The notes beneath the pieces were generated by a model. The model did no database searches. It was not told the origin of the DNA and worked only from the letters and a program-made list of their open reading frames with translations. A stretch of DNA of 62,046 nt, filler included, from Nitrospinae bacterium RIFCSPLOWO2_12_FULL_45_22 (GTDB taxonomy: Bacteria; 2-12-FULL-45-22): the NCBI GenBank assembly GCA_001803565.1. It is 5 parts of 5 records of this genome, joined end to end, with 100 filler letters (N's around TTAATTAATTAA, not from the genome) between each part and the next. Parts side by side here need not be neighbours in the genome. Positions count along the whole stretch, not along the records: positions 1 to 29,804 come from MHDQ01000092.1; 4 more parts are not named here. One strand, 5' to 3'. The position numbers and the translations under genes are program-made. Positions 1 to 62,046 of the stretch are shown here, piece after piece. Within the stretch, counting starts at the first letter, position 1; each line of letters begins with the position of its first letter.

Positions 1-87
1 ATCGAAGAGAACGATTATAACATTTATCTCTTCAAGGTTTTCGCCAAGTGCTGGACAGTCACAAAAATTTATAAGAGGGGGGAGGAA

Positions 88-1341
88 ATGCTTAAAGATA
101 AGAGTTTGATTTTGGGAGGTTTCATCATATTCTTATTCTTAGGGATTATTCTGGCTAGTTTGCCCATAGAAGCCCAGCCACAGAGGGAAAGACCGCCAAG
201 ATTGAGTGCCGGGCCCCTGATTATCCATCCCCACTTTAGAGTGGATGAATCGTACGATGAAAATATCTTTTCCACCGAAAGTAACGAAGTAGACGATTTA
301 CTATCACGAATCAGCCCGGGCATACGGTTTGTTCTCCCTTATCACAACCATCGCATGGATCTGAATTATGACTTTACCGGTCTCTTTTACCGTAAGAACA
401 CAAAACTTGACAACCCTCTTCACAATTTGAGAGGATCAGCCGCGCTAGTGTTCTCTCCCCGCTTTTCGGTATCTTTAAATGAGAGGTTTTTAAGCTCAGT
501 CCATACCCGGGAGGCCGAGGAATTTGGGGAACGACTGGAGATAGATGAACGCTTCAAAAGAAATGATTTTTCCGCCCTGGCACGGATTGAGCACGGCCGC
601 CGGCTCTTTACAGAAGTGGGTTATTCCGGAAATGTCCTCATGTACAAGAATGACCAGCGAGCCTTTTTGGACAACTATTACAAGAATGCATTTTCTTTTG
701 CCTTCGGTTATATGACGACTCCCAGGACTGATATATTTGGCCAGTACGTCTTTGTCTATGAAAATTATACTGATATTGATCCGGGCAGTAGAGACGATCA
801 AAAAGATAATATCCAGAATATCTTTTTCCTGGGCATGAAGGGGGAAATAACCCCCCGGACTACCGGTATAATACAGTTCGGGATGGGGACAGCCGATTAT
901 CGTGGGGGAGAAGATTGGATCAATTTTGCCGTAAATGTTGATATTAGCCATCACCTGACCAGGCTCGCTACCTTGGATTTAAAATTAAGAAGGGGGGCGA
1001 TGGAGACCGGTTTTTCCACCAATAATAACTTCACTGCCACTGGGGGTGATCTGGACCTTACCTACAGATTGACCAGGAATCTTTCTATCTCTCTGGGTGC
1101 TACCTATCAGATAAATGAATATCCGAATGAGTCAACCATGTCCCGTGGGCCGGGAATATCATTAGATAGACAGAGGAGGGATGAACTCACCTATTTGAGG
1201 TCCAGGCTAACTTACAGAATACTGGATTGGTTCTCCGTAGCACTCCACTATAATTTAAATAGCAGGAACTCCAATTTTAATTTCAATAGCGCTAATCACT
1301 CCAGGAATGTCATCGGGATAAGATTCAATATAGAGATATAA
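88..1341 (+). CDS. Outer-membrane beta-barrel protein of exopolysaccharide export (BBP2/VpsM-like)
   Basis: Signal peptide, alternating amphipathic beta-strand pattern throughout, terminal strand VIGIRFNIEI; first gene before wza/wzc-like genes; SD GGAGG before ATG. Confidence 0.8.
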   Translation: MLKDKSLILGGFIIFLFLGIILASLPIEAQPQRERPPRLSAGPLIIHPHFRVDESYDENIFSTESNEVDDLLSRISPGIRFVLPYHNHRMDLNYDFTGLFYRKNTKLDNPLHNLRGSAALVFSPRFSVSLNERFLSSVHTREAEEFGERLEIDERFKRNDFSALARIEHGRRLFTEVGYSGNVLMYKNDQRAFLDNYYKNAFSFAFGYMTTPRTDIFGQYVFVYENYTDIDPGSRDDQKDNIQNIFFLGMKGEITPRTTGIIQFGMGTADYRGGEDWINFAVNVDISHHLTRLATLDLKLRRGAMETGFSTNNNFTATGGDLDLTYRLTRNLSISLGATYQINEYPNESTMSRGPGISLDRQRRDELTYLRSRLTYRILDWFSVALHYNLNSRNSNFNFNSANHSRNVIGIRFNIEI

Positions 1342-1359
1342 AAATTTATGGGTTGGTAG

Positions 1360-2265
1360 GTGACAAAGGTGCGCGGGAAAATTTTCATATTAGCCATGTT
1401 AATAGGGTTCTTTCTAGGGATTAACTTTATTTCCCATCTTGAAGCACAGGAAGCCTCTCCTAACAAAGAAACGCCTGAGTATCGCATAGGACCAAAAGAT
1501 ATCCTGGATATCTCAGTTTATGGACACGATGATCTTATCCGGACCATCCCGGTAACCCAGGAAGGTAAGATTGCTTTTCCTCTGATAGGAGAGGTGAAAG
1601 TAGCAGGTTTAACTACCAAAGAGGCAGCCGATAAGTTGGCTTATCTCTTAGAAAAAGATTATATCTATAATCCCCAGGTGACTGTTATTGTTAAAGAATA
1701 TGTGAGTCAAAAAGTGTCTATTTTGGGCGATATAGTAAAACCCGGTCCCTACTATCTAAAAAAACCTACCCGGCTAAGCGAGATTATATCCGAGGCAGGA
1801 GGGATCAAATCCGGCAACAAAAAGGGCAGAAAGATTATTATTCAACGGGGCGGGACGGAAAAAGCAAAGGGTCCGGAGAAAAAGGAGGGAAAGAATAGTT
1901 CTCAAAATACTATTACCCTGGACATGGCAAAGCTTCTGGTGGAAGGTGACACTAGAAGTGATATATTTTTACAAAATGACGATCAGATATATATCCCTGA
2001 CCCCAATATATTTTTTGTCTTTGGTGAGGTGAAAACCCCTGGCTCTTATATGATAGGCGATGATTATACCATTGTGAAGGCCATTACTGCCGCTGGCGGG
2101 TTCAATGAGTGGGCGGATACCAAAAAAGTAACTATCCTTCGGGAACAGGAAGGGAAAGAGGCCAAGATCCTGGTCAATGTGGATAAAGCGCTGAAAGGTG
2201 ATAGAAAAGAAGACATTCCTATTTTACCTAATGACGTTATAACTGTTCCTGCCCGTTTCTTCTAA
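1360..2265 (+). CDS. wza: Polysaccharide biosynthesis/export protein (OPX; Poly_export plus SLBB domains)
   Basis: EYRIGPKDILDISVYG, GKIAFPLIGEV and two SLBB repeats (GDIVKPG, GEVKTPG); short form lacking the C-terminal helix, consistent with a partner beta-barrel. Confidence 0.88.
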   Translation: MTKVRGKIFILAMLIGFFLGINFISHLEAQEASPNKETPEYRIGPKDILDISVYGHDDLIRTIPVTQEGKIAFPLIGEVKVAGLTTKEAADKLAYLLEKDYIYNPQVTVIVKEYVSQKVSILGDIVKPGPYYLKKPTRLSEIISEAGGIKSGNKKGRKIIIQRGGTEKAKGPEKKEGKNSSQNTITLDMAKLLVEGDTRSDIFLQNDDQIYIPDPNIFFVFGEVKTPGSYMIGDDYTIVKAITAAGGFNEWADTKKVTILREQEGKEAKILVNVDKALKGDRKEDIPILPNDVITVPARFF

Positions 2266-2273
2266 CCTGATAG

Positions 2274-2426
2274 AACCGCCAAGGCACAAAGATTGACCAG
2301 AGAAGATGAACTATCAAACCAATCCAGAATCAAGTTCAGGATGACATTATTATTGGGGGCTGCTATCGAGGTTCTTCTTGATGGACAATCTTGTGAAACC
2401 TTTGCGATCTTAGCGTCTTTGCGGTT
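2274..2426 (+). repeat. Inverted-repeat element enclosing a GxxExxY gene remnant and a REP-like insert
   Basis: AACCGCCAAGGCACAAAGAT (2274-2293) vs ATCTTAGCGTCTTTGCGGTT (2407-2426), 16/20 complementary; the interior translates as EDELSNQ...GAAIEV, like the N-terminus of GxxExxY proteins. Confidence 0.6.
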
Positions 2427-2451
2427 AATTTAACTGAAAAAGGGTTTTGTA

Positions 2452-5193
2452 ATGACGGAAAAAGAAGAATTTAATTTTAAGGATTACCTAAGAATAATAA
2501 GTATGCGGAGATGGATGATCATCCTCCCGGTAGTCATATTGACTGTTTTAGTGGGGGTAGGATCAGCATTACAAACACCGTATTTTAAGGCTACGGTTAC
2601 CCTATTGATAGAGAAAGAAGAGCCGGAGATAATCAATATTAAAGAGGTATTAAATCCGGATACTAAAACCGCTGATTACTATGAGACCCAGTTTAACCTC
2701 CTTAAAAGTCGTTCTATGGCAGAAAGAGTGGTAGATGCCCTAGGGTTAGATAAGTTATCTTCTTCCACAGAAAAGCAAGAACCGTTAATTATGCGAGTAA
2801 TAAAGACCCTGATTAAATTGCCCCGTAGGTCCCTGCAAGGAGTGAAAGGACTCATAAAAAACGTCCTTGGAATGGAAGAAGATAAGGGCTATCAGAAACC
2901 CTACCGGCTGATGGTCACCGAAAAAGTACAAGCATCTATTGAAATAGAACCGATGCCCGAAACCAGATTAGTAAAGGTCAGTATGTGGTCAGACAACCCG
3001 GTTGCCTCTGCTAAAATGGCGAATACCCTGGGAGAGGCCTATATAGATAATAATCTAGAAATACGCCTCAATGCTGCCCTCCAGGCCGTGGACTGGCTAT
3101 CTAAAGAAGAGACCAGGCTAGGTAAAGAAGTGGAAGGGGCAGAGCTTGCCTTACAAAATTTTAAAGAAGAAAGAAAGATCGTGGGGATAGAAGAAAACGC
3201 AAATATAGTGGTGCAGAAGCTGGCAGAGCTCAGTTCTAAATATACCGAGGCCAAGACCCAAAGATTGGAGATGGAGACCCGGATCAATGAATTAAAAAAC
3301 CTATCCAATAAATCCCTCTCAAGAGAGTCCTTCCCGGATGTAATAAATAATCCTTTGATCAAGACCCTAAAAGAAGATTATGTAAAACTTGAGACTGAGT
3401 ATTCTCGTCTCTCGAGGCTTTATAAACCCAAACATCCCCAAATGGTTCAGTTGTTCTCGCAGAAAAGAGAATTGTCTGCCCGGATAAGTGGTGAAGTACA
3501 AAAGATAATAAACAGTATCCATGCTGAATATAATGTGTTACTGGCCAGAGAAAAGGCACTGAAGGATGCCCTGGAGGAACAAAAGAAAGAGTCTCTCCAG
3601 TTGAACCGGGATGAAATAATATACGGGGTCTTGAAGCGGGAAGTGGATAGCAAAATGCAGTTGTACAATATTATATCAGGTAGACTGAAGGAAACTAATG
3701 TGACCAAGGGTTTAGAGACGAATAATGTAAAAGTAATCGATGAAGCAGTAATTCCCACTAGACCTGAATTACCCAAGACCAAAAGAAATATCTTTCTTGC
3801 TCTAGTCTGTGGATTAGCCTTAGGCTTTGGTTTTGCCTTCCTCTCAGAACATCTGGATGACCGATTGAGGAACCCTGATGATGTAGAACGTATACTGGGG
3901 TTGACATTCCTTGGATTTATCCCGGCATATAAGCCTCTGGAAGGGAATAATAAGCAGGGGTTGACCCTCCTGGATGATTTAGAACCGGCTTTTGCTGATG
4001 CCTATGGTAGTCTTATGGTCTTTATCCAGTTCTTTGCCGATAGTAACGGACTGCGGACATTATTGGTAACCAGTGCCATACCCGAGGAAGGCAAATCGAC
4101 TACGGTATCCAATCTGGCTATCTCCTTTGCCAGAATTGGGAAAAGGGTATTACTTATAGATGCTGACCTGAGGCGCCCGACAATTAGTAAAATCTTTCAG
4201 TTAGATAACAGCACGGGCTTGAGAGATGTCCTGGCCGGGACAAAGCATTGGAGTTCGGTAGTGAAAGACACCCCGATTGAAAACCTGAAGGTAATGCCTA
4301 GCGGTGCAGTTCCCCATAACTCAACCGAACTCATTGGGTCTCAAGGGATGAAAGATTTAATAATGGAGATTAAAGATAATTTTGATCTAATATTAATAGA
4401 TAGCCCGATTACTGTTTCTACCCCGGATACGCCGATCTTAGCCTCGTTGACTGATGGGGTTCTCCTGGTCTATTCACCTACCCAATGCCCTGGAAGTATG
4501 CTGAAGCAGGCCAAGAAGCTATTGACGAGCAGCAAGGCCAACCTGTTAGGTGTTGCCTATAACAAGGTAGATGTCAAGAGAGAAGGTTACTATTATCACC
4601 AATACTATTATTATGACTACCGGGGTGAGGGGGAAAAGAAATCTGCTAGGGCATCTTCTTTCAAGGAAAAGGAAAAGAGGCCTGTTACTGAAAAGCGCCC
4701 CAGTAAGGTTGAATATATTGATCCGGGGCCAGCAAGAATTAGTGAAACAACCTGCGCTAACGACATGAGAATACTCATTAGCAAAAAGGATTTCACAAAT
4801 ACAATAGGGTCTTTAAATCTGCAAGATGGCGAGCGTTTTCTCATCCTCCATGTGACCTTATCTAACCAGTCTAATTCCAGTATAGTATTTGATCCAGAGA
4901 CCAGCTTTATCTCTTCGGATAGGATAGATAATAGCGGATACGGTATGGCTATAACGAAACTATATGGGACAGAGAAAAAATCAAATAGCGAGGCATTATT
5001 TGACCCTGAAGATCATATCTATCCCTTTGATTCTGATGCTGCCAGTCAACTTCCCTTGGGTATAAGCAAGAGAAGGGAAATACAAGCTCAGGGTATAGAC
5101 AAAGGGCTATTAACTTATCGTGTTAAAAAAGGATACCAAACCCTCCTCTTTAATTATCATGACGAAAGGCAAAAAATTACGATTCCTCTTTGA
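2452..5193 (+). CDS. wzc: Polysaccharide co-polymerase / tyrosine autokinase (Wzc/GumC family) with an extra C-terminal domain
   Basis: Two TM helices flanking coiled coils, Walker A SAIPEEGKST, LLIDADLRRP, LILIDSP, tyrosine cluster YYYHQYYYYDY, then about 190 additional residues. Confidence 0.92.
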   Translation: MTEKEEFNFKDYLRIISMRRWMIILPVVILTVLVGVGSALQTPYFKATVTLLIEKEEPEIINIKEVLNPDTKTADYYETQFNLLKSRSMAERVVDALGLDKLSSSTEKQEPLIMRVIKTLIKLPRRSLQGVKGLIKNVLGMEEDKGYQKPYRLMVTEKVQASIEIEPMPETRLVKVSMWSDNPVASAKMANTLGEAYIDNNLEIRLNAALQAVDWLSKEETRLGKEVEGAELALQNFKEERKIVGIEENANIVVQKLAELSSKYTEAKTQRLEMETRINELKNLSNKSLSRESFPDVINNPLIKTLKEDYVKLETEYSRLSRLYKPKHPQMVQLFSQKRELSARISGEVQKIINSIHAEYNVLLAREKALKDALEEQKKESLQLNRDEIIYGVLKREVDSKMQLYNIISGRLKETNVTKGLETNNVKVIDEAVIPTRPELPKTKRNIFLALVCGLALGFGFAFLSEHLDDRLRNPDDVERILGLTFLGFIPAYKPLEGNNKQGLTLLDDLEPAFADAYGSLMVFIQFFADSNGLRTLLVTSAIPEEGKSTTVSNLAISFARIGKRVLLIDADLRRPTISKIFQLDNSTGLRDVLAGTKHWSSVVKDTPIENLKVMPSGAVPHNSTELIGSQGMKDLIMEIKDNFDLILIDSPITVSTPDTPILASLTDGVLLVYSPTQCPGSMLKQAKKLLTSSKANLLGVAYNKVDVKREGYYYHQYYYYDYRGEGEKKSARASSFKEKEKRPVTEKRPSKVEYIDPGPARISETTCANDMRILISKKDFTNTIGSLNLQDGERFLILHVTLSNQSNSSIVFDPETSFISSDRIDNSGYGMAITKLYGTEKKSNSEALFDPEDHIYPFDSDAASQLPLGISKRREIQAQGIDKGLLTYRVKKGYQTLLFNYHDERQKITIPL

Positions 5194-5301
5194 TGTCGTT
5201 TGAGCCATCCGAAAAGCCCTTTGCCTCATCGTTGCACTTTTGGAGAGCTAAATTTTATTCCTTGGCGCTATCCTAACCAAGAAATCTAATGAGGTGTTTA
5301 G

Positions 5302-6495
5302 ATGCAAATCTTGATGATTGCCCCGCAGCCTTTCTTTCGGCCCAGGGGGACGCCCTTCAGCATATTGTGGCGAATAAAGGCATTAGCTTCTCTAGGATAT
5401 CAAATTGACCTTTTGACCTATCATTTAGGACAGAATATAGAACTGGATGGAGTTAGGATTTTTCGGACTCCAAAAATACCCTTCATAAAAGATGTGCAGA
5501 TAGGTCCTTCCTGGACCAAAATCTTTTTGGACCTGTTTATCTTGATGAAAGCAATTTTTATGCTCTTAAAGAAGAGATATGATGTTATCCATTCCCACGA
5601 AGAGGCGGGCTTTATATCTATTATACTGGCAGCTATCTTTAAAACCAAACATGTTTATGATATGCACTCCAGCCTTCCTCAGCAACTAAAAAACTTTGAA
5701 CGCTTTAATTGCCGAATCTTTTATAAATTGTTTAAGATGCTGGAAAAAATGACTATAAATAAAAGTGATGCCATAATAACGATCTGCCCTGATTTGCAGG
5801 ATTATGTTTCTGCAATAAATAACAAGAAATTCCACATATTGATAGAAAACACACCTGACAATGGTATTCGTATAGATGATTCCGCTATAGCTCTTTCTCG
5901 GCTGAGGGAAAAATTCTTTCTGAATGATAAACTCATGATTTTGTATACCGGAACGTTTGAACCATACCAGGGTTTAGAATTGCTCGTGGATGCCATACCT
6001 TTAGTCGTTAAAGAATGCCCAGGGAAAGTTGTATTTGTCTTAGTCGGGGGCACATCAAGCCAGATATCTAGTTTAAGAGAAAGGGCTATAAGAAATCGGG
6101 TAGAAAAATATATATTATTTACTGGAACTATCCCGCCCGAAGAAATTCCCTATTATCTTAAATTAGCACATATTTTAGTATCACCTCGCATCGAAGGGAC
6201 GAATACTCCCTTAAAAATATATTCTTATTTGCAATCAGGTAAACCAATCGTTGCTACTAATCTATATACGCACACCCAGGTATTGAACCGGGATGTTGCT
6301 CTCCTGGTTGAACCCACCATAGACGCCTTTGCACAGGGGATTATTCGCTTATTAAGGGATTCCGCATTAAGTAATAAACTGACCCGCAATGCAGCCCAGC
6401 TTAGCCAAGAAAAATATAGTTATGCCGAGTACTTAAAACGAACAGAACAAATCTACTCCTACTTACAGACTAAGTACCTCTCGTCAAAATTATAA
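5302..6495 (+). CDS. Glycosyltransferase family 4
   Basis: GT-B fold motifs YTGTFEPYQG, SPRIEGTNTPLKIYSYLQSGKPIV. Confidence 0.9.
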   Translation: MQILMIAPQPFFRPRGTPFSILWRIKALASLGYQIDLLTYHLGQNIELDGVRIFRTPKIPFIKDVQIGPSWTKIFLDLFILMKAIFMLLKKRYDVIHSHEEAGFISIILAAIFKTKHVYDMHSSLPQQLKNFERFNCRIFYKLFKMLEKMTINKSDAIITICPDLQDYVSAINNKKFHILIENTPDNGIRIDDSAIALSRLREKFFLNDKLMILYTGTFEPYQGLELLVDAIPLVVKECPGKVVFVLVGGTSSQISSLRERAIRNRVEKYILFTGTIPPEEIPYYLKLAHILVSPRIEGTNTPLKIYSYLQSGKPIVATNLYTHTQVLNRDVALLVEPTIDAFAQGIIRLLRDSALSNKLTRNAAQLSQEKYSYAEYLKRTEQIYSYLQTKYLSSKL

Positions 6496-6522
6496 GGGCA
6501 GAAGAATATAATCGGTATTTCC

Positions 6523-7356
6523 ATGATACTCGTCGATGCACACGTCCACATTTATAGCTGTTTTGATTTGCAAATTTTCTTTGATGCAGCTTTCGAGAAT
6601 TTCCAAGAAGAAGCGGTGCGAAACGGACAAGGGAATGGCTTTGCGGCTGTTTTGCTTTTAGCCGATTGGTCAGGGCAAAACTGGTTCCAACGTTTGGTTC
6701 ATAATTGCGATGATGGTTGTGGAACAGGAAGCAAAGCCATTGGAAACTGGACTTTTCACCGCACGGATGAAAGCGGTTCTTTATATCTGCAAAGGCGCGA
6801 TGGCAAAGGTCTCTTGTTGATTTCCGGATGCAAAATTATTACCGCAGAAAACCTGGAGGTTTTGGCCCTTGCCACCGAGAGAGTTTTTGAGGAGGGTACA
6901 TCGTTGGAAGAGGCAATCCAAACCATTAAGGAAAACGGTGCTATCCCGGTGATTCCGTGGGCGGCGGGCAAATGGATGGGACGGCGAGGGAAAATTTTGG
7001 AAAATTTGCTAGAATCAGCTAAGGTATCCGATTTTTTCCTCTGCGATAATAGAAACCGCCCTGTATTTTGGCCCCGTCCATATCATTTTAAGCTGGCAGA
7101 AAAAAGAGGGATCCGAGTCCTTTCGGGGAGTGACCCATTGAATTTTGCCTCCGAAGCCTGCCGTGTAGGTAGTTTTGGGTTCTCAGTCCAGGGACCTATT
7201 AATCATAAGCAGCCCATAAAGGATCTGAGGCAGATTCTTCTGGATCGAACAACAACCTTTGAATTATATGGCCACTTAGAGAATCCCTATTGGTTTTTTC
7301 GGAATCAGTTAGGAATTCAGATTTTGAAGAGAAGGCGGAAGAAGGGACTAGTATAG
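6523..7356 (+). CDS. PHP-domain metal-dependent phosphoesterase-like protein
   Basis: N-terminal DAHVH and late GSD motif typical of PHP TIM barrels. Confidence 0.6.
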   Translation: MILVDAHVHIYSCFDLQIFFDAAFENFQEEAVRNGQGNGFAAVLLLADWSGQNWFQRLVHNCDDGCGTGSKAIGNWTFHRTDESGSLYLQRRDGKGLLLISGCKIITAENLEVLALATERVFEEGTSLEEAIQTIKENGAIPVIPWAAGKWMGRRGKILENLLESAKVSDFFLCDNRNRPVFWPRPYHFKLAEKRGIRVLSGSDPLNFASEACRVGSFGFSVQGPINHKQPIKDLRQILLDRTTTFELYGHLENPYWFFRNQLGIQILKRRRKKGLV

Positions 7357-8898
7357 ATGGCAGAAATTACTCGAAAACCGGCACTAGCAGCTAAAGATAC
7401 CTACGATTTGATCATCATAGGAGGCGGAATTTATGGTGCCATGCTAGCCTTAGAGGCAATCCGGAGAGGATTGTATCCTCTTTTGGTCGAGCGCGATGAT
7501 TTCGGAGAATTCACCAGTAGCAACAGTTTACGAATCATTCACGGGGGGGTTCGCTATCTTCAGAGCTTGGATCTTTATCGCTTACGGAAATCAATTGCCG
7601 AACGTCGCTGGTTTTTGCAGAACTTCCCAAACTTGGTAGAACCATTACCCTGTCTCATGCCACTTTATGGAAAAGGATTACGGCGTCCATTCCTTTTGCG
7701 TATGGGCTTATTGGCCTATGAGTTTCTTTCCTACAAACCTAACCAAGGTGTTCGTTCAGATCGGCATATTCTGCCCGGACGAATCATTGACGCCACTCAA
7801 ACACGGGAGATTTTCAGCGATGTGGATACCGAAGGCCTGCAAGGTGGTGCGATTTGGTACGACGCCTTTATGCCGGATTCCCAACGCGTACTCATGGAAA
7901 TACTGCGTTGGGCCTGCAATTACGGGGCAACAGCCTTGAATTATGTTGAGGCCGTGCAACTGTTGAAAGATAAGAAAGGTATCGCCGGCATAATAGCAAT
8001 TGATCATGAAAGTGGGCAATACCATGAATTTAGAACTAATGTAGTGGTCAATGCTTGCGGTCCCTGGTGTCGAGATATTGCCGCACGCTTCGACCGGGAC
8101 GAACCAACTTTGTTTAGAAGCATGATGGCATGGAATGTACTTTTTAATAGAAAAGCCCTTGTCGACTATGGATTGGCAGTTACACCAAAAAGTAAGGGTG
8201 GGCGGACCTATTTCCTTGTTCCCTGGAAAGGGATGCTACTCGCAGGGACAGGACATGCCCCTTGGCTTAGTTCAGAAAAGAAACCGATACCGTCATCTGA
8301 ACAAATTCAGAAATTCCTTGATGATCTGAATTATGCGGTACCTGCTCTCGGGGTCTGTCAAAATGATATTCTTCGTATCTTTCCGGGACTCCAGTCAGCA
8401 GCGAAAGCAGGCGGTACCGAATTTGCCGTTCGCGACGTTATTCTTAACCATGTAAATCATGGCGGTCCCAATGGCCTGTACAGCATCTCAGGTGTAAAAT
8501 TTACGACAGCGCGTCTGGTGGCTGAAAAGACGTTAAACCAAATTTATCCTGAAAGGAAAATCTCTGAAGATGTTAGAAGGATAACCCCTAGGCCATCGTC
8601 ATATGCACAAAACGGGCGTGGGATTTATCCCTTTGACTGGTATCCTGTTGCTAATGACTCAAAATGGAAAGAATCTTTGCGCTCTCTTATCGCAGAAGAG
8701 TCTGTCCAACATCTCGACGATTTGATTCTTCGCCGTACCAGTCTCGGTGACAATCCTGTGAGAGCGCTAAAAATAGGACGTCTTACGGGTGATCTTTTCG
8801 AATGGGATGATTTACGTTTTAGCAAAGAAATAGCAAGGCTTAAAGAAAAGTTGGGCGGAGGTAAGGTCAAAGTGTCATACATAAAAGAGGAATGCTAA
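7357..8898 (+). CDS. FAD-dependent glycerol-3-phosphate dehydrogenase/oxidase-like protein
   Basis: IIGGGIYG, TSSNSLRIIHGGVRYL, VVNACGPW, SGVKFTTAR, LDDLILRRT match GlpD-family motifs. Confidence 0.85.
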   Translation: MAEITRKPALAAKDTYDLIIIGGGIYGAMLALEAIRRGLYPLLVERDDFGEFTSSNSLRIIHGGVRYLQSLDLYRLRKSIAERRWFLQNFPNLVEPLPCLMPLYGKGLRRPFLLRMGLLAYEFLSYKPNQGVRSDRHILPGRIIDATQTREIFSDVDTEGLQGGAIWYDAFMPDSQRVLMEILRWACNYGATALNYVEAVQLLKDKKGIAGIIAIDHESGQYHEFRTNVVVNACGPWCRDIAARFDRDEPTLFRSMMAWNVLFNRKALVDYGLAVTPKSKGGRTYFLVPWKGMLLAGTGHAPWLSSEKKPIPSSEQIQKFLDDLNYAVPALGVCQNDILRIFPGLQSAAKAGGTEFAVRDVILNHVNHGGPNGLYSISGVKFTTARLVAEKTLNQIYPERKISEDVRRITPRPSSYAQNGRGIYPFDWYPVANDSKWKESLRSLIAEESVQHLDDLILRRTSLGDNPVRALKIGRLTGDLFEWDDLRFSKEIARLKEKLGGGKVKVSYIKEEC

Positions 8899-8949
8899 TT
8901 ATTCAGTCAAATATTGGTAGGGACAAGGAGTAAAAGGGAGAGATTGAAT

Positions 8950-9933
8950 ATGAAGATATTAGTAACAGGTGGCACAGGCTTTACAGGGGCTGCTCTGGTT
9001 TTACGATTACTGAAATCAGGACATCAGGTAAGGTCCCTCGACTATCAGGAGGGAATATGTTTTGACGAATTACGCAAAGCAGGGGCAGAGCTCATTATAG
9101 GTAGTATCGCCGACTGGCACACGGTTGATCGTTCCATGGAGGGTATTGAGTTTGTGTTTCATCTAGCAGCAGCATTCCGTGAACTCAACGTTCCTAATAA
9201 ATACTATCGGGATGTTAATGTAGGCGGCACCAGAAACGTGATGGAGTCAGCCAAAAAACATCATATCAAGAAGGTAGTCTATTGCAGCACCCAAGGGGTG
9301 CATGGCCACATCAACAATCCCCCGGGCGATGAAAACTCCCCGATCGCCCCAGAGGATTATTACCAACAAACAAAATATGAAGGAGAGGTAGTAGTACGTG
9401 AGTACATTAAGGAAGGAGCAAATGCCACTATTATTAGACCCACTGCCATATATGGTCCTGGTGATCCCGGACGGTTTCTCATGATCTTTAAGCGGGTAAA
9501 GAAAGGGCATTTCCCCATGTTTGGACTTGGAGAAACCTTCTATCATCCTGTTTACATAGACAATTTAGTTGATGCTTTCGTTCTCACCATGAAACCGGAC
9601 AGGGGGAAGGGAGAGGTATATATCATTGCCGATGAAGAATATCTGACCATTAAAACTTTAGTGGAAAAGGTCGGAAATGCTATGAATACGCCGGTTAAAA
9701 TTAATCACTACCCGATGCTACCCGTAGTCATTGCTGGGCATATTGTGGAAAAAGTCTGTAAACCATTTGGGATTACCCCTCCTATTTTTCCTCGGAGAGT
9801 CGATTGGTACAGGCAGAACCGGGCTTTTAAGATTAATCGGGCGAAGAACGACTTGGGTTATAACCCTAAAATAGGGATAGACGAAGGCTTAAGAATAACC
9901 GCACAGTGGTATAGAGAAAAGGGATACTTATAA
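8950..9933 (+). CDS. NAD-dependent epimerase/dehydratase (extended SDR)
   Basis: TGGTGFTG, VFHLAA, YQQTK (YxxxK), RPTAIYGPGD; ATG 8950 preferred over TTG 8914. Confidence 0.9.
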   Translation: MKILVTGGTGFTGAALVLRLLKSGHQVRSLDYQEGICFDELRKAGAELIIGSIADWHTVDRSMEGIEFVFHLAAAFRELNVPNKYYRDVNVGGTRNVMESAKKHHIKKVVYCSTQGVHGHINNPPGDENSPIAPEDYYQQTKYEGEVVVREYIKEGANATIIRPTAIYGPGDPGRFLMIFKRVKKGHFPMFGLGETFYHPVYIDNLVDAFVLTMKPDRGKGEVYIIADEEYLTIKTLVEKVGNAMNTPVKINHYPMLPVVIAGHIVEKVCKPFGITPPIFPRRVDWYRQNRAFKINRAKNDLGYNPKIGIDEGLRITAQWYREKGYL

Positions 9934-9990
9934 TATATACCTGATTTTAGCTATAGTTAACCACCAAACAAAATTGAAAGGCAATAAATC

Positions 9991-11940
9991 ATGTGTGGAA
10001 TAGCCGGTATTATATCCGATGATTCCAATTTATATAAAGCTTTGCCTAAAATGCTGGCACTACTTGCCCATCGCGGACCGGATGATGAAGGGATAGAGTA
10101 TCTCAATGGTGCAGCCTTGGGGCACCGCCGATTGAGCATTATCGACCTCGATGGCGGGCATCAGCCCATGTTCTTTGTCTCTAAACCAGTGGCAATCGTT
10201 TTTAACGGTGAGATTTATAATTTCCCCGTTTTAAAGAGGCAACTGGAGGCTGAAGGAAGACGTTTCAATACGCGTTCCGACACAGAGGTGATCCTTCATC
10301 TCTACGAGAAATATGGTGCAGATTGCGTAAAGTATCTTGATGGAATGTTTGCTATTGCCATATGGGATGAAACCGAAAAAAAGCTTGTCCTGGCTAGAGA
10401 CCACCTGGGGCAAAAACCTCTTTTTTTCTGCGAAATACCCTGTGGGTTAGCATTTGCTTCAGAAGTTAAAGGCCTATTGGAAAGCAATTTTGTTAAGCGA
10501 GAGACTGATTTGGAGGCCTTATACCATTATATTTCTTTAAGATTTGTTCCGGATCAATTTACCTTGTTTAAAGGAATAAAAAAGCTTCCGGCGGCCCATC
10601 GACTTATCTATGAGAAGGGAAAACTAAGGATAGAACGTTACTGGGAATTTTCCTATCTCGATAAGATTAATGGGACGGAGGAAGAAATTACAGATCAATT
10701 GGATTTTATGCTCTTTCAGACTGTCAAGGATCATATGTTAAGTGATGTGCCTGTGGGTAGTTTCTTAAGTGGGGGAATTGATTCGAGCTTGATTACCGCC
10801 ATGATGGCAAGACAATCTGAAAAACCTGTTTCTACTTTCTCTATTGGCGTTAAGGAACAAGATTTCAATGAACTTCCCTTTGCAAAACTCTTGGCAGATC
10901 AATACAAAACCCAACACCACGAACAAGTAGTTCAGGCGGATTTGATTCATCTATTGCCCAAAATGATCTGGCATCTGGACGAACCTTCGGATCCCTTTGG
11001 GGTAGGCATATATCTGGTCTCCCAATTAGCGGCAAAGCATGTGAAGGTTGTCCTTAGTGGAGATGGGGGGGATGAGCTTTTTGCAGGCTATGATCGCTTT
11101 TCCGGGAATCATCTCGCGAATATATATTGCGTGATACCCAGGTTTTTACGTAAATCATTGTTGAAAAAGATAATTGAAATGGTTCCCGATAGCTTTACCT
11201 ACAAGAGCTTCTCTCAGAAATTACGCTGGTTGAATGAAATGTCTCTATTAGACCATGGTGATCGTTATGCCGAGAGCATGAGTTTTCTTAGATATACAGA
11301 AGAAGCTAAATCGCATTTATTTACGGAATGGGTTAAAAAGGAATTGGGCTACACTAATTCTAGAGAGAAGATATTAGTTCATTTCAATTGCCCTAATGTC
11401 AATGAGTTGGTTGACCGAATGTTATATACGGATCTGATGACCCGAATGCCTGACCATCTATTAATGATTGTGGATAGAATGGCAATGGCCCACAGTCTGG
11501 AGGTGAGGCCGCCTCTTTTGGAGCATAAAATGGTCGAATTTGCCGCCAGGATTCCTGCAAACTTAAAACTCAATGGAGTTAAATTAAAATATATTTTACG
11601 CAAAGTTGCTTCCAGATACATAGACCCAAGTCTCGTTACACGGAAAAAGCAGGGTTTTGGTTTTCCATTGGCCTATTGGATGAGAAAAGAATTAAAACCG
11701 TTTTTGAGAAACATTGTAAAGGAATCACGATTCATCGAGCATAAAATCTTTGATCATGAATATGTTCACAACATGACTGAGGAACACATCGCTGGTAAAA
11801 GAGATCATAACTTCAGAATATGGATATTTATGAATTTAGAAATTTGGTATCGCCTTTTTATTGAGCAGCAATCTTTTAATACCATCCAAGAATGGATAAA
11901 CAAATATATGAGAATGGAATATAGAGATAAACTGTTATGA
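9991..11940 (+). CDS. asnB: Asparagine synthase (glutamine-hydrolysing) family amidotransferase, probably polysaccharide amidation
   Basis: MCGIAG Ntn cysteine, HRGPD, GHRRLSIID, NGEIYN, LSGGIDS, SGDGGDELFAGY. Confidence 0.93.
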   Translation: MCGIAGIISDDSNLYKALPKMLALLAHRGPDDEGIEYLNGAALGHRRLSIIDLDGGHQPMFFVSKPVAIVFNGEIYNFPVLKRQLEAEGRRFNTRSDTEVILHLYEKYGADCVKYLDGMFAIAIWDETEKKLVLARDHLGQKPLFFCEIPCGLAFASEVKGLLESNFVKRETDLEALYHYISLRFVPDQFTLFKGIKKLPAAHRLIYEKGKLRIERYWEFSYLDKINGTEEEITDQLDFMLFQTVKDHMLSDVPVGSFLSGGIDSSLITAMMARQSEKPVSTFSIGVKEQDFNELPFAKLLADQYKTQHHEQVVQADLIHLLPKMIWHLDEPSDPFGVGIYLVSQLAAKHVKVVLSGDGGDELFAGYDRFSGNHLANIYCVIPRFLRKSLLKKIIEMVPDSFTYKSFSQKLRWLNEMSLLDHGDRYAESMSFLRYTEEAKSHLFTEWVKKELGYTNSREKILVHFNCPNVNELVDRMLYTDLMTRMPDHLLMIVDRMAMAHSLEVRPPLLEHKMVEFAARIPANLKLNGVKLKYILRKVASRYIDPSLVTRKKQGFGFPLAYWMRKELKPFLRNIVKESRFIEHKIFDHEYVHNMTEEHIAGKRDHNFRIWIFMNLEIWYRLFIEQQSFNTIQEWINKYMRMEYRDKLL

Positions 11941-12689
11941 AAACCTACCAGGCATTAAAGGTCCAAAAATCCCTTCGGGATGAAAAAAAATCTAATCTAC
12001 GAAAATATTCAGAATTGATTGTTGGAAGTGACAGCATTTGGGACTTGATTAAGTATGAGTTGATTATCAGTTTTATCAGTTGGCTGCCCGGTGCTATAGG
12101 GCTTTTATTAAGGAGTAAGTTCTACCCCCTAATAATGGGCCAAGTAGGGAAAAATGTAATTTTTGGGCGCAACATGACCCTCAGACACCCCAAGAAGATC
12201 AGGATTGGAAACAATGTCATGATTGATGATAACACGATGCTTGATGCAAAAGGTTTTAATAATAAAGGAATTACGCTTGGAGACGGGGTCTTTATCGGAA
12301 GGAACTGCATATTATATTGCAAGGATGGAGATATATATTTGGAAGAAAATACCAATATAGGGCACAACTGCACATTATTTTCGTCCAACACGATTACTAT
12401 CCATAACGACACCCTGATATCGGCTTATTGTTATATATTAAGCGGTGGTGAGTACGACTACCAGAATGCAGAAATCAAGATGATTGACCAGGACGGTTGC
12501 ACATCTGTCGGAAGTCTGGAGATAGGAAGTAATTGTTGGATAGGGGCAAAAGTTATTGTCACCGATGGTGCATGTATAGGGGATAATTCCGTTATTGGTG
12601 CAGGAGCTGTTGTGATAAAACCTATACCTCCTCGTTCCCTTGCTTTAGGTATTCCAGCAAAAGTTATTAGGAAAACAGTAAAAAACTAA
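11937..12689 (+). CDS. Hexapeptide-repeat (left-handed beta-helix) acyltransferase
   Basis: Repeated [LIV]Gxxxx hexapeptides, IGSNCWIGAKV, IGAGAVV, GIPAKVIR. Confidence 0.88.
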   Translation: MKTYQALKVQKSLRDEKKSNLRKYSELIVGSDSIWDLIKYELIISFISWLPGAIGLLLRSKFYPLIMGQVGKNVIFGRNMTLRHPKKIRIGNNVMIDDNTMLDAKGFNNKGITLGDGVFIGRNCILYCKDGDIYLEENTNIGHNCTLFSSNTITIHNDTLISAYCYILSGGEYDYQNAEIKMIDQDGCTSVGSLEIGSNCWIGAKVIVTDGACIGDNSVIGAGAVVIKPIPPRSLALGIPAKVIRKTVKN

Positions 12690-12719
12690 AGCGATGGGGA
12701 AAATGGATGAGGTGAATGA

Positions 12720-13829
12720 ATGAAGATTGGGATTATGTTAAGACATATAAACGAGCTGGGAGGGATTGTCGTTTATACGGTAAATTTGATTGAAGAGCTT
12801 CTTAAGAACGATAGTAAAAATGAGTATGTTTTTATCTACAACAGACCGGAATTTTTGGGGCGATATTCGGGTTACCATAATGTCCGAGAAAAAGTGGTAA
12901 AGATGCCAAATAAGTTGCTCTGGGATCAATTTGCTGTTCCGGTAGTAGCTCGAAAAGAAAAACTAGATCTAATATTTAATCCTAAGTTGTCAATTCCCTT
13001 ATTTACTCATTGTAAGACCATCTTGGTATATCATGGAGCTGAACAATTTGCTGTTCCAGAACTTTTTAAGTGGCATGACCGCATGTATTTTAAAACTATT
13101 GTGCCATTTTACTTTGCTAAAGCTGATGCTGTTATCTCTATGACCTATAAAGGCAGTAAAGATCTCACTAGATTGGTTGGAGCAAATGAAAAAAAGATTA
13201 CCGCAATATACGAATCTCATCATAACAGGTTTAGGGTAATTGAAGACCAAAAGGCTTTAAAAAAGATCCGTGAAAAGTATAGGCTACCGGAAAAGTTCAT
13301 ATTGTTTGTTGGTGGGTTGGCGCCTTTGAAGAATTTTGGCAATTTGTTAAGGGCTTATCAAAAGCTTGACAAAAAAATTTCTATAAATCTGGTTGCCGTT
13401 GGATTTAAAAGATGGAAGTTTGAAAGCGACCTAAGGTTAATCAATGAATTAAAATTGGATGGCAAGGTAATTTTTACGGGTTTTGTGCCTGATGAAGATT
13501 TACCAGCTATATACAGCTTAGCCCACCAGTTCATATTGCCATCCTTTTATGAAGGATTTGGAATACCCGTCTTAGAGGCAATGGCTTGTGGATGTCCTGT
13601 TATAACAAGCACCACTGGGTGTTCATCTGAGGTTTCAGGTGATGCTGCTGTCCTTATTGACCCCAGGGATGTTGATGGAATTGCCGAGGCTATGTATAAG
13701 ATTGCCGTGGATACAGACCTTAGAAATAAAATGGTTGAAAAAGGATTGAAGCGCGCAAAGGATTTTAGTTGGGAGAAATGTGCAAGAGAAACCTTGGCAC
13801 TCTTTGAGTCTGTGGTAGATAGTCGCTAG
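12720..13829 (+). CDS. Glycosyltransferase family 4 (MtfB-like)
   Basis: FVGGLAPLKN, PSFYEGFGIPVLEAMACGCPV, FSWEKCA. Confidence 0.92.
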   Translation: MKIGIMLRHINELGGIVVYTVNLIEELLKNDSKNEYVFIYNRPEFLGRYSGYHNVREKVVKMPNKLLWDQFAVPVVARKEKLDLIFNPKLSIPLFTHCKTILVYHGAEQFAVPELFKWHDRMYFKTIVPFYFAKADAVISMTYKGSKDLTRLVGANEKKITAIYESHHNRFRVIEDQKALKKIREKYRLPEKFILFVGGLAPLKNFGNLLRAYQKLDKKISINLVAVGFKRWKFESDLRLINELKLDGKVIFTGFVPDEDLPAIYSLAHQFILPSFYEGFGIPVLEAMACGCPVITSTTGCSSEVSGDAAVLIDPRDVDGIAEAMYKIAVDTDLRNKMVEKGLKRAKDFSWEKCARETLALFESVVDSR

Positions 13830-13836
13830 TATAGCG

Positions 13837-14856
13837 ATGCAAAGGTCTGCAAGGCAAGAGGGAAGATTGGTGAATAGACAAAGTATATCATTCTATTTAC
13901 GAGTATTAATAAGTGTATCTCTAATAGTTTTTCTTTTGTTTTGGGTTAGGGCCACTAATCTAATTACCATAATTTCTTCAATCAAAATATACTACCTCCC
14001 GCTATTTTTTGTCCTTAGTTTTCTAGATCGCTCCCTCATGGCCTATAAGTGGGGTTTATTGTTAAAAGCTAAGGGGATGAATTTCTCTTTTCTCAAGATC
14101 TTAAAGGTATATTACATCGGGACTTTTCTAGGTTCATTTTTACCTTCCACTATCGGGGGAGATATCATCAAAATATCCAATTTGAACCGAGATTTAAAGA
14201 ACCTAAGAGATATAACCTCCTCGGTTATTGTCGAACGCTTGCTGGGGTTTTTCTCTTTAATCATCTTTGCTATTCCTTGCATGTTAATCTTGGGAAAGAT
14301 GGTCAGCATAGATATGGGCGGAATTTTTTTGACAATATTAGGGGTATCTTTAATTTTATTAATCCTATTTTTCCTTTCTTTTAACCGTTCTCTGATAACG
14401 CTCATGGAAAGATATTTATATTTTTTACAGGGGATCAGGCTGGTAGAAAAAGCAAGGCAATTTTACGTCTCATATTTAGAGTATATAACGCATAAGAGGA
14501 CGCTGGCAGTTTTTTGTATTCTATCCTTTATCGAGGTATTACTTCCAATCTTTGCTATCTTTGTGGTTGCCTTGGCTCTAAATATCCAGATCTCCCTAGT
14601 ATATTTTTTACTATTTATTCCTTTTATCCTGGTTCTTTCCCGTGTTCCTATATCATTGAGTGGTCTTGGGATTCAAGAGGGTCTTTTTATATACTTTTTT
14701 TCTTTTGTGGGGGTAACTCCAGCAAATGCTTTTTCCCTTGGATTAGTTGCGAATCTTTTAAACATAATATTTCTTTCCCCGGGAGGGATATTCTTTTTAA
14801 TCGATCTCTATTATAGTCCTCGCAAGGAATTACAATTGGAAAGGGCGATTACTTGA
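13837..14856 (+). CDS. Lysylphosphatidylglycerol synthase TM / flippase-like membrane protein
   Basis: About 8 TM helices, FLPSTIGGD, VERLLG, PISLSGLGIQEG. Confidence 0.85.
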   Translation: MQRSARQEGRLVNRQSISFYLRVLISVSLIVFLLFWVRATNLITIISSIKIYYLPLFFVLSFLDRSLMAYKWGLLLKAKGMNFSFLKILKVYYIGTFLGSFLPSTIGGDIIKISNLNRDLKNLRDITSSVIVERLLGFFSLIIFAIPCMLILGKMVSIDMGGIFLTILGVSLILLILFFLSFNRSLITLMERYLYFLQGIRLVEKARQFYVSYLEYITHKRTLAVFCILSFIEVLLPIFAIFVVALALNIQISLVYFLLFIPFILVLSRVPISLSGLGIQEGLFIYFFSFVGVTPANAFSLGLVANLLNIIFLSPGGIFFLIDLYYSPRKELQLERAIT

Positions 14857-14898
14857 TATATCTATGTATGAGGCCAGAAAAAGGAGTGGATATAGATT

Positions 14899-16854
14899 AT
14901 GGAATTGAAGAACCCAGCCCATAATATAAAAATTATTCAACTGGCTATCCTATTTCTCGGTTTCTTCATTATGGGTTCAGGATTTTATCTGAGCGGAGAT
15001 CGGCTTGTCCCGTTTGTCCTGCGATATTCCCCAGATAGAATATTGCGGGAAGAAACAGTTACATTCTTATATAGTCTGAGAGGCAAAATCATCTTATGGG
15101 GGTTTTTGCTCGCTTTATCAGGAATTTTCTTAAGGTATTTCCTTTTATTAGAAAATTTTATTACCCGTAATGTGCGGTCTAATATTGATAAGTTTATTTT
15201 GTTTCTAGGAAGACTAATAAATTTGATTTATAGAATAATGGCCAATAAAAGAGTTGTCTGGTTAGTACTGATCATAATATTTATTACTTTTGCTCATTCA
15301 AGTGTGTATTACTCTCCCTCAGGCTGGCATAGCGAGGGTATTAATTTACAACCACCCAAAAACCTGGTTAAGCACGGGGTTTATGCTACCTTAACTACCC
15401 AAGGGTATGATGAATTTACTTATCGTATTTCTTCTGGACCCGGAATGTTACTTCCCACGGCTCTCATGTTTAAAATTTTCGGAATTAGCATGATCAATGC
15501 TAAGATCCTTATCTGGGTATTTATCGCCCTTCAGCTATTTTTGTTTTACTACATCAGTCGTAAATTATACGGCGAGAAAATCGCGCTACTTGCTTTAGTC
15601 TTTCTTTTGTTTACCCCGTCAGGTGATGTTTCACCATTAGGTGGTCAAATGGCCGGCACAGCATATCATGTAGCATCTGTTTATCTTATGATAGGAGCAC
15701 TATTTTGGTTTAAATCCATAGAGACAGCAAAAACCAAGTACCTTTTCTTGGCCAGTTTATGTTGGGCATTCTCCTTCCAATCGCAATGGCTTTTTCTTTT
15801 TGCAATTTTCGCCGCTATTCTTACCTGGTTTATTGTCCGCTTCTCTGATAAACCCATTGCTGCCAGATATTGGATCATACCGTCTCTTACGGTGATTCTG
15901 ATTACCGGAGGATGGTTTTCCTTTCGGGTATCGCAATTAGGCATTACCCAGGAATATCGGCATTTATTACGCTTCAAATATGAACACGGACATAGGGCAT
16001 TGGGAACAGCCACCCAGGAAGGAGTAATAGACTCAGCTCTCTCGTTCATCCGACCGATTAAATCCCTCGCCCAAATAGATCTATGGAAGGATCTAAATTT
16101 ATTTTTATTCGTCCCTGCCCTCCTGTATGTATTGATTCTGATAGCAAGAAGCAAAATGACTGATTATAGAAGCATATTTTTTCTCAATTTTACCTTGATT
16201 TGGTTTGCCTGGTGGCTCTTATTTAACTTTGATCTTCCAGAAACCCATCTGTTTGGTGTTTTCATGTTTAGTCAACTCTTTATTGCCAAATTAATCTATG
16301 ATCTATGGAACTATTCGGTTTCACGGAGAGATAATTTCCTGGATCTGGTAAAAAATGAGACAAGAGATAATACGATATTTTATCTGGTCAGGGTTGGCCT
16401 TATATGTATTGTTCTCTTAAAAATAATACTTCCTATGGCCAGGTCAGCCGATCGTTTGTATAGATTGAATCTCACATTGACAAGACCCTACACCGAGATG
16501 ATGAACCATGTACAAAATCATACAGAGGAGAATGCCATATTTTCTGGTTGGCGTTGGAGTTTGCCCTGGTATGTTGATCTTGATAATCATATAGATCGGA
16601 TTAATAAAGACCGCTCCACTTATCCCGCCGAACAGCGGGAACATGTCCCGGAATATTTTATTGTTTCTCCTGAATGGCCACTGGTTAAAGCTACTGATAA
16701 ATGGCCAATGGTTGATCCGGAGAGTAATTTCTCCGTAGAACAGAATAAGATGCGAAAGAAGTTTTTAGAACAGCACTGCAGCTTACTAGAGACCTTTGGT
16801 AATGGTGAGCACAAATGGCTTTTGTATAGGGTTAATAATGACAAATTACCTTGA
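14899..16854 (+). CDS. Polytopic GT-C fold (ArnT/PMT-like) glycosyltransferase-like membrane protein
   Basis: More than 10 TM segments, loop HSEG...NLVKHGVYA...SSGPGMLLP resembling GT-C external loop 1, soluble C-terminal domain. Confidence 0.6.
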   Translation: MELKNPAHNIKIIQLAILFLGFFIMGSGFYLSGDRLVPFVLRYSPDRILREETVTFLYSLRGKIILWGFLLALSGIFLRYFLLLENFITRNVRSNIDKFILFLGRLINLIYRIMANKRVVWLVLIIIFITFAHSSVYYSPSGWHSEGINLQPPKNLVKHGVYATLTTQGYDEFTYRISSGPGMLLPTALMFKIFGISMINAKILIWVFIALQLFLFYYISRKLYGEKIALLALVFLLFTPSGDVSPLGGQMAGTAYHVASVYLMIGALFWFKSIETAKTKYLFLASLCWAFSFQSQWLFLFAIFAAILTWFIVRFSDKPIAARYWIIPSLTVILITGGWFSFRVSQLGITQEYRHLLRFKYEHGHRALGTATQEGVIDSALSFIRPIKSLAQIDLWKDLNLFLFVPALLYVLILIARSKMTDYRSIFFLNFTLIWFAWWLLFNFDLPETHLFGVFMFSQLFIAKLIYDLWNYSVSRRDNFLDLVKNETRDNTIFYLVRVGLICIVLLKIILPMARSADRLYRLNLTLTRPYTEMMNHVQNHTEENAIFSGWRWSLPWYVDLDNHIDRINKDRSTYPAEQREHVPEYFIVSPEWPLVKATDKWPMVDPESNFSVEQNKMRKKFLEQHCSLLETFGNGEHKWLLYRVNNDKLP

Positions 16855-16973
16855 TAGCAACAGAAGGGACCGCTCCCTAGACATAAAAACTATCTGCGTT
16901 TATCAACCACCTTTGATAGCCCTTTACGATAAAATATATGAACCCAAGTTTTTCAAACATATACCTAATTCTT

Positions 16974-17038
16974 TGTAGGGCAGGGCTTTAGCCCTGCTAT
17001 TTCGGTGAATTAAAGCAAGCCTAACGGCTTGCCCTACA
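16974..17038. repeat. GTAG-type REP doublet (REPIN-like)
   Basis: TGTAGGGCAGGGCTTTAGCCCTGC and inverted partner GCAAGCCTAACGGCTTGCCCTACA, each with an internal hairpin. Confidence 0.75.
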
Positions 17039-17155
17039 CCGGTTTGCAATTAACCCTGCATAATTCGGGCTAAACTCCTCACTAAGTTGAGATATCTCAT
17101 GCTTAGCTAAAAGAGCATGATTTCCATAGCCTGCTAGCATTGGAGGAAGGCTTAT

Positions 17156-18169
17156 TTGACCATGAGAAAAAATAAAAAATTATGGATAGGTCTGATTAGC
17201 AGCCCGATTTTTTTGGCTTTGATATTTTATAATGCCGATCTCCATAGAATGAAGGAAGCCCTCATGACTGTCAATTATATCTATCTACCATTGGCGGTGA
17301 TGTTGAGCCTGGTGACAAATATTTTTCGCAGTTATCGCTGGAAATATGCTCTCAAGCCGATTCGAAATATCCGCGCCCTAGGCCTTTTCCCCGGGATAGC
17401 AATAGGATACATGGTAAATAATTTGCTGCCAGCACGCTTAGGGGAGTTTGTCAGGGCTTATATAGTCGGGAAGAGAGAAAATACCAGTAAAAGCTTAATT
17501 TTGGGTACCATTGTTGTTGAGCGAGTATTCGATGGAATAACGCTGCTCTGTTTTTTAGTTACGTTATCCTTATTTTTTTCCTTTCCTCCCTGGATCAAGC
17601 GGGTGGGGATAGTTGCATCTATCTTTTTCATGTCTGCAGCGGTATGTTTAGTTTTTTTAACGGACCAAAAAACCAAAGTAGGGCAATTAATAAAGAAGGG
17701 AATCGGTCTGTTCTCTTCCCTCATAGCAGAAAAGGTGGGTCGTCTCATGGATCCCTTCCTTTCTGGTTTAGCTGTAATTAAGAATAAGAGAAATATCTTA
17801 CTCGTTTTCTTTTTTACCGCTGTGGTGTGGCTAGTAGAGGCGATGACCTATTATATTGTTGGTTTGTCTTTCAGTATAAACCTCCCCATATATGTCTATT
17901 TATTCGTTGTTATAACAGTAAATTTGGGCATTATGATCCCCTCAGCACCAGGCTATGTCGGTACTTTCGAGTTTTTTTGTATGAGTGTCCTGGCGCTTTT
18001 TTCTATAGAGAAGAATATTGCCCTGAGCTTCGCTATAGTGCTCCACGCCATATTATTTATACCTATAACTATACTGGGAATGATTTACTTTTATAAAGAA
18101 GACTTAAGTTTTTCTAAAATAAATATACAAGAACCTATCCCCGTAAGATTGAGAAATCCATCTCAATAA
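17156..18169 (+). CDS. Lysylphosphatidylglycerol synthase TM / flippase-like membrane protein
   Basis: RSYRW, NNLLPARLGEFVRA, VERVFD, PSAPGYVGTFE. Confidence 0.88.
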   Translation: MTMRKNKKLWIGLISSPIFLALIFYNADLHRMKEALMTVNYIYLPLAVMLSLVTNIFRSYRWKYALKPIRNIRALGLFPGIAIGYMVNNLLPARLGEFVRAYIVGKRENTSKSLILGTIVVERVFDGITLLCFLVTLSLFFSFPPWIKRVGIVASIFFMSAAVCLVFLTDQKTKVGQLIKKGIGLFSSLIAEKVGRLMDPFLSGLAVIKNKRNILLVFFFTAVVWLVEAMTYYIVGLSFSINLPIYVYLFVVITVNLGIMIPSAPGYVGTFEFFCMSVLALFSIEKNIALSFAIVLHAILFIPITILGMIYFYKEDLSFSKINIQEPIPVRLRNPSQ

Positions 18170-18194
18170 AAGAGTTTCAGAGGAGGTATGCAAC

Positions 18195-20324
18195 ATGACC
18201 ATAGCCATATTAGGTGGCGGATTAGGGGGTTTAAGTACCGCCTGGCATTTGGAAAAGATAGGATTTTTTAACTATCATCTTTTTGAAAAAGAATCCAGGG
18301 TCGGGGGTCTTGCCCGTTCAGAAAACGTTGATGGTTTTATTTTTGATTTTACTGGGCACCTTCTGCATTTCAAGAACCAGTATGTTAAAGACCTGATTTT
18401 AAGGCTGCTAGGAGAAAATATTAAATGCATAGAAAGAAACTCATGGATCTTTTCCAAGAACGTTCATACCAGATATCCTTTTCAGAATAATCTCTTTGGA
18501 CTTCCTAACGATGTCATAAAAGAATGTATTATGGGGTTTGTTGAGGCCAATTATAGGAAAAACGGGAATGACCCTGCGGATAAAGACCTGGTTCGTCCTG
18601 AGGACTTTCCAGAAGAATATAAGACCTTCGAAGATTGGATATACACTAACCTGGGGACAGGAATTGCCAAGCATTTTATGATTCCATATAACGCGAAATT
18701 GTGGACCGTGCACCCACGAGAGTTAACCTGCGAATGGATGGGGAGGTTTGTCCCCCCGACTTCGTTGGAACAATTACTGGAAGGGGCCCTTTGCGATCAA
18801 TCAAAAAAAGTAGGATATAACGCCAATTTTTACTATCCCCTCCATGGTGGCATTGAGTCTCTACCTAAGGCATTTGCTTCTTCACTTTCTAATATCCATA
18901 TAAACCAGGAGGCCCGTGAGATAGACATCACAGAGAAAAAGATTACCTTTAAGGACGGTGAGCAAATTTATTACCATATGCTGGCATCGTCGATCCCTCT
19001 TCCTCAACTGGTCCATCTGATAAAACCCTTACCCAACGAAATAAAAGTTCTATCAAGAAATCTTAGATATAATTCTGTTCTGAATATTAACCTGGGCATC
19101 AACCGGAATGTTAGCGATAAACATTGGATCTACTTTCCAGAAGAAGATATATCCTTTTATAGGGTGGGATTTCCTGGTAACTTTTCACCATTCGTTGCCC
19201 CCGAAGGGGCCAGTTCTCTCTATATAGAAATTGCCTATTCTAATGATAAACCGTTAGATAAGAAAAAAGTTGTTGAAAAGGCAAAAGAGGATCTCAAAAA
19301 AGCTCATATACTCAAAGATTCGGACCAGATAATGGTGGAGAAATGTTTTGACATAGGCTGTGCTTACGTAATTTATGACAAAAACTACAGGGATAGCGTA
19401 GCCCGGATAAAAAATTTCTTGAATGAAAACGATATATATCCTATTGGACGATATGGCGCCTGGGAGTATTCTGGTATGGAGGACGCTATTTTACAAGGTA
19501 GTAAAGTGGTGGATGAGATAATTCGGGCAAACAAGGAGGTTTACCTCCCCAGAAGATCCGCGCAAGTCCCGCTTATTTCCATAGTTATACCCGTATATAA
19601 CGAAGAGAAGATCCTGGAAAGCTCCGTTAAAGAAATTATACGGGAGACTGACAAACTTCAAACCGATTATGAAATACTACTTTGCGAAAATGGCAGTACC
19701 GATCGTACTACGGAAATTGCCCATCAATTATCAACTATGCATCCTCAAGTCCGGGTTATCCATTATCCCGAGCCCAATTATGGAAAGGCTTTAGAGCGCG
19801 GAATTATCGAGGCTATTGGTCAGTATATCGTCTGTTTTGAGATCGACTTTTGGGATGCAGCGTTTATCGAGATTAGTAAGGTGCTACTACGAAAATATGA
19901 TGCGGTTATTGGGTCAAAGCGGGCTAAAGGTGCCAGAGATAAACGTCCCCTCATCCGACGAATGATAACCCTAAGCTTTAACTTATTCTTAAGATTCATA
20001 TTCGGTTTCCAAGGGACGGATACCCATGGTGTAAAGGCCTTTAGGCGGGATATGGCCCTGGACGTTGTTAAGGATTGTAAAACCGGCAAGGATATATTTG
20101 CTACCGAACTTATTTTAAGAATGGAGCGGTCAGGGTTCTATATGTGTGAATTACCCCTGGAAATAGAGGAAAAAAGACCCCCTTCTATAAATCTTATTAA
20201 GCGGGTCCCGAGTACTATAAAGAATCTTATTACATTATGGAAGGCCACACGAAATCTTAAGCGTTCAGACATTAAAAACTTGGAACCTGATCCCAAAATT
20301 ATGACTGAGACTTTAGTAAAGTGA
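18195..20324 (+). CDS. Fusion of FAD-dependent oxidoreductase (UDP-galactopyranose mutase/HemY-like) and glycosyltransferase family 2
   Basis: N-terminal GGGLGG, FDFTGHLLH, YYPLHGG, GRYGAWEY; C-terminal ISIVIPVYNEE, ENGSTD, NYGKA, DTHGVKAF. Confidence 0.8.
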   Translation: MTIAILGGGLGGLSTAWHLEKIGFFNYHLFEKESRVGGLARSENVDGFIFDFTGHLLHFKNQYVKDLILRLLGENIKCIERNSWIFSKNVHTRYPFQNNLFGLPNDVIKECIMGFVEANYRKNGNDPADKDLVRPEDFPEEYKTFEDWIYTNLGTGIAKHFMIPYNAKLWTVHPRELTCEWMGRFVPPTSLEQLLEGALCDQSKKVGYNANFYYPLHGGIESLPKAFASSLSNIHINQEAREIDITEKKITFKDGEQIYYHMLASSIPLPQLVHLIKPLPNEIKVLSRNLRYNSVLNINLGINRNVSDKHWIYFPEEDISFYRVGFPGNFSPFVAPEGASSLYIEIAYSNDKPLDKKKVVEKAKEDLKKAHILKDSDQIMVEKCFDIGCAYVIYDKNYRDSVARIKNFLNENDIYPIGRYGAWEYSGMEDAILQGSKVVDEIIRANKEVYLPRRSAQVPLISIVIPVYNEEKILESSVKEIIRETDKLQTDYEILLCENGSTDRTTEIAHQLSTMHPQVRVIHYPEPNYGKALERGIIEAIGQYIVCFEIDFWDAAFIEISKVLLRKYDAVIGSKRAKGARDKRPLIRRMITLSFNLFLRFIFGFQGTDTHGVKAFRRDMALDVVKDCKTGKDIFATELILRMERSGFYMCELPLEIEEKRPPSINLIKRVPSTIKNLITLWKATRNLKRSDIKNLEPDPKIMTETLVK

Positions 20325-20343
20325 TATTGGCGTAAGTAGGTTT

Positions 20344-21207
20344 ATGTCTGAAAATAAATGGGTCTATTATAAAAATAACGGAATAGCAAACAGGTCCGCC
20401 ATTACTGTTGACCTAGAAGACTGGTACCACAGCATAGAGTCTATTCCGGTTCAGGACTGGGATAAGTATGAATCTCGATTGGAGGAAAATACTTATAGGA
20501 TACTGGAAATTCTTAACCAGTATGAGGTAAAAGCAACTTTTTTTGTGCTGGGGTACGTGGCTGAAAAGTTTCCGGCCTTAGTAAAAACGATTCAATTATT
20601 AGGCCACGAAATAGCAACCCATGGATATTTTCATAGACTTATTTATCGGTTGACACCTGAAGCATTTAGAGAAGACTTGAAGCGGTCCATTAAGGTAATC
20701 GAAGACCTGACACAGCAGAGAGTTTTGGGGTATAGAGCACCTTATTGGACCATTACTAAAGAGTCTTACTGGGCTCTAGAGGTCCTTCAGGAGGAGGGTA
20801 TAAGATACGATTCAAGCATTTATCCGATAAAAACTTATCTATACGGTATCCCCGATTCGCCTAAATATCCTTATATCATCAAAGAAAATAACGGGAATAA
20901 ATTAATTGAGTTTCCTCCCTCGATTATTACGATCTGGGGTTTGAGGGTACCGATGGGGGGAGGTTTTTACATGAGGGCATTGCCATCTTGGTTCATACGC
21001 TGGGGGATTAAAAAAATTAACCAAGAAGGCCAACCGGCACTAATATATATCCATCCTCCCGAATTTGATCCTCTGAAACCGGTCATAAAATTACCCTTGA
21101 AAGAAAAAATACTACATTATTACAACCTGGGAGTAATTGAACAGAAGCTCAAATCATTATTATCAGCGTTTTCATTTTATCCATTAAAAGAAATCCTAAA
21201 TCTATAA
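20344..21207 (+). CDS. Polysaccharide deacetylase (DUF3473-type)
   Basis: TVDLEDWY, KATFFVLG, HEIATHGYFH, GYRAP, GGGFYMR, YIHPPEFDP. Confidence 0.9.
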   Translation: MSENKWVYYKNNGIANRSAITVDLEDWYHSIESIPVQDWDKYESRLEENTYRILEILNQYEVKATFFVLGYVAEKFPALVKTIQLLGHEIATHGYFHRLIYRLTPEAFREDLKRSIKVIEDLTQQRVLGYRAPYWTITKESYWALEVLQEEGIRYDSSIYPIKTYLYGIPDSPKYPYIIKENNGNKLIEFPPSIITIWGLRVPMGGGFYMRALPSWFIRWGIKKINQEGQPALIYIHPPEFDPLKPVIKLPLKEKILHYYNLGVIEQKLKSLLSAFSFYPLKEILNL

Positions 21208-21219
21208 ACACTTCAATAT

Positions 21220-21798
21220 ATGCCTTCTCCTATAGGACATTCAATAGTCGGATACCTTGGTTACCGTTATGGTTTTCAGAATAAAGAAAACGGTAACATG
21301 AAAGCCATGTTTTTTTGTATCCTCTGTGCAAACTTGCCAGACCTGGATTTTTTGCCAGGCTTAATCATTGGGCAGTCAGATAGATTTCATGGGGGTATTA
21401 GTCATAGTATGGGGGTTTCCTTTATATTGGCCAGCATTATGCCGTTGGCTCTCAGTACTAAAAACGCAAAAGGGCTCGGGAGAATATGGTTATTACTTTT
21501 AGGCATCTTTATTTCTCATCCGATTCTCGATTTCCTTGCGATCGATACGGGTTACCCTTTTGGGAAGCCTTTATTTTGGCCGATTAGCGCTGATTATTAT
21601 CAATCTCCTATACTCCTTTTCTCTGATGTCTGGCGGTCTCCTTCTAGCTCAGATTTCTTCATCAGCCTTTTCAGTTGGCATAATTTTTATGCTGTACTCA
21701 GAGAAATACTTGTTATGAGTTCACTCATTGCTTTACTGAAGATGGCCCTAATAACACAAAGGAGGTTTAAAGAGGGCTTGATAAAAGATATGGCCTAG
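21220..21798 (+). CDS. YdjM-like membrane metal-dependent hydrolase
   Basis: PSPIGHS, LPDLD, HGGISHS, SHPILD, LFWP. Confidence 0.82.
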   Translation: MPSPIGHSIVGYLGYRYGFQNKENGNMKAMFFCILCANLPDLDFLPGLIIGQSDRFHGGISHSMGVSFILASIMPLALSTKNAKGLGRIWLLLLGIFISHPILDFLAIDTGYPFGKPLFWPISADYYQSPILLFSDVWRSPSSSDFFISLFSWHNFYAVLREILVMSSLIALLKMALITQRRFKEGLIKDMA

Positions 21799-21856
21799 GA
21801 TCCTTCACCTGATATTTATTCTATTAAACCGATAAGTAAGAGTTAAGAGGTTAGCT

Positions 21857-22837
21857 ATGGTTGTTCAGACAAAAGAAAAAATCGATATTTCCATAATTAT
21901 TCCCGTATACAATGAAGAGAGGAATATCGCTCCTCTGTGCCATCTTATCACTGAACAGATGGATGGCATAGGGAGGGAATATGAGGTGTTATTTATTGAT
22001 GATGGAAGTAAAGACAGCACCTTTGAAGAGTTGGGCAAAATTGCTAAGGATAATAGACGGGTTAAGGTCATTTCCTTTAGGCGGAATTTTGGCCAGACGG
22101 CCGCTATGATGGCCGGTTTTGACCATGCCCGCGGAGAGATCATAGTAGCGTTAGACGGCGATCTTCAGAATGACCCTAAAGATATCCCTAAGATTCTGGA
22201 TAAGCTTGAAGAGGGGTATGATATTGTCAGTGGCTGGCGGAAAAGCAGGCAGGACAACTTTATCCTGCGGATAATCCCTTCTAAGATAGCCAATTGGCTA
22301 ATAGGATTAATCACTGGCGTAAGACTCCACGATTATGGTTGTTCGTTAAAGGCATATCGGGCTGAGGTAATAAAGAACATCCGGCTATATGGTGATATGC
22401 ATCGGTTTATTCCAGCTCTGGCCAGTATGGCCGGAGGCAAGATCGCCGAGATCGAAGTAAATCACCTTCCCCGCAAGTATGGTAATTCCAACTATGGGTT
22501 ATCACGCACATTAAAGGTGATCTTGGATCTAATTGCCGTAAAATTCCTCCTGGCTTTTTCCACCAAACCTATTCAGTTATTTGGGCTTTTAGGGTTATCT
22601 TCGGTCTTCGGAGGTTTTCTTTTTTTATCTTTAGCCATTTTTATGAAAATTTATCTCAATACAGATATGACCGGAAATCCCCTCCTGCTCTTATCAGTAC
22701 TTCTGGTCTTACTAGGGGTTCAATTCATTGGCACTGGTTTGCTGGCAGAAGTTACTGTCCGTACCTACCACGAATCGCAAAATAAACCTACCTATCTGAT
22801 AAAGCAAATCATTGATAACGGGAAAATGGTTGAGTAG
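21857..22837 (+). CDS. Glycosyltransferase family 2 (polyprenyl-phosphate sugar synthase, ArnC/DPM1-like)
   Basis: IIPVYNEE, DDGSKD, RNFGQTAA, LDGDLQNDP, HRFIP, two C-terminal TM helices. Confidence 0.92.
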   Translation: MVVQTKEKIDISIIIPVYNEERNIAPLCHLITEQMDGIGREYEVLFIDDGSKDSTFEELGKIAKDNRRVKVISFRRNFGQTAAMMAGFDHARGEIIVALDGDLQNDPKDIPKILDKLEEGYDIVSGWRKSRQDNFILRIIPSKIANWLIGLITGVRLHDYGCSLKAYRAEVIKNIRLYGDMHRFIPALASMAGGKIAEIEVNHLPRKYGNSNYGLSRTLKVILDLIAVKFLLAFSTKPIQLFGLLGLSSVFGGFLFLSLAIFMKIYLNTDMTGNPLLLLSVLLVLLGVQFIGTGLLAEVTVRTYHESQNKPTYLIKQIIDNGKMVE

Positions 22838-22940
22838 TTGAGTAGCTAAGTGGTTGAGTAGTTAACTGGTTGAGTGGGAGATTGGTTGAGTGGCTTCCTA
22901 CTTAACGACTCAACCAGTTTCCCACTCAACCATTTGACCA
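22827..22940. repeat. Inverted octamer-array hairpin (GGTTGAGT / ACTCAACC)
   Basis: Left arm 22827-22893 of TGGTTGAG-like units, right arm 22899-22940 of CTCAACCA-like units; supplies the stop codon of the GT2 gene. Confidence 0.85.
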
Positions 22941-22950
22941 GAGGTTAAAG

Positions 22951-23721
22951 ATGGATCCGATAATAATTTTATTAGGATTTTCTGTAGGAATTTTGGTTGG
23001 TCTTACTGGCATGGGAGGCGGTGCCCTTATGACGCCGCTCCTTATCCTGGTTATGGGGGTACGGCCGGTCATTGCAATCGGAACAGATTTGGCCTATGCG
23101 GCCTTAACCAAGGTATTTGGTGCCTGGCAGCACTATCGTCAGGGAAATGTTGATACTAAGATAGCTTTCCCTATGATGAGTGCTAGTATCCCTGCTAGCC
23201 TTTTGGGGGTTTACCTTATACACATATTAAAGTCCCGATACCAGGTTAATGTTGATGCGCTGATCAAGAGTTCTTTGGGACTGGTTTTGATTTTAGTGGC
23301 CTTAATCCTCTTTTCTTTGCCCCTGCTGTTCCAAAAAAGAGGTGATACTACACAACTTATCCACTTGTGGGGTCCCAAATCGATAAAGAGTTTAATTCTA
23401 GGTGCAGTAGTGGGATTTTTGGTAGGCTTTACCTCCATAGGAAGTGGCACCCTGATCTTTGCCGGGTTAGCCTTTTGCTCTGCCTTACCACTCAAGAAGA
23501 TAGTCAGTACCGATGTCTTTCATGGGGCGTTTCTTACTGCCGCCGCAGGTCTAGCTCATTGGTGGAGTGCCAATATTGACCTCGCACTGCTGTTTCCTCT
23601 GCTCATAGGTTCTATACCCGGGGTATTAATAGGTTCAAAGTTGAGTGTATCTTTGCCCAATTGGATTTTACGGCCCATCCTCGCCAGTATCCTCTTATGG
23701 GCGGGAATAAAGTTAATTTAG
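22951..23721 (+). CDS. TauE/SafE sulfite exporter family membrane protein
   Basis: GLTGMGGGALMTP, AIGTDL, VGFTSIGSG, GSIPGVLIGS. Confidence 0.9.
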   Translation: MDPIIILLGFSVGILVGLTGMGGGALMTPLLILVMGVRPVIAIGTDLAYAALTKVFGAWQHYRQGNVDTKIAFPMMSASIPASLLGVYLIHILKSRYQVNVDALIKSSLGLVLILVALILFSLPLLFQKRGDTTQLIHLWGPKSIKSLILGAVVGFLVGFTSIGSGTLIFAGLAFCSALPLKKIVSTDVFHGAFLTAAAGLAHWWSANIDLALLFPLLIGSIPGVLIGSKLSVSLPNWILRPILASILLWAGIKLI

Positions 23722-23735
23722 TGGAGGTGCCAAAT

Positions 23736-25841
23736 ATGCATGCTTTAAGGGATGTATGGGATATTTTTACTTCCAGCTCCTGGTGGTTAATCGGCAACCC
23801 TAAAGTAGAACAGGTTCGCTACTTTGAGATCCTGGACCATGCCCAGGGCATAGTAAAAGCCGCCCATGAGTTGGAAAGTATAGCAGTGGGTTATGCGCCG
23901 TTAGCGGAGCTACTATTCCCTGTAGGAGAGATATTTAAAGATAGCCCGGTGGGATTGGGTAGCCAGCGTATACCCTGGGACCCCAGTGGGCTTCATACCG
24001 GTGGGACTTCCCCGGTAATTCTGAAAGAAGCCGGGGTTATCTTTGGCTTAATCGGGCATAGAGAAGCCCGGGATGACCTTGGCGAAGGACCACATCTCAA
24101 TAAACAGATAGGAATAGCATTGGATTATGGCATTATCCCTATCTTATGCTGTGGAGAGCCAAAAGGTTCTCTGGTAGAGTCAGAGACCGCACGGGAAAAG
24201 GCTTTAGAAGCAGAATTACTACCAGCCCTCGAGGGGTTTACCGCCGAGGAGCTCCTCCAGGGACAGCTCACCATAGCTTATGAGCCGGGTCATGTTATTG
24301 GGTTGGACCAACCTGCAGATATGGGCTATATCAGGAGCGGATTCTCCTTGATAAACAAGATATTGAGCAAACATCATCTGGAGGGCTTAGCCAGCAAAGG
24401 GAGGCTCCTCTATGGTGGTGGGGTAAATTCCGATACTATCCAGCAGGTATGGGGCCTGGATAGGCCGACCAGGGTCTTCTCGGGCGAGAACTGGGCAGGC
24501 TTCCTGGTGGGTAGGGCCAGTGCCTCACCAGACTTTATGGATATGATGGAAAAATGGCAGACCAAATTACGAGGAAAGGCAAAGGAAAAGGTAGAGGAAG
24601 AGGTAAAGGTACTTCAACCTCAACCTCTGCCTATACCTCGGATAGTGGCCCCCAAAAAGAGGGTCAGAGTAGCCGTCTATGGTATAGGGGAAGTGGGAGT
24701 TGGGTTTATAACCTCGGTATTTAAAGAAGACAATATAGAGATTGTCCAGTTGTTTAATATGGAAGTGGATACCGAGGACATCCGGGCAAGGATTTATAAG
24801 AGCCTGTTTATTGATAAAGATAAGGTATTTATAGATGACCACCATGTGGTGATAAGGGATGAGGTAAATCTGGCCGGAGAGATAGAGCTCGATGGTGAAG
24901 CAATAGCACTACAGACCCTGTTGAACCCCATAGGAAATGATTATACCAGGGTAGTAAAGGTCTTACGAGACCAGAGGATGTTAGTCACCCCGGCCCATGA
25001 CCCCCGAGAAGCAGCCTCACAGATGGTAAAGGATATAGATATTGTCGTTTTTACCGTCGGGGGACTGCTTAAAGAGTGGCACTTGCTCAATCCATTCCTG
25101 GAAGCCGGTGCTAAGCACATCATTGTCAGCTCTACCAGCCCGGCCGCCGATATCTCTATTGTCCCCGGATATAACCACCACCTGTTTAATCCTGCCCTGC
25201 ATAAGACTATAGCCTTAGGCTCTTGTACCAGCAATTGTGGGATACCCATAGCCGCTATTGTGGAGGAGGCTTTAGGCAAAGGTTCTATCCTGGGTTCCCT
25301 GGTGGTTACTATGCATTCCAAGACTAACTCCCAACAGATTGGTGACAAAGGGGCAGACCCTAAAGAAGAGGGCCTGCTCAATAACTTAATCTTAACTACC
25401 ACGGGGATCAAAGATATATTGAACAAAGAAGGCTTTTTCCCCTCCATCGGTACTGCTATAGATGCCTTCTCTACCCGGGCCCCGGTAGAAAAGGCATCCC
25501 TATTGGTTATGCTCCTACAAGTCCAATGGGCCGATGGGCTGACGCGTGAGGGCTTGCGTGAGATATTCAAAAAGGCTGCGGCCAGCCCCCGATGGCAAGG
25601 GATAGTGAATTATGATGCCGACCATGATGGGTCCAAGATCTACCAGAAAAGCCCTGCCGCAGCGGATATCTTTGGCCGGTTGATTAATGTGTGGCCCAAT
25701 CCCTGTCTGACCGAGAAACATAATGGGAAAAAGAGTAGCTCAGGTATCTCTACCCTGATTATCCCGGCGGCCTATGCCAATGTCTATGGCTATGGCTGCC
25801 AGGCCAAACGCCTCATGCAATATATGGGACAATTCCTCTAA
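23736..25841 (+). CDS. Divergent triosephosphate isomerase - glyceraldehyde-3-phosphate dehydrogenase fusion protein
   Basis: TIM motifs IGNPK, LIGHREAR, PILCCGE, IAYEP, LLYGGGV, LVGRAS; GAPDH motifs VAVYGIGEVG, SCTSNC, TMHSKTNSQ, LTTTG, RAPV, YANVYGY; ATG 23736 follows SD GGAGG. Confidence 0.85.
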   Translation: MHALRDVWDIFTSSSWWLIGNPKVEQVRYFEILDHAQGIVKAAHELESIAVGYAPLAELLFPVGEIFKDSPVGLGSQRIPWDPSGLHTGGTSPVILKEAGVIFGLIGHREARDDLGEGPHLNKQIGIALDYGIIPILCCGEPKGSLVESETAREKALEAELLPALEGFTAEELLQGQLTIAYEPGHVIGLDQPADMGYIRSGFSLINKILSKHHLEGLASKGRLLYGGGVNSDTIQQVWGLDRPTRVFSGENWAGFLVGRASASPDFMDMMEKWQTKLRGKAKEKVEEEVKVLQPQPLPIPRIVAPKKRVRVAVYGIGEVGVGFITSVFKEDNIEIVQLFNMEVDTEDIRARIYKSLFIDKDKVFIDDHHVVIRDEVNLAGEIELDGEAIALQTLLNPIGNDYTRVVKVLRDQRMLVTPAHDPREAASQMVKDIDIVVFTVGGLLKEWHLLNPFLEAGAKHIIVSSTSPAADISIVPGYNHHLFNPALHKTIALGSCTSNCGIPIAAIVEEALGKGSILGSLVVTMHSKTNSQQIGDKGADPKEEGLLNNLILTTTGIKDILNKEGFFPSIGTAIDAFSTRAPVEKASLLVMLLQVQWADGLTREGLREIFKKAAASPRWQGIVNYDADHDGSKIYQKSPAAADIFGRLINVWPNPCLTEKHNGKKSSSGISTLIIPAAYANVYGYGCQAKRLMQYMGQFL

Positions 25842-25923
25842 TTAAACCCAAATAGAAATCAAATAGAAATGATTTAATGAACCATCACTTTATTTTAAAT
25901 TCTTTTACCCCTAAACTATAACT

Positions 25924-26005
25924 AACGTCATCAGTAATTAGTCATTGGCCAATGCAGGCTATAAGGCTTTAAACTAATGACTAATGACGAGTAACCAATG
26001 ACGTT
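25924..26005. repeat. Inverted heptamer-array hairpin (GTCATTA / TAATGAC)
   Basis: AACGTCATCAGTAATTAGTCATTGG ... CTAATGACTAATGACGAGTAACCAATGACGTT with complementary termini. Confidence 0.75.
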
Positions 26006-26060
26006 CCATATATGATCAACGAATTAGAATGAACATATCAAAAATTAATGGAGGTGCTAA

Positions 26061-26864
26061 ATGGATCATCTAGACGAGCTAGAAAGTAAGAGTATCTATA
26101 TTATCAGGGAGGCGTATTATCAATTCAGAGACATCGGGATGCTCTGGTCTATCGGCAAGGATTCGACTACACTATTGTGGCTCTGCCGCAAGGCCTTCCT
26201 CGACCAGATCCCTTTCCCGGTCATCCATATTGATACCGCCTACAAATTTCCGCAGATCTATGGCTTCAGGGACAGATATGCAAGAGAATGGGGGTTGGCT
26301 CTGAAAGTGGCGCGAAACGAAGAGGCCCTCATGCAAGGGGTGGGCCCAAATAGTAATGACAAATTAAAGTGCTGCACGGAGCTCAAGACCATTGCATTAA
26401 AGCAACTAATTGCCAGGGAGGGCTATAAGGCTATTTTGCTGGGGATCAGACGGGATGAGCATGGTATAAGGGCCAAAGAGAGATACTTTTCTCCCCGGGA
26501 TCAACAATTCACCTGGGACTACAAGAACCAGCCTGCGGAGCTTTGGGACCAGTATAAATCCGAAGCAGATGATGAAACCCATTTACGGGTACATCCCCTG
26601 CTGCATTGGACTGAAGTAGATATCTGGAGCTATATCAAGCGAGAAAATATCCCCTTTATAGACCTTTACCGGGCAGTGGACGGGAAGAGATACCGTAGCA
26701 TTGGGTGCGAAACCTGTTGTGATCCAATACCCTCAGAGGCCGATGATATTGATTCTATTCTGGACGAACTTATCAATACTAAAACACGGGAAAGAGCTGG
26801 CCGGGCGCAAGACAAAGAACAGGCTTATATGATGCAGAAGCTTCGGGCATTGGGTTATATGTAA
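26061..26864 (+). CDS. cysD: Sulfate adenylyltransferase subunit 2
   Basis: LESKSIYIIREA, WSIGKDS, RAKERYFS, RVHPLLHWTE, YRSIGC; upstream of cysN. Confidence 0.93.
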   Translation: MDHLDELESKSIYIIREAYYQFRDIGMLWSIGKDSTTLLWLCRKAFLDQIPFPVIHIDTAYKFPQIYGFRDRYAREWGLALKVARNEEALMQGVGPNSNDKLKCCTELKTIALKQLIAREGYKAILLGIRRDEHGIRAKERYFSPRDQQFTWDYKNQPAELWDQYKSEADDETHLRVHPLLHWTEVDIWSYIKRENIPFIDLYRAVDGKRYRSIGCETCCDPIPSEADDIDSILDELINTKTRERAGRAQDKEQAYMMQKLRALGYM

Positions 26865-26866
26865 GG

Positions 26867-26899
26867 ACGTTCAGGGTTCAACGTTCAACGTTCTGCGTT
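26867..26899 (+). repeat. Left heptamer arm (ACGTTCA)n of four-helix-bundle element
   Basis: ACGTTCA GGGTTCA ACGTTCA ACGTTCT GCGTT immediately before ATG 26900. Confidence 0.85.
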
Positions 26900-27280
26900 A
26901 TGAAGATAGAAAGATTTGAGGATATAGAGGCATGGCAAGCAGCACGGAAACTGGTCCAGGAGGTCTATCGAATTACAAAAGGGATAGATTTTTCAAAAGA
27001 CTATGGGTTAAAGGATCAGATACAGAGGGCGGCTGTATCTGCTATGGCCAATATAGCAGAAGGGTTTGATGATCGATCAAATCAAGCATTCATCCAGTTT
27101 CTCAATTATGCTCTTCGATCTGTAACAGAAGTCCAGTCCCATTTATATGTAGCATTGGATCAGGAATATATAACCCAGAGTAACTTTGACGAACTTTATC
27201 AGCAGGCCAATCGAATAAAAAGTATAATAAACGGGTTTATCAGATACCTAAAAACATCAAAATTTGGCTATAAAACTTAG
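26900..27280 (+). CDS. Four helix bundle protein (23S rRNA-IVP / Avd-like family)
   Basis: FEDIEAWQ, DYGLKDQIQRAAVSAMANIAEGF, QFLNYALRSVTEVQSHLYVALDQEYI. Confidence 0.92.
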   Translation: MKIERFEDIEAWQAARKLVQEVYRITKGIDFSKDYGLKDQIQRAAVSAMANIAEGFDDRSNQAFIQFLNYALRSVTEVQSHLYVALDQEYITQSNFDELYQQANRIKSIINGFIRYLKTSKFGYKT

Positions 27281-27329
27281 AACGTAGCACGTCGAACGTA
27301 GAACCAAGAACGTAGCACGTCGCACGAAC
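27279..27329 (+). repeat. Right heptamer arm (AGAACGT)n of four-helix-bundle element
   Basis: Seven units AGAACGT AGCACGT CGAACGT AGAACCA AGAACGT AGCACGT CGCACGA; reverse complement of the left-arm unit. Confidence 0.88.
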
Positions 27330-27342
27330 AAAAGGAGGCAAA

Positions 27343-28743
27343 ATGGAGGATAAAAAATTAAAGTTGGTTATTGTGGGTCATGTGGACCATGGAAAATCAA
27401 CCCTTATAGGTAGATTGCTCTATGATAGCGGTTCTTTACCTCAGGGCCTTATGGAAGAGATTGAGCAGAGTCTGGTCCAATTGGGCAAACCAGTAGAATT
27501 TGCATATATAATGGATCACTTAGAAGAAGAGAGGATAGAAGAGAAGACTATTGATACGGCCCAGTCTTTCTTCAAAACGGATAATCGGAATTATGTGATT
27601 ATCGATACCCCGGGCCATAAGGAATTCATCAAGAATATGCTTACTGGAGCTTCGCAGGCCGACGCCGCAATCCTTATCGTCTCGGCAATAGAAGGCATAG
27701 AAGAGCAGACCAGGCGGCATGCTTATATTTTGGGTATGTTGGGATTGAAACAGGTCATTTTGGCCATTAATAAAATGGATTTAATAAATTATAGCCAGAC
27801 GCGATTCCAGGAGTTAAAAAATGAGGCTTTGTTATTTCTCGATTCTATGAAAATAAAGCCTCAACGTATCATCCCCATTTCTGCTAAGCAAGGAGATAAT
27901 ATTGGCTCTGTTTCAGGTAATATGAGTTGGTACCAGGGGCCATTTATCCTGGAGGCATTAGACCAGTTTAATATCAGGGAGTCCCTGAATGATAAGCCCT
28001 TTCGGTTTCCTATCCAGGACGTTTATTATGACGTTCTACGTTCAACGTGCGACGTTCCCGCAGAACGAAGAACCTCGAACGTAGAACCTATCCTGGTAGG
28101 AAGGGTGTCATCAGGTAAAATAAGGGTAGGTGATGAAGTAATAATATTTCCTACCAAGACCAGGACCAGAGTGAAATCTATCGAGATATTTCATAAAGAG
28201 AAAGATATAAAGTTAGAGGCCGAGGCAGGAGAGAGCATCGGGTTAACTTTGGAAGACGACCTAGAGGTAAGAAGGGGGCAGGTCATTTGTGCCTATTCCC
28301 CAACAGCCACAGCTCAATACCCATGGTTAACCACCAGGATAAACACAAATATCTTTTGGATCTCTCCCATCCCTTTAAATATTGATGCTCAATCGAGTAT
28401 TTCCTCACCCAACCACCCAACCACCCAACCGCCCAACCGCTCAACCACTCAACCACTCAACCACTCCCCCATCACCATTCGCTGCGCTACGACTGAAGAG
28501 ATTTGCTCGATAGATAAGATTGAGACAAAGTTTGATTCTTCTACCTTAGAGATCATAGAGGAAGATGGGAAGGTATTGGGAGAGACAGAGGTGGGAAAAG
28601 TTGTTATTTCTATTGAAAAACCCATGGTATTTGAGGACTTTAATGAGATTGAAGAACTTGGACGCTTTGTCCTGGTAAAGGAAGGACAGATCTGTGCCGG
28701 GGGCATCATTACAGATATAGATAGAGGTATAGGTGGAGGATAA
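27343..28743 (+). CDS. cysN: Sulfate adenylyltransferase subunit 1 (GTPase) with two repeat-derived in-frame insertions; no fused APS kinase
   Basis: [32 protein letters not shown]...AGGII; follows cysD. Confidence 0.9.
28031..28089. repeat. 4+4 heptamer inverted array inserted in frame in cysN
   Basis: ACGTTCT ACGTTCA ACGTGCG ACGTTCC cgc AGAACGA AGAACCT CGAACGT AGAACCT. Confidence 0.88.
28406..28466 (+). repeat. Octamer tandem array (CACYCAAC, about 7.6 copies) in frame in cysN
   Basis: CACCCAAC x3, CGCCCAAC, CGCTCAAC, CACTCAAC x2, CACTC; encodes the low-complexity stretch [20 protein letters not shown]. Confidence 0.9.
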
Positions 28744-29047
28744 GGTGTTTAAGACATTTAAAGATATGCCCATATGGCAAGAGGCAATGGCAGTGGCTGA
28801 GAATATTTTTAAACTTACAGAAAATTTACCTACGAAAGAAGATTATGGGTTTACCTCGCAAATCCGGAGGGCAGCCTTAAGCATTTCTGCCAATATAGCG
28901 GAGGCCTATGGCCGCAATCATACATTGGATAAGATCAATTTCTATTACTTTGGCCGGGGATCAATTACGGAGACCCAAAGCCAGCTTGAATACGGCCGCA
29001 GAGCTCGATACCTTATAACTTCTTTTAAAAGTAAAATTGAGAAATAG
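28733..29047 (+). CDS. Four helix bundle protein, short (last helix apparently deleted)
   Basis: [44 protein letters not shown]; flanked by complementary hexamer arrays (28713-28739 AGRTAK-like; 29054-29076 ACCTCT-like). Confidence 0.85.
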
Positions 29048-29095
29048 CCAATTCCCTCTCCCTTTACCTCTACCTCATATCAAAGGAGACATGCC

Positions 29096-29804
29096 CTGAA
29101 TATTTTTAGGAGAAAGAGGAAACATAAGGCATTTATCCTGGGACTGGATGGAGTCCCTTGCAGCCTGCTTCAAGGACTTATGCAAGAAGGGATTATGCCT
29201 AACCTATCTCAAATTATAAAAGAGGGCACATTATTGGAGATGGAGGCCTCATTACCAGAGGTCTCATCCACCTCCTGGGCCACTTTTATGACCGGAGTTA
29301 ATCCTGCCAGACATGGTATCTATGGCTTCATGGACTTGGAACCGGGCACTTATAAGCTTTATTTTCCTAACTCCATCAATATTAAAAGCGATACCTTTTG
29401 GGAAATCCTGGGAAGAGAGGGAAAGCGGAGCATTGTATTGAATGTCCCTTCTACCTACCCAGCTAAACCATTAAACGGTATCCTTACGGCGGGTTTTGTT
29501 GCGATTGACCTCAAAAAGGCTACCTATCCTGAATCAGCTTACCAATATCTGAAGGGCATTGATTACCGCATGGATGTAGAGGCCGAGAAGGCTGCTGAAT
29601 CCCTGGAGGCTCTGGCAGAAGAGATAGATTTTACTTTTAAGAAGCGCCGGGAAGCCTTTTTGCACTTTTTACGGGCAGAGAACTGGGATCTCTTTATTGC
29701 TTCTGTAACCGAGACTGACCGCCTGCACCATTTTCTCTGGGTTGCCCTGGAAAATAAGGAACATCCTCTGCATTCCTTCTTTATTGATTTTTATCGTAAA
29801 TTAG
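29096..29804 (+). CDS. Alkaline phosphatase superfamily (nucleotide pyrophosphatase/phosphodiesterase) protein, 3' truncated by contig end
   Basis: FILGLDGVP upstream of the tracked ATG, SSTSWATFMTGVNPARHGIYGF, ETDRLHH; start inferred at CTG 29096 behind SD AAGGAG. Confidence 0.82.
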
Positions 29805-29904
29805 NNNNNNNNNNNNNNNNNNNNNNNNNNNNNNNNNNNNNNNNNNNNTTAATTAATTAANNNNNNNNNNNNNNNNNNNNNNNNNNNNNNNNNNNNNNNN
29901 NNNN
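29805..29904. other. Artificial contig linker
   Basis: N44-TTAATTAATTAA-N44 (stops in all six frames), identical at four places. Confidence 0.98.
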
Positions 29905-30224
29905 AGGGTAGCTGCCCCGGCGATCTCTGCCCCCTCAATGAGTTCTTCTGGCCGGACTTTAAATATCTGGGCACAGTTTCCGCAGAGATAGAATTTGACC
30001 CTTTCCTTGATTAGGCCTGCCAGGAGTTCTCTGGCTGGAGGGAAGGGTGGGGCTTCCAAAAAATCTACCGCTCCTCGCTTGCCCAGCAGTACCCCCTGGT
30101 TGAGGAAAAAGATCACCAGGTCTGAACCCTGGGCCAGCAGGGCATTAGCTACAGCCAAGGCAGAGATAGCCCGTAATGGGGCATCTGTAGAATAAGTGAT
30201 CACTAAGACGAACTTTTTCTCCAT
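29905..30224 (-). CDS. DsrE family protein, 3' truncated
   Basis: IFFLNQGVLL, PPFPP, FYLCGNC, LIEGAEIAGAAT. Confidence 0.82.
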
Positions 30225-30364
30225 ATTTATTTCCCCCTATATTTTTGTTTAAGCAATTTTACCTCCATGAATCTGTATCAACCCGTGTTCATCCCGCACA
30301 CAGCAAGGTTCATCTGTGGTCAAAATTCCAATCATGGCTAAAAAAATTACAAATTTTCTTTTTT

Positions 30365-30423
30365 GCTAGGTCAGGAGACCCAGCACTACCCTACAGGATA
30401 GGATCGGGTCTCCTGACCCGATC
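30365..30423. repeat. REP-like palindromic doublet
   Basis: GCTAGGTCAGGAGACCCAGC and GATCGGGTCTCCTGACCCGATC are mutually complementary hairpins. Confidence 0.65.
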
Positions 30424-30438
30424 TCTAACTGGTATCCC

Positions 30439-30525
30439 TTAATCTTCTTTGATCAGGAGGACATTTACGGCCTTGACCACTACCCTGACCTCATCCCCTT
30501 CTTTAATGCCCAGGTCATCCAAGGT
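30439..30525 (-). pseudogene. TOBE (Mop/ModE-like molybdate-binding) domain remnant
   Basis: Minus strand reads LDDLGIKEGDEVRVVVKAVNVLLIKED-stop; the N-terminal half is missing. Confidence 0.65.
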
Positions 30526-30639
30526 TGAGAGGAAATTAATTTTTCCTTTACAGCAAGGGTGCGGAATGTGGGCTTGATATTTTTCTGGGATTCATTCTTT
30601 ACCTCAAGCGGGTTTATTTAGTCGAAAGATACTCTCAGG

Positions 30640-31935
30640 CTAATGGGTCTTTCTAATCATCTCTAAGAAGGCCTCTAGCCGGTTAGTCAATGGACCTATA
30701 TCTTCCTGGCTATAATCAGTCTCTACCCGCAAGACCGGTACCCCTATTCCTTTCAATGCCTTCTCTACCCGATAGAACTCTACGGCATAAGTAGTACAGA
30801 ACTGTAAGATATTGTAGATTACACCATCCACCCGATACTGCTGGGCGAGGTCTATGATATTATTTATCCTGTCATCATTAGGGGTAAAGCAGGCACAGTC
30901 CAGCTTAAGGTATCTATCACTCAGGACCCGGAGTTGATTATCCAATTTGCCATCGCTCTCCTCTACCGGGTCGCGGAAATACCGTTGACCCGTGCAAGCC
31001 TCTTCACAGACTACTGCCCCACCATTTGTCTCGACAATATGGTGTATTTTCCAATTAGGTAGTACCATGGGGCAGCCGGAGACCATGAGTCTCGGCATGG
31101 CCGCATCTATTGCTCCTTGGCTGTTCCTTACCCTTTGCTCCAACTCCTGGCGTAGTGTCTCTGCCCCTTCCAGGAACTGTTCGATATCATCAGAAAATCC
31201 TAATTGGGTGACCAGTAGGGCGTCTTTACCGCTGATAGGGGTAGGTGAAATCTTTCTAGTCTCATTCAATCTCTTAAGTATTGCCCTTCTACGATTAACA
31301 CGGGCTATGGCTTCTTTAAGCCCCGCAGCATCAATCTCATTACCTGTGATCTCTTCCACCTTCTCCTTAAACTTTATCATCTCTTCCAGCCAGAGTTCCT
31401 GGGCCTTTGTTCCTTTCATAGCCGGTAGGTGCATGACATGCAAGGGTATCAGGTCTTGGAATATCTCCCAGGCCTTTTTCTTCCCATCGCAGGTAGTCTC
31501 ACCTACTACCAGGTCAGCAAGCTCAAAATAGGGACATAGCCGCGAAAGTTTCATTCCTAAGGAGGATCTGATCAAGGGGCAGATATTTCTGGGAAGGTAT
31601 TGCTCTGCCTCCGGGCCTCCTATATCTGCCCCGGCACAAAGCCCCACCATCATCCCGCCGGCTGCCAGGACGATCTCTTCCGGGACATATAGGCAGAAGG
31701 CACCTATAACCTTACCGCCCTTCTCTTTGTGCTCACTTAGTTCCCTGATACGGCACCCATGGATCTCTGACATCCTGAAATCAAAATAAGACATGGCCTT
31801 GGGGCGGTTCTTCTGACTAAGAAATACCTCCCGAAACATGGGTTGTAATCCCTGCATAAGCTGGTCATGGGCCCCAATATCAATCCCCAGGTTTTTTAGC
31901 ATATGATTGTGCCCTTCAAACTCTTTTTCAGCCAT
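30640..31935 (-). CDS. Double-cubane cluster-containing anaerobic reductase (2-hydroxyacyl-CoA dehydratase family)
   Basis: N-terminal extension HDQLM...QKNRPKAMSYFD...EIHG, FCLYVPEE, GLCAG, ICPLI, CPYF, ETTCDGKKK, GCP, EEACTG, CACFTPN, FCTTY. Confidence 0.85.
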   Translation of the reverse strand: MAEKEFEGHNHMLKNLGIDIGAHDQLMQGLQPMFREVFLSQKNRPKAMSYFDFRMSEIHGCRIRELSEHKEKGGKVIGAFCLYVPEEIVLAAGGMMVGLCAGADIGGPEAEQYLPRNICPLIRSSLGMKLSRLCPYFELADLVVGETTCDGKKKAWEIFQDLIPLHVMHLPAMKGTKAQELWLEEMIKFKEKVEEITGNEIDAAGLKEAIARVNRRRAILKRLNETRKISPTPISGKDALLVTQLGFSDDIEQFLEGAETLRQELEQRVRNSQGAIDAAMPRLMVSGCPMVLPNWKIHHIVETNGGAVVCEEACTGQRYFRDPVEESDGKLDNQLRVLSDRYLKLDCACFTPNDDRINNIIDLAQQYRVDGVIYNILQFCTTYAVEFYRVEKALKGIGVPVLRVETDYSQEDIGPLTNRLEAFLEMIRKTH

Positions 31936-31958
31936 CTCAACCCCTCCTTCTGCAATTG

Positions 31959-32139
31959 TTTAGCCACGGATGAACACGCATCATCCAGCTACCTTTCCCT
32001 GCCAGGAAGACACAAAGACACCAAGGCTACCCCATACAGGGTAAAATTTAGAGCGGGGAAAAGGGTTCATACCTTATTTACTCTTCTTTAGTGACTTAGT
32101 GGCCTAATCTGTGTCTATGTGTAGTCATTCGTGGCTAAA
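31959..32139. repeat. Nested inverted-repeat element without cargo gene
   Basis: TTTAGCCACGGATGA / TCATTCGTGGCTAAA (14/15) enclosing an inner pair GACACAAAGACACCAAG / CTTTAGTGACTTAGTGGC. Confidence 0.7.
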
Positions 32140-32222
32140 ATCCTTACTATAGCTAAACACTTACAAATTATCAATTAATCAGATAAGGATTTCTACCGAA
32201 AGTTGCTGGAAAGGTACTAATA

Positions 32223-33680
32223 TTATGGGTTACTCCCAGTCCTTATAGGATAATTAGAGGACATATCATCTTTGAATGTGTAATTTGGGTTGTGCAAGGC
32301 TATATTCCAGGCACTGGTTGACCACTTCAGGTTTATGGCATTATATCCCAGGAGGTTAAGGAGCATGGTGATCTGTTCGGAAGCCCCCGCAGGTATGCAA
32401 TACGGTACAATTTGCCGGTTCGGCGGTAGATGCTGCAAGCTGGCCAGGGCTGGTATATCCCGCCAGTTCATAGCCTTATGCCGGGGGATATTTACATGCC
32501 CGGTAAAGTTCGGAGGTAATACATCTAATATAAAAGGATCATTAGAGGTATCATCGCCTGCGCCATACAGCGCCCCATCACTATCATCGTCAAGGATCTC
32601 CATGAGCTCATCGGTATACATATACCATCTCTTAGCGACCATAGGGAAAATGATCTTTGCCCGCTCCAGGACGGCAGCCCTCATGTCTGTCTGGCTGGTA
32701 CTGATCCTGGGATAGGGATAGACGGGGCCATCTTCCAATTTTGGGGTGGTAGAATCTATGGGAAAGTTATTATTACTGGACCTCGAGTCCTCAGTAAATC
32801 TTCCCGGGGCAATGCTAGAATCCCTTGTCCAGCCGACCATACCCCATTTCAGGTTAAAGACTTTATGGTAGTTAAACCCCAATAGATTAAAATACATAAC
32901 CAACTGTTGCGATAGGCTATGATCCCGGTCTACTATGATAATCTCCCGGTCAGTGGGTAGTCGGTCAATATTTTCCTCTTTGGCCAACTCTTCAAAGGGA
33001 ATATTTATCGCCCCGGGTATATGCCCCCTTTCATACTCTGCCTTACTCCGTGCATCCAGCACAAACGGGTCATTAGCAGGATTATCCTGCTCGTCAATCT
33101 TGCCGTCCCCATTGTCATCCAGGAGGCCATAGAGATAACTGGCTTCCTTTTTATAGGGCAGCTTTTCTATTCCGGCAGCCGCCAGATAAGTGAAGGCCTT
33201 CTCAGCAATGGCAACGAATACTGGATCAGGATTGTTAATTGTAGGAAGACTTTCCCCTTGAGGAAGTACCATTAGAGTCACCTCATGCCTCCCTATATTC
33301 CCGGACCTGTCTTTAAGACCGATGCCCAAGGTATTAAGTCCTTGAGAAAAGACTAATCCAGGAAAGGTGATGGTGACCTTTTTTTCGCCAACCGCCTTCA
33401 TTTGGGCCGTCCCGCTTAATACGGCTGGTACTAGAAAATCATTGATAGACCAATTAAAGACGGTGCCGTTATAGGAGACTTCAAAAAAAGCGCGGTCTAT
33501 ATCTGAGAGCCCGTTCGGATCGGTTATAGTAAAGACCAGGTCAAGCGGCGAATAGAGACTTCCGCCGGTTAGGATATTGGTGATAGGCTGGGCACTAACC
33601 GGTAAAGTTTTGTGAAAGCTAAAAGCCAAGATAACTCCTAGTATCATTATAGAGATAACCCTGGTTCTTAATCTATTCAT
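32223..33680 (-). CDS. Exported tandem-rhodanese (sulfurtransferase) protein with N-terminal beta-rich domain
   Basis: Signal peptide; FVLDARSKAEYERGHIPGAINIP; second domain IVPYCIPAG with Cys; NLKWG/NLKWS motifs; start 33680 after SD. Confidence 0.8.
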   Translation of the reverse strand: MNRLRTRVISIMILGVILAFSFHKTLPVSAQPITNILTGGSLYSPLDLVFTITDPNGLSDIDRAFFEVSYNGTVFNWSINDFLVPAVLSGTAQMKAVGEKKVTITFPGLVFSQGLNTLGIGLKDRSGNIGRHEVTLMVLPQGESLPTINNPDPVFVAIAEKAFTYLAAAGIEKLPYKKEASYLYGLLDDNGDGKIDEQDNPANDPFVLDARSKAEYERGHIPGAINIPFEELAKEENIDRLPTDREIIIVDRDHSLSQQLVMYFNLLGFNYHKVFNLKWGMVGWTRDSSIAPGRFTEDSRSSNNNFPIDSTTPKLEDGPVYPYPRISTSQTDMRAAVLERAKIIFPMVAKRWYMYTDELMEILDDDSDGALYGAGDDTSNDPFILDVLPPNFTGHVNIPRHKAMNWRDIPALASLQHLPPNRQIVPYCIPAGASEQITMLLNLLGYNAINLKWSTSAWNIALHNPNYTFKDDMSSNYPIRTGSNP

Positions 33681-33798
33681 CTTTCTCCCTCCTTTTGAAT
33701 AAAATTCCATATTGAAAAAAGTCTCTTTTATCCTTGTATAAAGTTTAGATTGCCCAAGCTAACCCTACAGCCCTCACCGAGGGTAGAAACTAGTTTTT

Positions 33799-34131
33799 TC
33801 ATGCGGCCTCTATACCTGCCTGGATACCTCCTATTTCAACCTCGAGATCATCCAGGGCCTGATCGTCTGAACCCAATATCCCGGCTGATAATTCATCTAT
33901 CCCGGTAGGGGGCTCCGGCAGATCGGGTAAATCCCTTTCATTGTAAGATTCTTTCCTTACTATACCCTTATCCCTGTGGGCTCCAGGCAGAAGGGTAATG
34001 GATGGAAAGACAGGTAAATCATTTAGGGATTTGATCTCCTGGGCATAAGCCGAATCAGTTTTCAATATCAACCATAGGATAACTGTCCCCATAGTTAAGA
34101 CCCATAGTATTCTCTTAATCAAAAATATCAC
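33799..34131 (-). CDS. Hypothetical exported acidic protein
   Basis: Signal peptide ending AYA-QE, SD GGAGG, co-oriented in operon. Confidence 0.55.
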   Translation of the reverse strand: MIFLIKRILWVLTMGTVILWLILKTDSAYAQEIKSLNDLPVFPSITLLPGAHRDKGIVRKESYNERDLPDLPEPPTGIDELSAGILGSDDQALDDLEVEIGGIQAGIEAA

Positions 34132-34148
34132 CTCCTTCCACTATCAGA

Positions 34149-34739
34149 TCATTGGGTATTCAAAAGATTCTCAATCAGGGAGCGGGAGAGGATATCTTCC
34201 CAGTCTCTGCCACCCAAAATTACCTTCTTTATCACCCCCTTTCTGTCAATCAAAAGAGTTGTGGGCATAAATTTGATCCTATATGCCCCCTCTATTTTGT
34301 GCGATGGGTCTAAAAAGACGGGGAAGGTAAAGCCTCTCTCTTTGACAAAGGACTCAACCTTGTCCAGATTCCCTTTATCTACGGATATGGCCATTATCTT
34401 AAACCCTTCATCTTTATAGTCCTGGTAAATTTGCTCCATGGAAGGCATCTCCGCCTCACAAGGCTTGCACCAGGTAGCCCAGAAGTTAAGGAGTACCACT
34501 TTACCCCGATAACCTTTCAGGCTTATATCCTTACCCTCCATACCTTTAAGGGTGAAATCGGGGGCATAATTACCTACCATGGGTAATTCAACCTCTGGGT
34601 GTTCTTCACCCTCTTCCATTGGGGACGCCACGGCAAACGCTGCACCTTCTCCCCTTGGGCTGCGACTTCCGGGCAGACAAGATAAAAATAGATTAAAAGC
34701 TCCAAGAAGGGAAAATAACCACAAGACCTTTCTCTTCAT
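34149..34739 (-). CDS. TlpA/ResA-like thiol-disulfide oxidoreductase, probable lipoprotein
   Basis: APDFTL, GKVVLLNFWATWCKPC, EMPSM, PTTLLID; lipobox FLSC. Confidence 0.9.
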   Translation of the reverse strand: MKRKVLWLFSLLGAFNLFLSCLPGSRSPRGEGAAFAVASPMEEGEEHPEVELPMVGNYAPDFTLKGMEGKDISLKGYRGKVVLLNFWATWCKPCEAEMPSMEQIYQDYKDEGFKIMAISVDKGNLDKVESFVKERGFTFPVFLDPSHKIEGAYRIKFMPTTLLIDRKGVIKKVILGGRDWEDILSRSLIENLLNTQ

Positions 34740-34801
34740 ATTCACATGCCCTCCTATTTGTATGAATAAAGTAGCAATCTGAATCCTCAGGCCCAAGCCC
34801 A

Positions 34802-36844
34802 TTAAAAATTAGCATTGAAAGTTAAATAAAATAGATTCCGGTCGTAGTTTCTATCAGTAGGGGCTGCCCTTCCAATATTGGAATTATTGGTTATATCCCG
34901 GTACCTGAGGGAGACCTTGAAGTGGTCAAATATCTCCCGGGATATCTCGATGGAATAAGTAAAGCGGTTATCCCCTCTCTCCCTGAATAGATTCGTTCTG
35001 TTCTCATACAGTACCGGGATTAACATATTCTCTGTTTTTATAAAGTTGGGCCTTCCGAGGGTATCAAAGGGCCTTTGATCATGATAGATATACTGGTCAA
35101 GGGATGAGTAGTTCCTTATCAAATATTCACCAGTTAAGTTGATATTGATGCTAAATATTAGGGGAAGGGAAAGCCGGGCTGATATTTCATGGCCGCTATA
35201 GGAATAAGACTGGAAGAAGGGAAATTCTTCTGTCCCTTGCTCTTCCACCGGAGGAAGATAGGGGTCTCCTGGCCTAAACCCCTTCCTGCCCAACAGAAAT
35301 GGCTGGGTTCCAGTCCGGTCATTTAAATCTTCCTCGGTATATTTATAGCTCAGCGTTAGAAGCCCCTTCCGGTTCATAAAATAGAAATACTGGGATAAGG
35401 AGGCAGTCCGCCTTATCCCTTCTAGATAGTCGTAGTCTGAACCTTTGGCATTTATCCACTGATAAGACAACTCCATCTTGGTAAACAAATTCCTTGTCTC
35501 CGTAAAGGTTATGCCTGGGGTAACTTTGTTGCTGGTTTGGTAGGGTTTATCATCCAGGTAATAGAAATACTTCTCGTATTCGAGTCCAAAAACTAATGGA
35601 TCAAGTTTATATCTGGTATATAGCCTCCCGAAATGTCCCTGAAAATCGAATTCTTTCAGGTCTCTATATTGATCCTGGTAGAAGATATAGCGGGCACCTA
35701 GAGTAAGGTCGGGCCGGTTTATAAATTTGTACTCGCCCAAAAGGGTAGTATTTAACAGATTATCCGACTCCTGTGAGGTCTGATCCCCTGAGGAAAAGAG
35801 GGTTACATTAGAATCGGACTGGCCGTTAGCATCAATACTCAATCGCCATCTTTTTCTGCTTCGCCTGGCCTCTTTGATCAGGTCAAGGTATCTCACGGCA
35901 GCATCCTTGTATTTTGTCTTTCCTGCGATGGCCTTCTTGAACTCCATCTCTGCCCTATCTTCGTCCCCAGTCTGGAGAGCAGCTATACCGGTAAAGAAGA
36001 TGAACTTACCTTCTTCTGGTTTTAACACCCGGGCAGCGTCCAGGGAGTTAACAGCCGCCGGATAATTTCCCAATTTATAGTAGGTATAGCCCAGGTAATA
36101 GTAGATAGCTGCCTCATTGGTACTGGCGACCGAGGCCTGTTCAAACTCCCGCACAGCACCCTTATAGTCACCCCTTTTAAACTTCTCTATACCCCTAGAA
36201 TAGGATACTTGTCCCTCTTCCTTGAGGATGGTATCCATTCTACCTTTCTCAATGGAATCCATCACCCGGCGCGCCTCTTCCCTCAATTCCGTTGAAGATT
36301 CCATATTTATAACCTTGGAGAACTCTTTTTTGGCCATTATTCCCAGGCCAGCCATGAAATATGTCATGCCCATGTTGAAATGGGAGTTAGCGGTCAGAGA
36401 AGGTTCAAGCCTGGCGGATTGCTTAAAAGAAGAGATGGCGTCATTCCAATTACCCATCTCATAATAGACAATTCCCAGTACATAATGGACAACACCTTCC
36501 TCGGGGTGGGTCTTCAGGATAATCTGGCACTCATCTACGGAAGATTGGTAATTCTTCAATTTGAGATAGGCTAAAGCCAGGTCAAGGCGGGTCTTAGTAT
36601 TCGCTGGGTTTTCAGACAGAATGAGCTTTAATTCCTCTACTGCCTTTGCGTACTCCGCCTTTTTCAAGAATTCCTCTGCCGTTAATAGATGCGGGGAAGG
36701 GTTGGCTGCCAGGTTCTCTTTATCAGACCCGGCATATCCCTTATTGAGGCTGCCCAGGATCAACATAAAAACTAATATGAATAGCTTTGATGATTTATCT
36801 TTTCCCATCCCCAATAATTTGTCTCTGATTATAACCGAGCGCAT
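34802..36844 (-). CDS. TPR-repeat plus outer-membrane beta-barrel protein (Slam/DUF560-like architecture)
   Basis: Signal peptide, several TPR repeats, DSNV motif, amphipathic beta strands, terminal Phe (FNANF). Confidence 0.75.
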   Translation of the reverse strand: MRSVIIRDKLLGMGKDKSSKLFILVFMLILGSLNKGYAGSDKENLAANPSPHLLTAEEFLKKAEYAKAVEELKLILSENPANTKTRLDLALAYLKLKNYQSSVDECQIILKTHPEEGVVHYVLGIVYYEMGNWNDAISSFKQSARLEPSLTANSHFNMGMTYFMAGLGIMAKKEFSKVINMESSTELREEARRVMDSIEKGRMDTILKEEGQVSYSRGIEKFKRGDYKGAVREFEQASVASTNEAAIYYYLGYTYYKLGNYPAAVNSLDAARVLKPEEGKFIFFTGIAALQTGDEDRAEMEFKKAIAGKTKYKDAAVRYLDLIKEARRSRKRWRLSIDANGQSDSNVTLFSSGDQTSQESDNLLNTTLLGEYKFINRPDLTLGARYIFYQDQYRDLKEFDFQGHFGRLYTRYKLDPLVFGLEYEKYFYYLDDKPYQTSNKVTPGITFTETRNLFTKMELSYQWINAKGSDYDYLEGIRRTASLSQYFYFMNRKGLLTLSYKYTEEDLNDRTGTQPFLLGRKGFRPGDPYLPPVEEQGTEEFPFFQSYSYSGHEISARLSLPLIFSININLTGEYLIRNYSSLDQYIYHDQRPFDTLGRPNFIKTENMLIPVLYENRTNLFRERGDNRFTYSIEISREIFDHFKVSLRYRDITNNSNIGRAAPTDRNYDRNLFYLTFNANF

Positions 36845-37009
36845 AAGAGATTTAGCTGGGATCTATACCTTTGCCTGGCACATTACTGTGCCCTGCTTTA
36901 TCTCTTTTACTTCGCCACCCAGCTTTCTCAGCAAAAGATTGCACCAGTATCTCTTTCAGCCATCTCAATCCCTCTTCTAGAAGCTAACGGTTTCCCGCTC
37001 TGCCATCAG

Positions 37010-37109
37010 NNNNNNNNNNNNNNNNNNNNNNNNNNNNNNNNNNNNNNNNNNNNTTAATTAATTAANNNNNNNNNNNNNNNNNNNNNNNNNNNNNNNNNNN
37101 NNNNNNNNN
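37010..37109. other. Artificial contig linker
   Basis: N44-TTAATTAATTAA-N44. Confidence 0.98.
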
Positions 37110-37121
37110 ACTAACCGTTCA

Positions 37122-37145
37122 GTATGTGAACATATGTTCACATAC
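37122..37145. promoter_or_regulatory. Perfect 24-bp palindrome, candidate operator
   Basis: GTATGTGAACATATGTTCACATAC equals its own reverse complement; 250 bp upstream of the YCF48/RND operon. Confidence 0.6.
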
Positions 37146-37170
37146 CCACGTTCCGCTGTCAGCAAGACTT

Positions 37171-37246
37171 ATCGTAAGGCGTTAGGGTCAGGCGTTAGTA
37201 GAAATTTTTCTTACCCCTTGCCCTCTTACGTCTGACGGCTTACGAT
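37171..37246. repeat. Inverted heptamer-array hairpin (CGTAAGG / CTTACG)
   Basis: ATCGTAAGGCGTTAGGGTCAGGCGTTAG ... CTTACCCCTTGCCCTCTTACGTCTGACGGCTTACGAT. Confidence 0.7.
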
Positions 37247-37394
37247 TGCTTTTAACTGAAGGCTGGAGGTTTATGGTAGTAGGTGAACACTACGCATGAA
37301 TTGATTAGGGTGTGGCTATTCTCAGAAATCCATTAACAAGGGTTATGAATTAATGGGGGTAGGAAAATTTTTGGTTAGAAAGGAAGGGGTGCAT

Positions 37395-38363
37395 ATGAGA
37401 AGAAGAAACGTGTTGTTGGTGTTGGTAATCCCGATCCTATTCTGGGGTTGTAGTTCTGGTAAAGGGCCTGAGGCTGGCAAGACCGGCCCAACCACCCCCC
37501 CTGGCTGGGCAGCCGTCTCTGCCTCTTTAGGCTATGAAGACTATATCTATGATATAGCCATTGTTGAAGCTCCTAATAATATCTGGGCGGTCGGGACTTA
37601 TGGTAAGATATTCCATTATAATGGTAAAGAGTGGCAATCGGTCCCTAGCCCGACAAAGCTCCATTTATTCGGCTTAGCCTTTCCCCGACCTGATGAGGGC
37701 TGGGCAGTAGGGGCAGATAAGATCATCCCTGATCACCAATCTGTTATCCTCCGTTTCGATGGTCAGAAATGGCAAGAATTCCCTAACCCCGGTACAGATA
37801 CCCTTCTTAGTGTATTCTTTCCCCAGCCCGACGCTGGTTGGGCAGTAGGGGCCAGCAGCAACATCCTCCACTATAATGGCCAGGCCTGGGAAAAGGTAGA
37901 ACCGCCTGTCCATTGCTACCTCTCTGGCGTTTCTTTTGCCTCACCCCAGGAGGGGTGGGCAGTTGGTAATAATGGCGTTATCTTACATTATACTGCTGAT
38001 AAGGGCTGGCAAGTCTACCCCTCTCCTACCAAAGTCAATCTCTACTCGGTACAGCTTATCAGTCCGGATAATGGCTGGATAGTGGGTGCTGGCGGTACTA
38101 TCCTCCACTATAATGGCCAGAAATGGCAACCCTTAGCCAGCCCGACGGAGATGGTGCTTTCTAAAGTCTCTTTCCGGAGCCCTAATGAAGGCTTTGCTGC
38201 TGGTGCTGCTGGTACTTTATTAAGATATGATGGTAAAGAGTGGAAACTAGTAGAAAGTCCTGGCCGGGATTGGTTTTATGTCGTGGCAGCCATGAACCCT
38301 GAGGGAATATGGGTAGCAGGACGGAACAGAAACTTTTTCTATAAGAAAGACCGAGGGGATTAA
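37395..38363 (+). CDS. YCF48/BNR-repeat beta-propeller lipoprotein
   Basis: Lipobox FWGC; seven repeats of GWAVG..G.ILHYNG..W. Confidence 0.85.
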   Translation: MRRRNVLLVLVIPILFWGCSSGKGPEAGKTGPTTPPGWAAVSASLGYEDYIYDIAIVEAPNNIWAVGTYGKIFHYNGKEWQSVPSPTKLHLFGLAFPRPDEGWAVGADKIIPDHQSVILRFDGQKWQEFPNPGTDTLLSVFFPQPDAGWAVGASSNILHYNGQAWEKVEPPVHCYLSGVSFASPQEGWAVGNNGVILHYTADKGWQVYPSPTKVNLYSVQLISPDNGWIVGAGGTILHYNGQKWQPLASPTEMVLSKVSFRSPNEGFAAGAAGTLLRYDGKEWKLVESPGRDWFYVVAAMNPEGIWVAGRNRNFFYKKDRGD

Positions 38364-38372
38364 TGACTGTTC

Positions 38373-38435
38373 CCAGGGGTCAGGGGCCAGGGATCGGCTC
38401 GGTTGACCGCCGAGCCCTGATCCCTGATTCCCTGG
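38373..38435. repeat. Inverted heptamer-array hairpin (CAGGGGT / CCCTGAT)
   Basis: CCAGGGGTCAGGGGCCAGGGATC ... CCCTGATCCCTGATTCCCTGG. Confidence 0.7.
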
Positions 38436-38497
38436 TTATTTAAGGGTATCTACGAGAATCTGAGTCCTTAACGCTTGGTTAGAAAGGAGAATGTCTT

Positions 38498-40849
38498 ATG
38501 GTTGATATTTTTGCCAGGTTTATCATCAAGTTCCGCTGGCCCATATGCATTATCGTCTTGCTGATCACTGCCTTCCTCACCTATGAAGCTACCCGGATAA
38601 GCCTGCCGGAGGAGCTGGCCAATATTGCCCCGAAGGGGCACCCTAATGTCCAGTTGACCGGTTTTTTGAACGAGGTTTTTGGTGTAGGGACTCTGGTAGA
38701 GATTGGGGTAGAGGTAAAAGAGGGGACCATATTCAACAAAGAGACTATCGGCAAGATGCACCGGATAGGGGAAAAGATCTATGATATGCGGGGTGTTATC
38801 CGGGGTCAGGTAGTCTCTATTGCCAGCCATAGTGGGGTGAAGAACCTCAGGACTTATACTGATGACATGGGGCTCTCGGTACTGGATAGCCAGAGCTTCC
38901 GGGACCTGGCCAAACGGGTCATTACCGAGCCCGACTTCATGCCGGTATACCGCCAGACTATCCTCAATAATGAGGCTATCTATGGCAAGCTGGTCTCCTG
39001 GGATCAGAAGTCCGCAGTGATCATGGGCCGGTTCTGGGACGAGTCGGAGTTTAAATATATCTTTCAGACCCTCCGGAAAATCCTTAAGGAAGAAGAAGAT
39101 GCTAATCATAAATTTTATCTGGCCGGCCGGGTGATAGAGATGGGCTATCTCCATCTCTATATGAAGCGGATCATGATCCTCTTTGGCGTGGCCACGCTTG
39201 CTATTATATTGATGCTCTGGGTAGCCTTTGGCACCTGGCGGGGTATCTTTATGCCCATGTGGGCGGCCTTTGTAGCAGTATCCTGGGGCTTTGGCTCAGA
39301 GCATTTCCTGGGCTGGAAGATGGATATCATGACCATTATTATCCCCTTTATGATCATGGCTATGGAGGTGAGCCATTGTGTGCAGATACTGAACCGGTTC
39401 TATGAAGAGTATGAGAAGTGGGGGGATAATAAGAAGGCGGCAGAGGAAACCCTGGCCCACCTGGTTATTCCTGGGGCAGCCTCTATTGTCACTGATGGTG
39501 CCGGGTTTGCTACCATGTTCCTGATCCCCTTTAAGTTGCTGCAGCAGATGGCTGCCTCAGCGACCTATGGCGTGATCCGGATCTTTTTTACCACTACTAT
39601 CTTTATCCATGCCTTTATCGCTATCCTGCCCGCCCCAACAGAGAGAGAGATGGCTAAGATCCGGCGCCGGAATAAGATCATGTATGCTATTCTGGGCAAG
39701 GTAGGTTCTATTACCTATGGCCCGGGCCGGCTGGCAATAATAGCGGGTGCGGTGGTTCTGTTGGTCATAGCAACTATAGGCTTAAGCAAGGTAGAGGTAG
39801 GGGATATGCAGGAAGGCTCGCCCCTGTTCTGGGCCGACTCGGAATATAACCAGGCCGAGGCACTGATCAATAATAACTTCTTTGGCGTCAATCCCTATGT
39901 GATTCATATTAAGGGTGGCAAGGCCAGTGCCCTGGCTGATCCCCAACTGGTGCGGGATGTGCATAACCTGAAGAACCATCTGGAAGACCGGCCAGATGTG
40001 CGGGGGAGTAGCGCCTATACCGAAGTCCTTAAAGGGATAAATATGGCCTTCCATGATAATGACCCCCGCTGGTACGTCCTACCCAATGATTATACTACTG
40101 CCTGGCAATTTATGGATATCTTCCGTACTGGTGGTGGCCCGGACGATAGCAAGGCATTTTTTGAGATTGATTATAGCGAGGGTATGCTAAACCTATATGT
40201 AAAGGATCACCGTGGCAGGACTATTCGTGATATCATCCAGGATACAGACCAGTACCTGAAGGAGAACCAGCAGTCCAAATATGAGCTCCGGCAAGCCGGG
40301 GGCCTGATCGGGATATTTGCCGGTATCATGGACGAGATAAAGAAGGGGCAGATAGATTCCCTCTGGCAGATCTCTATAGTCGTATTCATCTTTTGCTTGA
40401 TTACTTACCGTTCTGCCACAGCCGGTGTGATAATTATGATAACCCTGGGGCTGGGAACCATTATAACCTTTGCTACCATGGGTTTTCAGGAGATCGGCCT
40501 ATTTATCTATACCGTACCGGTAGCCTCTTTGGGTATGGGCTTAGGGGTAGACTATTCCCTTTATGTAGTCAGCCGGCTAAAAGAGGAGTATGCGGCTGGT
40601 AGGCAAGGTGAAGAGGCATATCGCCAGACCCTTATGCATTCTGGCACCGCGGTATTTTTTACGGCTCTAGCCATGACTATCGGTGTAAGTACCCTTCTTT
40701 TATCCGATATAAGATTCCAGGCCATTTTGGGTGGTATGCTCACGGTCGTATTCCTAGCTAATATGCTAGGGGCTATACTGCTGGTACCGGCCCTGCTGGC
40801 CCAATTAAATCCCAAATTCCTTACCAGCCAAAAGGGCCTGAATATTTGA
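38498..40849 (+). CDS. MMPL/RND family transporter
   Basis: Two repeats of periplasmic domain plus TM bundle; GMGLGVDYSLY, ASIVTDGAGF. Confidence 0.9.
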   Translation: MVDIFARFIIKFRWPICIIVLLITAFLTYEATRISLPEELANIAPKGHPNVQLTGFLNEVFGVGTLVEIGVEVKEGTIFNKETIGKMHRIGEKIYDMRGVIRGQVVSIASHSGVKNLRTYTDDMGLSVLDSQSFRDLAKRVITEPDFMPVYRQTILNNEAIYGKLVSWDQKSAVIMGRFWDESEFKYIFQTLRKILKEEEDANHKFYLAGRVIEMGYLHLYMKRIMILFGVATLAIILMLWVAFGTWRGIFMPMWAAFVAVSWGFGSEHFLGWKMDIMTIIIPFMIMAMEVSHCVQILNRFYEEYEKWGDNKKAAEETLAHLVIPGAASIVTDGAGFATMFLIPFKLLQQMAASATYGVIRIFFTTTIFIHAFIAILPAPTEREMAKIRRRNKIMYAILGKVGSITYGPGRLAIIAGAVVLLVIATIGLSKVEVGDMQEGSPLFWADSEYNQAEALINNNFFGVNPYVIHIKGGKASALADPQLVRDVHNLKNHLEDRPDVRGSSAYTEVLKGINMAFHDNDPRWYVLPNDYTTAWQFMDIFRTGGGPDDSKAFFEIDYSEGMLNLYVKDHRGRTIRDIIQDTDQYLKENQQSKYELRQAGGLIGIFAGIMDEIKKGQIDSLWQISIVVFIFCLITYRSATAGVIIMITLGLGTIITFATMGFQEIGLFIYTVPVASLGMGLGVDYSLYVVSRLKEEYAAGRQGEEAYRQTLMHSGTAVFFTALAMTIGVSTLLLSDIRFQAILGGMLTVVFLANMLGAILLVPALLAQLNPKFLTSQKGLNI

Positions 40850-40850
40850 A

Positions 40851-40997
40851 AGGTAATTAGGTCATTGGGTCATTAGGTTACCTAATAACACGAAAACACG
40901 AAAGGTACGAAAGCCACGTTTTAGCTTCGTGCAATTCGTGTTCTTTCGTGTTGCCTAATAACCCAATAACCCAGTGACCTAATGACCCAAATTGCCT
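40851..40997. repeat. Nested inverted arrays: outer octamer (GGTCATTR/YAATGACC), inner (CACGAAA/TTTCGTG)
   Basis: Inner element 40887-40952 sits between CCTAAT direct repeats within the outer hairpin. Confidence 0.82.
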
Positions 40998-40999
40998 TT

Positions 41000-41902
41000 A
41001 TGGTGACAAAGGCTATACTGGAGTTGCTCCGGGAAGAGGTGGTTCTATTTGATGGCGCTATGGGCACCATGCTAATAGAGCGCGGCTTAAAAGCGGGAGA
41101 ATGTCCTGAGGCCTGGAATCTGCTTCACCCCCCAATCATAGAAGATATCCATCGGGCTTATTATGCCGCTGGTAGTCAGGTAGTCCTCACCAATACCTTT
41201 GGCGCTAATAGATTGAAGCTCTCCGCCTACGGCATGGCAGGGAGGTTGGAAGAGATTAATAGTAAAGCGGTAGAGCTGGCCTTAGCTGCCCGACCGGCCG
41301 AAGAGAGGGAGTGCTATGTAGCAGGCGATATCGGGCCTACCGGAAAGTTCTTAAAACCTTTAGGACCCCATGAGTTCCTGGAATTTAAGGAAGCATTTGC
41401 TGAGCAGGCCCGGTGTTTGGCACAAGCCGGTGTAGACTTCATCTGCATCGAGACCATGTTTGACCCCGGAGAGGCCCGGGCGGCCTTGCAAGGGGCCTTA
41501 GAAGCTACATCCCTCCCCATAATCATTACTATGACCTTTGATAAGACCCCTCGTGGGTTCTTTACTTCCATGGGCTTAGGGGCTGCTGAAGCGGCAAAAT
41601 TACTGGAAGAGCATGGCGCTGGGGCTATAGGGGCCAATTGTGGCACTGGCCCCGCTGAGATGCTTGAATTAATAAAGATATTGCGGAAGGTCACGCAACT
41701 ACCATTAATTGCCAAGCCCAACGCCGGAAAGCCTATTATTAAACAGGGTAAAGCCTTTTATACTGAGGATACCCAATCCTTTGCTCGTTATATACAGGAA
41801 CTGGTGCCGGCAGGTGTTAATGGGGTAGGGGGCTGTTGTGGTACTGACCCATCTTATATCCGGGCTATCGCCAAATTATTGCACAAAGAATGTGGGGCAT
41901 GA
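41000..41902 (+). CDS. Homocysteine S-methyltransferase domain protein (stand-alone MetH module)
   Basis: FDGAMGT, TNTFGA, GDIGPTG, IETM, GANC, PNAG, GGCCGT zinc ligands. Confidence 0.92.
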   Translation: MVTKAILELLREEVVLFDGAMGTMLIERGLKAGECPEAWNLLHPPIIEDIHRAYYAAGSQVVLTNTFGANRLKLSAYGMAGRLEEINSKAVELALAARPAEERECYVAGDIGPTGKFLKPLGPHEFLEFKEAFAEQARCLAQAGVDFICIETMFDPGEARAALQGALEATSLPIIITMTFDKTPRGFFTSMGLGAAEAAKLLEEHGAGAIGANCGTGPAEMLELIKILRKVTQLPLIAKPNAGKPIIKQGKAFYTEDTQSFARYIQELVPAGVNGVGGCCGTDPSYIRAIAKLLHKECGA

Positions 41903-41903
41903 C

Positions 41904-43268
41904 CTATTTTTGGGGTTTTAATATCAACTTTAGCTTCTCCTGGTAAAGATTAATAAAAAGTTCTTTATTCCCTTTCCTATTAGCACCAGCCCTGATATAC
42001 AACTCTTTAATCTCCTCTCTCTTCGCCCTGCCCTCTAACCAGCGGGCAATATCCAGTTCGAGGGTATGCGAATTTTGCCTTTCCAGGGCTAGTTTCAAGT
42101 CAGATAGCCTATCTTTAGCCAAATCCAACCCTAATTTAGGCGGCTCTTTGGTCGGGACATAATAGAGGTGTAGAGTGCTATTCCCCAGAGAACCGTCAGT
42201 GGCCTTAGCCGTTGCCTGGATGATATTAAACCCTAAAGCCACTGGCACTGTGGCCATAAAGGTGCCGTCAGGGCTTAAAAGGATGCGTTGGGCCGCTTTA
42301 GCCAGGGTGACGTTTTTTACCTCAACTGTTTCGAGGTGGAAAAATTTGGTTTCCGCTAATCTAGTTATTATCTCATCCGGCCTTTTTACCGGGGTATAGA
42401 GACCACCGGTAGTATCAGCCATCCCTTGAACAGTAGCAGGGTCGGAAAGGGCCTCTCCCCCAATAGCGAAAGTATTGATCCTTATCCCTTTTGATTGGGC
42501 CTTACGGGCAGATGCCAGGGCGTATTCCTTATCCCCCGGCTCCGTCACATTGGCGCTGCCAAAGGGAAACGAAGGAACCCCATCAGTCAAAAAGATTATC
42601 ACCTTATGGGCCTCCTTTTTGCCATTGGTCAACGCCCCTACCGCCATTTCTACCCCTTCTCCCATATTGGTACCACCATAGGGCTCCCGGTTATTATAGA
42701 TATCAGTAAGTATCTCATCAACCTTTCCATAGTCATTAGTTAATGGGTATTCCAAAAAGGCATCGGGTGTACCGGGGACACTGCTGCGGCCATCAGCGGC
42801 CAGATCACCATTGAAAGTAACCAGGCTTATCTGGGTAGTATCAGGGTTCAAGAGCCGGAGCAAGTCTCTAGCGGCTAATACCTCGGCTGCCAGGATAGAA
42901 TCGTCCGGATCTGTATTCATGAGTTTAACGGGCTTTTTGCCGAAAAAGCTTAGCCGCGAGAAGCCGATATCAACAAGCTCTCCCTCGATCCCATCATTAT
43001 CCAGGTCTATCCCGCAAGGCCATAATGTACTGCCAGAGGTGTCCAACACCAGCACAACATCGTATTGGCTGTCCTTCGCTTGTTGATAAGAGGCCTTACC
43101 ACTAACGGTAGCCAGTCCCTCGGTTGGGTATGGGAAATAGGAATTATCCAGTGGGAAACTGAAGCCCACCTCTGGGGCAAGCCCCGCTCCATACGGGGCT
43201 TGATGGGCCGCAAAACTATTCCCCCATCCGAGAATAATAAGGAGAATACAAACAAAGATACCGCTCAT
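41904..43268 (-). CDS. Exported von Willebrand factor A domain protein
   Basis: Signal peptide, MIDAS LDTSGS, GGTNM, IFLTDG, TGGLY. Confidence 0.85.
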   Translation of the reverse strand: MSGIFVCILLIILGWGNSFAAHQAPYGAGLAPEVGFSFPLDNSYFPYPTEGLATVSGKASYQQAKDSQYDVVLVLDTSGSTLWPCGIDLDNDGIEGELVDIGFSRLSFFGKKPVKLMNTDPDDSILAAEVLAARDLLRLLNPDTTQISLVTFNGDLAADGRSSVPGTPDAFLEYPLTNDYGKVDEILTDIYNNREPYGGTNMGEGVEMAVGALTNGKKEAHKVIIFLTDGVPSFPFGSANVTEPGDKEYALASARKAQSKGIRINTFAIGGEALSDPATVQGMADTTGGLYTPVKRPDEIITRLAETKFFHLETVEVKNVTLAKAAQRILLSPDGTFMATVPVALGFNIIQATAKATDGSLGNSTLHLYYVPTKEPPKLGLDLAKDRLSDLKLALERQNSHTLELDIARWLEGRAKREEIKELYIRAGANRKGNKELFINLYQEKLKLILKPQK

Positions 43269-43417
43269 GTCGAACTATAGTTCCCTATAATTACCTGGTT
43301 GCCACGGAAAAATGGGATGTCGAGCAAGCTCGATCACTACATACGTGATAAAGACCGACTTGTTATATCAATATGTAGTGACAAAGCTTGCTTTGTAAAG
43401 ATTTTTTTCCCTGGGAA

Positions 43418-44251
43418 CTACCTAACGTTTCCCAGGAGAGAAGGGGTAAAGTAGATATCACTGGATTCAGTATTATACTCTACCTTGTCTACCCGCATAA
43501 TGGTCTGGTGCTGGGTCTTATGATTTTTCATGAGGGATTGCCTTAGAGTCCAAAACCCCTGTACCTGAGCCCAATGGTTATAAAGGGTTTTTCGTAATTT
43601 ACCCTCCGAGTCATAAAAATCTACCTTAAGGGATAGCCATTTATCTTTCCAAATCCAGAATATCCTCCTGGCCGGAGCATTATCCTGCTTATCCCGTGAT
43701 ATACTCTCTATCAGATAACAGGGCTTAAGATTGTAGACCTCCTCGCCCAAGAGGGTATAGCTATCAGCGTCTACCGGCCTCTCGGTAAGCTCCTCATAGG
43801 TAAAATCGTTCCCTTCCAGCCAGAAACCCAGGAAGTTATCTCTTTGGTCATACACCAGTCTCCTTATTGGCTTGAAATAGAACGTGTCATTCGGGTTATA
43901 GACCCATTTCAGGTCCCTTTGCCCGGAAGTGCGATAACTCCAACTGAGATAGGCATAATTATGGTATTTAGGGGGATACTGGAAGACCAGGAGGGTCTTG
44001 GTATCCAGGCCATCTTTACCGGCATAATGCTTACGCCTCCGTAAGACATGCCGTAGACGGGTCTTTTTATCCTTGTTTATCATTAAGAAGCTGACCTGAG
44101 CGACTTCATTCTCCCAGGTTCGGGTGGCTTTAACCTTTTCCAGTATCTCCTTGCCCGCAAGGGGATAAACCGGCACTAGCCCAATAGCCAGTAAAAAGGT
44201 AGAACAAACCCCTAACCAGATTGATTTTCTCCAGAGTTTCATTAACAACAC
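43418..44251 (-). CDS. Outer membrane lipoprotein-sorting (LolA-like) protein
   Basis: Signal peptide, GNDFTYEEL, KVDFYDSEGKLRK, MKNHKTQHQT, FTPSLL. Confidence 0.82.
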   Translation of the reverse strand: MLLMKLWRKSIWLGVCSTFLLAIGLVPVYPLAGKEILEKVKATRTWENEVAQVSFLMINKDKKTRLRHVLRRRKHYAGKDGLDTKTLLVFQYPPKYHNYAYLSWSYRTSGQRDLKWVYNPNDTFYFKPIRRLVYDQRDNFLGFWLEGNDFTYEELTERPVDADSYTLLGEEVYNLKPCYLIESISRDKQDNAPARRIFWIWKDKWLSLKVDFYDSEGKLRKTLYNHWAQVQGFWTLRQSLMKNHKTQHQTIMRVDKVEYNTESSDIYFTPSLLGNVR

Positions 44252-44514
44252 CCCCTATTTAAATATTACCCTCCAAAATAAAAAAGTTAAAGGGAACCAT
44301 CTGCCTGCAATCAAAACAATTATATGAACCAACGTTAATTCTCACGTTCCGTACCTCTTCGAGAAGGCCAGAAATAATTTGAGGTGAGTTGAAAAAGGGG
44401 ACACGAATTACACGAATAGACTAGTGGCACGAATGAAGTAGCGGAACCGCCTTAACCGTGAGTACGTGAGCAGCGAGGATTGTGGTGATCACCACATAGG
44501 TATTTAGGTTCTCA

Positions 44515-44614
44515 NNNNNNNNNNNNNNNNNNNNNNNNNNNNNNNNNNNNNNNNNNNNTTAATTAATTAANNNNNNNNNNNNNNNNNNNNNNNNNNNNNN
44601 NNNNNNNNNNNNNN
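44515..44614. other. Artificial contig linker
   Basis: N44-TTAATTAATTAA-N44. Confidence 0.98.
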
Positions 44615-46245
44615 AGCCGATAAACTATGCCTGTGCCTCTAATTATTCAGAGATGATTAACGAGGCTATAGCCCGAGAAAAGTTAAACCGGGTGGTATTG
44701 GCTGCCTGCTCCTGTTGTTCCTCAGAACAAATCTGTTATAGCTGCACCCAGCCGAGGATCAGGTGCAAAGAAAACCTGTTCCAAAAAGGCCTATTGGATC
44801 AACGCCTCTTTGAATTTGTTAATATCAGGGAACAATGTGCCTGGATTCATCAGGCTGATAAAAGCCAGGCTACAGCTAAGGCTAAAGACTTGATAAAGAT
44901 GGCAGTCTCGCGGGCCCGCTGGTTAGAAGCGCCTCCCAAAGAGGAAATAAAGATAGAAAAGAAGGCAATAGTTATTGGTGGCGGGCCAGCCGGTATTCAA
45001 TGCGCTATTGACTTAGCAGAACAGGGTTTCCCGGTTACTTTAGTAGAAAAGGAACCTCAACTGGGTGGGAGGTTAAATCAATTAAATACCCCCTCCTTTT
45101 CCCATGAAGGGCAAGGCCCTGCGGCTACATCAGGCAATCGTATAGAGCCTAAAGAATTGCTGAACCAGCTTATTGACCGGCTACAAAAACTCCCGGTGCA
45201 GATCATGACCAACACCGAGGTTAAAGGAGTAGAAGGGGGTTTAGGGAATTTTCTGATCTCTTTAAAACGGGAGAATAAGACCCCTAAGCTGACTGCCGGT
45301 GCTATTGTCCTGGCCACCGGCGCAGATTTCTACCGGCCTAATGGCGAATATGGCTATGGTACCGCGTCCAATGTCATTACCAATAATGAGTTGACAGTGA
45401 AGTGGCCAGAGATATCCCCGGATAAGATAAAAAAGGTCACCTTTATCCAATGTGTAGGGTCTAACGGGCATATTGATAAGCGGGGCTGTTCGAAATACTG
45501 CTGTGAGACGGCCCTCCAGCAGGCCCTTGGCCTGAAAGAAAAAGGTGTCGAGCCCACTATCCTCTATCAAGAATTGTATCTTAATAATGCTAAAGCCCAG
45601 GGCTTATTAAGGCAGGCCCAGGCAGCCGAGATCACCTTCATTCCTTATAATGGTACGAAACCACCCCAGATTAATTCTTCTAAAGGTGGTAATTCCCTTA
45701 GCATTAAATTGCCAGGCCGAAAAGGAAGGGCTATCTCAACTGATATGATTATTTTATCGGTGGGGATGGTAGCAAGAGAAGATTCAAAGGAGTTAGCCAA
45801 ACTCCTACGGGTACCTCAAGGCCAGGATGGCTTTTTTAAAGAAAAGGATCCTCTATTAGGACTGGTCGAGACTCAAGTCCCAGGAATATTCCTGGCCGGT
45901 AGCTGTCAGGGGCCTAAAGGCACCATTGATTCCATGATCCATGCCTCGGCCGCTGCTTCTAAAGCCGCTATATTGCTGGCAAGAGAAAAGATTTATCTGG
46001 ACAGCTTGGTGAACCGGCTTGATGAGGTAAAATGCCGGGCTTGCGGGACATGCGTTACCGTATGTGAGTTTGGTGCCCCCAGGATAATCTTATCTGCCCA
46101 GGGGAAGCCCGTGGCCAGAATAGACCCGGTACTCTGCCAGAGCTGCGGTACCTGTGCGGCATATTGTCCGTCGGGCGCTATAACTGCCCCTTGCTTCACC
46201 GATAAGCAGATAAACAGTATGCTGGAATCCCTCTTGGCTTCCTGA
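44615..46245 (+). CDS. Heterodisulfide reductase subunit A-like flavoprotein, 5' truncated
   Basis: Frame open from the contig edge (..NYAC..), VNIREQCAW, VIGGGPAG, FIQCVGS, CSKYCC, GIFLAGSCQGPK, two C-terminal 4Fe-4S motifs. Confidence 0.88.
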
Positions 46246-46301
46246 TGCAAGGAATTTTCCGGGGAATTGTGCAGCCATAACGTTATAGGGTGCGATATTT
46301 T

Positions 46302-46326
46302 ACGCAGGCTGAAGCCTGCGGCTACC
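46302..46326 (-). repeat. Single GTAG-type REP
   Basis: Reverse complement GGTAGCCGCAGGCTTCAGCCTGCGT: GTAG followed by a hairpin. Confidence 0.65.
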
Positions 46327-46373
46327 TGCAGAAATGACGGAAGAACCAAATAATGTTTTGAAAAGGATAACAA

Positions 46374-46772
46374 ATGGAGCGAGAAGGAAATTCTGAACCG
46401 AAGATAATAGTCTTTACCTGTAATTGGTCACCCTTTGCCCAGGCAAATATGGCTGGCGTGAAGAAGGTGGATCTGCCGCCCTTTTTCCGGATGGTGCGTC
46501 TGATGTGTCTAGGGAGAATACAGCCAGCCATGATCCTTAAGGCCTTCGAATTAGGTGCTGAGGGCGTTCTTGTCCTGGGTTGTGGCAAGGAGAATTGCCA
46601 TTATGATTTTGGCAGCAAGAGAGGTGAAGAGCATTTTCAAACAGCGTCCAGGCTCTTGCATCTATTAGGTATTGACGAGAAGCGATTGAAATTGTGTCAA
46701 GATTTTAATGACAGCGCCAACATTTCCTTTGTTAAGGTAGTCGAAGACTTTGTCCAAGAATTAACTGCTTAG
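46374..46772 (+). CDS. mvhD: MvhD-like [2Fe-2S] protein
   Basis: FTCNW, MCLGRI, GAEGVLVLGC, CHY. Confidence 0.85.
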   Translation: MEREGNSEPKIIVFTCNWSPFAQANMAGVKKVDLPPFFRMVRLMCLGRIQPAMILKAFELGAEGVLVLGCGKENCHYDFGSKRGEEHFQTASRLLHLLGIDEKRLKLCQDFNDSANISFVKVVEDFVQELTA

Positions 46773-46877
46773 CCACTAAGGCACTAAGGCACCAAGAATT
46801 GGTAGCAGCAGCGTCTTACGCTGCCATTTTTGCAGGGCAAGGCCCTGCAGCTTGGTGTCTCTTTGAGTCTTAGTGGC
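46772..46877. repeat. Octamer inverted array (CACTAAGG / CTTAGTG) enclosing a GTAG REP-like insert
   Basis: GCCACTAAGGCACTAAGGCACCAAG ... CTTGGTGTCTCTTTGAGTCTTAGTGGC; interior GGTAGCAGCAGCGTCTTACGCTGCC. Confidence 0.75.
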
Positions 46878-46936
46878 AAATACAAATAAAAGATTAGCCC
46901 GGTGAACAGTTACTATAGAGATTGAAAGGTTAGATT

Positions 46937-48079
46937 ATGGAAGATGTGAAGCGAGCCATTAAAACAAATAAAGTCTATTATTGTCTGGATTGCGGCAAAT
47001 GTACTGCCGTCTGTCCGGTATCAAAAGTTAATCCCAGATTTTCTCCCCGGCTGACCGTACAGAATACTGTACTGGATCATGAAGAGAGGGTATTTAAGGA
47101 TGAAAACCTGCTCTGGTCTTGCTTGAGCTGTCGGATGTGTAGTGAGCGGTGTCCGTCGGATGTGCATTTTGATTATTTTACAAGAGATTTAAGGATTATT
47201 GCGCAGAGGGATGGGGCTGAGAGCCCTTGTTCCCATAGCGGTGCCCTCCAATCTCTGATGCGGATAATGACTGCTCCACAATTAAGCCAGAACCGTTTAG
47301 AGTGGATTACACCAGATTTGCGAGTAGCAGAAAGCGGGGAGTATCTCTATTTTGTGGGTTGTCTGCCCCATTATCAGGAATTTTTTGGCTATCTGGGGCT
47401 GGATCTGCTGGCTATTGCCCGGGGAACAATAAAAGCCCTTAATAGCCTGGGTATAAATCCTGTAGTGATGGCTGAGGAGAGGTGTTGTGGTCATGACCTG
47501 CTCTGGACCGGCGAGGTAGAATCTTTCAGGCGCCTGGCTGAGTATAATATTCAGCAGATAGCCAATACCGGTGCCAAGCAGATAATTACTGCCTGTGCAG
47601 AATGTTACCGGACGCTTAACGATGATTTTCCCCGCTATTTAGGCAAGAAAGATTATCAGGTCTGGCATCTGTCACAATTTTTGGCCGAAAAGTTCTCCCA
47701 GGACGGTTGGAAGCCCAAAAAGAGGGTTCAAGCTATCACTTACCATGACCCCTGTCGTCTGGGGAGGTTTTCGGGGGTCTTTGAAGAGCCGAGGCAGCTC
47801 CTCAACGCTATTCCTGGTATAGAGTTGAAAGAGATGCCCAGGAATCGCCACCGCTCATTGTGTTGCGGTACGGTAGCCTGGAATAATTGTAATTCTTTTT
47901 CTAAGATGATCCAGGCAGAGCGGCTCAAGGAAGCCAGGACCACCGGGGCAGAGCTATTAATAACTGCTTGCCCCAAATGCCAGATCCATTTCAAATGTGC
48001 CATGTTAAATCAGGGAATAGATGACGAACTGAAGATAGAGATGGAGGATTTAGCTGTCCTAGTAGCAGGCGCCCTCTAA
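46937..48079 (+). CDS. HdrD-like Fe-S oxidoreductase (two 4Fe-4S motifs plus two CCG domains)
   Basis: CLDCGKCTAVCP, CLSCRMCSERCP, ERCCG, YHDPCRLGR, LCCG, TACPKC. Confidence 0.9.
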   Translation: MEDVKRAIKTNKVYYCLDCGKCTAVCPVSKVNPRFSPRLTVQNTVLDHEERVFKDENLLWSCLSCRMCSERCPSDVHFDYFTRDLRIIAQRDGAESPCSHSGALQSLMRIMTAPQLSQNRLEWITPDLRVAESGEYLYFVGCLPHYQEFFGYLGLDLLAIARGTIKALNSLGINPVVMAEERCCGHDLLWTGEVESFRRLAEYNIQQIANTGAKQIITACAECYRTLNDDFPRYLGKKDYQVWHLSQFLAEKFSQDGWKPKKRVQAITYHDPCRLGRFSGVFEEPRQLLNAIPGIELKEMPRNRHRSLCCGTVAWNNCNSFSKMIQAERLKEARTTGAELLITACPKCQIHFKCAMLNQGIDDELKIEMEDLAVLVAGAL

Positions 48080-48121
48080 TTTAAATTAGTTAGTTCACAG
48101 ATATACCCAGATAACTATCAT

Positions 48122-48204
48122 TGCAAAATTAACAATATAAAATTAGCAATTAACAAGAAGGAGTTAATTTTGAAATGCTAATTGCTAATTTTGCATTTTG
48201 CATT
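48122..48204. repeat. AT-rich inverted heptamer-array hairpin
   Basis: TGCAAAATTAACAAT..AAAATTAGCAATT vs AATTGCTAATTTTGCATTTTGCA. Confidence 0.65.
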
Positions 48205-48234
48205 GAAACAGAAACTTTAAGGAGGTATAAAGCG

Positions 48235-50676
48235 GTGTCAAAGAATGATTTGAGGATGGGGGTTTTTGTCTGCGAATGCGGGCTGAATATTGCTGGTACC
48301 GTAGATTGCAAGGCAGTCTCAGAGTATGCCAGGACCTTACCCGATGTAGTAGCTGTTATCCAGAATAAGTATACCTGTGCTGATCCCGGGCAGAATGAGA
48401 TAAAGAAGGCTATCGCTGAACATAACCTGAACCGGGTGGTAGTAGCCTCCTGCACGCCCAAGATCCATGAACCTACTTTTAGGCAATGTGTGGCTGAAGC
48501 CGGGTTAAACCCTTATCTCTTTGAGATGGTCAATATCAGAGAGCATTGTAGTTGGGTTCACCAGAACCAAAAGGATAGAGCTACTGAAAAGGCCAAAGAT
48601 TTAGTAAGAAGCGGCGTCGCCCGGGCCCGGTACCTGGAGACCCAGGACGAAGCTGAAGTCAAGGTTACTAAATCTGCCCTGGTTATCGGTGGTGGGATAG
48701 CAGGAATCCAAGCAGCCTTAGACCTGGCCGATGGTGGCCATAAGGTATATCTGGTCGAGAAAGAACCGAGCATTGGCGGTATTATGGCTCAAATAGATAA
48801 AACCTATCCTACTATGGACTGCTCCATATGAATTCTCGGCCCCAAGATGATGGATGTCGGTCGACATCCCAACATTGAGTTGCTGGTCTATAGCGAGGTA
48901 GAAGATGTCAGCGGATATATAGGTAACTTCAAGGTAAAGGTAAGAAAGAAGGCCCGCTATGTAGGTGAGAAGGAATGCACCGCTTGTGGCGAGTGTGCCA
49001 AAATATGTCCGGTAGTAAAACCGGATGAGTATCAGATGGGTCTCTCTTCCCGCAAGGCCATATATATGCCCTTCCCGCAAGCTGTCCCATCGGCTTATAT
49101 CCTCAATATGGCAGATTGTTTGGGTAATAATCCGATTGCCTGCGGAAAATGCCTGGAGAAGTGCGAAAAGAAATGTATTGATTACGATATACAGGACCAG
49201 ATCCTGGAGCTAGAAATAGGAACCATCATTGCTGCTACCGGCATGGATGTCTATGATCCTACTGAACTGGATGAATACGGATATACCAGATATGAAAATG
49301 TTATCACCAGTATGGAATTTGAGCGCCTGATCTGTGCTGGTGGCCCAACCGAGGGGCATTTTGTAAGACCTACGGACTGGAAGACCCCTAAGAGTGTTGC
49401 CTTTATCCAGTGTGTCGGTTCTCGCTCAGAAAAGCGCGGTGCACCCTATTGCAGCAATATCTGTTGTATGAACACCATCAAGGATACTCTCCTTCTGGCA
49501 GATCACTACCCGGGTATGCAGTGCAAGGTGTTCTATATGGATATCAGGGCCTTTGGCAAGGGTTTTGAAGACCTATACAAACGGAGTAAGGAGGAAGGGG
49601 TCCAGTATATAAGGGGTCTGCCGGGTGAGATTGAAGAAGACCCGGTGACCAAGAACCTTATTTTAAGGGCAGAGAATACTACTACTCGTGAGATAGAAAC
49701 CCATGAAGTAGAGATGGTAGTCCTGTCGGTTGGGGTATTGCCCAGGAGGGATGGCGATGTGGTGCAAAAATTACTTACCCTCTCCCGTACCTCTGATGGC
49801 TTCTTCCTGGAGGCGCATCCGAAACTGAAACCGGTAGATGCCCCCACCCGTGGCGTATTTTTCGCCGGATGTACAGAATATCCCAAAGATGTGAAGGATA
49901 GTGTCACGCAAGCAGGTGCTGCAGCGGCCCGGGCCAGCATCATCCTTAACGCGGGCAAAGTGAAGATCGAGGCCATAACCTCCAGGCTCATTAAAGAGAA
50001 GTGTACCTTCTGTGGCCTCTGTGCCAAAGTATGCCCCTACCATGCCATTACCGCGGCAGATAGGAAGAATAAGGTCTATCCCATGGTGATAGAGGCTGCC
50101 TGTGCGGGCTGTGGTGCCTGTGCAGCCGAATGCCCGGTAGATGCTATTAAGATGCGACACTTTACTGATGAGCAGATCATGTCCCAGGTTGAGGCCTTAT
50201 TAGAGAAAGACAGCCAGGAGGCTATTGTCTGCTTTGCCTGCAACTGGTGCTCTTATGCCGGGGGAGATATGGCTGGGACCTCTCGGCTCCAATATCCACC
50301 CAATGTCCGCTTAATTCGGACAATGTGCAGTGGCCGGGTAGATAAGAAGTTTGTCTTGCAGGCCTTCAAACTAGGTGCCCCGCTGGTATTGGTCTCTGGC
50401 TGCCATTTTGCTGACTGTCATTATATCAGTGCCGTGCACTGGACCCAGAGACGGGTAGAGAGGCTATGGGATACCCTGGAGCAAAAGGGTATCCGGCCAG
50501 AAAGGCTGCAACTGGAGTGGATAAGTGCCGCTGAGGGACAGAAGTTTGCCAAGGTGATGCGAGGACTGGAGGAGATGCTCAAGGCCGTTACCCGAGAAGA
50601 GATTGAGTATACCATGAAGGTCCTGGGTGACGCCAAGGAAGTCACGCCAGAGCCAAGCCTTGTAGCCGTATCATAA
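48235..50676 (+). CDS. hdrA: Selenocysteine-containing HdrA fused to C-terminal MvhD domain (813 aa)
   Basis: GTG start behind AAGGAGG; the two tracked ORFs are in one frame joined by TGA 48829-48831 in TMDCSI-U-ILGPKM, a position that is Cys in HdrA; C-terminal CNWCSYAG...MCSGRV...GCHFADCHY. Confidence 0.92.
48846..48876 (+). promoter_or_regulatory. Candidate bacterial SECIS hairpin
   Basis: GGATGTC-GGTC-GACATCC perfect 7-bp stem (48852-48869) with lower GATG/CATT stem; loop G is 28 nt after the UGA. Confidence 0.75.
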
Positions 50677-50875
50677 TGAACTACTCAGCAAAAAATTCTC
50701 TGCCCCCTTAGAGATACTATTGCTAAGGGGGGTTGTGGCTTGGCGGTGCATAATTTGCTATGATAACCAATGACTAGAGGAGTATGTGGGTAGTGGCAGA
50801 GCTTCTCTCTGCTAGATAAAACTATTTTTTGAGCAAAGGCAAGCTTTGCGACTACAGGAGGTGGTGAGAGAGCAA

Positions 50876-51016
50876 ATGGCTGAAGAGGCAAAATTTAAAT
50901 GTCTTCGTTGCAATTATGAGTATAAAGCCCCCTATTCTCCTGAGGCCGGTCCGCAAGAGAGGACCTGCCCAAAATGCCGCAGTAATAGTGTCCGTAGGAT
51001 TGTAGAAAAGAAATAA
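50876..51016 (+). CDS. Small zinc-ribbon/rubredoxin-like protein (46 aa, below ORF-track cutoff)
   Basis: MAEEAKFKCLRCNYEY...ERTCPKCRSNSVRRIVEKK; two CxxC motifs; upstream AGGAGG. Confidence 0.75.
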   Translation: MAEEAKFKCLRCNYEYKAPYSPEAGPQERTCPKCRSNSVRRIVEKK

Positions 51017-51086
51017 TCAAAGTTAAAACCCTGACCAGCGGACAAGGCTATCCCGGGCCTCCCGAGAAGAACGGAGCTGATTTATT

Positions 51087-51363
51087 CTATTCATCCGCCG
51101 GGCTTTTTACCGCTAGCCCCGGCTTGTTCAGCACATGGGTATAAATCATGGTCGTGGAGACATCCGCATGTCCGGGTAATTCCTGTACCGTACGGATATC
51201 GTAACCACTCACATGTTCCGCTGTACATAAGCGCAACGGCAAGCCTTGTACAAAACGGCTCGAACCGCTGTGCCCACTTCACAAACCATTCCGCTTTGGC
51301 TTCCGGCACTCCCTGCCCTAAAGCAACAGCACGGTGCCCCTGCCAGAAAGCTTCCTTCCCCAC
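51087..51363 (-). pseudogene. intI: Integron integrase remnant with large internal deletions
   Basis: N-terminal FWQG...[10 protein letters not shown], box I fragment [10 protein letters not shown], and in another frame [38 protein letters not shown]; divergent from the cassette array. Confidence 0.88.
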
Positions 51364-51459
51364 TGATCCCTCCTTGACTTTCTATACTGTCTTTTAGATA
51401 ATAAATCCCCGAAAAAAATTATACACATTTATAAAATATGATACTATACAGAATTGTAG

Positions 51460-51523
51460 AATATTCAATAATATCTCGTTATGCAATATTAATATTCCCC
51501 ATTCTATATAATATCTGTTGGGT
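51460..51523 (+). other. attI region
   Basis: AT-rich segment upstream of intI ending ATAATATCT-G|TTGGGT; GTTGGGT (51517-51523) is the exact complement of ACCCAAC in the first attC. Confidence 0.7.
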
Positions 51524-51541
51524 GAGAGAGAAGGAGACACT

Positions 51542-52471
51542 ATGCCGAAGTTGACGAAGACAGCACAACGGGAAGCGAAGACGGCTTTCTCACAAGGCCT
51601 CCACGCCTTCGTTCAGAAGATGCGGGAGTACGTGAGCGCCGAGGATGGTGAATGGACGGTCAAAGGGTTCATCGACATCTATCGGAACATATACACCATC
51701 AGTTCCGACACGAAGATCGTCTCAAAGATCCTCGAAATCCATCTCTTCCCACAAATCCTTCAGTTTGCCCAAGAACAGGGCTACTCCATCGTCCTTGCTG
51801 AACACCAGAACTGGTATCCAGATCTGAGCTTTGTGTGTCTGGCCGATCAGCGCATCAAGTTTGCCGTGGACCTGAAGACCACTTACCGTGACCCTGACTG
51901 CCCCGGTCACGTGAACGGATTCACTCTTGGCAGTCACGGGGCATATTTCAAGGACCGAACGTCGACAAAGAATATCCAGTTTCCTTACGACGAATACTCT
52001 GGCCACTTCTGTCTCGGGATCATCTACACCCGAGCTGATGCCAGGGACGTTGACGGGACAGAGATCATCAACGTCAAGGAACTCGACGAGGAAACGGAGC
52101 ATCCTCTCCGCATCGGGCACAGAGAAGTCACCACCGTAGACAGTTTGCGCTCCATCGCCTCGGTAATCAAAGATTTCCAATTCTTCGTCTGCGAGAAGTG
52201 GCAACTCGCGAGCGATCGCCAGGGCTCAGGTAATACTGCCAACATCGGCTCAATCACGGCCATTGACGACATCTTGAGGGGAAACAGCATCTTCGCCAAA
52301 CTCGGAGAAGACTGGTTTGACGAGTACTGGATGAACTACGGCGTAACCACGATGAAGAAAGGCCGGAAGACAATCCCAATAAAAAGACTGGAGGACTTCA
52401 TCGCCTTCAAACGCGGTGACAAGGACCTCATCGTTCCTGTCGCGACGAAACGGAAAAGGAAGGAAGACTGA
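51542..52471 (+). CDS. Type II restriction endonuclease, EcoRV family
   Basis: SDTKIVSKILE, QNWYPDL, AVDLKTTY (PD...DxK), FTLGS, TKNIQFPY, GSGNTANIGS mirror EcoRV motifs. Confidence 0.88.
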   Translation: MPKLTKTAQREAKTAFSQGLHAFVQKMREYVSAEDGEWTVKGFIDIYRNIYTISSDTKIVSKILEIHLFPQILQFAQEQGYSIVLAEHQNWYPDLSFVCLADQRIKFAVDLKTTYRDPDCPGHVNGFTLGSHGAYFKDRTSTKNIQFPYDEYSGHFCLGIIYTRADARDVDGTEIINVKELDEETEHPLRIGHREVTTVDSLRSIASVIKDFQFFVCEKWQLASDRQGSGNTANIGSITAIDDILRGNSIFAKLGEDWFDEYWMNYGVTTMKKGRKTIPIKRLEDFIAFKRGDKDLIVPVATKRKRKED

Positions 52472-53415
52472 TGCGGGTTGTTGTGCCCCCAATCAAGAGC
52501 CAGGGGATCAAGACAAAACTCGTGCCATGGATACAAGCACTCGTTCCCGATGTTTCTGGGCACTGGATCGAGCCTTTCTTGGGTACGGGTGTAGTTGCGT
52601 TCAATTCAGGGTTTCAGCGCGCTCTCCTGAGTGACACGAATCCGCATGTGATCCGGTTCTATCAGCAAGTCCAACAGGGAGTCATCCGAGCTTCTCGCGT
52701 AAGGGCGTATCTTCAGGAAGAGGGGAAACGCCTTCAGTGCGCTCGGAATAGTGGATACGATCATTTCAATCTCATCAGGGATCGCTTCAACAGAGATCAT
52801 GATCCTCTTGATTTTCTCTTCCTTTCCAGGGCAGGTTTCAATGGGATGATGCGTTTCAATAGGAGGGGCGAATGGAACATCCCCTTCTGCAAGAAGCCGC
52901 AGCGTTTCAGTCGATCCTACATTACGAAAATCGTCAATCAAGTACACGATGCCGCGTGTCTGATACAGCCCGAGTGGGAGTTTCGGGTCGCTCCGTTTCA
53001 AGAGATCATCCCCCAGGCGACCTCTAGTGACATCATCTACTGTGATCCACCATATGCAGGTCGGTATGTTGATTACTATAATGGCTGGACAGACGAGGAC
53101 GAGCAGAGGTTATTTGAGTTGCTCTCATCAACACCGGCAAAGTTCATACTTTCGACATGGCACCATAACGATTATAGACATAACGATATGGTGGAACGTT
53201 ACTGGAGAAGATTCAACATCGTTACCCGGGATCACTTCTATCATTCTGGAGCAAAGATCGAGAACAGAAATACCATTGTGGAGGCGCTTGTTTTCAACTT
53301 TGATGCCAATATCGAGGAGCATAACCACGGCGTGAGGCCCAAGCCCGAACAGCTGATGCTTTTCGAAGAGAGAGCAGAATACATGACCCAACAATTGGGT
53401 CGAGCGGACGTGTGA
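52471..53415 (+). CDS. DNA adenine methyltransferase (Dam/M.EcoRV family)
   Basis: VPPIKSQGIKTKLVP, EPFLGTG, FNGMMRFN, YCDPPY; translationally coupled (TGATG). Confidence 0.92.
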   Translation: MRVVVPPIKSQGIKTKLVPWIQALVPDVSGHWIEPFLGTGVVAFNSGFQRALLSDTNPHVIRFYQQVQQGVIRASRVRAYLQEEGKRLQCARNSGYDHFNLIRDRFNRDHDPLDFLFLSRAGFNGMMRFNRRGEWNIPFCKKPQRFSRSYITKIVNQVHDAACLIQPEWEFRVAPFQEIIPQATSSDIIYCDPPYAGRYVDYYNGWTDEDEQRLFELLSSTPAKFILSTWHHNDYRHNDMVERYWRRFNIVTRDHFYHSGAKIENRNTIVEALVFNFDANIEEHNHGVRPKPEQLMLFEERAEYMTQQLGRADV

Positions 53416-53457
53416 TCCGCTGGCGCGTCTCACACGCCGCTCACCCACACGTTAGAC
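53386..53457 (+). other. attC site 1 (72 bp)
   Basis: ACCCAAC ... GGGT-C-GAGCGG / CCGCTCACCC ... GTTAGAC with an extrahelical base. Confidence 0.9.
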
Positions 53458-53483
53458 TATAACCCAAATAAAGGAGGAAACCC

Positions 53484-53714
53484 ATGTCTTTACAACTGCA
53501 AGAAGTAGTGAACAAAGCCCTTAATCTGTCTCCCGAGGAACGCGCAGAATTAGCACATGAACTGATTCTAAGCCTGGATGATACCAGAGACAAGGAAGTT
53601 GAAACGGCTTGGGATGCAGAGATTGAAAGTCGTGTAAGGGAAATTAAAAGCGGCAAGGCGAAAGGCAGACCGGCAGAGGATATACTTGCAGAGATACGAG
53701 CCAAATATTCATGA
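53484..53714 (+). CDS. Addiction module antitoxin
   Basis: ALNLSPEERAELAHELILSLD...AWDAEIESR; overlaps the toxin start. Confidence 0.88.
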   Translation: MSLQLQEVVNKALNLSPEERAELAHELILSLDDTRDKEVETAWDAEIESRVREIKSGKAKGRPAEDILAEIRAKYS

Positions 53715-54016
53715 AACACATCATTGTTCACAGTGAAGCAGAATTGGAATTGTGGCAAGCGGTAGAGTACTACGAAGCCAAACGCGTTGGATTAGGGCTG
53801 AATCTTGAGCAAGAGGTAAGCCACGCCCTTGCCGATATTCAGGAAGCACCCGACAGGTGGCCTAAAAGAAGCTATGGAACGATATGTCGTTTGCTCCGTC
53901 GATTTCCATATGCTATCTACTATTTGGAAGTTCAAGATGTTACCTGGGTAGTAGCTGTAGCACACACCAGCCGTAGGCCTTACTATTGGCGTAACCGCAT
54001 GAAAAGCAACATATAA
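53711..54016 (+). CDS. RelE/ParE family toxin
   Basis: HSEAELEL..AVEYYE..GLG, RRFPYAIYY, VAVAHTSRRPYYW. Confidence 0.88.
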   Translation: MKHIIVHSEAELELWQAVEYYEAKRVGLGLNLEQEVSHALADIQEAPDRWPKRSYGTICRLLRRFPYAIYYLEVQDVTWVVAVAHTSRRPYYWRNRMKSNI

Positions 54017-54018
54017 GA

Positions 54019-54093
54019 GTCTAACAAAAGGATGAACCCGACTGGTATTCCGCTGCACCCCATACCAACGGGTTATCCCGCTGGCCGTTAGGG
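54019..54093 (+). other. attC site 2 (75 bp)
   Basis: GTCTAAC ... GGAT-G-AACCCG / CGGGTTATCC ... GTTAGGG; GTCTAAC complements GTTAGAC that opens this cassette. Confidence 0.88.
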
Positions 54094-54241
54094 GCATCTT
54101 GATGCCAAGTCCAGCACGTTATTAAGACTCAAAAGAAAGGAGATAAACAATGCGCGTGTGAAATCTGGGGAGGGACACTTCCCCTATTTCATAAATATTG
54201 ATTTAAGATAGCAGTGTCCCTGACTTTTATAGGACGATATA

Positions 54242-54511
54242 ATGAAATTTGAATGGGACAGGAACAAAGAGAAGCTGAACATTAAAAAGCATACAATTTC
54301 TTTTGACGAAGCCGTCACCGTGTTCTATGATCCTTTATCGGCAACATTCGCTGATCCGGACCACTCCATTGAAGAGGATAGGTTAGTCACTATAGGCTAT
54401 TCATCTCAGGGACGTCTGTTTGTTGTATCGCACACGGAAAGAGGGGATGCGATACGGATTATCAGTGCACGCCCTGCAACCGTATCGGAGAGGAAAAGAC
54501 ATGAAAACTAA
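54242..54511 (+). CDS. BrnT family toxin
   Basis: MKFEWD..K...NIKKH.ISFDEA..VF.DP, DPDHS.EEDR, IRIISAR.AT..ER. Confidence 0.92.
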   Translation: MKFEWDRNKEKLNIKKHTISFDEAVTVFYDPLSATFADPDHSIEEDRLVTIGYSSQGRLFVVSHTERGDAIRIISARPATVSERKRHEN

Positions 54512-54758
54512 AACTATATCTGAGGAATTACGTCCCGAATATGAGTTCGATTATTCTAAAGCCGTTCGTGGTAAGTACTTCAAAAAGCTATTGGAGGAGG
54601 GAGCTAACGTGGTTGTCCTGGAACCTGAAATAGCCAAGGTGTTTACCAATTCGGCCGCTGTGAATGATGCCTTGAGATCTCTGCTTGAAATTACACGATC
54701 CACACAGCGCCTAACAAAGCACTCAACCGGACGTGCAAAAAAGCTGCGCACCGGTTAG
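54501..54758 (+). CDS. BrnA-like antitoxin
   Basis: ELRPEYEFDYSKAVRGKY, VLEPEIAKVF, AVNDALR; ATG 54501 overlaps the toxin end. Confidence 0.82.
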   Translation: MKTKTISEELRPEYEFDYSKAVRGKYFKKLLEEGANVVVLEPEIAKVFTNSAAVNDALRSLLEITRSTQRLTKHSTGRAKKLRTG

Positions 54759-54771
54759 TTTTTCGTTCGGT
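54709..54771 (+). other. attC site 3 (63 bp)
   Basis: GCCTAAC ... ACT-C-AACCGG / CCGGTTAGT ... GTTCGGT. Confidence 0.85.
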
Positions 54772-54850
54772 CAAGTCGGAGTGATGAAGAACATCTTGTG
54801 CATAGATGGGCACAAAGCTCACTAGTCTAAAACCACAGGAGGGTAAAAAA

Positions 54851-55363
54851 ATGCCTACAGCTCAAGAACTGCTTCCTGATCCCAATAAGCCACTGAGCGA
54901 GCATTCGGAGCTTCAATTGTTAGCCATGGTGCTATTCGGAGAAGCCCGAGGAGAACCGCCACAGACGCGGGAAGGTATTGGCCATGCGATTATCAACCGT
55001 GCCTTGCATCCCAGTTGGTGGGGTAGAAACCTGAAGGAAGTGATCCTCAAACCATGGCAATTCTCCAGCTTCAACGGGCCCGAGGTAATTCTGGTCATTA
55101 AGCCGCATCAGGTTGATCCGAACTATAGGAAACTGCGGGAGCCACTGAGGTATGAATCCCCGCAAGTCTGGGGGGATTGTTGCAATGCCGCTATCGAAGC
55201 GTATAAGCGCTTAACTCAGGCGACTTTACCCGATCTGGTCAAGGGGGCGAATCACTACTACGATACGTCCATCCCAGCGCCACGTTGGGCCGATCCGGAA
55301 AAATTTGTGCTCGCACTTCCGGCAAGTCGCAGAGGCCATGAAGTCCGATTTTACAAACTCTAA
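54851..55363 (+). CDS. Cell wall hydrolase (SleB/Hydrolase_2 family)
   Basis: LFGEARGE, IINRA, VILKPWQFSSFN, GANHYY, PRWA, H..FY; followed by a lone attC left end (CTCTAACAAAGC). Confidence 0.85.
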   Translation: MPTAQELLPDPNKPLSEHSELQLLAMVLFGEARGEPPQTREGIGHAIINRALHPSWWGRNLKEVILKPWQFSSFNGPEVILVIKPHQVDPNYRKLREPLRYESPQVWGDCCNAAIEAYKRLTQATLPDLVKGANHYYDTSIPAPRWADPEKFVLALPASRRGHEVRFYKL

Positions 55364-55476
55364 CAAAGCCCATTTGCGCAATGGGTGCTCACAAAACAAT
55401 TAACAAAGAGCAAAGAAGAAAACATTAAACCCGCTAGTTTTGTGGTTCTTAGCTCTTTGCTCTTAACTCTTAGCTT

Positions 55477-56190
55477 ATGGTAGCTATACAATTTGATGTT
55501 AAAGGATTCCTGGAGACATCGTTTCTCGAATGGCCGGGGCGGATAAGTTCGGTAATATTTTTGGCGGGGTGCAATTTTCGCTGCCCTTATTGTCATAACC
55601 ACCCCTTAGTCTTAGCACCGGCACGGCTCCCTACTATCCCATTAGAATCCATTCTTTCTTTTCTGGGGGGGCATAAAGACTGGATTGATGGGGTGGTGAT
55701 AACCGGTGGTGAACCTACCCTCTATGCAGCCCTACCATCTTTGGTTCAACAATTTAAGGAGCGAGGTTTCAGGGTAAAATTGGATACGAATGGTAGTAAT
55801 CCTATCTTGCTAAAAGAACTCCTGGATAATCACCTGCTAGATTATGTGGCGATGGATATCAAAGCCCCTCTGGAAGAGAACAAATATACTCTGGTGGCCG
55901 GGGTAGAAGTTGACCTTAGCAGAATCAATCAGAGTATCCAACTCCTACTGGATGCTGATATCCCCTACGAATTTCGTACTACAGTGCTCCCCTTATTCGT
56001 TACCCGAGAGGATGTCCTGGCTATCGCCCGGGTCATAAAAGGGGGGAAGAGGTATGTCTTACAGAATTTTAACCCCCAAAACCCCCTAGACCCTCGCTTA
56101 AAAGAAGAAGCCCCTTACCAGCCTGCCGAGTTGGAAGAAATAGCCCAACAACTAATGGATTATATCTCTCATATCCAGACTATCTATTGA
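55477..56190 (+). CDS. nrdG: Anaerobic ribonucleoside-triphosphate reductase activating protein (radical SAM)
   Basis: GCNFRCPYCHN, ITGGEPT, VKLDTNG, AMDIKAP, YEFRTT. Confidence 0.88.
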   Translation: MVAIQFDVKGFLETSFLEWPGRISSVIFLAGCNFRCPYCHNHPLVLAPARLPTIPLESILSFLGGHKDWIDGVVITGGEPTLYAALPSLVQQFKERGFRVKLDTNGSNPILLKELLDNHLLDYVAMDIKAPLEENKYTLVAGVEVDLSRINQSIQLLLDADIPYEFRTTVLPLFVTREDVLAIARVIKGGKRYVLQNFNPQNPLDPRLKEEAPYQPAELEEIAQQLMDYISHIQTIY

Positions 56191-56321
56191 ACTATATCGA
56201 ATTATCAAGGTATCTCCCTTTTGGCCGCAGATGAAGTATAATTACCCCTTGAGGCTAGCTATGGATAATTTGGGAGGATAAACATTGAAGGATCAATTGT
56301 ATAAATCATTTGTATCTTATG

Positions 56322-56421
56322 NNNNNNNNNNNNNNNNNNNNNNNNNNNNNNNNNNNNNNNNNNNNTTAATTAATTAANNNNNNNNNNNNNNNNNNNNNNN
56401 NNNNNNNNNNNNNNNNNNNNN
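56322..56421. other. Artificial contig linker
   Basis: N44-TTAATTAATTAA-N44. Confidence 0.98.
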
Positions 56422-56945
56422 CTCGTCTCATTGTATCCCTCTATAGCATGTATCAGGTCTTGCTCTGAGATTTCCAGATCAAATAGCCGCTCTAACCGGT
56501 GTTTAAATTCCCGCAACTCGGCTGAATAGAATTGCTGGCCCCTTTCAGTGTTCTTGCGGGGAACATTGACATTATAGATAACAGGAACCTTAAGATAATG
56601 TTCCCATACTTCGGCTAAGCGAATGATACCTTGGCAGACGGTCGAAGCTACGAAGCCATCCAAAAAGTCAAACTGATTGCTAAGTGCTAATTCAAAGCAG
56701 GTGCGCATAAAAGAACAGGTGCTGGTGTAAAGATAAGAGTTAGCTACATCCAACTGCAACTGCTTTGAATCACCCGTCACCCTAACAGGCAATATACCAG
56801 CGGCATAGATTATCTCTTCGGGCACATAAATACATGACCATCCGATTACCTTTTTGCCTTGATTCTTCCATTCTTTAATTGGGTCGGTATAGGGGAAGGA
56901 GGCGTTTATCCTCCTAATATCCTCAAGGGTTTTTAACTGCTCCAT
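56422..56945 (-). CDS. 2-hydroxyacyl-CoA dehydratase / benzoyl-CoA reductase subunit family protein, 3' truncated
   Basis: GKKVIGWSCIYVPEEIIYAAGILP, TCSF, FLDG, VCQ. Confidence 0.85.
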
Positions 56946-57027
56946 TATTTCGTTCCTTTCTATATCCGTAACAGTTCAGGTTCTTTGTCATTTCGAGCGC
57001 AGCGAGAAATCTTTCCGATTTTTGACC

Positions 57028-59876
57028 TTACACTTTTTCAATCTCAACTAAAGTATCTCTATCATAAGAGCCGGGCTGCACATGGCCCTGGAAATAGACC
57101 AGGTGCCCATAATTACCAACAAGGGTAAGGGGTTTTATCGGGGTGGGGATAAGGAAATGTTCACTCATACGATTTTCGAATTGATATAACTCCCAGGCGT
57201 GGTCAAACCAAACCTGACCTGGTCTCATCATAGCTGCTACCTTAGCTATTGCCTTAAAGCTTGCCAGATCATTCCTGACTCTTACCCAATTACCGTCTTT
57301 TATTCCCCTCTGGTTAGCATCTTCAATACTTATCCAGATAGTTGGTTGTCCCCTGGTAAGCCTTAGCATCAACTTGTCATCTCTCCACATGCTATGGATA
57401 CTCCAGCGGGTATGACCGCCGGTAAATTTTAAAGGATATTTCCCTCCGGCATAAGGGGGTTCTTTATGAACTGGCAATTCCTCATTAAATTCCTGATACC
57501 AGTCATGATCAATATAGGCCTGTTGCCTCCCGGTCATGGTAGGCCAGCGTTTCTTTTCTTCGCGATGCTCTCCATAGGCAATTGCTACTTGATCTTTTAA
57601 AGGCCCCCTTACCCCATAAGGGGGGCCAGAGGCACCGGAACTCCTAAGCAAGGCAATCCCGTCTCTTTCAAGGTCTTTCACTTTTATCCCTTTTGTAGGA
57701 GTAGAACTGTCAAGGATATATTGGATCAGCTCCGTCTCATCCTCTTCACTTGTAAGGCTGTACTGTTTCCCGCCAACGGTTATATATTCGTCATAGACTC
57801 TGGTTAAATCTCTCTCTATACCAAGCACACCATCCTTGTACTTGGTAATATCCCTTTCTTTAGCCATCTCCTGGACTTTCTTTAAGATAAGCCCCATTAT
57901 TTCCCATTCTTTCTTTGACTCAAAAAGAGGAGGAACGGCCTGAGTGGAATAATTTATAAAAGGTACGTAACTTATGGGGTATTTGATCCCTCTCTTTTCG
58001 TACCACCCTGCCGCAGGAAGGATCATATCGGAATACAGGGCTGTACTATCCATCCTAAAGTTTATATTAAGAATAAAATCAGCATTCCCAAATAGATGCT
58101 TTAAGATTTGTTGTGGGAGCCGCCAGAATCGTAATACATTAACGCCACAACACAAGATAAACTTTGGCCTTTTCTCTGGGGCAGGGATACAGGGCATCCA
58201 CCCTTTTTTAACGGCTTCCTCTACATATTCGTTGATGGGCCTTTTAAGCCCTTGATTACTTACATATTCTGCCTTTCCGGAAATTTCATTAAAGCCAGCG
58301 TGATACCATTGATTAATAGTGCCCGGGCCCATGGTAGGTGCCCCGAAACCGTATCCATATGCTTTAGCAGCGTTATGCTTCACAATAGTTGGGAAGGAGA
58401 AATTTACCCAGCCCTCAAGGAAGTACCAGGTATTGCAGTAGAACCCACCACCAGGTTTTCCCATATGTCCTGCCAATGAGAGGATTAATATAGCAGCCCT
58501 ATTCATCAAGTCGCTATGATACCATTTATTAGAGCCCCAGCCAGAATTTATGCAGGCTGCTTTAGCCTTGACAAAGTCCCTGGCCATTTTAATAATGAGG
58601 CTACGCTTCACCCCGGTAATATTTTCAGCCTTTTCCGGTGTATATTTGGCCAAATGTTCTTTTAATTTCTCAAAAACGGTTGTGACCTTAACTCTCTTAC
58701 CATCGGGCAGGGTTACTTCATATATACCTTCCAAAGCAGGATCTATATCGGTTAAGACAATTTTATCGCTGGGCGAATCCATAGTCCCAGGCATTTCTTT
58801 TATGCCATTGCTCTTTAAGTCCCAGCAGTAATAGATATGGAGCTTCCCTCCAGGTTTTAGGTCGCTTTCGCGCAAAAATTTTCCTGTATCTAATCTTATC
58901 AGAATAGGCATATCGGTCTGTTCCTTGACAGATGCTGTATCATAAAGCTTTTCATTAACAATAACATTAGCCATACCCAGGAATAATGCTGCATCAGTAG
59001 CTGGCTTTAGATTAACCCATAAATCGGCATGAATAGAACTCGGGTTATAGTCGGGGGCAATAGAAACTACCGTTGCACCCCTATATCTGGCTTCTGTTAA
59101 GAAGTGGGCATCGGGAATTTGGGTAAGCATAGGATTAAATCTTGCCAGGATTATATAATCCGAAAGGAACCATTCATNNNNNNNNNNNNNNNNTTTGAAG
59201 TACCATCAACATGGCACTGTCCTATTGCTACGCCTGCACCCTGGTTTAAATCATTTAATGGACCCCAGTCATCAACCACGGTTCCTCCCAGGAGGTCGGC
59301 AAACCGATATTTGTTAACATGGGGGGATTGTTCATAATCGAGATTTGTCCCTTCTGGGAGGAAAATCTGTTCAGGACTGTGATTCTCTATAACATTTATA
59401 ATATTTTCCGCAATTTCTGTAATAGCTTCGTCCCATGATATCCTCTTCCACTTCCCTTCCCCTCTTTTGCCAACCCTCTTTAAAGGGTACTTTATCCGTG
59501 TTGCATCATACATTCTCTCGCTATAACATGCGCCTTTCTGACAACCCCGTGGATTAAAATCAGGAATAGTGGGATCACTTGGTAAAGGATATTCACCTGT
59601 TTGTTCCTCCCTCACTACAATACCATCTTTGACATAGGCATCAAACTCACAACCAGCCCGGCAGTTCACGGGCCAGTGGGTAACCTTGGCTATGCTATCC
59701 CAGGTCCATTCTTTCCTATAAAGGTCTTCCCATCCTCTATAAGGATATTGTCCTTGGTCTGAGCCTGTAGATGTTGTTGCTCCAACCCTTTTTATAGTAA
59801 GAGAATTTAAGTTTAACGTCAGACCCAATACTGATAAGCCCAGGCCTTTAATGAGTTCTCTCCTGGTTACTTCCAT
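57028..59876 (-). CDS. Tat-exported DMSO reductase family type II molybdoenzyme alpha subunit (EbdA/S25dA/NarG-like), interrupted by assembly gap
   Basis: TRRELIK Tat motif, WEDLYRKEWTWD, THWPVNCRAGC...NPRGCQKG, TQIPDAHF, SDMILPAAGWYEK, TGRQQAYIDH, GHTRWSIHS; both tracked ORFs are parts of one protein. Confidence 0.88.
59178..59193. other. Scaffold gap (16 N)
   Basis: N run without the linker motif. Confidence 0.97.
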
Positions 59877-59948
59877 GCAAAATATCTCCTTTCTTCCTTT
59901 GATTATTATCCCAAATTATATGCTAATTTTTGTAGTGGTCACATTTAG

Positions 59949-60370
59949 AGTAAATATTTAGTAAACCACGAGATTAAACAAGATTTTTCTCTTAATTTCT
60001 AAACTCCTGGCACCAAAATTTAATAGCAAGCCAACTCGCTTCTTTGTAGCCTTCAAATAATTCAAAAGTTGCGCTTCATCATTGTTAGTTAACCCAGATG
60101 TAGCTTTTATTTCTACTATCACACCATCTTCCACCACTAAATCAGGGGTATATTTCCTTGGAATTAACAAATCTTTATACCAGATATCTAATTCTTTTTG
60201 TGGCTCAAAAGATAATTTTCTTTGTTTCTGTTCCGTTATATCTTTATAAAGCCACTTCTCCTCATTATCTTGTGTAAATCTTGTGAAATCTTGTGGTTTC
60301 ATTCGGGTAAGCGCTTTCAGTAAGAATTTACAATCTTTTTGTCATTAACGTGGTTTACTAAGTATTTACT
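59949..60370. mobile_element. 422-bp element with 22-bp terminal inverted repeats carrying a GxxExxY gene
   Basis: AGTAAATATTTAGTAAACCACG (59949-59970) and CGTGGTTTACTAAGTATTTACT (60349-60370), 21/22 complementary. Confidence 0.65.
59958..60302 (-). pseudogene. GxxExxY (PD-(D/E)xK-like) protein with in-frame deletion of the GxxExxY segment
   Basis: LYKDITEQ joined directly to KQRKLSFEPQKE; retains PDLVVE..VIVEIK, AQLLNYLKAT, GLLLNFG. Confidence 0.8.
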
Positions 60371-61449
60371 TATTGGCCAGCAGTTGTTACCTTCTCCTTC
60401 CATAGTATCTGTCTTGCCAACCCTTCAGCCCGGACACTATCCTTGTCTTTCGCCTCCAGCAGGGCCCGTACAAGCTGGGTGAAGACCGTGGGACTCACTT
60501 CCATTTCCTGAGGAATGACCTTTTCCCCAACCAACCGCTGGATTACTTCGGCTAGCACCTCTAAGTCATACTGGCCAAAGTATATATTAGACAAGACATC
60601 GTTCAGAACCGCCGTAGGGTTGGTATATATGAGATGGCTGGCCTTTTTCAAGGCCGTGCGAAGACGGAGAGCCGCCTCTCCTCCCTCTATGCTCTGAAGA
60701 TAGCTCTCCTTGGCAACCAGAGAACGAACCGGTGGGGAAGAAGAGAAGCCAAGGGCTGCTGGTGCCAGCCGAAAACACACCCTGCCGTCATATTTCAGTG
60801 CCTGGCTGATCCCTGGTTCAGAGGTAAGCAGGATCTCTGGGGGCTGCTTGAGGCGAAAGAATTCCTTAGTATCTATCGTCTCATTCTGGATGGTTACATT
60901 CTCTTGCCGGGCAAGCGTTACCAGAAGCGTATGATACACCCCTCCTTCCTCCACATTGCTCTGTAAAGGATAAGGGTTCAGGGAGCCAAGATCCTTAGCC
61001 TCACCAAGCACTTGATTATTCTTGGTCACCCCCCAGAGGAGCATATGAGCAATGGGGGCGATCAAATGATACCCTTTTTCCTCCAAAAGGGGAGCCACGT
61101 CTACCAGGGCAACCTGGGCCTCTCCCTCGGCCAAGGAATCCAGGGCTTCTCTAGTCGAGGTTTTGCGTACAACTTCCAGGTGCAAAAACTCATCGGTAAA
61201 ATAGTTCTTCTTGAGGGCGGTGTCAAAAAGGACATCCGTAAGCCTCTGAGAATCCACCGCCACCGTGAGATTGATAATGGTCTTGACAACCTTCTCCTCC
61301 TTAAACTTCTCCTTTTCCCTCTTGCTCAGAAAAACGACGGCAAAAACCAGCACCACAAAAACCAGCGTAAAAATCCCCCCCACTATCAGTATACCGGTCA
61401 GCCGGCTGGCCCCCTCATTGTCGTCCAAGCTGCCGAAAATATGCTGCAT
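60370..61449 (-). CDS. Membrane-anchored protein with possible periplasmic-binding-protein (NMT1/SsuA-like) fold
   Basis: Single N-terminal TM; ALDSLAEGEAQVAL, LTSEP, ALKKASHLIYTNP resemble type 2 PBP motifs weakly. Confidence 0.5.
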   Translation of the reverse strand: MQHIFGSLDDNEGASRLTGILIVGGIFTLVFVVLVFAVVFLSKREKEKFKEEKVVKTIINLTVAVDSQRLTDVLFDTALKKNYFTDEFLHLEVVRKTSTREALDSLAEGEAQVALVDVAPLLEEKGYHLIAPIAHMLLWGVTKNNQVLGEAKDLGSLNPYPLQSNVEEGGVYHTLLVTLARQENVTIQNETIDTKEFFRLKQPPEILLTSEPGISQALKYDGRVCFRLAPAALGFSSSPPVRSLVAKESYLQSIEGGEAALRLRTALKKASHLIYTNPTAVLNDVLSNIYFGQYDLEVLAEVIQRLVGEKVIPQEMEVSPTVFTQLVRALLEAKDKDSVRAEGLARQILWKEKVTTAGQ

Positions 61450-61486
61450 TATGAAGCTCCTATAGTAATAAGCGTTATAAGGAAGT

Positions 61487-61553
61487 CGTCATTGCAAGGA
61501 GCGATAGCGACGAAGCAACCCCTTGAGATTGCTTCGCTTCGCTCGCAATGACG
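61487..61553. repeat. GTCATTGC-type palindromic REP-like element
   Basis: CGTCATTGCAAG...CGAAGCAA...TTGCTTCG...CGCAATGACG; a related half copy lies at 56986-57012. Confidence 0.72.
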
Positions 61554-61659
61554 GCCTATTGCATGTCAATTTATACTAAATTGATCCGAAAATCTGTCAT
61601 AGCTCGCATCGCCCCTTTAGGCATGAAGGTTTTTCAGAAGGTGGAATCAATTTGGTATA

Positions 61660-62046
61660 TCACTTGTAGGTGCGCAAAGTCTCAATATCGAAGTACTGGG
61701 CCTTGGTCCCGGTGCGGGACTCTTCAAAGTCAACATCCATCTGGATAAAGGTAAGGTGCCGATTGATAGGGTCCCAAATCGTTACTCCCCGCCACAGACC
61801 AATGCCGGTCCGGGGGCTCCAGTAGCGGACATCATCCCACCAGGCCCGCCAGAGGTTGCCCTTCTTATCGTACATCTCTGTCATCTGGACGTAGTAAAAC
61901 TCTTTATCTATCCACAGCAACCGTTTGCTGTACTGATACTTTCCTGTCTTGTCCCGCACCTCTAATATCCATACCGGCCGTAGTTCTGCATCAGCGCTCT
62001 TAAACTCACAATCGGTAAACACCAGCCCGCGATCCACCATCCCTCG
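61660..62046 (-). CDS. DUF1329 / LolA-like protein C-terminus, 5' truncated by window edge
   Basis: RPVWILEV, YQYSKRLLWIDKE, EMYDKKGNLWR. Confidence 0.78.
   Translation of the reverse strand, partial: RGMVDRGLVFTDCEFKSADAELRPVWILEVRDKTGKYQYSKRLLWIDKEFYYVQMTEMYDKKGNLWRAWWDDVRYWSPRTGIGLWRGVTIWDPINRHLTFIQMDVDFEESRTGTKAQYFDIETLRTYK

What the first reader, a model, noticed from the sequence alone, without database searches (positions are those of the whole stretch)
23736..25841. Divergent TIM-GAPDH fusion enzyme embedded between a sulfite exporter and cysDN in a polysaccharide locus
Seen: one 701-aa ORF with a TIM barrel, a Lys/Glu/Pro-rich linker and a GAPDH. Catalytic residues appear kept (TIM Lys in GNPK, His in GHRE, Glu in AYEP; GAPDH Cys in SCTSNC, His in TMHS). 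Ligand-binding motifs are rewritten: lid loop EPVWAIGTG to EPGHVIGLD, YGGS to YGGG, GGAS to GRAS, GFGRIG to GIGEVG, and the Arg-rich S-loop becomes short and acidic. Established: TPI-GAPDH fusions are known from stramenopile mitochondria, while the familiar bacterial fusion is PGK-TPI; TIM and GAPDH paralogs act on tetrose phosphates (erythrulose-phosphate isomerase, Epd). Inference: a non-glycolytic isomerase-dehydrogenase for an unusual substrate such as a sulfo- or C4 sugar derivative, possibly making a polysaccharide substituent.
Basis: partly seen in the sequence, partly recalled or inferred. Interest (0 to 1): 0.82.

Follow-up and report, generated by a model that had tools for sequence, protein, structure and literature searches.

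The report
Rare divergent bacterial TIM-GAPDH fusion enzyme
One gene of an uncultured Nitrospinota-type bacterium joins a triose-phosphate-isomerase-like domain to a GAPDH-like domain; the fusion is real, very rare and very divergent, but its sulfur-gene neighbours here look accidental.

Summary
Window 23736-25841 (+) is one intact 701-aa ORF: a TIM domain (aa 18-272), an unconserved linker, and a complete type-I-GAPDH fold (aa ~308-701). Seven full-length orthologues (63-99% identity; the two that carry an organism name are Nitrospinae/Nitrospinota) keep both domains and all catalytic residues.

An exhaustive profile search of 1.84 billion representatives found only 12 family clusters. Both domains give the same tree, apart from canonical TPI and GAPDH and from the eukaryotic TPI-GAPDH fusion. 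I read this as one old, independent bacterial fusion.

The sulfur/polysaccharide reading is not supported. Neither orthologue with readable flanks (86% and 66% identity) lies next to tauE or cysDN. Contigs of closely related strains match the window only from 2 bases before the ATG. No APS kinase or sulfotransferase was found on the contig.

The anion-binding residues that are kept fit a phosphorylated C3 substrate. In the one related genome I could search, the fusion is the only TIM homologue, beside a canonical gap-pgk pair.

My best reading (about 0.5) is a stand-alone isomerase/dehydrogenase of the triose-phosphate node with altered cofactor, phosphate or oligomer properties. A different phospho-sugar substrate remains open (about 0.3).

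The parts
23736..25841 (+). Whole TIM-GAPDH fusion ORF (701 aa plus stop), P0001
23723..23727 (+). GGAGG ribosome-binding site, 8 nt before the ATG. It follows the TauE stop codon (23719-23721) by one base.
   Evidence: homology to L008 and to variant contigs begins at 23734
23787..24551 (+). TIM-barrel domain (aa 18-272). Catalytic Asn21, Lys23, His108, Glu110 and Glu183. Loop 6 reads PGHVIGLDQPA, loop 7 YGGG, loop 8 GRAS.
   Evidence: Pfam 112.6 bits; 32 of 40 columns that are at least 85% conserved in 127 canonical TIMs are kept
24561..24656 (+). Lys/Glu/Pro-rich linker (aa ~276-307). It is unconserved and predicted disordered.
   Evidence: 3 of 32 columns invariant; pLDDT below 50 at aa 280-297; 63 nt replaced by 69 nt in variant contigs, both multiples of three
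24657..25838 (+). Type-I-GAPDH-fold domain (aa 308-701). GxGxxG 316-321, Asn341 in place of Asp32, clade-specific beta-rich insert ~356-412, Cys497, His527, Thr530, Arg581, Asn682, and a shortened S-loop ~529-550.
22951..23721 (+). Context only: TauE/SafE-family permease upstream. The adjacency is not kept in relatives.
   Evidence: Pfam 163.5 bits; no NCBIfam hit
25917..26012 (.). Context only: 96-bp inverted-repeat element in the 219-nt spacer before cysD. It is present in many other sequence contexts in the metagenomes.
   Evidence: arms 35 nt, 71% complementary; summed contig depth 73-77 against about 12, with loose ends at its borders
26061..26864 (+). Context only: CysD
27343..28743 (+). 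Context only: CysN-like GTPase with no APS-kinase domain

Best explanation
The gene encodes a real, intact, cytoplasmic two-domain enzyme of a rare bacterial family. The family arose from one old fusion that is independent of the eukaryotic TPI-GAPDH fusion.

Inferred mechanism. The N-terminal TIM barrel interconverts a ketose phosphate and an aldose phosphate through an enediol, using Lys23, His108 and Glu183. The C-terminal GAPDH-fold domain then oxidises the aldehyde on Cys497, with His527 as the base, and passes the hydride to NAD(P)+. The reaction could also run in reverse.

The most likely substrates are the triose phosphates: DHAP to G3P to the acyl-enzyme, then to 1,3-bisphosphoglycerate or 3-phosphoglycerate. 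That would make it a stand-alone gene of the triose-phosphate node in a Nitrospinota-type lineage.

The rewritten loops, the Asp32-to-Asn change and the short S-loop without its Arg cluster point to changed cofactor preference, changed use of inorganic phosphate, or a changed oligomer. They do not by themselves point to a change of chemistry.

Its place between tauE and cysDN in this strain is an accident of gene order.

Shown here: architecture, conservation, rarity, congruent domain trees, unconserved context. Inferred: catalysis, substrate, direction.
For: 1. Both domains are under strong constraint and the linker is not. In seven orthologues, 128 of 262 TIM columns and 108 of 170 catalytic-domain columns are invariant, against 3 of 32 linker columns.

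2. The TIM catalytic residues are kept in all seven orthologues. 32 of 40 columns that are at least 85% conserved in 127 canonical TIMs are kept. Lid loop 6 has the canonical length, with the Gly that aligns with the canonical loop-6 Gly (recalled as Gly171) retained.

3. In the GAPDH domain Ser-Cys-Thr, His, the Thr of HSKT, the TTG turn, Arg581 and Asn682 are kept. From recalled knowledge of B. stearothermophilus GAPDH these are Cys149, His176, the substrate-phosphate site Thr179/Arg231, and the nicotinamide-binding Asn313.

4. The best solved-structure sequence matches are genuine TPIs (E 9e-23) and GAPDHs (B. subtilis GapB, E 2.4e-20). L-erythrulose-1-phosphate isomerase scores lower (E 3.8e-14).

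5. In the related genome G001 the fusion is the only PF00121 match, where the same search hits all 14 control genomes. A canonical gap (232 bits) is followed by pgk with no tpiA after it. Enolase, a class II aldolase-like gene, AlaRS, RecA and SecY were all found there.

6. The context differs in every relative examined. That fits a housekeeping-type gene that stands alone.

7. The TIM domains of all 12 fusions form one clade against 127 canonical TIMs (support 0.99). The GAPDH-domain tree has the same branching order.
Against: All TpiA, GapA and Epd equivalog models score far below their cut-offs, for example TIGR00419 42 bits against 130.6 and TIGR01534 97 against 367.2. Pfam Gp_dh_N gives no hit.

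Near-invariant TPI residues are changed: Ser96 to Arg, Trp168 to His, Thr172/Gly173 to Leu/Asp, Ser211 to Gly, Gly233 to Arg, and the Glu77/Arg98 pair is lost (numbering recalled). The GAPDH Arg195 region is deleted. Real triose-phosphate enzymes rarely tolerate such changes.

G001 already has a canonical gap, so a second GAPDH needs a reason.

G001 is incomplete or unusual: neither PdxJ nor PdxS was found. The missing canonical tpiA is therefore weak evidence.

The two standalone relatives nearest this clade have lost Cys149 and His176. The scaffold can therefore serve a non-catalytic role.

One 4,224-bp contig carries a copy split by a frameshift at the start of the GAPDH domain.

In this strain the 14-nt spacing after tauE does suggest co-transcription.
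Confidence: 0.5

Rival explanations
1. It is a non-glycolytic isomerase-dehydrogenase that acts on a different phosphorylated sugar. Examples are a tetrulose/tetrose phosphate giving a phospho-aldonate (Epd-like chemistry) or another short phospho-aldehyde. The rewritten phosphate-gripper loops and S-loop would then reflect a substrate of different length or charge.
For: The ligand-contacting loops 6, 7 and 8 and the S-loop are the parts that changed, while the catalytic residues stayed. Loop-8 position 233 varies across the family (R, K, E, A or T, never Gly). All equivalog cut-offs are missed by wide margins. G001 has a canonical gap-pgk pair. In the P0017 clade a HAD-type phosphatase lies directly upstream on the same strand in 2 of 2 loci with upstream sequence. 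Those two loci are 81% identical, so this may simply be inherited gene order.
Against: No conserved pathway neighbours exist in the Nitrospinota clade. Epd models score lower than GAPDH models (56.5 against 97 bits) and the tetrulose-phosphate isomerase structure scores lower than TPIs. PdxJ, the consumer route for 4-phosphoerythronate, was not found in G001. In G001 no other TIM homologue is available to serve as TPI.
Confidence: 0.3
2. One reading: an enzyme pair for a sulfonated substrate (for example sulfolactaldehyde to sulfolactate), or for a sulfated polysaccharide substituent, working together with TauE and CysDN.
For: In this strain the gene starts 14 nt after a TauE-family permease gene and lies 219 nt before cysD, at the end of a 22-kb polysaccharide locus. 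A sulfonate could in principle occupy the Thr/Arg anion site (inference).
Against: Neither close orthologue with flanks has tauE or cysDN beside it. Variant contigs in 2 of 4 runs, and L008, lose similarity to the window at 23734. The fusion-to-cysD spacer holds a repeat element at which contigs break. Among the window ORFs of at least 150 aa that I scanned against Pfam, none matched an APS-kinase, sulfotransferase or sulfoquinovose-pathway family; two ORFs on the contig (6523-7356 and 29180-29804) had no or partial hits. Distant family members lie in unrelated contexts.
Confidence: 0.05
3. It is a largely non-catalytic or regulatory protein: a pseudoenzyme or moonlighting scaffold that keeps the two folds for binding metabolites or partners.
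For: The standalone relatives P0012 and P0016, which group with the Nitrospinota clade, carry Asp-Ser in place of Ser-Cys and Arg or Gln in place of His176. The GAPDH S-loop and the TIM interface pair Glu77/Arg98 are remodelled.
Against: In the fusions every catalytic residue of both domains is invariant over 63-99% identity, and is kept in most distant fusion clades.
Confidence: 0.08
4. It is an assembly or annotation artefact: two adjacent genes read as one.
For: One JGI contig yields separate TIM (349 aa) and GAPDH (360 aa) products.
Against: Seven independent full-length orthologues exist, and five further distant fusion clusters. The linker variant keeps the frame in all 4 runs. The only indels listed inside the ORF are a compensating +1/-1 pair 3 nt apart.
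Confidence: 0.01

Closest known systems
Eukaryotic mitochondrial TPI-GAPDH fusion (stramenopiles and others). Nakayama et al. 2012, PMC3527533: I saw the abstract and three passages. Liaud et al. 2000 is known to me only as cited there.
   Same: Same domain order (TIM, then GAPDH) in one polypeptide. It is the nearest cluster by language-model features (0.91 and 0.89).
   Different: The eukaryotic type (example P0023, 573 aa) keeps the canonical IAYEPIWAIGTGK, YGGS, GGAS, GFGRIG, SCTTNC and Arg-rich S-loop. It is 24% identical to P0001 and scores 129 bits against the family profile. In both domain trees it lies among canonical sequences, outside the bacterial family. The fusions are therefore independent.
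Bacterial triose-phosphate isomerase TpiA (PF00121, TIGR00419)
   Same: TIM fold, the catalytic Asn/Lys/His/Glu residues, an 11-residue lid, and 32 of 40 highly conserved columns.
   Different: HSERR becomes HREAR, PVWAIGTG becomes PGHVIGLD, YGGS becomes YGGG, GGAS becomes GRAS. It scores 42 bits against a cut-off of 130.6.
Type I GAPDH (GapA/GapB, TIGR01534). The best solved match by sequence is B. subtilis GapB, 8wwz.
   Same: The whole fold (target TM 0.79-0.87), Cys/His catalysis, Thr179/Arg231-type anion site, GxGxxG, Asn313.
   Different: About 20% identity and no Gp_dh_N Pfam hit. Asp32 becomes Asn. It has a ~57-aa beta-rich insert in the NAD domain and an S-loop that is shorter and lacks Arg195/Arg197. 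It scores 97 bits against a cut-off of 367.
Erythrose-4-phosphate dehydrogenase Epd, and L-erythrulose-1-phosphate isomerase (PDB 11ef)
   Same: They are paralogues of GAPDH and TIM that act on C4 phosphates, which is the precedent for substrate drift in these folds.
   Different: They score lower than the genuine GAPDH and TPI models or structures: 56.5 bits against 97, and E 3.8e-14 against 9e-23. They are not fused in the known cases (recalled).
Bacterial PGK-TPI fusion (NF010569)
   Same: A fusion of TPI with a neighbouring glycolytic enzyme.
   Different: The partner and the domain order differ. Only the TIM part matches, at 88.6 bits against a cut-off of 883.

Membership tests
Triose-phosphate isomerase (TpiA) | Pfam TIM domain above the gathering score | tested here: met
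   112.6 bits against 20.1, aa 18-272
Triose-phosphate isomerase (TpiA) | NCBIfam equivalog score above the curated cut-off | tested here: not met
   TIGR00419 42 against 130.6; NF000722 77.3 against 293
Triose-phosphate isomerase (TpiA) | Catalytic Asn, Lys, His and Glu | tested here: met
   N21, K23, H108 and E183 are invariant in 7 of 7 orthologues
Triose-phosphate isomerase (TpiA) | Canonical phosphate-gripper motifs (loop 6 PVWAIGTG, loop 7 YGGS, loop 8 GGAS) | tested here: not met
   PGHVIGLD, YGGG and GRAS; loop lengths are kept
Triose-phosphate isomerase (TpiA) | DHAP/G3P isomerase activity | not testable with these tools
   Indirect only: it is the sole TIM homologue in G001
Type I phosphorylating GAPDH | Gp_dh_C and Gp_dh_N Pfam domains | tested here: inconclusive
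   Gp_dh_C 29.9 against 24.4. Gp_dh_N gave no hit at E up to 1, but the whole fold matches at target TM 0.79-0.87.
Type I phosphorylating GAPDH | Equivalog score above the cut-off | tested here: not met
   TIGR01534 97 against 367.2
Type I phosphorylating GAPDH | Catalytic Cys149 and His176 | tested here: met
   C497 and H527 are invariant in the 12 sequences of A3. They are lost only in the standalone P0012 and P0016.
Type I phosphorylating GAPDH | Anion sites: Thr179, Arg231, and Arg195 of the S-loop (roles recalled) | tested here: inconclusive
   T530 and R581 are kept. The Arg195 region is deleted; the invariant K543 might substitute for it.
Erythrose-4-phosphate dehydrogenase (Epd) | Equivalog score above the cut-off | tested here: not met
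   TIGR01532 56.5 against 530.55
ArsJ-associated GAPDH | Model score above the cut-off | tested here: not met
   NF033735 90.7 against 450. None of the flanking ORFs scanned gave an ArsJ or MFS Pfam family; an arsJ neighbour was not specifically sought.
Eukaryotic TPI-GAPDH fusion | Common descent of the fused gene | tested here: not met
   P0023 falls outside the family clade in the TIM tree (support 0.99) and groups with a plant GAPDH in the GAPDH tree

The most novel reading that the evidence does not exclude
The family is a new isomerase-dehydrogenase pair for a C3-C4 phospho- or sulfo-aldehyde that has not yet been recognised. The rebuilt anion-binding loops mark a new specificity. In this strain the enzyme has been recruited into a tauE-linked operon. 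A milder novel version: it is the only TPI of this lineage, hard-wired to a GAPDH that is non-phosphorylating or NADP-linked, so that DHAP is channelled straight to 3-phosphoglycerate.
Probability: 0.3. Interest if true: 0.7.

Novelty: new variant of a known kind. Interest (0 to 1): 0.45.

Why it matters
TPI and GAPDH are among the most conserved enzymes known. A bacterial lineage that fused them independently of eukaryotes, and then rewrote the phosphate-gripper loops and the S-loop while keeping every catalytic residue, is a natural experiment. It shows how far these active sites can drift.

If the fusion is the lineage's only TPI, automatic 'complete glycolysis' calls for these uncultured Nitrospinota rest on a very atypical enzyme. 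If it has a new substrate, it defines a new enzyme family.

The standalone relatives that lack Cys and His add a possible pseudoenzyme branch.

The practical result for this scan is that the attractive sulfur/polysaccharide story rests on gene order in one strain. It should not be carried forward.

Tried and rejected
The window's own genome: none is held, so I could not test whether this organism has separate tpiA and gapA. A search by phylum around G001 returned only G001 itself.

Expression: no RNA holder was listed for window 22900-26900.

Rfam at gathering threshold gave 0 matches in the window. Promoter-like and terminator-like sites were not above the shuffle expectation: 5 against 6.1 and 2 against 3.7.

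A shared sigma-factor neighbour in L001 and L008 was rejected. The two are different paralogues, 32% identical.

L002 (Myxococcaceae) is a canonical TPI, not a family member. L013-L015 are weak matches to the GAPDH region only (26-31%) and were not examined further.

The second word-based homologue search with alignment A3 added only fragments and canonical GAPDHs.

GC content of the gene is 0.48-0.51, against 0.40-0.46 for its neighbours. I judged this too small a difference to argue for transfer.

Literature: four searches and the passages read in PMC3527533, PMC10839748 and PMC3578206 gave no report of a bacterial TIM-GAPDH fusion. PMC10839748 states that Nitrospinota genomes hold all genes for glycolysis and gluconeogenesis and cites its Table S5. 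Supplements are closed, so I could not see which gene was counted as TPI.

Full report
**1. The observation**

Window 23736-25841 (+) is a single open frame of 701 codons plus the stop. The ATG at 23736 has a GGAGG 8 nt upstream and lies 14 nt after the stop of the preceding TauE-family gene. A longer TTG-started version (23661) would overlap that gene. It is unlikely, because both an 86%-identical orthologue (L008) and variant contigs in sequencing runs begin to match the window exactly at 23734.

Pfam finds a TIM domain at aa 18-272 (112.6 bits) and Gp_dh_C at aa 504-637 (29.9 bits). An AlphaFold2 model built on 12 family sequences has mean pLDDT 79.5. It is poorly defined only in the linker (280-297), the S-loop (532-550) and 657-666. 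Foldseek aligns its C-terminal ~395 residues to whole type I GAPDH chains at target TM 0.79-0.87 and 18-23% identity. The NAD-binding half is therefore present although Pfam Gp_dh_N does not detect it.

**2. It is a gene, not a chimera**

A word-based search returned seven full-length proteins of 701-719 aa, 63-99% identical and all with both domains. The one that carries a name is annotated as from a Nitrospinae bacterium. The search also returned one 392-aa fragment and one unrelated plant GAPDH.

In the alignment of seven sequences (P0001 and six of these orthologues), 128 of 262 TIM columns and 108 of 170 GAPDH catalytic-domain columns are invariant, against 3 of 32 linker columns.

Contigs of four public DNA runs (groundwater, soil, sediment) were laid on 22900-26900. 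In each of the four runs one variant contig replaces 63 nt of the linker with 69 nt, so the frame is kept. The only indels listed inside the ORF are a +1/-1 pair 3 nt apart.

There is one exception. A 4,224-bp JGI contig gives a 349-aa TIM product that runs out of frame just after the linker, and a 360-aa GAPDH product that starts at an internal Met. This is either a sequencing error or a decayed copy.

**3. How rare it is, and how it is related to known enzymes**

A profile of the seven sequences was scored against all 1.84 billion representatives. 11,681 proteins reached E of 1e-3 or better, which is ordinary TIMs and GAPDHs. Only 15 reached 1e-30:
- the Nitrospinota cluster, at 1,422 bits;
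- eleven proteins at 252-465 bits;
- three at 124-140 bits, one of which (P0023) is a canonical stramenopile-type TPI-GAPDH.

The eleven comprise five further full-length fusions (P0011, P0013, P0014, P0017, P0020; 29-39% identical to P0001), four apparent fragments, and two standalone GAPDH-like proteins (P0012, P0016). Each of these clusters has only 1-2 member sequences.

In a tree with 127 canonical TIMs, the 12 fusion TIM domains form one clade (support 0.99). The GAPDH-domain tree has 18 family and 8 canonical sequences. It separates the family from the canonical sequences (support 0.71, long branch) and shows the same branching order as the TIM tree: P0020, then the P0013 group, then P0017, then P0011/P0014 together with the Nitrospinota clade. 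The eukaryotic-type fusion sits with canonical sequences in both trees.

I conclude that there was one old fusion, independent of the eukaryotic one, and that the two domains have diverged together since.

P0012 and P0016 group with the Nitrospinota clade. They begin at the linker and carry Asp-Ser in place of Ser-Cys and Arg or Gln in place of the catalytic His.

**4. What is kept and what is changed**

TIM domain. 40 alignment columns are at least 85% conserved in 127 canonical TIMs, and the Nitrospinota clade keeps 32 of them. These include the catalytic Asn, Lys, His and Glu, the Glu of HSE, and the Tyr and Gly residues of loop 7.

The changes are:
- TGE becomes TGG.
- HSERR becomes HREAR.
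- One Lys becomes Gln and one Gln becomes Glu.
- Trp-Ala of the lid becomes His-Val.
- Ser of YGGS becomes Gly.
- At lower canonical conservation, Thr-Gly of the lid becomes Leu-Asp, and the second Gly of GGAS becomes Arg.

Loop lengths are unchanged. Across the wider family the loop-8 position is R, K, E, A or T, and never Gly.

GAPDH domain, aligned to a canonical sequence. Residue roles are recalled from the B. stearothermophilus literature.
- Kept: GxGxxG, Ser-Cys-Thr, His, the Thr two positions after it, the Thr-Gly turn, Arg581 (Arg231) and Asn682 (Asn313).
- Changed: Asp32 is Asn. About six residues of the S-loop, including the Arg cluster, are missing. Invariant Lys543 and Glu545 take their place.
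- Added: a beta-rich insert (~aa 356-412), present only in the Nitrospinota clade and in P0012/P0016.

My reading is that the chemistry of both domains and an anionic (phosphate-type) substrate handle are preserved. Cofactor preference, the inorganic-phosphate site and the tetramer interface are probably altered. This is inference.

**5. The surroundings**

The window is a scaffold. N spacers start at 29805, and bases 1-29804 equal a 29,804-bp metagenome contig. Only that piece is real neighbourhood.

It carries a + strand polysaccharide locus: a beta-barrel porin, Wza-like exporter, Wzc-like kinase, GT4 and GT2 glycosyltransferases, an epimerase, AsnB, an acetyltransferase, two LPG_synthase_TM proteins, PMT_2, an amine-oxidase/GT2 fusion, a deacetylase and YdjM. 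It then continues with TauE, the fusion, CysD, a 23S-IVP-family gene, a CysN-like GTPase, a second IVP-family gene and a truncated phosphodiesterase. Among the ORFs of at least 150 aa that I scanned, none matched an APS-kinase, sulfotransferase or sulfoquinovose-pathway family.

The 219-nt spacer between the fusion and cysD contains a 96-bp inverted-repeat element (25917-26012). Summed contig depth there rises to 73-77 from about 12, and many contigs break at its borders.

**6. Is the context conserved?**

It is not.
- L008 (86% identity, 5.1 kb of upstream sequence): a divergently transcribed sigma-70 gene, then DksA/BON, a PMT-family glycosyltransferase and an NTP-transferase.
- L001 (66% identity, 100-kb Nitrospinota contig): a GGDEF protein and SpoVG upstream, another sigma factor downstream. 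The two sigma factors are only 32% identical.
- None of the 7 flanking proteins from these two loci has a tblastn match in the window at E of 1e-5 or better.
- In runs X3 and X12, variant contigs differing from the window at about 7-9% of aligned bases carry 824 and 231 nt of unrelated sequence upstream of 23734.
- The distant P0017 clade (L009, L010, L012) has an FGE-sulfatase-family gene and a HAD phosphatase upstream and a TRAP transporter downstream. L010 and L012 are 81% identical, so this may simply be inherited gene order.

**7. Is it the only TPI?**

No genome is held for the window. In G001, the 1.5-Mb genome behind L001, the only PF00121 match is the fusion. The same search hits all 14 control genomes. 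G001 has a canonical gap (232 bits) followed by pgk and then a gene on the opposite strand, with no tpiA.

Enolase, a class II aldolase-like gene, AlaRS, RecA and SecY were found in G001. Neither PdxJ nor PdxS was found. The genome is therefore incomplete or unusual, and the absence of a canonical tpiA is only suggestive.

A comparative paper states that Nitrospinota genomes hold all genes for glycolysis and gluconeogenesis (PMC10839748; passages seen).

**8. Verdict**

The claim that this is a divergent fusion is right, and I add that it is an independent, very rare bacterial family. The sulfur/polysaccharide inference fails its own test.

The most likely function is isomerisation plus thiol-dependent oxidation or reduction at the triose-phosphate node, with non-standard cofactor, phosphate or oligomer properties (0.5). 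A different phospho-sugar substrate is the main rival (0.3). The sulfo-substrate reading (0.05), the non-catalytic reading (0.08) and the artefact reading (0.01) are minor.

I found no description of a bacterial TIM-GAPDH fusion in four literature searches. I rate it a new variant of a known kind, of moderate interest.

Noticed in passing
window 25917-26012: A 96-bp inverted-repeat element (35-nt arms, 71% complementary) sits between the fusion and cysD. Summed contig depth is 73-77 against about 12 in the flanks, and many contigs end at its borders. It looks like a REP/MITE-like repeat spread through these genomes. Only one copy is in the window.
   Followed up: partly
window 48175-50676 (+), stop at 48829-48831: An HdrA-like/FlpD (MvhD) ORF is interrupted by one in-frame TGA inside the motif MDCSI-TGA-ILGPK, the place where some HdrA proteins carry selenocysteine (recalled). 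It is a candidate selenoprotein, next to HdrB/C-like (46937-48079) and HdrA-like (44653-46245) genes. I did not look for a SECIS element.
   Followed up: partly
window 29805-29904, 37010-37109, 44515-44614, 56322-56421, 59178-59193: The window holds runs of N (paired 44-N blocks at four places and one 16-N run). It is therefore a scaffold of several contigs, and gene order across these points is not evidence of adjacency.
   Followed up: yes
window 26900-27280 and 28733-29047: Two '23S rRNA intervening sequence protein' family genes are interleaved with cysD and the cysN-like gene (cysD, IVP, cysN, IVP).
   Followed up: no
P0012, P0016 (found): Standalone 393- and 409-aa GAPDH-like proteins group with the Nitrospinota fusion clade. 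They share its NAD-domain insert but lack the catalytic Cys and His, so they are possible pseudoenzymes. Their genomic context could not be read.
   Followed up: partly
P0163 and P0161, one 4,224-bp JGI contig: A copy of the fusion (84-90% identical to the window's protein) is called as two genes, because of a frameshift just after the linker.
   Followed up: partly
window 51518-53415: An EcoRV-family restriction endonuclease (368 bits) is followed directly by a D12-class N6-adenine methyltransferase. This is a type II restriction-modification pair.
   Followed up: no
window 57028-59876 (-): A molybdopterin oxidoreductase is split into a 241-aa N-terminal ORF and a 700-aa ORF. The junction lies beside a masked N run (59178-59193), so I could not tell a Sec codon from a frameshift or an assembly gap.
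   Followed up: no
L012 9051-9713 and L010 655-1353: In the distant P0017 clade of the fusion family, a HAD_2 phosphatase lies directly upstream on the same strand. It resembles phosphoglycolate phosphatase and PpaX but scores below their cut-offs. An FGE-sulfatase-family gene precedes it on the other strand.
   Followed up: partly

Follow-up and report, generated by a model that had tools for sequence, protein, structure and literature searches.

The DNA analysed here (the window, a stretch of 62,046 nucleotides) contains, at positions 26867-27326 between the cysD and cysN genes, a cassette in which a small four-helix-bundle gene is bounded by two matched arrays of heptamer repeats. The cassette and its matched arms are real, and the original observation of them was confirmed; the interpretation offered with it is supported in part. 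We estimate at slightly more than one half (about 0.55) the probability that it is an intervening-sequence (IVS)-type cassette located outside rRNA, with arms that form a register-tolerant stem, are cut by RNase III and carry a unit core that is read by the encoded protein. The features of the locus are the following:

26061-26864, plus strand: cysD, sulfate adenylyltransferase small subunit, the upstream host gene (PF01507, E 1.2e-39).
26867-26899, no strand: left arm, an array of about 4.7 ACGTTCA units that abuts the ATG (Tandem Repeats Finder; inverted repeat I1).
26900-27280, plus strand: four-helix-bundle gene of PF05635, the 23S rRNA intervening-sequence protein family, 126 aa (Pfam E 6e-36).
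27274-27326, no strand: right arm, an array of about seven reverse-complement units (AGAACGT / AACGTAG) (Tandem Repeats Finder; I1; RNA fold).
27343-28743, plus strand: cysN, large subunit, GTPase, the downstream host gene (PF00009 and other domains; aligned with 8 orthologues).

Tandem Repeats Finder placed the left array at 26867-26893 (period 7, 3.9 copies, 80% matches, unit ACGTTCA), and its extension to 26899 gives 4.7 copies. The right array was called twice, at 27274-27320 (6.7 copies, 75% matches) and at 27278-27326 (7.0 copies, 76%), and its unit is the reverse complement of the left one. Both arrays are degenerate, with a constant core of 4-5 nt and about three variable positions. 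The top arm pairing, I1, joins 26867-26899 with 27281-27313 over 33 nt at 82% complementarity, the arms being 381 nt apart. In the minimum free energy (MFE) RNA fold the arms are paired and the ORF forms the loop (-119.9 kcal/mol, z = -3.18, a stability matched by 0 of 100 shuffles), and the arm pairing is present in the MFE and centroid folds alike. The ATG at 26900 directly follows the last nucleotide of the left arm (26899), with no purine-rich Shine-Dalgarno (SD) stretch before it, and the TAG stop codon (27278-27280) is located within the right array; cysN has its own SD, AGGAGG, at 27333-27338. An earlier note on this DNA had described complementary heptamer arrays around the gene, a possible stem with the whole ORF as its loop and the lack of an SD beside the ATG, and these three descriptions were borne out.

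That the window consists of metagenome contigs chained through N44-TTAATTAATTAA-N44 linkers speaks for regarding the repeat arms as an assembly artefact, or else as a chance match. However, a 1011-nt contig from another sample (X2) covers positions 26706-27716, running from cysD through the cassette into cysN, with 0 differences. In addition, with an ungapped flank score (+1/-2) the cassette reaches 15, a value that no shuffle of the upstream flank attained in 2000 trials, and the same type of flank recurs in 43 of 79 homologues, so that an artefactual or chance origin is hardly credible. Among the 55 ORFs of at least 100 aa in the window, the flanks of the cassette rank first, and the runner-up scores 9. 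Joints that bypass the cassette were absent from the contigs of four DNA runs.

The cassette locus lies on the first contig (1-29804; 29.8 kb), for which a Pfam scan was made of ORFs of at least 150 aa plus the two PF05635 genes. All 24 scanned proteins share one direction, and the content corresponds to a polysaccharide export and biosynthesis cluster, including Poly_export, a Wzz/GNVR kinase, GT4 and GT2 glycosyltransferases, an epimerase, an asparagine synthase and a deacetylase, and ending with TauE, a TIM-GAPDH-like fusion, CysD, CysN and a phosphodiesterase. No transposase domain was detected by Pfam in the cassette or in this contig. A location in a 23S rRNA gene was rejected, the flanking genes being cysD and cysN and Rfam giving 0 matches across the whole window.

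To place the locus among its relatives, cysD-cysN junctions were compared. A metagenome scan with CysD gave 80 loci, the window's own contig among them, and with four genome loci the junction set comprised 84, with cysN following cysD in 68. The cysD orthologues of the other 79 metagenome loci are 57-73% identical to that of the window. A PF05635 gene was found in the cysD-cysN spacer of 0 of the 67 junctions other than that of the window's own contig, and 39 of these 67 spacers are shorter than 100 nt. The PF05635 unit between cysD and cysN is therefore an insertion, and the earlier proposal of an insertion between two normally adjacent genes is supported by this comparison. An empty allele of the window's own locus was not found among the 67 junctions or in the contigs of the four DNA runs; the nearest CysD relatives are all 73% identical or less, and a search for cysD in 301 genomes of the order of genome G001 gave only 2 matches. 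One spacer, that of locus L127, holds an ORF-less heptamer hairpin. The longer spacers, as assessed by eye, hold other ORFs.

The protein encoded at 26900-27280 matches PF05635 with 123.3 bits (cut-off 33.8) over the full profile (1-106 of 106), and in Pfam the gene matches this family only. Its AF2 model shows four long helices (pLDDT 91, pTM 0.84), for which Foldseek returned 2gsc (TM-scores of 0.84 and 0.92, normalised to model and chain, respectively), 2rld (0.77 and 0.89) and chain D of Avd, 4dwl (0.73 and 0.85, rmsd 1.8 A, 12% identity), together with the ribonucleoprotein of a diversity-generating retroelement (DGR; 8ub7 and related entries). The fold shared with Avd that had been claimed for this family was thus confirmed for the protein. 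Both are four-helix bundles and Avd acts on nucleic acid in an RNA-protein complex, which would fit a gene for an Avd accessory protein of a DGR with unrelated repeats nearby. On the contrary, the identity to Avd is only 12%, the sequence matches are the non-DGR members 2gsc and 2rld, and the contig lacks template or variable repeats. The DGR reading was rejected, since the Pfam scan revealed no reverse transcriptase among the 24 proteins of contig 1-29804, and we regard it as very improbable. To our knowledge, heptamer arrays have not been described for Avd genes. The solved relatives 2gsc and 2rld were deposited with five chains each, and a homopentameric toroid is attributed to Lin et al. 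2006 in the part of PMC4990558 used here. The charge of PF05635 proteins is close to neutral (median pI 7.9, net +1), and so the family does not have the usual look of a strong nucleic-acid binder.

Relatives of the cassette protein number in the thousands, at 60-75% identity and across phyla. For 80 loci taken from genomes of at least 12 phyla, we compared the 70 nt upstream of each gene with the 90 nt downstream. Matched flanks (score of at least 12) were found for 43 of 79 PF05635 genes vs 3 of 386 control ORFs from the same loci (Fisher p = 4e-35, the p-values being overstated because loci were counted as independent although some are orthologous). Tandem periodicity of at least 12 in a flank was likewise more frequent beside PF05635 genes (44/79) than beside control ORFs (32/386), and the period around these genes is mostly 7. 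These data show that the combination of gene and arrays characterises the protein family as a whole, in many phyla. The membership of the cassette in a repeat-bounded family, as the earlier note had it, is upheld by these homologues and by ORF-less hairpins in the window and elsewhere, and its question of whether paralog and homologue flanks are enriched in arrays is answered in the affirmative by the same counts. The idea that inverted arrays are the family trait stood in part, the matched flanks being inverted in 26 of the 79 genes and direct in 18 of 79. In 11 of the homologues the array is found downstream only. Where the downstream array is in sense orientation, inverted flanks outnumber direct ones by 23 vs 7 (p 0.005).

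The arrays were also counted along whole loci. Period-7 arrays amounted to 233 in 437 kb of PF05635-bearing loci vs 13 in 432 kb of cysD loci free of the family. From a total of 316 arrays of period 6-9, 145 are located within 120 nt of a PF05635 ORF, a zone that makes up about 12% of the sequence, and the remaining 171 lie between ordinary genes or as ORF-less hairpins; the repeats are therefore both a feature of the genome and locally concentrated on PF05635 genes. Permutation of the order of units in one arm did not lower complementarity (observed mean 16.7, permuted mean 17.2), and 0 of 19 loci gave p <= 0.05 in this test; there is thus no pair-by-pair covariation in the stem.

For the study of unit sequences, paralogs were collected in five other genomes, and 79 + 23 homologues and paralogs were examined. 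Each paralog has its own unit (GAATACA, CAATCAA, TGATCAA, GTTGAAT and GGAAGNC are examples from the five genomes), and paralogs within one genome are divergent, with HMM E-values from 1e-53 to 1e-4. In the heptamer arrays beside members of the window's subfamily (n=116), which have a median size of 4.6 units and 34 nt, GAAC was present in 46% and GGAC in 30%, the chance estimate being about 5%. Read on the coding strand, the array downstream of the gene contains GRAC in 41 loci, and in 4 it contains GTYC. GRAC occurs at least three times downstream of 41 of 79 subfamily members, vs 2 of 17 divergent paralogs from the same genomes (p 0.003). Unit sequence thus differs between paralogs and tracks the protein subfamily. 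Furthermore, the unit of a paralog is also scattered as arrays through the same genome: in genome G306, the units of three paralogs recur as arrays at between 6 and about 14 additional loci (controls with the pattern reversed gave 0 hits), and arrays away from the genes matched the unit of a PF05635 flank in 13 of 32 comparisons within the same genome vs 16 of 128 with other genomes. T-loop, m6A-motif and restriction-site readings of the GAAC/GGAC core were dropped, no test supporting them.

The core is conserved across phyla and the other positions drift, which argues for a sequence-specific reader and not for mere pairing, and at the level of sequence this conservation suggests recognition by the encoded protein. 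The main rival to our reading takes this further: the arrays would be primarily binding sites with the stem incidental, each PF05635 paralog, probably as a pentamer, reading about five tandem heptamers on RNA or DNA, so that a gene placed within its own sites could be autoregulated and the scattered arrays would be its regulon. Such a protein would be the 'unidentified global regulator(s)' invoked for Geobacter metallireducens, where sites with four or five heptamers or octamers in tandem lie in pairs, on opposite strands, between operon genes (Aklujkar 2009, PMC2700814, as far as the consulted part of that article goes). The units follow the subfamily and not the host (GRAC in 41/79 vs 2/17), the arrays away from the genes prefer the flank unit of their own genome, and the paralog units are dispersed in G306. 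The median of 4.6 units is close to the five chains of the solved relatives and to the homopentamer of Lin et al. 2006 (as cited in the available part of PMC4990558). Direct and one-sided configurations occur, register-specific covariation is lacking in the arms, the nearest characterised fold, Avd, works in an RNA-protein complex (8ub7 and related entries), and the paired Geobacter sites, with four or five units each, are also placed between operon genes. Simple operator arrays would, however, predict no preference such as that for inverted flanks (23 vs 7 direct, p 0.005), the proteins are near neutral in charge, and the main text of PMC2700814 does not mention the PF05635 family. Altogether, we consider it possible, though on the unlikely side, that the arrays are primarily binding sites and the stem is incidental.

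A comparison with the rRNA form of the element bears on the stem. In the sections of the Coxiella burnetii study used here, the 23S rRNA IVS has a 28-bp terminal stem and carries two or three GACAGAT heptamers, in strain-variable number, just before the ATG of S23p, with an RNase III site in the stem at the first heptamer (Warrier et al. 2016, PMC4990558). Its authors consider that the S23p protein is probably not made, and the Leptospira IVS is cited alongside (PMC4990558, same sections). The Coxiella element and the cassette have in common an inverted-repeat stem around a PF05635 ORF, copy-variable heptamers directly before the start codon, a poor or absent SD, and transcription (presumed for the cassette) within a host transcript. 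They differ in location, which is helix 25 or 45 of 23S rRNA in the former and the cysD-cysN spacer, with no Rfam match, in the latter; in the unit, which is GACAGAT in one and ACGTTCA in the other; and in that both arms are arrays only in the cassette. RNase III cutting is demonstrated for the Coxiella IVS, whereas we infer it for the cysD-cysN cassette. On the described part of the rRNA form, the likeness to rRNA IVS is closer than the earlier note had claimed, with heptamers beside the S23p start inside a stem cut by RNase III, and its statement that no mechanism had been described has to be withdrawn, RNase III excision being described there (PMC4990558).

In our preferred reading, the IVS-type cassette, with GAAC/GTTC as unit core and seated in a one-directional polysaccharide and sulfate-activation cluster, would lack a promoter of its own and would be transcribed with the operon, a co-transcription made probable by the neighbours of PF05635 genes, the upstream neighbour being co-directional in 63 of 67 cases and the downstream one in 56 of 66. 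Within the transcript, pairing of the arrays, possible in any one of several registers, would create a stem of about 30 bp, and the start and stop codons would lie at the base of this stem. By analogy with what is reported in the consulted part of the work on the Coxiella rRNA form, RNase III would cut this stem, freeing a small mRNA and leaving cysD and cysN on separate messages. The persistence of the 4-nt core across phyla would reflect a reader that recognises this sequence, for which the encoded protein, probably acting as a pentamer, is the simplest candidate. The 18 of 79 direct and the 11 downstream-only configurations imply that the stem is not the whole story, and since there is evidence against a pure stem model and against a pure binding-site model, both functions are kept in this explanation. 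The 171 of 316 arrays away from PF05635 genes, the near-neutral protein, the lack of an SD here, the unchanged complementarity after permutation of units, the non-significance of the second gene's arms taken alone, the failure to find an empty allele of this locus and the view of the Coxiella authors that S23p is probably not made are points that run against it.

Gain, loss and decay of the cassette could be followed at the aroE-pilD junction in 30 genomes of one verrucomicrobial family, with states assigned by eye and four junctions checked by alignment:

Cassette present: 10 of 30 genomes.
Cleanly empty, with the two genes adjacent: 11 of 30 genomes.
ORF-less derivative of the cassette: 2 of 30 genomes.
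Another palindromic element: 7 of 30 genomes.

In one of the two derivatives, L203, about 450 nt of the ORF are gone and both arrays are kept along with the last ~13 codons, and in L208 only the context of the stop codon is left between the arrays. Because these last codons and stop context remain, the hairpins of L203 and L208 derive from the full cassette and not the reverse, and deletion of the ORF can leave an ORF-less hairpin. Such ORF-less derivatives are a MITE-like trait, with the full-length copy carrying no transposase domain. On the AroE tree the cassette is scattered, requiring 9 parsimony changes, at least 4 of them forced by well-supported branches, and its clustering is no greater than with shuffled labels. 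The cassette most likely spread by recombination between arrays of one unit. Both neighbours have had a terminus overwritten by the arrays, the C-terminus in AroE and the N-terminus in PilD, and the same holds for the end of CysN in the window. A unit-like native sequence, AACTGGT, stands at the pilD insertion edge.

Further elements of this kind are present in the window:

28033-28087, no strand: ORF-less hairpin of the cassette's heptamer family, inside the cysN coding sequence (25-nt arms, 80% complementary, 5-nt loop).
28719-28739, no strand: possible left arm of the second gene, AGATAGAGGTATAGGTGGAGG (weak; I3).
28733-29047, plus strand: second PF05635 gene, shorter (104 aa), overlapping the end of cysN (Pfam E 2.1e-29; phmmer).
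29055-29075, no strand: possible right arm of the second gene, a CCTCTA-type array (weak; Tandem Repeats Finder 29055-29076, period 6, 3.7 copies).

The hairpin at 28033-28087 lies 750 nt downstream of the cassette and is in frame in cysN, to which it adds about 19 residues; it is absent in 7 of 8 aligned orthologues, and in the remaining one the site is occupied by another insert. GACGTTT, a native sequence resembling the unit, is found 5 nt before it. An octamer array at 28406-28464 in the same gene adds 18 residues and is absent in 8 of 8 orthologues. More ORF-less hairpins were located at 22829-22935, 38373-38440 and 40851-40990, the last being a hairpin nested within the loop of another.

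Such hairpins could also be a genome-wide class of self-propagating or slippage-born palindromic microsatellites of the STRR or REP type, unrelated to the role of the protein, with the small gene as a selfish passenger that lands or survives in their loops. The 171 of 316 arrays away from PF05635 genes, the commonness of ORF-less hairpins, the nested one at 40851-40990, the uptake at aroE-pilD of at least 4 different kinds of palindromic elements in related genomes and the unit-like native sequence at the two insertion edges (cysN and pilD) are as expected for elements of this sort. This reading is nevertheless improbable: L203 and L208 retain last codons or stop context and hence come from a full cassette, random landing would not yield a unit core conserved with the subfamily across phyla, heptamer arrays are about 18-fold scarcer in loci lacking the family (13 vs 233), and the paralogs within a genome are old and divergent (E 1e-53 to 1e-4), not recent hops.

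Known repeat systems share parts of this layout. In REP/REPIN-RAYT systems a gene is flanked by inverted cognate short repeats, the repeats are scattered intergenically, and paralogs have specific repeat families. The likeness to the cassette is confined to this layout, namely flanking inverted repeats, scattered copies and paralog-specific families; the protein encoded here, a helical bundle of 126 aa, has no transposase domain, and in place of single palindromes there are heptamers arrayed in tandem. The flanked gene, matching PF05635 only, does not encode an IS200/IS605-like tyrosine transposase such as that of REP/REPIN-RAYT. Cyanobacterial STRR repeats are tandem 7-nt units, dispersed and mostly intergenic, and tandem 7-nt arrays are what is found in the window and, with 233 period-7 arrays in 437 kb, in related loci. 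TAACTGA repeats are reported from Beggiatoaceae, cyanobacteria and Bacteroidetes (MacGregor 2015, PMC4679880, in the part consulted). The Geobacter, TAACTGA and STRR arrays resemble ours in consisting of four to six units of 7-8 nt in tandem, located between genes and in some cases inside them, often as opposite-strand pairs, sometimes ending just before a start codon, and variable in copy number. Unlike ours, the arrays of PMC2700814 and PMC4679880 have no stated PF05635 link, the terms S23, four-helix and intervening sequence occurring 0 times in the main texts. A literature search confined to sources outside subscription journals and supplementary files returned no paper stating a general link between PF05635 and heptamers, and the wider gene-repeat link thus appears to be undescribed.

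The window and the 79 + 23 homologues and paralogs tie the IVS protein family to the heptamer repeats of cyanobacteria, large sulfur bacteria and Geobacter. Few small protein families that lack an explanation are as common in environmental bacteria as PF05635. As a tentative extension, PF05635 proteins may be sequence-specific readers of tandem heptamers, each paralog forming a five-subunit ring that reads about five of its own units, with its gene placed among its own sites and the scattered arrays, in operon spacers and even in coding regions, being its targets. If this were true, rRNA intervening sequences would be the ribosomal special case of the system, and the model would explain STRR- and TAACTGA-type repeats and the sites of the 'unidentified global regulator' in several phyla. 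IVS-type cassettes are not confined to rRNA; they occur in ordinary operons, overwriting gene ends and inserting in frame, and therefore shape operon expression and protein termini.

Only two copies of PF05635 are present within the 62-kb window. The second gene matches the family with 102.3 bits over positions 1-86 of 106 of the profile and is 31% identical to the first. Its possible arms pair as I3 (28719-28739 with 29055-29075, 21 nt, 81%) and are not significant alone, their score of 8 being reached by 197 of 2000 shuffles. The left one, AGATAGAGGTATAGGTGGAGG, doubles as coding sequence for a private C-terminal tail of CysN. Finally, arrays in the window's organism differ between samples by whole units: the X9 contig lacks one complete left-arm unit of the cassette (-7 nt at 26876), and in the octamer array of cysN a gain of 8 nt at 28423 and a loss of 8 nt at 28440 were observed. 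In natural populations, the arrays gain and lose whole units.

The window, which consists of several contigs and is not one molecule, carries further tandem arrays and ORF-less hairpins (paired arrays without a gene) besides the PF05635 cassette. Its contigs are joined by linkers of the form N44-TTAATTAATTAA-N44, so distances across the joints are meaningless.

Repeat features and contig joints of the window, with one hairpin from another organism (L127).
22829-22935: ORF-less hairpin of tandem 7-8-nt units GGTTGAGT / ACTCAACC, between a GT2 gene and the TauE gene
24575-24611: (AAAGGT)x6 array within a 726-aa ORF, between its triosephosphate-isomerase and GAPDH C-terminal domains
28406-28464: octamer array within the coding region of cysN, unit CACCCAAC, 7.4 copies
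38373-38440: ORF-less hairpin of tandem 7-8-nt units CCAGGGG / CCCTGAT, surrounding a small GC stem
40851-40990: two nested ORF-less hairpins, an inner CACGAAA-type array pair lying in the loop of an outer GGTCATT-type pair
55447-55478: direct TCTTAGC-type array, 4.1 copies, its last base two bases 5' of an ATG
29805-29904, 37010-37109, 44515-44614 and 56322-56421: linkers between contigs
L127:4301-4447: ORF-less heptamer hairpin, units ATTCTAA / TTAGAAT, in a cysD-cysN spacer

The octamer array within cysN adds 18 residues that were absent from all eight of the aligned orthologues, and its length varied in contigs from other samples, being 8 nt longer in run X2 and 8 nt shorter in run X9. Judged from the frames, both the gain and the loss would put cysN out of frame, so the array may act as an on/off switch or cysN may be in decay. 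Native sequence bordering two of the insertions was found to resemble the repeat unit. In cysN, GACGTTT (28017-28023) lies in conserved QDVY codons, 5 nt upstream of where the GACGTTC units begin, and in pilD the native AACTGGT resembles the GGACTGG unit (L201 vs L199, alignment A3). These edges, two cases only, suggest seeding of the arrays or integration via microhomology. The aroE-pilD junction is a hot spot of palindromic insertions; four of the loci compared there in related genomes (L212, L216, L219 and L206) carried other palindromic elements of non-heptamer kind, namely a CCCTCACCCCGGCCCTCTCCC type and another.

The nesting at 40851-40990 suggests that the loop of a hairpin can itself serve as an insertion site. 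Inspection by eye of other large cysD-cysN spacers from other organisms (L089-L158) revealed ORFs for small membrane proteins, a histidine-triad-like ORF, and two further kinds of ORF: membrane ORFs about 280 aa long and others of about 300 aa.

The position of the TCTTAGC-type array near an ATG resembles that of the left arm of the PF05635 cassette, which abuts its start codon, and that of the TAACTGA repeats described in PMC4679880. The 726-aa ORF (23661-25841) combines the two domains in one frame and, given the placement of the (AAAGGT)x6 array between them, may represent two genes fused by a tandem array. Regarding protein ends, some database homologues (P0005, P0019, P0034, P0082 and P0117; alignment A1) have C-terminal tails like ERRT or NVELRT, which look like read-through into the downstream GAAC-type array; annotated protein ends in the PF05635 family are thus unreliable.
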